From NCBI RefSeq assembly GCF_016592615.1, contig NZ_AP013043.1, positions 720,001 to 752,000 on the forward strand: a DNA stretch of 32,000 bases. The letters run 5' to 3'. The stretch's first letter is position 1. Each line of letters begins with the position of its first letter. The notes below the pieces were generated by a model. The model searched no databases. It worked only from the letters and a program-made list of their open reading frames with translations, and was not told the DNA's origin. Made by a program: the position numbers and the translations under genes. Below, piece after piece: positions 1 through 32,000 of the stretch. This DNA comes from Isorropodon fossajaponicum endosymbiont JTNG4 (lineage in GTDB: Bacteria > Pseudomonadota > Gammaproteobacteria > PS1 > Pseudothioglobaceae).

Positions 1-1532
1 ATAATAGATTGCTTGTTAAATACTTGGATTGTGTCCTCATAAGTACTGGTGTTTTTAACCAGTTTTAATGGCGGTATTGCCCCTTCATTGGCAAATACCA
101 AATAAGCCCTGGCTAATTGTGCCAGATTAGTCTCCATTGGGCCATGACCAAATGATAAGGTGCGCTTATCACTTAATGCCCATGAGCTAAAGTGTCTCAA
201 TGAGCCAGAATTTTCAATGCTTGGTATAAGGCCTAGTTGATGGCCAAATCCTAGCTTGTTCCAAGTGTTGTACATGGCTTCTGGCTTAAGCCTTTCGGAG
301 ACATTAACAGTGCCAAGATTATGAGATTTTTGCAATATTTTTTTAATCGTCATTTGCTTATATTTGCCATCTGGTTTGATATGCCCAATGCGTTTTGAAA
401 CATCAATTAGTTCATCTTCAGTGGCTGTTATTTGGTTTTTATCTAATGCCAAAAGCATGGTGAATGGTTTCATGGTTGAGCCTGGTTCTACTTTATCAGA
501 CAGTACTCTATTGCGATAATGTTCAGCATTGTAAGTGCTATTATCATTTGGATTGTCAGCAGGGTAGTTCACCATGGCCAGTACTTCGCCATTTGGTGCA
601 AGAATAATAGCTGAGCCTGAATCTGCTTCATGCTTTCGAACTGATTTTTTAATGGTTTCGTAAGCATGATACTGAATATCGGCATCAATGGTTAGTACTA
701 TATTCTGCCCTTGTTGTCGTTGGGTGATTGTTTTGGAATTGAAATATGCCTCATTAATATTGACTTTAAAATTAGTTAGTGATTGACCATCATGCCCAGC
801 AAGACTGTTTTCAAATTCTCCTTCAATGCCAGAAGTGCCTTTTTTATTGGCATTAACTCGACCTAGTAGTGGTGCTAGCGAGGCAGATTTTGGATAGTAT
901 CTTTTTGTATCTTGTTGTAATGCCACACCAGCAATTCTTGCTTTTTTGCATTGCTTAATAAGGGCGTAGGTTGTTTTTGTCTTCTGTAGGTTTAAGGTGT
1001 TTAAGGTGCGCTCAATGAAGCTTAATTTATTAGCCATCTTTTTGCGTGTACAGACTGAAATTCTCATTAATTTTAATTGCTTTAATTTGTTAATAATAGG
1101 GTCAGTGAGTGTGATATTTTTTTTAATAATTAAATATCTTGAGCCAATTTTTCGTTTTGATGCGAGCAACTTACTAAGCGTTTGGACTTTCATATCTAGC
1201 ACACGTGCCAATTTGGGAATAAATTCAACCTGAATCAGTGTTGGGTCTAAATTAAGGCGTTTTAACAGCAAATTGCTGGCAAGAATATGTCCATTCCTAT
1301 CTAGGATATCGCCTCGTTGGGCGATTTTTGTCTCTAAACTAGTGGCTTGATGATAAGCCCTGTCTTGTATTGATAAACCTATGACATTAGATTGTGATAT
1401 GGAAGTGGTTTGATAAGAAAAAATACCAAAAAGAAATACAAAAAAATACTTAACCGCACCTTGTCTGCGCCAATAATTTTGCACCCGTCCGGGTATCAAT
1501 ACTTTTGAGATGGTTGATATTTTTCCATTCAT
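1..1532 (-). CDS. ftsI: Peptidoglycan D,D-transpeptidase FtsI (PBP3); C-terminal end lies outside the window
   Basis: Absent from the ORF track because no stop lies inside the window. My minus-strand translation from ATG at 1532 reads MNGKISTISKVLIPGRVQNYWRRQGAVKYFFVFLFGIF... It contains the transpeptidase motifs EPGSTMKPFT (SxxK) and KSHNLG (SxN). Its ATG overlaps the ftsL stop (ATGA), and it sits in the dcw position after ftsL. Confidence 0.9.
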   Translation of the reverse strand, partial: MNGKISTISKVLIPGRVQNYWRRQGAVKYFFVFLFGIFSYQTTSISQSNVIGLSIQDRAYHQATSLETKIAQRGDILDRNGHILASNLLLKRLNLDPTLIQVEFIPKLARVLDMKVQTLSKLLASKRKIGSRYLIIKKNITLTDPIINKLKQLKLMRISVCTRKKMANKLSFIERTLNTLNLQKTKTTYALIKQCKKARIAGVALQQDTKRYYPKSASLAPLLGRVNANKKGTSGIEGEFENSLAGHDGQSLTNFKVNINEAYFNSKTITQRQQGQNIVLTIDADIQYHAYETIKKSVRKHEADSGSAIILAPNGEVLAMVNYPADNPNDNSTYNAEHYRNRVLSDKVEPGSTMKPFTMLLALDKNQITATEDELIDVSKRIGHIKPDGKYKQMTIKKILQKSHNLGTVNVSERLKPEAMYNTWNKLGFGHQLGLIPSIENSGSLRHFSSWALSDKRTLSFGHGPMETNLAQLARAYLVFANEGAIPPLKLVKNTSTYEDTIQVFNKQSI

Positions 1533-1801
1533 AATAACAATTCTCTTTGTCTTTTAGGTGCTTGCATTTTTAATATTTTTAGAGCTTTGGCTTTAATTTC
1601 ACTACCACTGATTGCCTGTGATTGTTTGATTAATAATTGCTTGTGTAGAGCGACTAATTGGTGATTTTGCGTTTCTATACGTTTTGACTGAGTATACAAG
1701 AGATACATTTGATGATGCCAAGAGATGGTTAGAATACTCAACACAACCACACCCAGTATTAGCGCAATATTAAGCTTGGTTTTGTTGATATTTAAACGCA
1801 T
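1529..1801 (-). CDS. ftsL: Cell division protein FtsL
   Basis: About 90 aa from the internal Met (MRLNINKTKLNIALILGVVVLSILTISW...), with a single TM helix followed by a coiled-coil-like tail. It lies between rsmH and ftsI. The longer 115-aa ORF-track start would overlap rsmH by about 70 nt and was not used. Confidence 0.7.
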   Translation of the reverse strand: MRLNINKTKLNIALILGVVVLSILTISWHHQMYLLYTQSKRIETQNHQLVALHKQLLIKQSQAISGSEIKAKALKILKMQAPKRQRELLL

Positions 1802-1802
1802 T

Positions 1803-2726
1803 TTAATTTTTGCTTGCCACTCGTAAAATTGCACTACGAGCACGTTTGTTGCTACTAATTTCTGCCTTATTAGCAAAGTGCTTGCCTAAATCTTTCAGGC
1901 AAGTTTTTTCAATTTTATAGTCAATAATAGGCAAGCCTTTTGGCAGGGGTTTTTGTCGTGAATTTTTTTGAATAAAACGTTTAACAATACGATCTTCAAT
2001 CGAATGAAAACTAATAATGGACAGCCTGCCATCCTTGCTTAAAATATCTTTGGATTGTTCCAGTGCATCTTCAAGCTGTTTAAGTTCTTGATTGATAAAG
2101 ATGCGTATGGCTTGAAAAGTTCGTGTGGCAGGGTGTTTATTTTTTTGCCCCTTTACCACTTCACTAACAATATTGGCAAGTGCTAGAGTGGTTTCTAATG
2201 TGTGGTTTTGTTGGTATTTTTTGATTCTAGTAGCAATATGTCGTGATTTTTTTTCATCACTAAATCGATAAATAACATTGGCAATTTCTTTCTCATTGGC
2301 TGAGTTTAGCCATTGCGTGGCACTCATGCCTGTGGTTTGGTTCATGCGCATATCTAGTGGGCCATTAGCTTTAAAACTAAAACCACGTTGTGCATTGTCC
2401 AGTTGAGGTGATGAGACGCCGAGATCCATCAAAATACCATCAATCTTATCTATTAATCCTTGCTCAGTTATGATACTTAGCATATTGGAAAATGCACTAT
2501 GGATAAGGGTTAAACGATTATCAGTAAAATTTTTATGGGCGTATTCAATCGCACTGATATCTTGATCAAAGGCAATCAATTTTCCTTGCTCGCCCAATTT
2601 ATTCAGTATGCCTTGGGCATGACCACCACGACCAAAAGTCGCATCAATATAAATACCATCAGTTTTTATATTAAGCGCCTCAATTGACTCATTAAACATC
2701 ACAGATTGGTGATGATTAGACATCAT
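1803..2726 (-). CDS. rsmH: 16S rRNA (cytosine1402-N4)-methyltransferase RsmH (MraW)
   Basis: 307 aa with the SAM-binding motif DATFGRGGHA and DLGVSSPQLD. Its start overlaps the mraZ stop (ATGA). Canonical position after mraZ. Confidence 0.95.
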   Translation of the reverse strand: MMSNHHQSVMFNESIEALNIKTDGIYIDATFGRGGHAQGILNKLGEQGKLIAFDQDISAIEYAHKNFTDNRLTLIHSAFSNMLSIITEQGLIDKIDGILMDLGVSSPQLDNAQRGFSFKANGPLDMRMNQTTGMSATQWLNSANEKEIANVIYRFSDEKKSRHIATRIKKYQQNHTLETTLALANIVSEVVKGQKNKHPATRTFQAIRIFINQELKQLEDALEQSKDILSKDGRLSIISFHSIEDRIVKRFIQKNSRQKPLPKGLPIIDYKIEKTCLKDLGKHFANKAEISSNKRARSAILRVASKN

Positions 2727-3175
2727 AGCGATAATTGGGCAATTTCTATTGGGATTTGGGTTTGTTTGCTGAGTGAGTCAAGATTGTCAAGTTGTTTATG
2801 CCAAATATCCTCATCCCATAATTCAAAATTATGCCCCTGGCCACTCATGATAATTTTTTTATCTATATGGGCATAATGTTTAAGTGTTGAAGGAATTAGA
2901 ATACGCGCTGCCTTGTCCAATTCACAATCAGTGGCATGACCAATGAGTTTGCGTTTTAATCGCTTTGTGTGAATATTTAATGAAGGCAAAACACTAATTT
3001 TTTCTTCCAATATTTGCCAATCTTTTAAGGGATATAACAATAAGCATTCATCATCTGGATGAATGCTTAGCACCATCTTGCCTGAACAAATTTCATCAAT
3101 TTGTGCTTGGTGGCGCGTTGGTATTTTTACCCTTCCCTTAGTATCAACACTTAAATTGTGCACCCCTCTAAACAT
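2723..3175 (-). CDS. mraZ: Transcriptional regulator MraZ
   Basis: 150 aa beginning MFRGVHNLSVDTKGRVKIPTRH, with the duplicated SpoVT/AbrB-like halves typical of MraZ. Normally the first gene of the dcw cluster. Confidence 0.95.
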   Translation of the reverse strand: MFRGVHNLSVDTKGRVKIPTRHQAQIDEICSGKMVLSIHPDDECLLLYPLKDWQILEEKISVLPSLNIHTKRLKRKLIGHATDCELDKAARILIPSTLKHYAHIDKKIIMSGQGHNFELWDEDIWHKQLDNLDSLSKQTQIPIEIAQLSL

Positions 3176-3360
3176 TAGCGATGTTGCTGATATTTTTGCA
3201 TATAGGCTATTACACCCAATATTAAAGCCACAATGGTGATAATTAAAAACGGTTTGGCATTGTTTATTTGGCTTTGTTGTGTGCCCATCAGGGCTAAAAC
3301 ACTCAGAGAAAATACAGATAGGAAAACACTAAGCATAAACTTCAATTTAATTTTTTTCAT
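3175..3360 (-). CDS. Small hypothetical membrane protein (61 aa, two predicted TM helices)
   Basis: ATG preceded by AAAGGAG with a 7-nt spacer. Two hydrophobic stretches (MLSVFLSVFSLSVLALMG and FLIITIVALILGVIAYM). Its stop overlaps the mraZ start (TAATG). It lies downstream of the MraZ-box promoter. Confidence 0.5.
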   Translation of the reverse strand: MKKIKLKFMLSVFLSVFSLSVLALMGTQQSQINNAKPFLIITIVALILGVIAYMQKYQQHR

Positions 3361-3395
3361 ACAAGCACTCCTTTGAATTTAGTTTTAAGGAAAAT

Positions 3396-3430
3396 TTTAT
3401 ACCACTTTTAGACACTTTAGTCCATTTTTA
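3396..3430 (-). promoter_or_regulatory. Candidate dcw promoter overlapped by three 10-bp-phased MraZ-type boxes
   Basis: The minus strand reads TAAAAATGGA CTAAAGTGTC TAAAAGTGGT. These are three direct repeats at exact 10-bp period resembling the AAAGTG(G/T) MraZ box. They overlap a TGGACT-17nt-TATAAA promoter whose -10 is preceded by TGG. Confidence 0.55.
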
Positions 3431-3604
3431 TTTAAAACAATTTAAAAATCTAGCTCATAGTGAAAAGTTGTTAGTGATGGTTTTGGTTTGGAATTTTTTG
3501 TCTAAGTAAAAAAGTTTAGAAATTTATCCCTTCTTGCAGTGCAATGCTCTAACCTACTTGGACACAAAGATAGCCTTATAATACAAACCATAAGGAGGTC
3601 AGTA

Positions 3605-3956
3605 ATGACACAATATAAATCAAGAAAACAACGAGTGACTTTTACCGTTGAACATTCTGTTCAATACCCCCTTGAGGGGGGAACACTAGATTATGCCAAA
3701 CTCATGGTGCATGAGAATTACACCAATAAAAAAAATCATGATAATATCAGGAGCTTGCTCCTCAGCAGTTAGCAGATGGAGAAAACAATACCTAGCAGAG
3801 CTTGGTGGACAAACACCAGAGTCAGGCAAAGCGCTGACTTCTGAACAACAAACAATACAACTGCTTGAGAAACAACTTTGGCGCGCACAAAGGGACAATG
3901 AAATCTTAAAAAAGGCAACAGCCTTGTTCGCTGTGGACAATCACCAAGTGATATGA
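3605..3956 (+). pseudogene. IS3 orfA (HTH protein), frameshifted at an A8 run
   Basis: A strong SD (AAGGAGG) precedes the ATG at 3605. MTQYKSRKQRVTFT... is in one frame and ...SAVSRWRKQYLAELGG...NEILKKATALFA is in the next. The frames join if the A8 run at 3728-3735 were A7. Confidence 0.75.
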
Positions 3957-4675
3957 TTATCAAGATAAACAAGGCTTGCCAACAATACAATACTAAAGAA
4001 TTATGAGCATTACTCAAACTTCCTCGCAGTAGTTATTACTATCAAGTCAAAGATAAGCGAGTAAACAACAACACCAACGCTATGATTAAATTAATCAAAC
4101 AAACTGCTATTGAAGTTGGATACACCTATGGCAAACGCAGAATGCGAGTAGTTTTGAATAACCAAGGTTATAACATTGGTATTTACCAAACTGCAACGCT
4201 AATGAAAAAAGCCAATGTAGTTGCCATACGCCCAAGAAAGCGTCATTATTACCCTAATACTAGATTGATGTTTAAAAAGGCAAAAAACCTATTAAATCGT
4301 GTGTTTGAGCAGCAATCAATTAATACGCATTGGGTTGGTGATATTACCTATATCAAAACCTATCAAGGTGGGAGTTATTTAGCCAGTGTGTTGGATTTAG
4401 GCTCAAGACAAGTTGTTGGTTGGGCATTGTCAAAACAGCCTAATGCTCAGTTGGCAAAGGATGCGCTTAGTAATGCTGTGTCTAGACACCAGCCCAATAC
4501 AAATAAACACATGTTCCACTCTGATCAAGGGACTCAATACTCTTCTAAAGTTTTTATTGATTATTGCAACAAGAACAACATTACTCAAAGCATGAGCAGG
4601 CGAGGTAATTGTTGGGATAATGCGGTCATGGAGCGTTTCTTTAGAAGTCTGAAGACTGAGAGATTAAATTATTAA
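3908..4675 (+). pseudogene. IS3 orfB DDE transposase, with in-frame stops and 3' truncation
   Basis: The -1 frame from A AAA AAG reads ...KEL*ALLKLPRSSYYYQ... (TGA where Cys is expected), then YGKRRM...WVGDITYI...SDQGTQY...NCWDNAVMERFF...LNY* followed by SFANHSEVVQNV. This is a typical IS3 integrase-core signature carrying nonsense mutations. Confidence 0.85.
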
Positions 4676-4712
4676 AGTTTTGCAAATCATAGTGAAGTCG
4701 TGCAAAATGTAG

Positions 4713-5018
4713 ATTGAATCCAAGTTTAGAAAAAATGCTTATCAAGCTTTTAAAAGAAATGTTGACATGGGTGCTAGTGATTATCAGCACAGCTATCAGC
4801 AAATGATTAAGCGTCTAAATACTGATAAATTAGCCGCTTATACTTTGCCTGCAGAAGCAATACTAAAATACGCTATTCATGCTTTAGAGGCAAAAAATGC
4901 CAAAATTCATTATTGTGTTACTTTTCCAACTAAACTATTTGCTGTGCTTAAAAGAATACTACCAGCAAGAATAATGGATAAAATACTAAGCAAAGCGGGC
5001 AGTGGAGGAAAAACATAA
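4713..5018 (+). pseudogene. C-terminal fragment of a short-chain dehydrogenase/reductase (SDR), N-terminus deleted at the IS junction
   Basis: The open frame from 4713 reads IESKFRKNAYQAFKRNVDMGASDYQHSYQQMIKRLN...EAILKYAIHALEAKNAKIHYCVTFPTKLFAVLKRILP. This resembles the C-terminal tail of YbbO-like SDRs. No Rossmann N-terminus is present upstream. Confidence 0.55.
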
Positions 5019-5019
5019 A

Positions 5020-5244
5020 ATGGCAAAAAAATTTGATTTTAATCAAGGCTTAAGCGATTTAGAAAAAATTGTAAAGACCATGGAATCTGGTGATTTGAGC
5101 CTTGAAGATTCGCTTGATTACTTTTCTAAAGGTGTGGCGCTAACCAAGCAATGCCAAAGCGCATTAAATCAAGCAGAACAAAAAATCTCCATGTTAACCG
5201 AGCAAGATAATTATACAAACGAAAAGCCATTAAAGGATTTGTAA
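5020..5244 (+). CDS. xseB: Exodeoxyribonuclease VII small subunit
   Basis: MAKKFDFNQGLSDLEKIVKTMESGDLSLEDSLDYFSKGVALTKQCQ... is a typical XseB. The start was taken at the second Met to avoid overlap with the SDR remnant. It sits upstream of ispA as in many proteobacteria. Confidence 0.9.
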   Translation: MAKKFDFNQGLSDLEKIVKTMESGDLSLEDSLDYFSKGVALTKQCQSALNQAEQKISMLTEQDNYTNEKPLKDL

Positions 5245-5293
5245 GATTTTGCATCATGCTAAGTGTCAAATATCGAACCAAGGCTTTTAAGCA

Positions 5294-6148
5294 ATGGATT
5301 TTAATATCTACATCACAAGGATTAATGCTAAATTAGACCAACACTTATCACTACAAGGCTCTTTGGCTAAAGCAATGCGCTATAGCGCACTAACTAATGG
5401 CAAGCGTTTTAGACCTATTCTTGCCTATTCTGTCGCTAATATTTTTGGCACAAATTTAAATTTAGTTGATTCTAGCAGTTGCGCTGTTGAATTTATTCAT
5501 GCTTATTCTTTAATTCACGATGATTTACCAGCCATGGATGATGATGATATACGCCACAATCAGCCAGCTTGCCATAAGCGTTTTGGCGAGGATCAAGCAA
5601 TTTTGGCAGGTGATGGCTTGCAAGCATTAGCATTTGAAGTATTGGTCAATGATGATTTAATTAGTGCTGATATTAAAATTGAGTTGCTGAAGTCTTTGAC
5701 TCACGCCTCATTTGAAATGGCAGAGGGTCAGGCAATTGATTTATCCATTATTGCAAAGCAAGTGGACATTGCAACACTAGAAACTATGTATCGGAAAAAA
5801 ACAGGGACACTGCTGAGTTGCGCAGTTAATTTAGGTGCAATCGTCTCCAAAGTGTGCAATAGTAAGGATAGATTTATTCTAAATGCATTCTCTAAAGATA
5901 TTGGTTTGGCATATCAAATTCAGGATGATGTGCTTGATATTGAAACGCCTGATGTGTTGTTAGGTAAAAAGCAATATTCTGATGAGTGTAAAAATAAACC
6001 CACTTATCCGTCTTTATTAGGTTTGGATAAATCAAAAATTACCTATAAGAATTTATACAAAAAAGCCAGTGATGAGCTAGGTTTGTTAAGTGTAGATGCA
6101 GCAGAATTACAACAATTAACAGCTAATTTACAAGCAAGATTGTTTTAA
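5294..6148 (+). CDS. ispA: (2E,6E)-farnesyl diphosphate synthase
   Basis: 284 aa with the first Asp-rich motif DDLPAMDDDD and the second motif QIQDDVLD. The xseB-ispA arrangement is standard. Confidence 0.9.
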   Translation: MDFNIYITRINAKLDQHLSLQGSLAKAMRYSALTNGKRFRPILAYSVANIFGTNLNLVDSSSCAVEFIHAYSLIHDDLPAMDDDDIRHNQPACHKRFGEDQAILAGDGLQALAFEVLVNDDLISADIKIELLKSLTHASFEMAEGQAIDLSIIAKQVDIATLETMYRKKTGTLLSCAVNLGAIVSKVCNSKDRFILNAFSKDIGLAYQIQDDVLDIETPDVLLGKKQYSDECKNKPTYPSLLGLDKSKITYKNLYKKASDELGLLSVDAAELQQLTANLQARLF

Positions 6149-7089
6149 AACTGAACCAAAACACTACCCCAACTAAAACCAGCACCAATCCCTTCAAATA
6201 ATAGATTGTCACTTTTTTTAATGCGACCATCCCTAACTGCTGTATCAAGTGCTAATGGGATAGAAGCAGCAGAAGTGTTGCCATGATTTTCAAGGGTAAT
6301 AATAACCTTATTCATTGGGATTTTGATACGCTTAGCAACGGCTGATATAATGCGAATATTGGCCTGATGTGGCACCATCCAGTCTAGCTTGTTTGAGTTT
6401 AAGTTGGCCTCTTTAAGAGTGTCTTCTGCCAAAGAAGATAAACGGTTAACGGCAATTTTAAAAACTTCATTGCCAGACATTTCAATAAAGCCCACTTCAT
6501 TAATGTAATTATTACTAACTTGAAGTGAGGATAAGTAACGACCATTACTGAATAGTTTTGAGTGCAAAATACCAGTATCATTATTGCCACTTAACACTAC
6601 CGCACCCGCACCATCACCAAATAAAACCGCAGTGGAACGGTCACTCCAATTAACAATTCTTGACAAGGTTTCACTACCAACCACTAATACTTTATTGGCA
6701 GCGCCAGTTTTGATATATTGCTCAGCTGTGGTTAGTGCAAAGATAAAGCCTGCACAAACGGATTGTAAATCAAATGCAGGACATGAAGCGCCAATTGCGG
6801 TTTGTAACATGGTTGCTGTTGCAGGAAAAATTTTATCAGGTGTGGTGGTTGCTAGAATAATCAAGTCTAAATCTTTAGCATTAATACCAGCCATCTCAAG
6901 TGCATGATTGGCTGCTTTTTCGGCTAAATCACAAGTTGTTTCATTAGTAACTTTATGCCTTTGTTTAATGCCTGTACGTGTGGTAATCCACTCATTTGTT
7001 GTATCAATGGTTTTTGATAAATCATCGTTGGTGACAATAGTGGGTGGTAGGTAACTACCCGTACCAATGATTCTTGCAAATTTATTCAT
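6145..7089 (-). CDS. fabH: 3-oxoacyl-ACP synthase III
   Basis: 314 aa with active-site context SVCAGF, then PHQANIRI and ENHGNTSAASIP (the Cys-His-Asn triad). It follows plsX. Confidence 0.95.
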   Translation of the reverse strand: MNKFARIIGTGSYLPPTIVTNDDLSKTIDTTNEWITTRTGIKQRHKVTNETTCDLAEKAANHALEMAGINAKDLDLIILATTTPDKIFPATATMLQTAIGASCPAFDLQSVCAGFIFALTTAEQYIKTGAANKVLVVGSETLSRIVNWSDRSTAVLFGDGAGAVVLSGNNDTGILHSKLFSNGRYLSSLQVSNNYINEVGFIEMSGNEVFKIAVNRLSSLAEDTLKEANLNSNKLDWMVPHQANIRIISAVAKRIKIPMNKVIITLENHGNTSAASIPLALDTAVRDGRIKKSDNLLFEGIGAGFSWGSVLVQF

Positions 7090-8101
7090 TGTGTTCTAAT
7101 TCTTTTGAAATTTGAAATGATATTTTGTCGCTGATTTTAGCATGAGCTTCAACATAGGCCTCAGTAATTGCTGCTAAAAATGAATCAACATTTGCACCGC
7201 CATGACTTTTAACAACAATGCCTTGAAGTCCTAACAAAGAGGCGCCATTATACTTACCAGGATTTAGGCTAGATTTAAAATCTTTAAGTACAGGAGTTGC
7301 GATTAAGGCAACTAGTTTGGTTAACAGGTTTCGAGTAAATGCTTGTTTCAGGTAGTGTCTCATCATTAAGGCTACACCTTCACTGGCTTTTAGTGCAATA
7401 TTACCCTCAAAACCATCGCAAACAATTAAATCTACTGTACCTTTGTAAATATCATCCCCTTCGACAAATCCTACATAATTCAGGCTAGAGGCTTTTAATA
7501 ATTCGGCAGTTTTTTTGATTTTTTCACTACCTTTCATGTCCTCTTCACCAATATTAAGAAGAGCAATAGTGGGTGATGCAATATTCTCTGTATGTTTGAC
7601 GGCAATTGAGCCCATTGTTGCAAACTCAACCAAAGCTTTAGGTTTTGAATCAACATTGGCACCTAGATCAAGCATGTGCGTATGTCCAGTCATGGTTGGC
7701 ATACGACCCATGATAGCAGGGCGGTCAATACCTTTGATGGTTCTTAGTACAAAGCGAGAAATGGCCATAAGTGCACCAGTATTGCCTGCACTAACACAGG
7801 CATTTACCTTAAGTATTTTGACTAGGTTAATTGCAACGCGCATAGAAGAATCTTTCTTTTTACGTAATGCAATTGCTGGGGATTCGTTCATTAACACAAC
7901 CTCACTTGCGTGAATAATTGTATATCTTGAACTGGGTATATTTGATGGCTGGCTGTCTAATTCAGCTTTGATGCTAGACTCATCACCCACAAAATACAAA
8001 TGCAAATCTTGAAATACGCCTAATGCTTTAATGCCTGCTTTAATAGTAACAGGTATGCCATAATCCCCCCCTGAGGCATCAATTGATACCTTTATTGTCA
8101 T
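7082..8101 (-). CDS. plsX: Phosphate acyltransferase PlsX
   Basis: 339 aa beginning MTIKVSIDASGGDYG, with a GNTGA motif. It lies in the rpmF-plsX-fabH order. Confidence 0.95.
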   Translation of the reverse strand: MTIKVSIDASGGDYGIPVTIKAGIKALGVFQDLHLYFVGDESSIKAELDSQPSNIPSSRYTIIHASEVVLMNESPAIALRKKKDSSMRVAINLVKILKVNACVSAGNTGALMAISRFVLRTIKGIDRPAIMGRMPTMTGHTHMLDLGANVDSKPKALVEFATMGSIAVKHTENIASPTIALLNIGEEDMKGSEKIKKTAELLKASSLNYVGFVEGDDIYKGTVDLIVCDGFEGNIALKASEGVALMMRHYLKQAFTRNLLTKLVALIATPVLKDFKSSLNPGKYNGASLLGLQGIVVKSHGGANVDSFLAAITEAYVEAHAKISDKISFQISKELEHNE

Positions 8102-8106
8102 GGGGT

Positions 8107-8304
8107 TTAAGCATCTATTTCTTGAATATCTTGTGCTTTATTGATTACTTTTTTGCCACGGTAATAACCATCAGCTGTAATGTGGTGACGCAAGTGGATT
8201 TCACCTGTTTCTTGATCTTCTGATAATGCAGGGCATGCTAGTGCATTATGTGAGCGACGCATGCCTCTTTTTGAAGGGGTTTTTCTACTTTTTTGTACAG
8301 CCAT
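8107..8304 (-). CDS. rpmF: 50S ribosomal protein L32
   Basis: 65 aa beginning [19 protein letters not shown], the canonical L32 N-terminus. Confidence 0.95.
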
Positions 8305-8315
8305 TTTCTTACTCC

Positions 8316-8819
8316 TTATTTTTTATATTGAGTTTTCATGTGTTTTAATATCGCAAAAGGATTGTGTCTCTCTTGCTTGATCCTCTCTTTATCTTGGTAC
8401 GATTGACATTTGTGTGAATGCATCGGACTCATTGGAATGGATATTAGCACCTCATCTGTTATAAATTCAATGGTTGAAAACGCCTCATCAGCATTAAGAA
8501 TTGTCTCAAAGCTTGAATCTAGTGTCCCTCCCTGTTGTTCATTTTTTAAAAAGCCAAGTTTAAAACTAGGGCTTAAATGAAGATTTACCTCATTTAAACA
8601 GCGCTGGCAATCAACCATGGCATTTAGTTTGATAATACCTTCAATACAAGGAATTGAATTGTTTTCAATATAAAAACTTAATTCAACTTTTACTTTATCA
8701 TCAATATTGCTAAGTAGTTTTTTCATTCTAGGAAAGTCTTTCACATGATATGTATGTGAAAGATTTAACCCTTTTTTAGCAAAACTAAATAACTTTATAG
8801 TGTCTGGTATTCCCTGCAT
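8316..8819 (-). CDS. yceD: DUF177 protein YceD (23S rRNA accumulation protein)
   Basis: 167 aa containing the CQRCL motif. Conserved position immediately upstream of rpmF. Confidence 0.85.
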
Positions 8820-8863
8820 TGACCTTTACCAAAAAACAACTTGGTAATTTTACCAAAAAATAG

Positions 8864-8876
8864 ATGATAATATCAT
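8864..8876. promoter_or_regulatory. Fur-like palindrome ATGATA-A-TATCAT
   Basis: Perfect 6-1-6 palindrome with the same ATGATA/TATCAT arms as the Fur box at 10113-10133. It lies between yceD and the IS relic that precedes the bfr-like genes. Confidence 0.4.
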
Positions 8877-8918
8877 TCTTTATAGAAAAAAATAATTACT
8901 CAAGCAGATTGTTGATTT

Positions 8919-9297
8919 TGCAATAGTCTAATTTTATTGGACACAAAGATAGCCTTATAATACAAACCATAAGGAGGTCAGTAATGACACAATATAAATC
9001 AAGAAAACAACGAGTGACTTTTACCGTTGAACATTCTGTTCAATACCCCCTTGAGGGGGAAACACTAGATTATGCCAAACTCATGGTGCATGAGAATTAC
9101 ACCAATAAAAAAAATCATGATAATATCAGGAGCTTGCTCCTCAGCAGTTAGCAGATGGAGAAAACAATACCTAGCAGAGCTTGGTGGACAAACACCAGAG
9201 TCAGGCAAACAGCGATTGGGTATTTAACACCTGCTCAAAAGATGGCTGAATTGAAAAAAGCGGCTTGAAATGTGTCCAAGTAGGTTAGAGCATTGCA
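8919..9297 (+). mobile_element. Internally deleted (MITE-like) derivative of the same IS3-family element
   Basis: 8937-9209 matches 3558-3830 with a single mismatch. 9210-9297 encodes the transposase C-terminal tail (...AIGYLTPAQKMAELKKAA*) plus a perfect right IR. 8919-8944 is a degenerate left IR (20/26 identical). Confidence 0.85.
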
Positions 9298-9318
9298 CAC
9301 TCACAATAGGAGAAAAAT

Positions 9319-9672
9319 ATGAAGGTTGATAATAATATTAATCAATCGTTAAACCAAGTGCTTAAAGAATCTGACAGCATGATTAAACGTATTTTGTTTT
9401 TAGAAGGCTTGCCAAATTTACAAGATTTAGGCAAGCTCAACATTGACGAAGATGTGCCTGAAGTTTTAACAGCTAATTTAAATATGGAGCTAAGTTTTAG
9501 AGCCATACTTCAAGTAGCGATTGCTAAGGCTGAAAAGGAGAGGGATTATGTGACTCGTGATTGTCTTAAAGAGTGTTTAGAGGCATGTGAAGATAAATTG
9601 GATTATTTTGAAACACAAATTAGCCTACTTTCAAAGGTAGGTACGGACAATTATCATCAATCAATTATGTAA
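9319..9672 (+). CDS. Bacterioferritin-like protein with an internal deletion of the helix A/B region (possible pseudogene)
   Basis: 117 aa. MKVDNNINQSLNQVLK matches the Bfr N-terminus and then jumps to ...MIKRILFLEGLPNLQDLGKLNIDEDV..., which is nearly identical to E. coli Bfr residues about 57-80. An SD (ATAGGAG) precedes the ATG. Confidence 0.7.
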   Translation: MKVDNNINQSLNQVLKESDSMIKRILFLEGLPNLQDLGKLNIDEDVPEVLTANLNMELSFRAILQVAIAKAEKERDYVTRDCLKECLEACEDKLDYFETQISLLSKVGTDNYHQSIM

Positions 9673-9687
9673 TATAGGAGTGTTAAT

Positions 9688-10008
9688 ATGCATGGCAATA
9701 CAAGCCATGCTGATCAAATTATCAAGCGCTTGCTGTTTTTAGAAGCCACACCAGATTTATCAATTCAAGAAGGTTTGAATATTGGTTGTGATGTGACATC
9801 ATGCATTGAAAATGACCTTAAGCTGGAGTATAAAGTGGCAAACGATTTAAAGAGTGCTGTTAAGTTGTGCGAACAAGAGCAGGATTTTGTTACATGCACG
9901 ATGCTGACAAGTCAGCTAGAAGATACCGAGCAAGACCATACTTATTGGCTGGAAAAACAATTGGGCTTGATTGAAAAATTGGGCTTGCAAAATTATATCC
10001 AATCATAA
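9688..10008 (+). CDS. Bacterioferritin-like protein lacking about 50 N-terminal residues (possible pseudogene)
   Basis: 106 aa. It starts at MHGNTSHADQIIKRLLFLE (Bfr helix B, second half) and retains the EDTEQDH and LGLQNY motifs of helices D/E. Its own SD (ATAGGAG) lies 8 nt upstream. Confidence 0.7.
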   Translation: MHGNTSHADQIIKRLLFLEATPDLSIQEGLNIGCDVTSCIENDLKLEYKVANDLKSAVKLCEQEQDFVTCTMLTSQLEDTEQDHTYWLEKQLGLIEKLGLQNYIQS

Positions 10009-10038
10009 ATGTAAGCTTAGCTTGCTCAAAACGTTTTA

Positions 10039-10067
10039 ATAGCACGATTTTTCGTGCTATCTTTTTA
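10039..10067 (+). terminator. Rho-independent terminator after the bfr-like pair
   Basis: ATAGCACG-attttt-CGTGCTAT forms an 8-bp stem followed by CTTTTTAT. Confidence 0.65.
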
Positions 10068-10102
10068 TGTTATTCCACTAAAAATATTTTTACATAAATG
10101 AC

Positions 10103-10133
10103 TTGCAATTACAAATGATAATGAGTATCATTT
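10103..10133 (+). promoter_or_regulatory. Sigma70-type promoter (TTGCAA-17nt-TATCAT) overlapped by a Fur box
   Basis: AAATGATA-atgag-TATCATTT is a perfect 8-bp inverted repeat. Its core TGATAATGAGTATCA (10116-10130) differs at one position from the 7-1-7 Fur consensus TGATAATnATTATCA. The -35 lies at 10103-10108 and the -10 at 10126-10131. Confidence 0.7.
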
Positions 10134-10208
10134 GTGTTTAAGCTCTTCAAGAGAAGATGCTTACTAATAAATACTAACAAAAAAAATACAATTTAATGGA
10201 GAAGTTTA

Positions 10209-10286
10209 ATGCAAAAGGAATATTTCATATTGTCACAAAAAGAATTGAAAGATTATTTGGCTTATTTTGATAAGTTGGCTAATTAA
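10209..10286 (+). CDS. Candidate 25-aa small ORF downstream of the Fur promoter (very tentative)
   Basis: GGAG at 10198-10201 lies 7 nt before the ATG. The peptide is MQKEYFILSQKELKDYLAYFDKLAN. There is no recognisable family, and it may instead be part of a non-coding leader or sRNA. Confidence 0.2.
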   Translation: MQKEYFILSQKELKDYLAYFDKLAN

Positions 10287-11160
10287 TTAACACAGGTTAG
10301 AAATGTATTGCTTATCTCTGTTCGCTAATTATCTCCGATAGCAATCATTTCAACACCGCCTCATGCTCTTAAATCAAGTGTGAGGCAAACCAAAAAATGC
10401 ATGACGGGTTTATCTCAATCCCTCAAATTCAATGGGTAAATTGGTTATGCTGGCTAGCCCCAGCCTTGTAGGGGCAATTATTTAACATGGAAAAATAAAT
10501 GAAAAACAAAAATAACCACCGATACAACAAATTTAGCAGGAAAAAATATCATAACACCATCAAGTAAATCTAAGTCTTGCCATGATTGCTGTGGTGGTTG
10601 TGCTAATAAAATATAAGTATGTTTGGTTTTTGGCAAAAATATAAACTTAGTTACCTGCGTAGTCATAATCGACTAGATTTAGATTCTATGTGGCGTTTTA
10701 ATTTGCCAAACCAAATGATTAAACAAACATTTCTTGATGAAATAAAGAAAGACTCAAGCAATCATTTTGAATAAGAATCGGGAGTACGAAAAGAGTGATT
10801 ATTAATAAAATTAAATTAAGTGCAAATACTAGATCTATGGAAATTAGTTTAATTAATAGCGTGGCTAAGTATTTAAGAGATTTTAATGATTCACTTTTAA
10901 TTGAGAATGAACTTGATTTGAATGAAATTCAGCTATTAAATAATATCTTTGCTTGTTAAGTTGTTTGAGCTGCTAAGAAAATGATATATCACAAAATTCT
11001 TATATTGTATTGCAAATAAGAACTGATATCATTTACTAACTCAAAAAATTAACCCTCTAACAAAAATAAAAGAAGGTGAATGAAGAGTGATGCGTATAAG
11101 CATCAAATTTGCAGGAATAGTTCTGCGACATTTCTAATTAAAATATATAGGATAGACACA

Positions 11161-12047
11161 ATGAAAAGAAATAAGGTAATAGCATTAAGTATGTTAATTG
11201 TTGGCACAACTGTACTTGCAGATACAGAATATAGATACATTAAAAGATCGTATTACTGCTTTAGAGACAACGCAATCAGCAACAAGTGTTAGTGGTTTGA
11301 TTGAAATGGTATACAGTTCAAGTAATGACAAGGTTGAGTTTGGCGATTTAGAACTGACTGTTTCACATGCAGTAAATGAGCAGTTTGATGGCACAATCAA
11401 AGTTAAAAGAAGAGGGGAAGATGACCCCACTAAAGAAGACGATATTATTTTAGATGAGGCAATGATTAATTATCACAATGGTGGCTTTACAGCTAGTATA
11501 GGTCGTATTGGCGTGCCATTTAGTGCTTATGAAACTGGCATGATAACAGACCCACTTACCAAGGGCATAACGAGTGCTGATAAGGGGGCAGCAAAGATAT
11601 GCTAATTTAAGCGATGTTCAAGCTTCTATTTATAGTTATAAAGACACTGATAACGATACTGGTATTAGTATTAATTATGGCAATGATATTTTTAGTGCTG
11701 GCATAGATTACTTCAAAGATGGCACAACAGGTTACGACAGTTCTAATGCTTATCATTTAGGAGTTAGTTTGGACAATGGCTTGGGCTTTTATTATGAAGC
11801 TGTGAAAACTAACCAAAGCGTTGCAAATAGCATTAAGGCACAACATACTGAGTTGAGTTATGCTCACCAATTAAAAGGCATGGATGCTAGTCTTAATTTG
11901 GCTTATAGTAAGATTGATGATGGCGATAAGCAAAAAGGTTTGACTTATAGTCTTTCACTAGCAGAAGGTGTTACTGTCTTTTTTGAAAACAAAAAAGTGG
12001 ATGGACAAAAAGCAGTCAATGGCTTAAAAGTTGCTTACGAATTCTAA
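11161..12047 (+). pseudogene. Outer-membrane porin-like beta-barrel protein, split over three frames
   Basis: The signal peptide MKRNKVIALSMLIVGTTVLA (frame 1) continues as IDTLKDRITALETTQSATSVSGLIEMVY... (frame 2). It then continues as ...ANLSDVQASIYSYKD...GLTYSLSLAEGVTVFFENKK...LKVAYEF* (frame 3). The sequence shows alternating beta-strand patterns and a terminal Phe typical of OM barrels. One shift lies near 11225-11235 and one near the G5 run at about 11583-11587. Confidence 0.6.
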
Positions 12048-12096
12048 TGAAAGCAAATATTTTGAGTAAAATTTTTAAATTTAAGGAGAAATACAC

Positions 12097-13404
12097 ATGA
12101 AAGTACAAAAAAAATTGATAGTTTCATCTGCTTTAACAGTGGCAATGGCAATCTCTACTGTAAGCGCATTTTGGGGTAGTGATGAGGCTAACCCATTGTT
12201 AAGTACTTATGCAAACATTGCAACGGCAAACTACACGGATGCTTTAAATGGTGCTAAAACACTAAAGGAAAAGCTCAGAGATTTTACTAATCGTCCCACA
12301 ATAGTTTTGATGGAAAATGCTAAAGCAGCATGGCTAAATGCTCGTGAATCTTATGGTCAAACGGAAGCGTTCAGATTGTCTAATGGACCTATTGATGCAG
12401 AGGAAGGTTGGTACACGTCTTATGGTGCGCCAGAAGGGCAATTAAATGCTTGGCCGTTAGATGAAAATATGATTGATTATACGACTAATGCTAAGGGTAG
12501 GAAAACGTCAGGTAATATTATTGACACCAAAGGCATATTCAATCCAGGTGGTGAAAACCCAACAGCGGTTGATGTCAGTATAATTACTCCTAGTGTATTA
12601 GCGGCTCTTAATGAAAATGGTGGCGATGCTAATGTTGCAACGGGCTATCACGCAATTGAATTTTTATTATGGGGTCAAGACCAAGATTATACTAATTTTA
12701 TGAAAGATAGTGTAACCAATGGTGCGTTGGTAGCAGGTCAAAGAGCGCTTTCTGATTATACGACTAATGCAAATGCTGATCGTCGCAAGGAATATTTAAA
12801 TGCAGCAGCAAGTCTAATTGTTTCTGATTTAGAGTCAATGGTTTCAGCTTGGGCAGATGGTGATAGCACTAATTACAAGGCAGCGTTATTGGGTAAAAAT
12901 TCTGATGCAACTAAGAATATTGACACGAAAGTAGCATTAAGACAAATCTTTTCTGGTTTGGGTGTTTTTATTAAGTCCGAGCTTGCTAATGAGCGTATCG
13001 CAGTGGCGGTGCTTACACCTTCTGAAGAGGACGAGCACAGTTGTTTTTCTGATAACACGCATCGTGATATTACGCAAAATTTCCAAGGCTTTAAGAATTT
13101 GTTGTTTGGTACTTATGATGGTGTTGACTATGGCGTAGCACCTATTGATGCGATGAAAGATAAAACCAAGTTGATGGATTTAATTGCATCGGCTAATGCC
13201 AAAATTAATCAAATGAATACATTGGCACAAGTGAGCCGTCATTTTGATTATCAAATTCGCCCGAATGATACACAAGCTAGACAAATCAAAAAACTTAAAA
13301 ATGAGTTAAGAGCTATTGGCGATCAAATGATTTATGTGGCAAAATCAAATGGTGTTGATTTGACGGTTGGAGATATAACGGATGTTGAGGAAACCAAACT
13401 ATAA
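12097..13404 (+). CDS. Imelysin family (peptidase M75 / IrpA-like) periplasmic protein
   Basis: 435 aa with a signal peptide (MKVQKKLIVSSALTVAMAISTVSA) and the imelysin HxxE signature in GYHAIEFLLWGQD. Confidence 0.8.
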   Translation: MKVQKKLIVSSALTVAMAISTVSAFWGSDEANPLLSTYANIATANYTDALNGAKTLKEKLRDFTNRPTIVLMENAKAAWLNARESYGQTEAFRLSNGPIDAEEGWYTSYGAPEGQLNAWPLDENMIDYTTNAKGRKTSGNIIDTKGIFNPGGENPTAVDVSIITPSVLAALNENGGDANVATGYHAIEFLLWGQDQDYTNFMKDSVTNGALVAGQRALSDYTTNANADRRKEYLNAAASLIVSDLESMVSAWADGDSTNYKAALLGKNSDATKNIDTKVALRQIFSGLGVFIKSELANERIAVAVLTPSEEDEHSCFSDNTHRDITQNFQGFKNLLFGTYDGVDYGVAPIDAMKDKTKLMDLIASANAKINQMNTLAQVSRHFDYQIRPNDTQARQIKKLKNELRAIGDQMIYVAKSNGVDLTVGDITDVEETKL

Positions 13405-14749
13405 ACGTTTAGTAATTCTTAGCATATCAACCCTTGCTGTTAGTCTAATGGCAAGGGTTTTTGCTAATGGCTTAGAAGATTTATCAACCCGTATATTAAA
13501 CCAATCTTTTACACAAATTCAGCTTGACTTAAATAATGATGAGGTGGATGAGTTTATTTTAGGCAAAAGTTTTTTTCGCATTCCTTGGGTTCAAGCACCT
13601 TCTGCAACAACAGCACGTGATGGATTAGGCCCGTTATTTAGTGCCAATACTTGTGTTAATTGTCATGCAAAAAATGGTCGCGGCAAAGTATTTGAAGCAA
13701 ACAATATTGTTGATAAGTCGCATGTGATACGCTTGTCTATACTGTCCAATGGCACCGATGAACATCAGCGTATGACGGCCAAAATTGGCTTTATTCCTGA
13801 GCCAAGTTATGGCGCTCAAATTAGTATTAATGGTGTGTTAGGTGTGCCTTTTGAAGCCAAGCCCTTAGTGCATTATTCAACTAAAGATATTTACTATCCT
13901 GATGGCGTTATTGTTACCTTGCAGAAACCAACAATTAAGTTAAAAAATTTAGGTTATGGCGATTTACACCCTAATACAATTGTCAGTGCTAGGATTGCAC
14001 CAGCACTTGTGGGATTGGGTTTATTAGAGCAAATTACTGATGCGCAAATCCTAGCCAATGAAGATGTTCATGATGCTAATCATGATGGCATTTCTGGCAA
14101 AGCCAATCGAGTTTGGTCAAGTCAAATCAGGCAAATGGAGATTGGTCGCTATACTTGGAAGGCTTCTGCACCAACGGTAAGGCATCAATCAGCTAATGCT
14201 GCTATTAATGATATGGGTTTGACTAATCCTATTCATGAACATCAGTCGTGTACGCCAATACAAGTTGCATGTATTAATGCTTCAAAAGACGGGGAAAAGC
14301 ATGAGCTGACAGCACAAAGATTAAGCGCCATTAGTTACTATTTGACACACTTAAAATTGCCAAAATCTATTGTTAAAGAACATCAAGGACAAAGACTATT
14401 CTCTGAAATTGGCTGCTCGCAATGCCACGTTCCAAGTTACTCACTACCCAACACTACTATATATCCATATAGTGATTTTCTATTGCATGATATGGGGAAG
14501 GGTTTGGCAGATTCTCGTTCAGAGTTTGATGCCTTGGGCAATGAATGGCGTACACCACCATTATGGAGACTGGGTAGAGCTGCTTTAATACTCAAAGATA
14601 ATAAGAATTTTTTGCATGATGGTCGTGCACGCAACCTTGAACAAGCAATCCTTTGGCATGGTGGTGAGGCTGAAAAGTCTAAAACTTTGTTTATGAATTT
14701 ACCTATTAATAGTAGGGGTAAAATATTGCAATTTTTGAATGAAATATAG
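13382..14749 (+). CDS. DUF1111 di-haem cytochrome c peroxidase-like protein (often annotated as thiol oxidoreductase)
   Basis: 455 aa with a signal peptide and two CxxCH haem motifs (CVNCH and CSQCH). It ends ...LWHGGEAE.... It overlaps the preceding gene by 23 nt. Confidence 0.8.
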   Translation: MLRKPNYKRLVILSISTLAVSLMARVFANGLEDLSTRILNQSFTQIQLDLNNDEVDEFILGKSFFRIPWVQAPSATTARDGLGPLFSANTCVNCHAKNGRGKVFEANNIVDKSHVIRLSILSNGTDEHQRMTAKIGFIPEPSYGAQISINGVLGVPFEAKPLVHYSTKDIYYPDGVIVTLQKPTIKLKNLGYGDLHPNTIVSARIAPALVGLGLLEQITDAQILANEDVHDANHDGISGKANRVWSSQIRQMEIGRYTWKASAPTVRHQSANAAINDMGLTNPIHEHQSCTPIQVACINASKDGEKHELTAQRLSAISYYLTHLKLPKSIVKEHQGQRLFSEIGCSQCHVPSYSLPNTTIYPYSDFLLHDMGKGLADSRSEFDALGNEWRTPPLWRLGRAALILKDNKNFLHDGRARNLEQAILWHGGEAEKSKTLFMNLPINSRGKILQFLNEI

Positions 14750-14758
14750 GGCGAATTG

Positions 14759-15724
14759 ATGAAATACTTGATGGCGGTTGTTTTTTTGCTTGTGTCAGTT
14801 GGTGTAAATGCAGTTGGCGAAAAATTCTTTAACCAAGTTATTATTGTTAATGCTGTATCAGCTATTAAAAATGCTGAGTTGTTGATTGATAGTATTAACC
14901 AATCTAATCAGACAGTCGTTAAAAGGCAATTTGGTAACTTAGTTTCAAGTTGGAAAAAAGTCGAAACCACTTATTTATTAGGTGATTTAAATGAGGATTA
15001 TTTAGACACACCAAGATATATTGATATATTTCATGGCAATAATGAGAATATCAAATCTCAACTAGATTTAATTAATAATAATAATGATGTGCTATCTAGT
15101 GCTATGTACAAGCATTTACATAAAACCATTAACGCCTTGGAATATATACTTTTTACAAAAGATTTGTCCCATCAAAGGGTTAAAAATATGGCGTTAATGA
15201 TTACTAGGTCAATCAAAAACTATTTGTCTGAAATTCTAAATGGTTATAAGGCACATCAATCAAAATTTCCTGAAAGCGAGCAATATGCCAGTGCAATTTT
15301 GCTAAATACTTTGGTTGACGGTACTTATAAACTTAAAGAGTGGCGTATTGGTGATGTGGCTAGTTTGAGTAAGAAATTTAAGAATAGACCAAACAATCAT
15401 AGGGCAGAATACGCAATTAGTGGCAATAGCATGAATGCCATTAAAGCCATTCTTGCAGCACAAGTTCAGGTTATTAATTCACCAGATTATCAAGATTTCG
15501 GCGATATTGCGCGTCAATTTAAAGCAATCAAAGAGATTAACCAAGCCATTAGCGCATTAAATGATTCAATTGCTAATGCGAATGATATGTCCGAGTTTGA
15601 TTTTATTAATAACAAGGGTAGGCGCTTATACCAGTCAACCAATAGGCTTATGCAAGCTTATTATATTTCTTTAATGGACAGACTGGGATTTGTCTCTAAG
15701 GTATTGGATGCTGATGGAGATTAA
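14759..15724 (+). CDS. Imelysin-like protein lacking the metal-binding His
   Basis: About 321 aa with a signal peptide (MKYLMAVVFLLVSVGVNA). The position equivalent to HxxE reads INALEYILF (NxxE). It occupies the position of the second, divergent imelysin paralogue in imelysin/DUF1111 clusters. Confidence 0.65.
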   Translation: MKYLMAVVFLLVSVGVNAVGEKFFNQVIIVNAVSAIKNAELLIDSINQSNQTVVKRQFGNLVSSWKKVETTYLLGDLNEDYLDTPRYIDIFHGNNENIKSQLDLINNNNDVLSSAMYKHLHKTINALEYILFTKDLSHQRVKNMALMITRSIKNYLSEILNGYKAHQSKFPESEQYASAILLNTLVDGTYKLKEWRIGDVASLSKKFKNRPNNHRAEYAISGNSMNAIKAILAAQVQVINSPDYQDFGDIARQFKAIKEINQAISALNDSIANANDMSEFDFINNKGRRLYQSTNRLMQAYYISLMDRLGFVSKVLDADGD

Positions 15725-16676
15725 TCCACTTGAATATTTAATAAACCCTCATAAGCGAATTTATTGGCTGTTTTTGTTAAGTTCACTGGTGATTGCTTTT
15801 ATTTTTTTAAAGCATCATCCAAAACAAAAGTGTATTATTTTGTCAAAAAAACTGTGGCTACACTCTTCTAGTTTATTGGATTATGGCTATTTCATTTTTT
15901 CTGTATTTTTTAAAGTTATGGTTATTTTGCCAATACTGATGAGTGCTAAAGAAGTGGCATTATTTGTTAATATTACTTTATTAGATCAATACGGTTTTGT
16001 ACGTATAGATGGCTTTTCTTATGTGCAAGTGATGGTGATATTTACACTTAGTTTATTTATTTTAAGCGATTTCACCCGCTACTGGTTACATCGTCTATTG
16101 CACTTTGTGTCATGGTTGTGGGCGTTTCATAAAGTGCACCACAGTGCCAAAGTTTTAAATCCATTGACGTTTTATCGAGTGCATCCTGTGGAATCCTTGT
16201 TATTCGGCTTGCGTTATTCCATGAGTATTGGTTTTGTGACGGGTATTTTTGTATTTTTATTTGGCAGCTTGGTGGGTGTTTATGATATTTTAGGGGCTAA
16301 TTTATTTTCTTTTATGTTTTCATTATTAGGCTCTAATCTTAGGCATTCACATATTAAGTTAGGTTTTGGCAATGTGGTTGAGCGATTTTTAATTTCTCCA
16401 CTACAACATCAAATTCACCATTCTAGAAACCATGTTAATACCAATTTTGGTGGTTTTTTGTCAATCTGGGATTATCTATTTGGTACATTAACCCTTTCAA
16501 AAAATGTAACTAATATTAAATTTGGCTTAGAAAAGGCGCAGATGAAAAACTTTCAAAGCCTGCAAGGTTTATTACTTTTCCCTTTTGTTGCTATTTATAA
16601 GCAAATAAAAAGCAAACATTTTATATCGTATTTTGTAGCATTATGCCAATTTCAAAGACTAAAAAAAGAACAATGA
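15708..16676 (+). CDS. Fatty acid hydroxylase / sterol desaturase superfamily integral membrane protein
   Basis: It has multiple TM helices and the three His boxes HRLLH, HKVHH and HQIHH of membrane di-iron hydroxylases. The start is ambiguous (15690, 15708 or 15714) and overlaps the end of the preceding gene. Confidence 0.8.
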   Translation: MLMEINPLEYLINPHKRIYWLFLLSSLVIAFIFLKHHPKQKCIILSKKLWLHSSSLLDYGYFIFSVFFKVMVILPILMSAKEVALFVNITLLDQYGFVRIDGFSYVQVMVIFTLSLFILSDFTRYWLHRLLHFVSWLWAFHKVHHSAKVLNPLTFYRVHPVESLLFGLRYSMSIGFVTGIFVFLFGSLVGVYDILGANLFSFMFSLLGSNLRHSHIKLGFGNVVERFLISPLQHQIHHSRNHVNTNFGGFLSIWDYLFGTLTLSKNVTNIKFGLEKAQMKNFQSLQGLLLFPFVAIYKQIKSKHFISYFVALCQFQRLKKEQ

Positions 16677-18370
16677 AACGTAGAGATTTTATTAAAACAT
16701 CCATATTGGCTAGCAGCGCTTTGGCGATAGGCTGCAGTGATAAAAAGTCTGCCAAATTGTCCCTGCCTGACTACGCAGATAGAACTTTTGTTGTGCCACC
16801 ACTCATTGAGCCTGAAATTATTAATGGTAAAAAGATTTTTAAATTTTCAATCAATCACAACACAACAGAAATTTTTAAAGGCAAGTTAACCCGTGTATTG
16901 GGCTATGGTAATAGCCTTCTAGGCCCAACTATTCGGGTGAATAATACAGATGATATAGGATTTGAAATAACCAATCATTTGTCAGTCAACACCACCACGC
17001 ATTTTCATGGATTGCATTTGCCAGCCAAAGAAGATGGCGGTCCGTATCAAATTATTCCACCTAATAAGACGTGGAAACCCAGCTGGCGTATCAATCAATT
17101 AGCCTCAACCCAGTGGTATCACCCACATCTTGAGGGTTATACGGGTGAGCAAGTGTATAAAGGTATGGCGGGTTTTTTCTTAATTGATGATGAAACATCC
17201 AAATCATTAGACATTCCTAAAACCTATGGTGTTGATGATTTACCCATGGTGATTCAAGATAGGCGGTTTGATGAAGATGCCCAATTGCTTTATTTAAATA
17301 AGGGCGATTTTGATAAATCAGGTGGCATGAAAGGGCATACAATTTTGGTGAATGGCAGACCTGTGCCTATTTTAAATGCACACGCCCAAGTGATTAGATT
17401 GAGAATACTCAATGGCTCTAATGCAAGAATTTACAATTTGGGCTTCGAAGGTGACATTCAGTTTTATCAAATTGCTAGTGATGGTGGTTTTTTAGAAAAA
17501 CCAGTGCCGCTCACTCGGGTGTTATTAGGTCCTGCAGAACGCGTGGAAATTTTGCTTGATTTGAGTAAAAATAAGGGAAAAACCTTACGACTAAAAAGTT
17601 TCAGTGCTGAATATTATGACAAACAAAAGCTTAATGGACATCAGTTTGGCGGGCCATTTAAAGTAGGTGGTACAGGTCGTCTGTCGCATTCAGTAGATGC
17701 GCTAGACAAAGTCAATTTTGATATTATGAGTATCCACGTTAGTCAATCAACTAGCACCAATGCTGTTAAAAAAATTCCTAGTAAACTCACCAAAATAACC
17801 CGATTAAAAGCATCAGATGCCGTTAAAACTAGGTATTTTGGATTAACAGTCATGAGTGGTTTTAGAATCAACAGACGAGTGTTTACCTCCATGTTTAAAA
17901 CCATCAACGGTATTGCGCTTGAAGGCGAGCATATGTTGCATTTAATTAACGGCATGCAAATGGACATGAGTATGATTAATGAAGTGGTTAAAAAAGGTGA
18001 TATTGAAATTTGGCGAATTACCAATGGTGCGCACACCACACATCCTTTTCATATTCATGACATTCAGTTTCAAATTCTTGATAGGGAACAAGGTGATGGC
18101 TCGGACCCAATACCACCTAATGAAAATGAGTGTGGCTGGAAAGACACTGTACTACTCATGCCAGAAGAAACCGTACGAGTGATTGCTAAATTTGACCACT
18201 ACGCTGATACTGAGTATCCTTATATGTATCATTGCCACATATTAGAACATGAGGATGCAGGCATGATGGGACAGTTTTTGGTAGTGGAGCCAGAGGATTT
18301 TGACACGGTCATGGCTGATATTGATAACAATAAAAGAATACCATTAAAGTCTTTTTGCAAGGTTAGTTAA
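16673..18370 (+). CDS. Three-domain multicopper oxidase (CueO-like), Tat-exported lipoprotein
   Basis: It has the twin-arginine signal MKRRDFIKTSILASSALAIGC with an AIGC lipobox. Copper motifs are HFHGLH, WYHPH, HPFHIHD and HCHILEHEDAGMMGQF. Its ATG overlaps the upstream stop (ATGA). Confidence 0.9.
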   Translation: MKRRDFIKTSILASSALAIGCSDKKSAKLSLPDYADRTFVVPPLIEPEIINGKKIFKFSINHNTTEIFKGKLTRVLGYGNSLLGPTIRVNNTDDIGFEITNHLSVNTTTHFHGLHLPAKEDGGPYQIIPPNKTWKPSWRINQLASTQWYHPHLEGYTGEQVYKGMAGFFLIDDETSKSLDIPKTYGVDDLPMVIQDRRFDEDAQLLYLNKGDFDKSGGMKGHTILVNGRPVPILNAHAQVIRLRILNGSNARIYNLGFEGDIQFYQIASDGGFLEKPVPLTRVLLGPAERVEILLDLSKNKGKTLRLKSFSAEYYDKQKLNGHQFGGPFKVGGTGRLSHSVDALDKVNFDIMSIHVSQSTSTNAVKKIPSKLTKITRLKASDAVKTRYFGLTVMSGFRINRRVFTSMFKTINGIALEGEHMLHLINGMQMDMSMINEVVKKGDIEIWRITNGAHTTHPFHIHDIQFQILDREQGDGSDPIPPNENECGWKDTVLLMPEETVRVIAKFDHYADTEYPYMYHCHILEHEDAGMMGQFLVVEPEDFDTVMADIDNNKRIPLKSFCKVS

Positions 18371-18396
18371 CCATGGCATTCTTTTTAGTTATCTTG

Positions 18397-18419
18397 TATA
18401 ATGATGAGAATCATTCTCA
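18397..18419 (+). promoter_or_regulatory. TATAAT -10 element plus Fur box upstream of the ABC ATPase gene
   Basis: TATAAT lies at 18397-18402. The perfect palindrome TGAGAAT-C-ATTCTCA at 18405-18419 has one mismatch per half-site to TGATAATnATTATCA. It lies 14 nt before the ATG at 18433. Confidence 0.6.
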
Positions 18420-18432
18420 TTTTTATTATTAA

Positions 18433-19083
18433 ATGCTATCAATTAACGATTTATCAATTGCTTATCAAACCACTCAAGTTTTAAATGAATTTAATTTGAG
18501 CCTTGCTACAGGTGATATTTTTGCATTAACAGGCGATAGTGGTAGTGGAAAAAGCTCAGCACTTAGATTTATTGCTGGTCTTGATGAGGTGCAAAGTGGA
18601 CAAGTAGTTTTAGATGGTAAGCAATTATCCAACAATGGCGTACATAAAATAGCACCAGAATTAAGAGAGATAGGCATGGTGTTTCAAGATTATGCGTTAT
18701 TCCCGCATATGAATGTTAAAAAAAACATTGCTTTTGGTATTCACTATTTATCAAACAGCGAACAAAAAGCAAGGATTGAAGAATTGCTTTTGATGATTGA
18801 CTTAGAGGGTATCGAGAAAAAATACCCACACCAGCTTTCAGGTGGAGAGCAACAGCGTGTTGCCTTGGCTCGTGCATTAGCACCCTCGCCAAAATTATTA
18901 TTATTGGATGAACCATTTTCTAGTTTAGATAAGAACCTTCAAGAACAACTAGTGTTACAAGTTAGAGATATTTTAAAAAAAACCAACGTCACTTCCATTC
19001 TAGTAACACACGACAAACATGAGGCGACTATTTTTGCTGATAAAGTAGGGGTGATCGAGAATAGGCAGTTGACTATTAATTAA
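18433..19083 (+). CDS. fbpC: ABC transporter ATP-binding protein, Fe(3+) importer type, NBD only
   Basis: 216 aa with Walker A GDSGSGKSS, signature LSGGEQQR, Walker B LLLLDEP and H-loop VTHD. It lacks the C-terminal regulatory domain usually present in FbpC-type ATPases. Confidence 0.75.
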   Translation: MLSINDLSIAYQTTQVLNEFNLSLATGDIFALTGDSGSGKSSALRFIAGLDEVQSGQVVLDGKQLSNNGVHKIAPELREIGMVFQDYALFPHMNVKKNIAFGIHYLSNSEQKARIEELLLMIDLEGIEKKYPHQLSGGEQQRVALARALAPSPKLLLLDEPFSSLDKNLQEQLVLQVRDILKKTNVTSILVTHDKHEATIFADKVGVIENRQLTIN

Positions 19084-19103
19084 TAATAGATATCATTTGT
19101 AAT

Positions 19104-19118
19104 TGATAATCATTATCA
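19104..19118 (+). promoter_or_regulatory. Consensus Fur box upstream of fbpA
   Basis: TGATAAT-C-ATTATCA is an exact match to the 7-1-7 Fur consensus. It is flanked by further GATAAT-like hexamers and lies 43 nt before the ATG at 19161. Confidence 0.85.
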
Positions 19119-19160
19119 ATCGTGTAACTTAGTCAATTTTTCATAAGGAGAAAAATCAGA

Positions 19161-20180
19161 ATGAATAAAAAAACATGGGTACCATCAATATTGGTAGTGT
19201 TGGCACTGGTAGTAACTAGTGTTGGCATAGCACAAGCAAAAAGTGAAGACTCAGTCACCGTATACAGCTCTAGAAAAGAGCATCTAATTAAGCCATTATT
19301 TGAGTCTTTTACAAAAGATACAGGTATTAAAGTGACGTACTTAACGGGTAAAGGCGGTGCATTGATTGAGCGTTTAAAATTGGAAGGTAAAAATACCAAA
19401 GCTGACATGTTCATGACCGTAGATGCGGGCAATCTTTGGTATGCAGCCACACAGGGTTTGTTTCAAGCAGTACAAACACAAACATTAAAAAGCAATATTC
19501 CAAGCCATTTAAGAGACCCTAAAGGTTTGTGGACGGGTTTATCGGTGCGTGCAAGAACCATCGTTTATAGCACTGAACGTGTTAATCCAACTGATTTATC
19601 CACTTATGAGAATTTGGCAGATGCTAAATGGTCAGGTAGGTTGTGCTTAAGAACCAGTAAAAAGATTTATACCAAATCATTGGTGGCATCGATAATTTAT
19701 CATCAAGGCAAAAATAAAGCAGGTGATATTATTAGTGGTTGGGTGAATAATTTGGCAGCCACGCCCAACGCTAAAGATTCTCATATTATGAATGCAATTG
19801 TTTCAGGTCAATGTGATGTTGGCTTGGTAAATACTTATTATTTTGGTCGTTTAATTGCTAAAAACACTAATGTACCATTGAAGCTATTTTGGGCAAATCA
19901 GGATACCACGGGTGTACACGTGAATGTATCAGGCGTTGGCGTGACAAAATATGCCACCAATGCCAAGGGTGCTATTAAATTATTAGAGTGGTTATCAGGT
20001 GCTAAAGCGCAAGCTATTTATGCCTCGCTTAATAAAGAATACCCAGCCAATCAAAATGTTGCTTCAGATGAAGTGGTATCAAGTTGGGGCTCGTTCAAAC
20101 AAGATAAAATGAATTTGGCGCAAACGGGTGTATTGCAAGCTGATGCAGTGAAGTTAATGCAAATAAAAGGTTACAGATAG
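19161..20180 (+). CDS. fbpA: Fe(3+) ABC transporter periplasmic binding protein
   Basis: 339 aa with an SD (AAGGAG) and a signal peptide ending AQA. It has FbpA/AfuA-like features (VTVYSS..., DMFMTVDAGNL, GLVNTYY). Confidence 0.85.
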   Translation: MNKKTWVPSILVVLALVVTSVGIAQAKSEDSVTVYSSRKEHLIKPLFESFTKDTGIKVTYLTGKGGALIERLKLEGKNTKADMFMTVDAGNLWYAATQGLFQAVQTQTLKSNIPSHLRDPKGLWTGLSVRARTIVYSTERVNPTDLSTYENLADAKWSGRLCLRTSKKIYTKSLVASIIYHQGKNKAGDIISGWVNNLAATPNAKDSHIMNAIVSGQCDVGLVNTYYFGRLIAKNTNVPLKLFWANQDTTGVHVNVSGVGVTKYATNAKGAIKLLEWLSGAKAQAIYASLNKEYPANQNVASDEVVSSWGSFKQDKMNLAQTGVLQADAVKLMQIKGYR

Positions 20181-20200
20181 ACTCTTTTTTATATGTTATA

Positions 20201-20239
20201 AACCTAAGGCTTAGGAAAGTCTTAGGTTCTTCTGTTTTT
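20201..20239 (+). terminator. Hairpin / attenuating terminator between fbpA and fbpB
   Basis: AACCTAAG-12nt-CTTAGGTT forms an 8-bp stem followed by CTTCTGTTTTT. This is the common arrangement that gives excess binding-protein mRNA. Confidence 0.55.
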
Positions 20240-20273
20240 AAAATAGTATTAGTAAAAATTAAAAAGAAGTATT

Positions 20274-21881
20274 TTGGAAAAAAACTGCCTTAAATCAAAA
20301 ATTTGGATTAGTGTATTGGCACTATTAGTGGCTATGCCAATTTTTGTCGTGGCTTTATCGTGGTTGTTTCCAGAGCGTGAATTGTGGGCACATTTTTCCA
20401 CTGTTTTATTACCAAGTTTAATCAGTGCTACTGTGGTTTTACTTATTGGTGTAGGGCTAGGCGTTACACTTTTGGGTACAATTTTAGCGTATTTGGTGGT
20501 GATGGTGGAATTTCCCGGTAGACGATGGCTAGAGTGGGCGTTGTTTCTGCCTTTTGCCATTCCTGCATACGTACTGGCTTTTGTATATTTAGGTGTGTTT
20601 GATTATTCTGGCTATGCACAAGTGTGGATGCGTGAAGTGTTGGGCTTGCCAGGATTTGATATCCGCACTGGATCGTGGGCGATTATTCTTACTTTTGTGT
20701 TGGTATTTTACCCTTATGTATACATGATGGCACGCGCCTCATTTAAACGCCAAAAGATTAATATAATTGAAGCCGGTCAATTGTTAGGCGCCAGTCCTTT
20801 ACGTGTGTTTTTTAAAATATCTCTACCCATGGCACGCCCAGCTGTTGCTGCTGGATTGCTAGTAACGTTGATGGAAACACTGGCTGATTTTGGCGTGGTT
20901 AGTTTGTTTAATTTTGATACTTTTACTACGGTAATTTATTCGGCTTGGGGTGATTTTCGTTCCATTGAATTGGCAGCACAATTAGCATCATTATTAGTGT
21001 TAGTGGCATTTTTCTTAATTTTTTTTGAAAAAAAAGCACGTGGTCAAGCAAAATATTATTCAAATGACGTATCTAATAAAAAGCCTTACTATGCTTTAGG
21101 CTTTTTTGGCTGGCTGATTAGTTTGTTTGTGTTTTGTGTGTTTATGCTTTCTTTTGCTATGCCTATGTTGCAATTAATCATTTGGGGTTGGGCGTCTATG
21201 GGTCAGGAATGGAGTGTTAAGTATGTTGATTTGATTATTTCAACTTCGGTGTTAACCACATCAGCCGCTTTAATAACGGTGAGTATTGCTATTATATTGG
21301 CATTACCCAATCGTTGTAAAAGGAACAGTCCTTGGCTTAAAGGTTTGATTAGTATGGCAACGTTAGGATATGCATTACCAGGCTCAATTATGGCTGTTGG
21401 GTTATTATATGGCATTAATCAAGTGTCAGAAATCAGTGTATATTTTGGAGGTCAAAGTATTAATCATATTATTTTTGGCTCCATTGCTTTGTTGTTATTT
21501 GCTTATGTATCTCGTTTTATGGCAATTGGTTATAGTTCCATTAAAGCCAGTGCCGAGCAAATTAAGCCCGTGTTTACCCAAAGCGCACGTCTGCTTGGTG
21601 CGTCACGCTTACGTCTTATTTGGCAAATATACTTACCCATGATGACGCCAGGAATTTTGGCAGGTGGTCTGTTGGTGGCTGTTGATGTGATGAAAGAATT
21701 ACCAGCCACTTATTTATTACGCCCATTTGGCTGGGATACATTAGCAGTTCAGGTGTATGAATTAAGTGCTGAAGGTTTGTTTGAACGAGCCGCTGTACCG
21801 GCACTTATAATGGTATTATTCGGCGCAGTGCTAATGTTGATATTTCAATTATTGGATAAAAAATCTTCAAAAAACCTTTAA
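20274..21881 (+). CDS. fbpB: Fe(3+) ABC transporter permease (duplicated two-domain type)
   Basis: 535 aa, highly hydrophobic, with two MalFG-type EAA-loop regions (EAGQLLGASPLRVFFKISLP and QSARLLGASRLRLIWQIYLP). The apparent start is TTG at 20274, with no in-frame ATG upstream. Confidence 0.85.
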   Translation: MEKNCLKSKIWISVLALLVAMPIFVVALSWLFPERELWAHFSTVLLPSLISATVVLLIGVGLGVTLLGTILAYLVVMVEFPGRRWLEWALFLPFAIPAYVLAFVYLGVFDYSGYAQVWMREVLGLPGFDIRTGSWAIILTFVLVFYPYVYMMARASFKRQKINIIEAGQLLGASPLRVFFKISLPMARPAVAAGLLVTLMETLADFGVVSLFNFDTFTTVIYSAWGDFRSIELAAQLASLLVLVAFFLIFFEKKARGQAKYYSNDVSNKKPYYALGFFGWLISLFVFCVFMLSFAMPMLQLIIWGWASMGQEWSVKYVDLIISTSVLTTSAALITVSIAIILALPNRCKRNSPWLKGLISMATLGYALPGSIMAVGLLYGINQVSEISVYFGGQSINHIIFGSIALLLFAYVSRFMAIGYSSIKASAEQIKPVFTQSARLLGASRLRLIWQIYLPMMTPGILAGGLLVAVDVMKELPATYLLRPFGWDTLAVQVYELSAEGLFERAAVPALIMVLFGAVLMLIFQLLDKKSSKNL

Positions 21882-21884
21882 AAC

Positions 21885-22029
21885 GAGGCCTTTGTATAAA
21901 TATAAATAATCATCACTCTTTGTTTGTACCCCCTTGAGGGGTAAAATACCATCTTTCATCAATTTAAAAAATTCCCAGATTGATAAAATCTGTTATTTTG
22001 CCAATCATCCCTATTTATGCAAAGGTCTC
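21885..22029 (+). mobile_element. 145-bp MITE with 18-bp imperfect terminal inverted repeats and a 6-bp target-site duplication
   Basis: The left TIR GAGGCCTTTGTATAAATA (21885-21902) pairs with the right TIR TATTTATGCAAAGGTCTC (22012-22029), 16/18 complementary. A TAAAAC direct repeat lies immediately outside both ends (21879-21884 and 22030-22035). There is no ORF inside. Confidence 0.7.
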
Positions 22030-22134
22030 TAAAACAAAGTTGTAAACAATAATTGATGATGTTATTTGTCTATACATTTATAATAGCATTCAAAAAACAA
22101 GTCTTAATTGAATTGGCTAAAACTTTTATATGAC

Positions 22135-23364
22135 ATGGATGATTTATTAAACATTAACGGTGTTACTTGTGCAGCAATCAATGCTGGCATTAAACGTGCA
22201 CAAAATTCATCAGCAAACTCGAGCACTAACGACACTGAAAAGCTAGACTTATCTATTGTTAGCTTGGAAAAAGGCACACAAACTGCAGCTGTTTTTACGC
22301 AAAATGTATTTTGCGCTGCACCTGTATTGGTGGCAAAAAATCATCTTAATCATACCATTAAAGCGTTGGTTATTAATAGTGGCAATGCTAATGCAGGCAC
22401 GGGCTTGGGCAGTGATAGTGTCGGGCTTAAAAATGCCTATAAGGTTTGTGAACTGGTGGCAAAAGAGTTGAATATTAAGACTGAAGAAGTATTGCCATTT
22501 TCAACAGGCGTGATTGGGCAAGTGTTGCCTATGGCTTGTTTTGAGGACAATGTATCTGCACTGGTTTCTAGTTTGGCAATAGACAACTTATCCCAAGTGG
22601 CACAAGCTATTATGACCACTGATTTGGTCGATAAAGTCCATTCTGAACAATTTAAAATAGGTGGTGATCTAATTACCACTACTGGCATTGCTAAAGGTTC
22701 AGGCATGATTCGTCCTGACATGGCAACCATGCTTAGTTTTATTTTTACCGACATTAAAGCCACTCAGTCTGAGTTGCAAAATTGCTTAATTCAAGCCGTT
22801 AATCAATCCTTTAATCGCATTACTGTAGATGGCGACACCTCTACTAATGATGCCTGTACGTTAAGTGCGACTGGCACATCTGGTGTTAAAATTAATGATT
22901 GTATGGATGAGTTTCAACAGTCACTAAATGCTGTCACCAAAACGTTGGCACATAAAATTATTAAAGATGGTGAAGGTGCAACTAAGTTTGTCGAAGTGTG
23001 CGTTAAGGGTGGAGCAAGCACTAAGGATTGTCTTGAAGTAGCCTATACGGTTGCACATTCACCTTTGGTTAAAACTGCTTTATTTGCTTCTGATGCAAAT
23101 TGGGGGAGAATTCTAGCAGCAGTAGGGCGTGCCAATATTGCACATTTAAAAGTTGAACAGGTGAGTATTTATTTAGGTGACGTGTGTTTGATTAAAGCGG
23201 GGGAGTTGAATACTCACTACACTGAAACGCAAGGTCAGGCACAAATGGCAAAATCTGAAATTGTTATCACCATTGAAATTGGCAAAGGCGCTTCAAAAGA
23301 AAGCGTATGGACAACTGACCTTTCTTATGACTATATAAAAATTAATGCGGAATACAGGACTTAA
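22135..23364 (+). CDS. argJ: Bifunctional ornithine acetyltransferase / N-acetylglutamate synthase
   Basis: It has the autoprocessing site context PDMATMLSFIFTD, then GDTSTNDA, and ends YDYIKINAEYRT. The start was taken at the ATG at 22135 rather than the upstream TTG of the ORF track. Confidence 0.93.
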   Translation: MDDLLNINGVTCAAINAGIKRAQNSSANSSTNDTEKLDLSIVSLEKGTQTAAVFTQNVFCAAPVLVAKNHLNHTIKALVINSGNANAGTGLGSDSVGLKNAYKVCELVAKELNIKTEEVLPFSTGVIGQVLPMACFEDNVSALVSSLAIDNLSQVAQAIMTTDLVDKVHSEQFKIGGDLITTTGIAKGSGMIRPDMATMLSFIFTDIKATQSELQNCLIQAVNQSFNRITVDGDTSTNDACTLSATGTSGVKINDCMDEFQQSLNAVTKTLAHKIIKDGEGATKFVEVCVKGGASTKDCLEVAYTVAHSPLVKTALFASDANWGRILAAVGRANIAHLKVEQVSIYLGDVCLIKAGELNTHYTETQGQAQMAKSEIVITIEIGKGASKESVWTTDLSYDYIKINAEYRT

Positions 23365-24221
23365 TGATCATGAGTGTTTATAGACTTTTAATTTCATGTC
23401 CAGATGCACATGGTTTAGTGGCTGTAGTCAGTCAATTTATTTTTAAGCATCAGGGTAATATTAAGGAGGCTCACCATCACCTTGATGAACAAAACCAACA
23501 TTTTTTTATGCGCATTGAAATTGAATCAAGCTCTTTGTCTTGTTCCTTAAGTGAACTTAAAGATGCCTTTACCTTAGTTGCCAATCAATACAATATGGTT
23601 TGGCGATTAAGTGATGTGGCGCAATTAAAAAGAGTATTAATTATGGGCTCTAATTCCTCTCACTGTGTGGCAGATTTATTGCACCGCAGACATGAGCTTG
23701 AATTAGAAGGTGAGATTGTTGGTGTACTATCAAACCACAGTAAGCTTTCCAAATTAGCCAGCTGGTATAGTGTGCCGTTTAAGCAAGTGAGTATCCATCA
23801 ATCAACTAAAAATGATGATATTGCCAAAATGAGCAAAGCAGTCAATATATTTAATCCCGATGTAATTGTTTTGGCACGCTATATGCAAATCATTCCTAAA
23901 GACCTGTGCAATCAATACAAAAATAAAATTATTAATATTCATCATAGCTTTTTGCCATCATTTGCAGGTGCAAATCCATATTCTCGTGCTGCGCAACGGG
24001 GGGTTAAATTAATCGGCGCAACTTGTCATTATGTGACTGGCGTGTTAGATGAAGGCCCGATTATTGAACAAGACGTCACTAGGGTGAATCATGGTGATAG
24101 CGCTAATGATATGAAGAAAATGGGGCAAGATATTGAGAAAATTACACTAGCAAAAGGCTTGCAATATCATTTGGAAGACCGAGTATTAACTTGCCATAAT
24201 AAAACCATTGTGTTTTCTTAG
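23364..24221 (+). CDS. purU: Formyltetrahydrofolate deformylase
   Basis: 285 aa with an N-terminal ACT domain (YRLLISCPDAHGLVAVVSQFI) and a formyltransferase core (IINIHHSFLPSFAGANPY, GATCHYV). It overlaps the argJ stop (TAATG). Confidence 0.9.
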   Translation: MIMSVYRLLISCPDAHGLVAVVSQFIFKHQGNIKEAHHHLDEQNQHFFMRIEIESSSLSCSLSELKDAFTLVANQYNMVWRLSDVAQLKRVLIMGSNSSHCVADLLHRRHELELEGEIVGVLSNHSKLSKLASWYSVPFKQVSIHQSTKNDDIAKMSKAVNIFNPDVIVLARYMQIIPKDLCNQYKNKIINIHHSFLPSFAGANPYSRAAQRGVKLIGATCHYVTGVLDEGPIIEQDVTRVNHGDSANDMKKMGQDIEKITLAKGLQYHLEDRVLTCHNKTIVFS

Positions 24222-24272
24222 TGGTTAATTGACATTGATAATGGTTGGTATTATTTCGTAAAATAGTCATTA

Positions 24273-25024
24273 ATGGAACTAATTCCTTATTTTGAGTTTG
24301 TTTTACCGCTGATATTTTTTGTGGTGGCGTTTGTGTATTCCTCCATTGGTCTTGGCGGTGGTTCGTCTTATACAGCATTGATGGTGATTGTTGGTATGAG
24401 TACATTAGTTGTTCCTATGATGTCTTTGTCGCTTAATTTGTTTGTTAGCACTTTAGGTAGTTATAATTTTTTGCGCAATAAACACGGCAAGTTGTCTATT
24501 ATTTTGCCATTTTTGATATCTGCCATACCTTTTGCCTATCTGGGCGGCACATTACATTTGTCAAAAACTACATTTTTATGGGTATTATTAATGTCACTTA
24601 TTGTGGTTGCTGTGCGTATTTATTTTTGGAAAAATGCTGGCTTTAGACTAGATTTAAACCATCAGAAAAAATCATCATCCCTTTAGTTTCTGGTTCAATA
24701 CTTGGGTTGGTTTCAGGTATTGTTGGTATAGGTGGTGGGATATATTTAATCCCTATTATGTTTAGAATTGGCTCCCCAAAAGAGGCGGCAGCAACAGCTG
24801 CAATTTTTGTTTGGAGTGTGTCATTTTCTGGGCTTGTTTCATGCTTGCAATATAACTCGATTGATTTAACACAGTATATGCCACTTATTGCAGCAGTCAT
24901 TATTGGTGGCTTTTTGGGTTCCTATATAGGTTCATTTAGATTGAGTCCAAAAGCCATGGAAAAAATATTAGGTCTTATTATTTTAGTAGCGATTGCATTT
25001 TTATTTAAAAAGTTATTGTTTTAA
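24273..25024 (+). pseudogene. TauE/SafE (DUF81) family anion/sulfite exporter, frameshifted at an A6 run
   Basis: The two halves lie in different frames: ...SSIGLGGGSSYTALMV... and ...KIIIPLVSGSILGLVSGIVGIGGGIYLIP.... They would join into a normal protein of about 250 aa if the A6 run at 24666-24671 changed length by one. Confidence 0.75.
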
Positions 25025-25896
25025 CTACTTGCAATAATGAATGCTTTAAAGCGTTTGGCAATGGGTGAGAGTTTATTATTATTGTGCACCACATGCCAGT
25101 GGCGAGTAATGGGGAATTTTTCAACATTAAGCTGCTTGATAACACCACTTTGTAATTCTAACTTAACCGTATGCTTAGAGACAAAACCAATACCTAGCCC
25201 TGCTTGAACTGCTTTAATGGTTGCTTCGTTAGAGTTAATTTCAATATTTGAATTAAATTGCATGCCTGTAATGCGCTCAATAGTAATACGTGTGCCTGAG
25301 CCTTGTTCACGGGTAATTAAAGTTTCACGCATAAGTGTTTTAATGGTGTTGTGATTATTAGCAAGTAATGGGTGTTTAGGATGTGCAATAGCGATGAGCG
25401 GATTTTCCATAAAGGGCTGTGTTATTAGTGGCATGTCTGATGGTGGTTCTCCCATGACCACTAAATCAGTTTCATTGTTACTTAGTTTTTCAAGTAGCAA
25501 TTTGCGATTGGTCACTTCTAGGTGAAAAGTCATTTTTGGATATTGTTGTTTAAATTTTGCCAAGACGTGGCTAATGAATGAGTTGGTTGTGGTGGCAACT
25601 ACAATTTGCAGATGTCCAGAGTCAGGATCTAGTGTTTGTTCAATATCAGATTTGGTTTGTTCTAGCTTGTTAATCACTTCTAAACAGGTTTGATATAGTT
25701 TATTTCCAATAAAAGTAGGATAAATGCTTTTGCCTTTAATATTAACCAAATCAGAACCAATATTTTTTTGCAGTTGTTGGATTTGCATATATACAGCAGG
25801 TTGTGTAATATTAAGCTCTTTGCTGGCTTTGGTAAAACTGGATAGACGTATTACCGCTTCAAAGCTGTATAGTTGTTTTAATGTATAGTTAATCAT
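25021..25896 (-). CDS. cbbR: LysR-family transcriptional regulator, probable RuBisCO operon regulator
   Basis: 291 aa with an N-terminal HTH (FTKASKELNITQPAVYMQIQQLQ). It is divergently transcribed from cbbM across a 122-bp intergenic region. Confidence 0.8.
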   Translation of the reverse strand: MINYTLKQLYSFEAVIRLSSFTKASKELNITQPAVYMQIQQLQKNIGSDLVNIKGKSIYPTFIGNKLYQTCLEVINKLEQTKSDIEQTLDPDSGHLQIVVATTTNSFISHVLAKFKQQYPKMTFHLEVTNRKLLLEKLSNNETDLVVMGEPPSDMPLITQPFMENPLIAIAHPKHPLLANNHNTIKTLMRETLITREQGSGTRITIERITGMQFNSNIEINSNEATIKAVQAGLGIGFVSKHTVKLELQSGVIKQLNVEKFPITRHWHVVHNNNKLSPIAKRFKAFIIASS

Positions 25897-25928
25897 TTTG
25901 ATGAGATTTATTTGTTAGAAAAATCATA

Positions 25929-25948
25929 AGTAAATATTATTATTTACT
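25929..25948. promoter_or_regulatory. Candidate LysR (CbbR) operator palindrome
   Basis: AGTAAAT-attatt-ATTTACT is a perfect 7-bp inverted repeat in the cbbR-cbbM intergenic region, consistent with the T-N11-A LysR-box architecture. Confidence 0.5.
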
Positions 25949-26018
25949 AAAAAATATTATTTTACATTATTTAAATGTTCTTGTATCATGGGTATTTTTT
26001 AATAAACAGGAGTCCACA

Positions 26019-27401
26019 ATGGATCAATCCAATAGATACGCCGATTTGTCATTAGACGAAGAAACGTTAATTAAAGAAGGTAATCATTTCCTTGTTGCCT
26101 ATACTATGACACCAATGCCTGGCTTTGGTGGTTATTTAGAAACAGCAGCTCATTTTGCTGCTGAAAGTTCAACAGGTACCAATGTGGAAGTATCAACTAC
26201 TGATGATTTCACTAAAGACTTAGATGCGATGGTGTATGAAATTGATGAAGCTAAAGGCATCATGAAAATTGCATATCCTAACAACTTATTTGACCGCAAC
26301 TTAATTGATGGTCGTGCTATGGTTGTGTCATTACTTACTCTGATTATTGGTAATAACCAAGGCATGGGTGATGTTCAATGTGCTCAAATCCAAGATTTCT
26401 GGATTTCAAGAAAATTCTTAGAAATTTTTGACGGTCCTTCTATGGACATCACTGATTTATGGAGCATCTTAGGTCGTCCTAGAACTGATGGTGGTTATAT
26501 TGCAGGAACAATTATTAAACCTAAGTTAGGTCTTCGTCCAAAGCCTTTTGCTGAAGCGGCATACCAGTTCTGGCTGGGTGGTGATTTTATTAAGAATGAC
26601 GAACCTCAAGGTAATCAAGTTTATGCTCGCATGAAAGATGTAACGCCTTTAGTTGCTGACTCTATGAGACGTGCGCAAGATGAAACTGGCGAAGCTAAAA
26701 TTTTCTCTGCTAACATTACCGCTGATGATCATCATGAAATGTGTGCTCGTGCTGATTACATCTTAGAAACTTTTGCTGAAAATGCGCATCATGTAGCTTT
26801 CTTAGTTGATGGTTATGTTGGTGGCTGTGGTATGATTACTACTGCACGTCGTAACTACCCTAATCAATACTTGCATTATCATAGAGCAGGTCATGGCGCG
26901 ATTACTTCTCCAAGTTCTGTGCGTGGTTATACTGCTTTTGTTTTGGGTAAACTTTCTCGCCTAATGGGTGCGTCCGGTATCCATGTAGGTACAATGGGAT
27001 TTGGTAAGATGGAAGGTGGTGCTGATGATAGACATATTTGTTACATGTTAGAACGTGACAGTGCTGATGGTCCTTTTTTCCATCAAGAGTGGTTTGGCAT
27101 GAAACCTACTACTTCAATTATTTCTGGTGGTATGAATGCACTACGCCTTCCTGGTTTCTTTGAAAATTTAGGTCATGGTAATGTTATTAACACGTCTGGT
27201 GGTGGTTCTTATGGCCATATCGATTCTCCTGCAGCGGGTGCTAAGTCACTGCGTCAAGCCTATGAATGTTGGATGGCGAAAGCAGATCCAATTGAGTTTG
27301 CTAAAGACCATAACGAATTTGCTCGTGCATTTGAGTCATTCCCGGGCGATGCTGATTCTCTATATCCTGGTTGGAGAGACAAGCTAGGCGTTCACAAGTA
27401 A
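26019..27401 (+). CDS. cbbM: Ribulose-1,5-bisphosphate carboxylase/oxygenase, form II
   Basis: 460 aa with no small-subunit gene. It has form II hallmarks ([14 protein letters not shown] with the carbamylated Lys, [17 protein letters not shown]). An SD (CAGGAG) precedes the ATG. Confidence 0.97.
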
Positions 27402-27428
27402 AACTTGTAGTAAGTAGTTCATAAAAAG

Positions 27429-27453
27429 CCTCTGCCACATGCAGGGGTTTTTT
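27429..27453 (+). terminator. Intra-operon hairpin/terminator between cbbM and cbbQ
   Basis: CCTCTGC-cacat-GCAGGGG forms a stem with one G-U pair, followed by TTTTTT. Confidence 0.6.
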
Positions 27454-27498
27454 ATATAAAGTATTAAAATATAAACATTATAAATTTAGGATAGGACC

Positions 27499-28308
27499 AT
27501 GTCAGATTTCGATATCAACCAATTTAAAATTAAATTAGAGCCTTTTTATGAAGCTCAGTCAAACGAAGTAGAACTATACACTACAGCATATAATGCAAAA
27601 TTACCAGTGATGGTCAAAGGGCCAACAGGTTGTGGTAAATCTCGTTTTATTGAACACATGGCTTATAAGCTAGACAAGCCTATTATTACCGTATCTTGCA
27701 ATGAAGATATTACTGCTTCGGACTTGATTGGTCGTTTTTTACTAGATGCTAATGGTACTCGTTGGGTAGATGGTCCATTAACACTAGCAGCACGTCATGG
27801 TGCAATTTGTTATTTGGATGAAATTGTAGAAGCACGCCAAGATACAATGGTGGTTATCCATTCCCTGACTGACCATAGACGCGAACTAATGTTAGATAAA
27901 AAAGGTGAACTTGTCAAAGCACACCCAGACTTTCAATTGGTGATTTCATATAACCCAGGTTATCAATCATTAATGAAGGATCTTAAGCAATCAACTAAGC
28001 AGCGCTTCACTGGTATGGATTTTGATTATGCTAATGCTGAATTAGAAGCCAGTATTGTTGTTAAAGAATCAGGTGTTGATGCTAATATTGCAACTAAATT
28101 AGTCAAACTTGCTCATGCGACTCGTAATTTGGTTGGTCACGGGCTTGATGAAGGCGCATCAACACGACTGCTTAATTATGCAGGTACATTAATTGCCTCA
28201 GGTGTTGGCGTGAAAGATGCTTGTAACATGGCACTGGTATGCCCAATTACTGATGATGCAGAAATTCGCACCACCATGAGTGGTGCAATTGACGCAATTT
28301 TTGACTAA
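27499..28308 (+). CDS. cbbQ: RuBisCO activase subunit CbbQ (MoxR-type AAA+ ATPase)
   Basis: 269 aa with Walker A GPTGCGKS and Walker B CYLDEIVEA. It lies immediately downstream of cbbM and upstream of cbbO. Confidence 0.95.
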   Translation: MSDFDINQFKIKLEPFYEAQSNEVELYTTAYNAKLPVMVKGPTGCGKSRFIEHMAYKLDKPIITVSCNEDITASDLIGRFLLDANGTRWVDGPLTLAARHGAICYLDEIVEARQDTMVVIHSLTDHRRELMLDKKGELVKAHPDFQLVISYNPGYQSLMKDLKQSTKQRFTGMDFDYANAELEASIVVKESGVDANIATKLVKLAHATRNLVGHGLDEGASTRLLNYAGTLIASGVGVKDACNMALVCPITDDAEIRTTMSGAIDAIFD

Positions 28309-28323
28309 AAGTTATTTAATAGT

Positions 28324-30570
28324 ATGACTGAAGTAAGTCAGTATCAACCCTTAAATTGTACTTTTAATACGGTTCAAAGAGTATTTTCTGCAAATATTGA
28401 GCAAGCCACTCAAAAACTCTCAGAACAAAGTTTAATTGAGTATTACAATGGTGCTGAATTTTTAGCAAAAATTGGGCAGGGTGATGCCTTATCTATTGCT
28501 TTTTTAAAAACCATGCCTTGGGTAGGTGAATTTTATGGCGATGGCAGTATTCAAAAAATTGTAGATTTTGCCTATCAAAAAATATCTAGAACACCCAACA
28601 AAGGAGCAGTCGAGCCATTCTTAAATAGCTTTATTGATGTTGTTGGGCATACAAACAATAATCAACTTGATGAGTACCTGAATTTAATTGAATACCATTT
28701 AAGTAAAACTACATTTTCAGTGCACGGTATTCATGATACGCACGCCTCCCCATCATTAATAGCCATGCTTGCCAATATGCATTTGTTGTTGGAGCAATTA
28801 GAATTTGAAGGTATTTATGAGTGGATTAACTACGGTTTAAGATATTTCCAAGACCACCCTGAGCGGCAAGAGGAGTACTTTTCATTATCAAGTGCGGATT
28901 CAAAAGCTGTATTTCAACGTCAAAGAAAGGGTTTGCTGTTTAGTGATATTGAGCGAGAAATTAATTTGTTTCAGCGTGCACTTTGGAAAACGGACTTCAT
29001 GTACGCGCCATACTCTCCAAATTTTGAAAAGTTAGAACATTTTCATCCTTATTTAGAAGACAAGGTTATTCGTTTGCCTGATATTTATGAGCCATTAAAC
29101 GGCGTTAATGCTTGTAAGCGTTATATGGCTTTAGTGGCACATCTGATTGTACATCATCAGTTTACCACCAAGATTGTGGCTGATAATGTCTCACCACAGC
29201 AGCGATTTTTTACTGAGATTTTTGAAGATGCTCGGGTCGAGTATTTGGCCATTCAAACCTATCCTGGTTTGAAAAATTTATGGTTAAGCCTAATGCCAAT
29301 CGTTGATGAATTTGACTGTGACGATAAGCATCAATCTTGCTTAAGACACCGCGCCATTATGCTTACACGTGCACTGCTTGATGATAACCACCCTTATAAA
29401 AATCAAATTATCCTAGATTACGTTGAAAAATTTAAAGCGTTAATGAGCGCAGGGGCAACAAGCACATCAGACAGTTTAAGCTTTGGTTTAGGGTATTTAA
29501 TTAAAACAAAAAGTGCTTCAGATGCATTGGCCAGTATTTATTTTGAAAATACCGAGGTGACTTATCGAGATGATAATCGTTCAATGTGGTTGTTTATCGA
29601 AGACTTTGATGAAGAGGATAATATTTTTGAACATCAGAAAAAATCTGAAGAAGAAAATGAGGAAGACATTGAAGTAATACCGCCACATTATTATGACGAA
29701 TGGGATTATACTTATAAGTCTTATAAGCCTGACTGGGTAGCTGTGTATGAGCGACTACATTCACATACTAATGCTTTAAAAATTGAGCAAATTTTAGACA
29801 AACATTCAGTTTTGGTTAAGCAGCTTAAAAAAGTACTAGACCTGCTTAAACCACAAAATAAAAAACGCCTACGCTATCAAGAAGAGGGTGCTGAGTTAGA
29901 TCTTGATATTGCATTGCGCAGTGTAATTGATATTAAAAATGGCTCTCAACCTGATACCAGAATAAATGTTGATTTTGAGCACGATTCTCGCAGTGTATCC
30001 GTGTTATTGTTGTTAGATTTATCAGAGTCGTTAAATGAAGTTGTGGGGCAATCTGGACAAACTATTTTAGAACTCTCACAAGAGGCGGTGTCTTTGTTGG
30101 CTTGGGCAGTGGAGCAGTTGGGTGATAACTTTGCCATTGCTGGTTTTAATTCTGACACTCGGCAAAAGGTTATGTATTATCATATTAAAGGCTATAGCGA
30201 GCATTGGGATGATGCGGTTAAAGCGCGTTTGGCTGATTTGAAGGCCGAATTTTCTACCAGAATGGGTGCTGCTATTCGCCACGGCGCACATTACTTAGAT
30301 TTACAGCAAAGCGATAAAAAATTAATGTTGATTTTGACCGATGGAGAACCTGCTGATATTGATGTTCATGATCCAAAAACCCTAATTCAAGATACACACA
30401 AAGCTGTGCAAGAAGCCCAACAAAAAGGCATGTACCCTTATTGTATTAGTTTGGATAAAAAAGCAGATGAATATATAGCTGATATTTTTGGCTCGCATTA
30501 TTCGGTGATTGACCGCATTGAGTCTTTGCCTCAAGAGTTGCCAAAATTATTTTTATCATTGACTAAATAA
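28324..30570 (+). CDS. cbbO: RuBisCO activase adaptor CbbO (von Willebrand factor A domain protein)
   Basis: 748 aa with a C-terminal VWA domain carrying the MIDAS motif LLLLDLSES and LILTDGEPAD. Conserved partner position after cbbQ. Confidence 0.9.
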   Translation: MTEVSQYQPLNCTFNTVQRVFSANIEQATQKLSEQSLIEYYNGAEFLAKIGQGDALSIAFLKTMPWVGEFYGDGSIQKIVDFAYQKISRTPNKGAVEPFLNSFIDVVGHTNNNQLDEYLNLIEYHLSKTTFSVHGIHDTHASPSLIAMLANMHLLLEQLEFEGIYEWINYGLRYFQDHPERQEEYFSLSSADSKAVFQRQRKGLLFSDIEREINLFQRALWKTDFMYAPYSPNFEKLEHFHPYLEDKVIRLPDIYEPLNGVNACKRYMALVAHLIVHHQFTTKIVADNVSPQQRFFTEIFEDARVEYLAIQTYPGLKNLWLSLMPIVDEFDCDDKHQSCLRHRAIMLTRALLDDNHPYKNQIILDYVEKFKALMSAGATSTSDSLSFGLGYLIKTKSASDALASIYFENTEVTYRDDNRSMWLFIEDFDEEDNIFEHQKKSEEENEEDIEVIPPHYYDEWDYTYKSYKPDWVAVYERLHSHTNALKIEQILDKHSVLVKQLKKVLDLLKPQNKKRLRYQEEGAELDLDIALRSVIDIKNGSQPDTRINVDFEHDSRSVSVLLLLDLSESLNEVVGQSGQTILELSQEAVSLLAWAVEQLGDNFAIAGFNSDTRQKVMYYHIKGYSEHWDDAVKARLADLKAEFSTRMGAAIRHGAHYLDLQQSDKKLMLILTDGEPADIDVHDPKTLIQDTHKAVQEAQQKGMYPYCISLDKKADEYIADIFGSHYSVIDRIESLPQELPKLFLSLTK

Positions 30571-30776
30571 TGTTCATTAATACGGTTACTGTTAATATTG
30601 ATTATCAAGGTCAGCATTATGCATTAAAAGATGTGATAGATATTGAGCATATTATTTACCATGAGGATTTTTACCATTGCATTTATTTACCCATTGCACG
30701 ATCCAACAATATTGATTTATACTCTTATCAATTAGAAATAATGAATGATGGATCAAGCTATTGTTTTTTCCAATGA
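30570..30776 (+). CDS. Hypothetical 68-aa protein, translationally coupled to cbbO
   Basis: Its ATG overlaps the cbbO stop (TAATG). No recognisable motif. It may form one gene of about 135 aa with the next ORF if a frameshift near 30741-30750 is corrected. Confidence 0.3.
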   Translation: MFINTVTVNIDYQGQHYALKDVIDIEHIIYHEDFYHCIYLPIARSNNIDLYSYQLEIMNDGSSYCFFQ

Positions 30777-30969
30777 AAAAGGATGTATTCAAGGATGTGT
30801 TAGTCAAGGTGTTTTGGATTTAGTATTGTTAAAAGAAGTGCATCAAAAGGTAGAATGTTTACCAGCCGTTGAGCATATTATCCAGCAGTATATTCCCAAA
30901 CTAGAGCGTAGTGATAACATTACTAAGGCGTTGGTAGATACCTATATTTTAGGAAAAAGTAGCAGTTAG
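30745..30969 (+). CDS. Hypothetical 74-aa protein overlapping the previous ORF by 32 nt
   Basis: The ORF is in the +1 frame relative to 30570-30776, with a stop immediately upstream of its ATG. There is no clear SD and no recognisable family. Confidence 0.3.
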   Translation: MMDQAIVFSNEKGCIQGCVSQGVLDLVLLKEVHQKVECLPAVEHIIQQYIPKLERSDNITKALVDTYILGKSSS

Positions 30970-30971
30970 TT

Positions 30972-31502
30972 CTATTCAAACTCTTGTTCTACAAAATCCA
31001 AGTCAATTTGAATATTGGAATTATCAAGCAGTTCTAAACACTTTGGTACTGCCAAAAACACTGCACCTAAACAAACTGCAATTGCAGCTGGTTTACCTGG
31101 TAAATTGATAATTAAACTACTGCCACGTGTACCTGCAGTTTGACGCGAAAGAATAGCAACTGGAACAGTCCTTAAGCTAACAGTACGCATTTGCTCGGCA
31201 AAACCATCAAAAATACGCTCACACACAGCATGTGTAGCTTCGGGAGTAACATCGCGAGTGGTGGGTCCAGTGCCGCCAGTAGTGAGAATAAGGTTGCAGT
31301 TTTTATCGTCTGCAAAATCTATCATAGTCTGCTCAATTAAAGTCTGCTCATCTTCAATAATGATGGACTCAACTTCGTAAGGTGACAATATCGCCTGTTG
31401 AATCCAAGTTTGCATAGTAGGTCCGCCAATGTCCTGATATTCACCACGAGCAGCGCGGTCTGAAATAGTAATAAATCCAACTTTAATTTTTGTTTTGTTC
31501 AT
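30972..31502 (-). CDS. mog: Molybdopterin adenylyltransferase (MogA/MoaB family)
   Basis: MNKTKIKVGFITISDRAARGEYQDIGGP...LILTTGGTGPTTRDVTPEAT...LPGKPAA are typical MogA motifs. The start was taken at the ATG at 31502, because the ORF-track start at 31553 is a TTG that adds a hydrophobic extension. Confidence 0.85.
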   Translation of the reverse strand: MNKTKIKVGFITISDRAARGEYQDIGGPTMQTWIQQAILSPYEVESIIIEDEQTLIEQTMIDFADDKNCNLILTTGGTGPTTRDVTPEATHAVCERIFDGFAEQMRTVSLRTVPVAILSRQTAGTRGSSLIINLPGKPAAIAVCLGAVFLAVPKCLELLDNSNIQIDLDFVEQEFE

Positions 31503-32000
31503 TGTGATAGCATTGATTATGTTGAAAATTATAACACTGATTATTAGTGCCAAAATGGCAATATTTACATAATTTTTCTTTATTAGTAATGGTAATAGTA
31601 TTTTTTGTAATACCGATACTTTGATGGGGCAGGTGTTTTAGATTGCGTGAGAATGCTTCTCTGCTCATACCCAAATAAGAAGAAATAAGAGACTTGTTAT
31701 AAGGTAATTGAATGGTATTAGATTGCCATTTTTTGTTCGATGTTTTTATGTTTAATAGATTGAAGATTTTGCAAAGCAGTATTGGTTTTTTGTGCGCTCA
31801 TAACAATGAGGTTATGTGCAAATTTGGAGGATTGTTCCAGTGCATGGTTGAGCACATTAATTGGAATAGACAACATCAATGTGTCGGTAATAGTTTTGGC
31901 ATTTGCATCAAAAACTTGATGCGTAAACAGACAATGCTCTAACACAGTTTCATTATTACTAATAATTTGTAAAATTTCATTTTGGTTATTGCTTTGTTTA
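31483..32000 (-). pseudogene. Crp/Fnr-family transcriptional regulator, frameshifted; N-terminus outside the window
   Basis: The upstream frame is open to the window edge (...KQSNNQNEILQIISNNETVLEHCLFTHQVFDANAKTI...SIKHKNIEQKMAI*). The C-terminal HTH lies in another frame (WQSNTIQLPYNKSLISSYLGMSREAFSRNLKHL...). The junction sits at a 6-nt homopolymer (31729-31734). Confidence 0.6.

Follow-up and report, generated by a model that had tools for sequence, protein, structure and literature searches.

A clam-symbiont copy of a widespread iron-regulated imelysin cassette, with a multicopper oxidase as its fifth gene

Organization of the locus

The window, by which we mean the entire 32,000-nucleotide stretch of the Isorropodon fossajaponicum endosymbiont genome analyzed here, contains at 12097-18370 five tightly packed genes encoding an imelysin, a DHOR (formerly DUF1111) protein, an imelysin-like protein, an FA_hydroxylase-family membrane protein and a Tat-exported multicopper oxidase (MCO), with genes for FbpC, FbpA and FbpB directly after them. 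The features of the locus, all on the + strand, are as follows (L numbers denote comparison loci in other genomes).

10103..10135, +: Fur-box promoter, TTGCAA-17-TATCAT with the palindrome ACAAATGATA-atgag-TATCATTTGT
10209..10286, +: small ORF 1, 25 aa, with protein-level conservation in L003 and L007
10499..10616, +: small ORF 2, Cys-rich at its C-terminus (SCHDCCGGC); the window copy is apparently frameshifted
10619..10774, +: small ORF 3, 51 aa, 47-48% identity to the L003 copy
10795..10959, +: small ORF 4, 54 aa, 66% identity to the L003 copy
11010..11036, +: second Fur-like site or promoter, degenerate, ahead of the porin gene
11161..12047, +: pseudogene with two frameshifts, putatively for an LbtU-like outer-membrane porin
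12097..13404, +: M75a imelysin, IcmP/PA4370 type, Sec signal (Pfam Peptidase_M75, 208.6 bits, 2e-61)
13382..14749, +: DHOR di-haem protein (Pfam, 250 bits, 4.9e-74)
14759..15724 (alternative start 14756), +: M75b, imelysin-like (Pfam Peptidase_M75, 44.3 bits, 2.3e-11)
15708..16676 (alternative start 15690), +: FA_hydroxylase-family inner-membrane di-iron protein (Pfam, 89.8 bits, 2.6e-25)
16673..18370 (alternative start 16643), +: Tat-exported MCO (Pfam Cu-oxidase_3 and Cu-oxidase_2)
18397..18424, +: Fur box over the -10 element of the fbpC promoter
18433..19083, +: FbpC-like ABC ATPase (Pfam ABC_tran; ferric ABC ATPase model, 198 bits)
19099..19123, +: Fur box upstream of fbpA, palindrome TTGATAATCATTATCAA, 3 mismatches
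19161..20180, +: FbpA/FutA-class Fe(III) periplasmic binding protein (1.8e-102 to 7li0)
20201..20228, +: 12-bp hairpin and T-run in the fbpA-fbpB intergenic region
20274..21881, +: FbpB-like double permease (Pfam, two BPD_transp_1 stretches)

A first-pass annotation of this DNA proposed that the five genes form one operon, and the gene coordinates show just such packing. The imelysin and DHOR genes overlap by 23 nt, DHOR is separated from M75b by 9 nt if the ATG at 14759 is used, M75b overlaps the FA_hydroxylase gene by 17 nt if the ATG at 15708 is used, and the FA_hydroxylase and MCO genes share an ATGA overlap at 16673-16676. Between 12097 and 18370 the + strand has no strong terminator-like hairpin, and a 5-pair stem within the DHOR gene (13777-13790) is the lone weak candidate. 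The Pfam profile searches that the annotation had itself proposed agree with all of its family assignments, and the cassette components are all confirmed and intact (Pfam, NCBIfam, motifs and PDB matches), with Ka/Ks of 0.07-0.31 across all eight genes while neighboring genes decay.

M75a matches the solved structure of IcmP (7xrx) with an E value of 9.5e-57, and conservation among 44 homologues is at least 90% for both its GYHAIE (GxHxxE) motif and its acidic EEDEH loop. M75b is missing the motif His and finds no match in a PDB search; conservation across 48 homologues is seen at ALE129 and at a C-terminal ADGD. DHOR has two CxxCH motifs, at residues 91 and 345, and a PDB search found no solved-structure relative. 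The first-pass annotation equated it with EfeB of the Efe iron-uptake system; the parallel stands as an analogy and fails as homology, because EfeB is a DyP peroxidase (PMC9174327). All four His boxes of the FA_hydroxylase protein (HRLLH, HKVHH, HSH and HQIHH) are invariant among its homologues, and its AF2 model has a pLDDT of 81. The best PDB match of the window FbpA is 7li0, an Fe(3+) ABC substrate-binding protein, with FutA and FbpA structures next.

Fur boxes were scored as mismatches to a 19-mer consensus. The predicted boxes are all recovered, at 10111-10135, 18400-18424 and 19099-19123 (4, 4 and 3 mismatches, respectively), and the chance level for sites this good is 0.58 per 32 kb, as estimated from mononucleotide shuffles of the window. 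The first overlaps the TTGCAA-17-TATCAT promoter, from which the bfr genes are separated by a strong terminator (10039-10060), and L003 and L007 have a conserved counterpart of this Fur promoter some 1.05-1.1 kb ahead of their porin genes. The fbpC box has homologues in L004, L091, L085 and the MauG-type locus L090 (see below), and the fbpA box is also present in L005, L006 and L090 and lost in L004 and L091. A weaker site annotated at about 11012-11034 fares less well against the consensus (more than 6 mismatches), but it is conserved in L091 and L004 and aligns with a better Fur-like box, ATGCAAATGATAACTGGTATCATT, in the SUP05 loci L003 and L007.

Between the Fur promoter and the operon lie the frameshifted porin gene and the small ORFs, which the earlier reading missed. 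The signal peptide, middle and C-terminal part (ending YEF) of the putative porin are in three frames; its orthologues are intact, at 292 aa in L091 and 303-315 aa in L007, L085, L088 and L090, and the porin assignment is a weak one (LbtU_sider_porin, 27-36 bits against a cut-off of 90). In small ORF 2 the frame opened by the ATG ends at 10567, with the Cys motif in a different frame, and the intact copies in L003 and L007 are 44-45 aa long and end in CTGCCGDC-type motifs. Family searches with small ORFs 1, 3 and 4 gave no match; the L006 copies of small ORFs 3 and 4 are about 47% and 56% identical to those of L003, respectively, and V. okutanii retains a remnant of small ORF 4. This upstream region is eroding, with the putative porin gene, the Cys-rich small ORF and two bacterioferritin genes damaged.

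Relationship to iron-regulated cassettes of other bacteria

The gene order M75-DHOR-M75-FA_hydroxylase followed by a MauG-like di-haem enzyme is found at 42 loci in several phyla, spanning SUP05, Campylobacterota, Moraxella, Pasteurellaceae and Alcaligenaceae. The imelysin-DHOR-imelysin core is a previously recognized type of Fur-regulated operon, represented by PA4370-PA4373 in Pseudomonas and VC1264-VC1266 in Vibrio (PMC3143127), and the system is thus a variant rather than the undescribed kind that it was first taken to be. The window locus is the clam-symbiont copy of a widespread iron-regulated cassette in which an MCO replaces the usual MauG-like fifth gene.

The proposed link to iron acquisition holds, given both the regulatory sites and the neighboring genes. 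First, at 26 of 41 distinct loci the 150 bp preceding the first cassette gene contain a Fur box with no more than 4 mismatches, and homologous operons in Pseudomonas, Vibrio and Leptospira respond to iron, and also to Fur or H2O2 (PMC3143127, PMC7567364). Second, ferric ABC importers adjoin the cassette in several independent arrangements, with Fbp-type importers in varied positions and orientations at L003, L005, L006, L011, L022, L028, L035, L085 and L090; L015 has FbpA alone, at a contig end, and in L085 FeoAB follows the cassette. In most cases no Fbp importer lies within 9 kb of the cassette, which we count against the import route.

The FA_hydroxylase gene, previously regarded as a passenger, is instead the most consistent partner of the imelysin systems: imelysin genes are linked to it in nearly all of 80 genome loci anchored on FA_hydroxylase. 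It also occurs in a second imelysin layout, DUF4856-imelysin-TonB receptor-FA_hydroxylase, with or without FbpABC. Porin-type cassettes carry haem or copper oxidoreductases and those of the TonB-receptor type (DUF4856-M75-TBDT-FA_hydroxylase-FbpABC) do not, a difference that fits an oxidation step needed for Fe(II) entry only. FA_hydroxylase is moreover fused to the MauG-like enzyme in 14 diverse protein clusters, and such fusions lie in the M75-DHOR-M75 cassettes of L049, L092, L093 and L094. These fusions, together with the ATGA overlap with the MCO gene in the window and L091, suggest a joint action of FA_hydroxylase with the fifth-slot enzyme. However, the positive-inside rule and the linker in the fusions predict a di-iron site facing the cytoplasm, which would be hard to fit into a periplasmic redox chain.

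The fifth slot and its alternative enzymes

The MCO is no general component of the system and is confined to some SUP05-clade symbionts (the window, L004, L085-L087 and L091 among 94 loci). The order FA_hydroxylase-MauG-like-FbpCAB-ArgJ in L090 becomes FA_hydroxylase-MCO-FbpCAB-ArgJ in the window, L091 and L004, with a Fur-box spacer homologous to that of L090. The swap is incongruent with the flanking genes, by which the MCO-type L085 groups with the MauG-type L003 and L007 (100% bootstrap), and no remnants of the other fifth-slot gene were found in either MCO-type or MauG-type loci. The spacing between FA_hydroxylase and MCO varies from the ATGA overlap to 3 nt in L085 and about 60 nt in L004.

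It is unlikely, in our view, that the MCO is a copper-homeostasis or general oxidase of the CueO/laccase kind that landed in the slot upon loss of the MauG-like gene and has no role in the iron cassette, which would then be a four-gene remnant beside FbpCAB. Its best family and structure matches are indeed CueO and bilirubin oxidase/laccase-type MCOs (8z59 and CueO in the PDB; 374 bits to the CueO model, under the 525-bit cut-off), its distribution is narrow, and its closest relative beyond the SUP05 clade (51% identity) is encoded on its own in a housekeeping context. Several features argue otherwise. First, CueO's Met-rich helix is absent from it, as are the substrate-copper ligands D439 and M441. 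Second, it occupies the same slot and strand across three diverged lineages, and it and the MauG-like gene are mutually exclusive in otherwise syntenic loci; its vicinity contains no gene for copper handling. Third, its purifying selection is among the strongest in the locus (Ka/Ks 0.07-0.13, lowest or close to lowest in every comparison), in genomes that are shedding neighboring genes. Finally, it shares a lipoprotein signal with the MauG-like proteins; four orthologues share its Tat motif RRDFIKTS and lipobox Cys, and it is probably a lipoprotein. The claim that it is a ferroxidase finds no marker in its sequence: there is no recognizable ferroxidase signature, and Ala occupies the position of CueO D439, which we take to align with Fet3p D409. 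A ferroxidase role is thus suggested by context rather than by sequence.

The displaced enzyme has P. denitrificans MauG as its closest characterized relative (about 50% identity, 372 bits), and MauG modifies a partner protein, methylamine dehydrogenase, and does not oxidize a metal ion, just as MbnH acts on MbnP; this counts against a direct role in iron oxidation. FA_hydroxylase and the MauG-like enzyme could therefore be a maturation module, introducing a post-translational oxidative modification or a cofactor on an imelysin or DHOR without acting on iron directly, with the MCO either doing the same job or marking loss of that step. In keeping with this, 44 of 45 MauG-like sequences keep the axial ligand Tyr294 of MauG, the MbnH family scores best among NCBIfam models (150-166 bits), and the fusion with an oxygenase-like membrane domain points to a dedicated enzyme in two parts and not a free peroxidase. 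We nonetheless consider this improbable, as the scores fall under both the MbnH (363 bits) and MauG (444 bits) cut-offs, W93 is kept in just 23 of the 45 sequences and W199 is not conserved, MCO-type cassettes without the MauG-like enzyme keep both imelysins and DHOR under purifying selection, and the DUF4856-M75-TBDT-FA_hydroxylase layout has an imelysin and FA_hydroxylase with no MauG-like gene.

That the cassette serves mainly in periplasmic peroxide or oxidative-stress defence, or handles haem or another metal with incidental iron co-regulation, is very doubtful: both H2O2 and low iron induce the Leptospira M75-cytochrome-M75 operon (PMC7567364), each cassette has two peroxidase-like di-haem proteins and haem-uptake genes adjoin it in L093 and L094, but most loci have Fur boxes at the cassette promoter, ferric ABC importers and FeoAB recur as its neighbors, conservation extends to the HxxE metal site, and an O2-reducing MCO is no substitute for a peroxide scavenger.

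A possible route for iron

Our preferred reading, in which we place about even confidence, is that the locus is an island induced by iron limitation for periplasmic iron capture and import, built on an extended imelysin-DHOR-imelysin cassette. The FA_hydroxylase protein and the product of the fifth gene would function as one unit. The latter, a periplasmic oxidoreductase anchored to the membrane, is in most lineages a MauG-type di-haem enzyme, expected to use H2O2, or O2 and a reductant, and in this symbiont lineage a Tat-exported lipoprotein MCO, expected to use O2. Fe(II) would enter the periplasm, originally through the cassette's own porin, now a pseudogene here, and be bound by the HxxE imelysin. 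DHOR, the fifth-slot oxidase, or both may then oxidize it, and the resulting Fe(III) would pass to FbpA for import by FbpBC.

Genes and control signals of the locus

Eight consecutive genes of the window make up a locus that is very probably an imelysin-type iron-acquisition cassette. The arrangement noticed by the first-pass annotation is real, and every family that it assigned is matched by a Pfam profile search:

12097–13404, + strand: M75a, imelysin (Peptidase_M75, 2e-61; 208.6 bits, cut-off 23.5)
13382–14749, + strand: DHOR, formerly DUF1111 (4.9e-74; 250 bits, cut-off 22)
14759–15724, + strand: M75b, imelysin-like (Peptidase_M75, weaker match, 2.3e-11; 44.3 bits, cut-off 23.5)
15708–16676, + strand: FAH (FA_hydroxylase, 2.6e-25; 89.8 bits, cut-off 31)
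16673–18370, + strand: MCO, multicopper oxidase (Cu-oxidase_3 and Cu-oxidase_2)
18433–19083, + strand: ABC ATPase (ABC_tran)
19161–20180, + strand: solute-binding protein, FbpA (Fe(3+)-class by structure match)
20274–21881, + strand: double permease (two BPD_transp_1 stretches)

The first five genes are joined by a 23-nt overlap, a 9-nt gap, a 17-nt overlap and an ATGA overlap, in that order; the coordinates agree with the junctions originally described. The + strand from 12097 to 18370 has no strong terminator-like hairpin, and a single weak 5-pair stem lies inside the DHOR gene (13777–13790). The window is about 36% G+C with form II RuBisCO, CbbQ and CbbO genes downstream, and the nearest relatives of its proteins are in Candidatus Ruthia-like vesicomyid-clam symbionts and other SUP05-clade bacteria.

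The two imelysins differ at the metal site. M75a matches the solved structure of IcmP (PA4370; 7xrx, E 9.5e-57), and both its GxHxxE motif (G183-Y-H185-A-I-E188, GYHAIE) and an acidic loop (E310-E311-D312-E313-H314, EEDEH) are at least 90% conserved among 44 homologues. The corresponding position in M75b reads T-I-N-A-L-E129, the His being absent and also the Gly that the GxxxxE pattern of IPPA/PA4372-type proteins retains, and searching solved structures by sequence finds no relative. DHOR has no relative among solved structures either; its CxxCH motifs at residues 91 and 345 are both kept in 47 homologues. FAH has the eight-histidine di-iron motif set: the histidines of its four His boxes (H128, H132, H141, H144, H145, H213, H215, H234, H237 and H238) do not vary among 52 sequences. 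The protein scores only 48 bits against the OlsE model (cut-off 475). Its AF2 model (pLDDT 81) has no Foldseek match in the PDB. The window copy is 92% identical to that of Ruthia sp. Asou_11_S2, and exact-protein look-ups of its ORF (TTG start) and of the database protein P0127 return no record. A C-terminal extension of about 20 residues (16600–16676), present in the window and in comparison locus L091 and lacking from Candidatus Vesicomyosocius okutanii (L004) and most homologues, gives rise to the ATGA overlap with the MCO gene. FbpA matches 7li0 best (E 1.8e-102), followed by FutA1, FutA2 and FbpA, and FbpCAB is a predicted Fe(III) ABC importer of the FbpABC/FutABC class.

The fifth protein is, by its Cu-oxidase domains and copper-ligand motifs, a predicted three-domain multicopper oxidase: the four motifs expected of such enzymes (HxH, HxH, HxxHxH and HCHxxxHxxxxM) are read in translation as THFHGLH, WYHPH, HPFHIH and HCHILEHEDAGMM. 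It has a Tat signal (RRDFIKTS) and a lipobox Cys that is kept in four orthologues, and among solved structures it is closest to a bacterial 'bilirubin oxidase' (8z59) and to CueO proteins. It is not a canonical cuprous oxidase, because the score against the CueO equivalog model (374 bits) is under the 525-bit cut-off, the Met-rich segment corresponding to the Met-rich helix of CueO is lacking, and alignment to CueO chains shows D439 replaced by Ala and M441 by Thr; the labile-copper ligands of E. coli CueO are M355, D360, D439 and M441. The MCO had initially been read as ferroxidase-type, and no mark of a ferroxidase is found in its sequence; an Ala takes the place of an acidic residue four positions before HPFH, presumably the equivalent of Fet3p D409. 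The protein is 94% identical to the copy in genome GCA_030142985 and 88% to that of V. okutanii, and the nearest MCO outside the clade (51% identical) stands alone.

A 19-mer consensus scan over the window, for which shuffled sequence gives 0.58 sites of such quality per 32 kb, identifies three Fur boxes:

10111–10135, + strand: Fur box, 4 mismatches, intergenic
18400–18424, + strand: Fur box, 4 mismatches, intergenic
19099–19123, + strand: Fur box, 3 mismatches, intergenic

Each has a promoter-like hexamer pair on or beside it, FbpCAB has separate boxes 5′ of C and 5′ of A, and Fur control of the locus is predicted from these boxes at promoters. The first-pass annotation had placed Fur sites at these three positions and a weaker one at about 11012–11034; the latter has more than six mismatches to the consensus. 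Its sequence is retained in L091 and V. okutanii, and in two SUP05 loci, L003 and L007, the aligned position 5′ of the porin gene holds a better Fur-like box. The 10103–10135 promoter does not adjoin the imelysin gene, and is followed by four small ORFs, the second Fur-like site, a porin pseudogene and then the cassette. The ORFs are:

10209–10286, + strand: small ORF 1, 25 aa
10499–10616, + strand: small ORF 2, about 38 aa, broken by a frameshift in the window
10619–10774, + strand: small ORF 3, 51 aa
10795–10959, + strand: small ORF 4, 54 aa

Protein-level conservation of all four extends to L003 and L007, and another SUP05 locus (L006) retains ORF 3, ORF 4 and a diverged Cys-rich ORF; ORF 2 ends in a CxxCCxxC-type motif (CTGCCGDC in L003, SCHDCCGGC in the window). 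Pfam and NCBIfam searches give no credible match for the four ORFs. Rfam and tRNA scans of the window have no match, and thus no known Fur-regulated sRNA accounts for the 10103 promoter; the ORFs could encode Fur-regulated small proteins or a peptide precursor. Most of the promoter-to-cassette stretch is deleted in V. okutanii. Locus L088 has gene calls that match the small ORFs by size and position only, and the 129-aa first gene of Arcobacter-type cassettes is likewise without a credible Pfam or NCBIfam match.

The putative porin gene (11161–12047), whose product would end in YEF and weakly resembles the LbtU family, carries two frameshifts in the window that spread it over three frames. It is intact (292–315 aa) in L091 (292 aa), L085, L088, L090 and L007, and deleted in V. 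okutanii. Tandem bacterioferritin genes at 9319–9672 and 9688–10008 encode 117 and 106 aa, the L007 copies being 163 and 155 aa long. The window copies are without the N-terminal helices seen there, and are probably decaying iron-storage genes. Comparisons of the window, V. okutanii and L085 give Ka/Ks values of 0.07–0.31 for all eight genes of the locus, those of the MCO (0.07–0.13) being the lowest, at or near the bottom of every comparison. Further along the window, a TauE/SafE-like membrane protein gene appears to be split in two (24273–24686, 137 aa; 24707–25024, 105 aa), with a single 252-aa gene at the syntenic place in L091, and 4082–4675, in an otherwise housekeeping region, reads as an IS3-family transposase fragment (integrase core).

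The cassette in other genomes and its fifth gene

Related loci were collected in a survey of one genome per species anchored on FAH, which returned 80 loci, together with loci from exact-protein look-ups, all annotated with the window proteins as references. There are two main architectures. The first, M75a-DHOR-M75b-FAH-CCP_MauG on one strand, is present in 42 loci, with further loci truncated at contig ends; carriers include SUP05/Thioglobus, many Campylobacterota genera, Bisgaardia, Advenella, Pelistega and Moraxella, and a Fur box (up to 4 mismatches, no more than 150 bp 5′ of the first cassette gene) is found in 26 of 41 distinct loci. The second (L056–L084; e.g. L075, 3512–14102) consists of a DUF4856 lipoprotein, an imelysin, a TonB-dependent receptor and FAH, and accounts for about 24 of 34 loci in genera including Colwellia, Pseudoalteromonas, Thalassotalea, Psychrobium and Shewanella; variants in Flavobacteria, SAR324 and Neptuniibacter have this order rearranged or shortened. 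FbpABC is directly 3′ in seven loci of the second architecture and its variants, and several second-architecture loci have Fur boxes 5′ of the DUF4856 gene. This FAH subfamily is almost always encoded with an imelysin, in these two settings, and often beside a ferric ABC importer.

Genes one to four of the window match the first architecture and the fifth encodes an MCO, not a MauG-like protein, and the window locus is therefore a variant of the five-gene cassette. The neighbourhood comparison suggested by the first-pass annotation thus bears out the four-gene order and the Fbp neighbours, both of which recur, but not the MCO as a regular component of the system. Among the loci surveyed, an MCO occupies the fifth slot only in the window, L091, V. 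okutanii and L085–L087, the last being three metagenome-assembled contigs of one uncultured gammaproteobacterial lineage with an intact porin and with FeoAB after FbpCAB. The usual fifth protein is a c-type di-haem enzyme, with a lipoprotein signal on many copies. The copy in the Catillopecten symbiont (L090) shares about 50% identity with Paracoccus denitrificans MauG (372 bits) and is far more distant from classical cytochrome c peroxidases (67–88 bits); the MauG ligand Tyr294 is conserved in 44 of 45 cassette proteins and W93 in 23 of 45.

The exchange is most apparent in L090, where the genes in and around the cassette follow the order of the window (cation efflux gene, cassette, FbpCAB, ArgJ), with the MauG-like gene exactly at the position of the MCO and a homologous Fur-box spacer 5′ of fbpC. 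How it came about was considered in three ways. A single replacement event is rejected by the flanking-gene tree, in which the MCO-type L085 falls inside a MauG-type group, clustering with L003 and L007 (bootstrap 100%); between the two MCO groups identity is 77–78%, a divergence similar to that of FbpA. An ancestor with both genes followed by differential decay is not supported, as neither locus type contains remnants of the alternative gene. Finally, the MCO type does not track symbiosis, since the Bathymodiolus heckerae and Catillopecten symbionts have the MauG-like type.

The fourth and fifth genes can also be a single gene. In L049 the FAH and MauG-like sequences form one 695-aa ORF, and a database search with it finds 14 clusters of such fusions (675–736 aa, both Pfam domains, 45–50% identical to the query; proteins P0241–P0254). 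The four whose surroundings were examined are each the fourth gene of an M75-DHOR-M75 cassette:

L049, 1732–3819: FAH::MauG-like fusion
L092, 7001–9079: FAH::MauG-like fusion
L093, 7001–9043: FAH::MauG-like fusion
L094, 4672–6714: FAH::MauG-like fusion

The fusions show that the products of genes four and five should be regarded as a unit, and the window MCO gene is coupled to the FAH gene through the ATGA overlap. A basic stretch and then the former signal-peptide helix make up the linker. With this order the C-terminus of FAH would be on the cytoplasmic side, its His boxes likewise under the positive-inside rule, and the haem domain would be periplasmic. A further protein, P0276 (550 aa), has a cupredoxin domain (PF00127) and a CCP_MauG domain in one chain, and hints that these MauG-like enzymes may exchange electrons with blue-copper domains.

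Several smaller variations are seen among the loci. Some Campylobacterota have a secreted protein of 444–456 aa between the FAH and MauG-like genes (L032, 10012–11382; L038, 9879–11213; L040, 5854–7188), with a coiled-coil N-terminus and a weak outer-membrane beta-barrel match, and this may be the porin of the cassette relocated. SUP05 DHORs exist in a short form (331–349 aa; L003, L007, L085, L088, L090) and a long form (443–455 aa; window, L004, L005, L006, L091) that are only about 46–50% identical, as against 60–80% for flanking genes; two CxxCH motifs are kept in the long DHORs and in the short copies checked (L003, L007). A DUF2325 gene is near the cassettes of unrelated genomes (L001, 17464–17766; L092, 1632–2798; L093, 9213–10391; L094, 6884–8062), and that of L001 adjoins more Fur boxes.

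Relationship to known systems

The first-pass annotation put the system forward as a candidate undescribed one, but its core is already known. Fur-regulated operons encoding a DUF1111 di-haem protein between two imelysin-like proteins are known as PA4370–PA4373 and VC1264–VC1266, with a proposed iron-uptake role and no mechanism (PMC3143127), and an equivalent Leptospira operon responds to H2O2 and low iron (PMC7567364). The Pseudomonas aeruginosa (PA4370/IcmP) and Vibrio cholerae operons have the order seen in the window (HxxE imelysin, DUF1111/DHOR, His-less imelysin-like protein) and are likewise preceded by Fur boxes. The window cassette differs from them in adding the FAH membrane protein and a fifth oxidoreductase, and M75a has a plain Sec signal, not a lipoprotein signal. 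In Pseudomonas and Vibrio, gene four of the operon is taken to encode a DUF1513 protein. The absence of the motif His from M75b is a feature of the IPPA/PA4372 group (PMC3143127).

Like the EfeUOB/EfeM systems of E. coli, B. subtilis and P. syringae (PMC9174327), the locus combines an HxxE M75 protein with a periplasmic haem peroxidase-like component in an operon predicted to be iron-regulated, and the fusion of M75 to a cupredoxin domain in EfeO parallels the M75 plus MCO of the window. It differs in that its c-type di-haem enzymes are unrelated to DyP, FAH is present, and import is presumably through the ABC transporter. Eleven scanned ORFs (11198–21881 and the two bacterioferritin ORFs at 9319–10008) have no match to FTR1 (EfeU/Ftr1) or DyP (EfeB), in agreement with the earlier remark that no Ftr1/EfeU permease is present. 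The parallel drawn between DHOR and EfeB holds by analogy only, because EfeB is a DyP peroxidase (PMC9174327), although it has been counted as a DUF1111 member (PMC3143127). Yeast Fet3p-Ftr1p is also no more than analogous: in both cases a membrane-anchored three-domain MCO is encoded beside a high-affinity Fe(III) uptake machine, but the window has no Ftr1 homologue and its MCO is of the bacterial CueO/laccase group, the ferroxidase residues not being found.

The enzyme displaced by the MCO, whose gene is absent from the window, is MauG-type, and MauG (TTQ biosynthesis) and MbnH/MbnP are its closest described counterparts. The cassette enzymes score under both family cut-offs (MbnH being the best NCBIfam model), and methylamine dehydrogenase and MbnP genes do not accompany them. 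The importer resembles FbpABC/FutABC in its binding protein, double permease and ATPase, and differs in its C-A-B gene order and in being physically joined to an imelysin cassette. Literature searches found no paper with 'imelysin' and 'multicopper oxidase' that describes such a cassette, no 'imelysin' paper mentioning sterol desaturase or fatty acid hydroxylase, and nothing useful on iron uptake in vesicomyid symbionts. The cassette is widespread, with a core known from published work, and the window locus is a lineage-restricted variant of it; the fixed five-gene form, the constant presence of FAH as a partner that is at times fused, and the natural MauG-like/MCO exchange are apparently undescribed.

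A possible mechanism and its implications

The genes of the cassette are under predicted iron-box control and adjoin those of a ferric ABC importer. For the outer membrane they encode a putative porin; for the periplasm, two M75 metal-binding proteins and a di-haem protein; and for the inner membrane, a protein of the di-iron type whose partner is a periplasmic oxidoreductase anchored to the membrane. Iron uptake, as the first-pass annotation read it, is a reasonable interpretation of this assembly, the ferroxidase part of that reading being unmarked in the MCO. In the mechanism that we consider the most likely, Fe(II) would reach the periplasm and be bound by the HxxE imelysin, the bound Fe(II) would be oxidised by DHOR and/or the fifth-slot enzyme using H2O2 in MauG-type cassettes and O2 in the MCO type, and the Fe(III) would be handed to FbpA for import.

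We consider the case for such Fe(II) oxidation and Fe(III) import to be evenly balanced. Three observations support it. First, the haem and copper oxidoreductases go with the porin-type and not the TonB-receptor-type cassettes. Second, ferric importers have joined the cassette independently several times. Third, a single slot holds one or the other of two oxidant-reducing enzymes of different chemistry, but not both. Three others weaken it: the known chemistry of MauG is protein modification, the MCO has no ferroxidase signature, and the di-iron site appears to face the cytoplasm. A more specific version, which we put forward tentatively and regard as rather doubtful, is that FAH and its tethered or adjacent periplasmic oxidoreductase (MauG-type or MCO, interchangeably) would be the missing membrane core of imelysin-dependent iron uptake, a two-sided redox module, di-iron on the cytoplasmic side and haem or copper on the periplasmic side, that oxidises imelysin-bound Fe(II) with H2O2 or O2 and feeds the ferric importer.

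Three alternatives are rated lower. The MCO might have no tie to the cassette and be a copper or general oxidase that filled the place of a lost gene; given its strong conservation and its coupling to FAH, this is unlikely. It is similarly improbable that the FAH and MauG-like pair matures a partner protein and oxidises no iron, a role in keeping with MauG chemistry and less so with the MCO-type cassettes, which lack the MauG-like enzyme and in which purifying selection still acts on both imelysins and DHOR. A cassette for peroxide defence or another substrate, which the H2O2 response in Leptospira might suggest, is very unlikely beside the Fur boxes and ferric importers.

Imelysin/DUF1111 operons are widespread, iron-regulated and tied to virulence or symbiosis (Pseudomonas, Vibrio, Leptospira, Bacteroidetes), and to our knowledge no mechanism is known for them. 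The fixed five-gene cassette, the FAH partner that is at times fused to MauG, and the natural replacement of a MauG-type enzyme by an MCO offer handles on the problem, and flag one FA_hydroxylase subfamily as a candidate iron-uptake component and not a lipid enzyme by default. The replacement is found in genome-reduced symbionts that keep the locus intact as neighbouring iron genes decay. Should FAH and its partner prove to be the membrane core, this would be oxidase-dependent iron uptake built from parts unrelated to Fet3/Ftr1 or EfeUOB; and if the fifth-slot enzymes are truly interchangeable, the cassette would need a generic oxidant-coupled step, which is the central claim of the Fe(II)-oxidation model.
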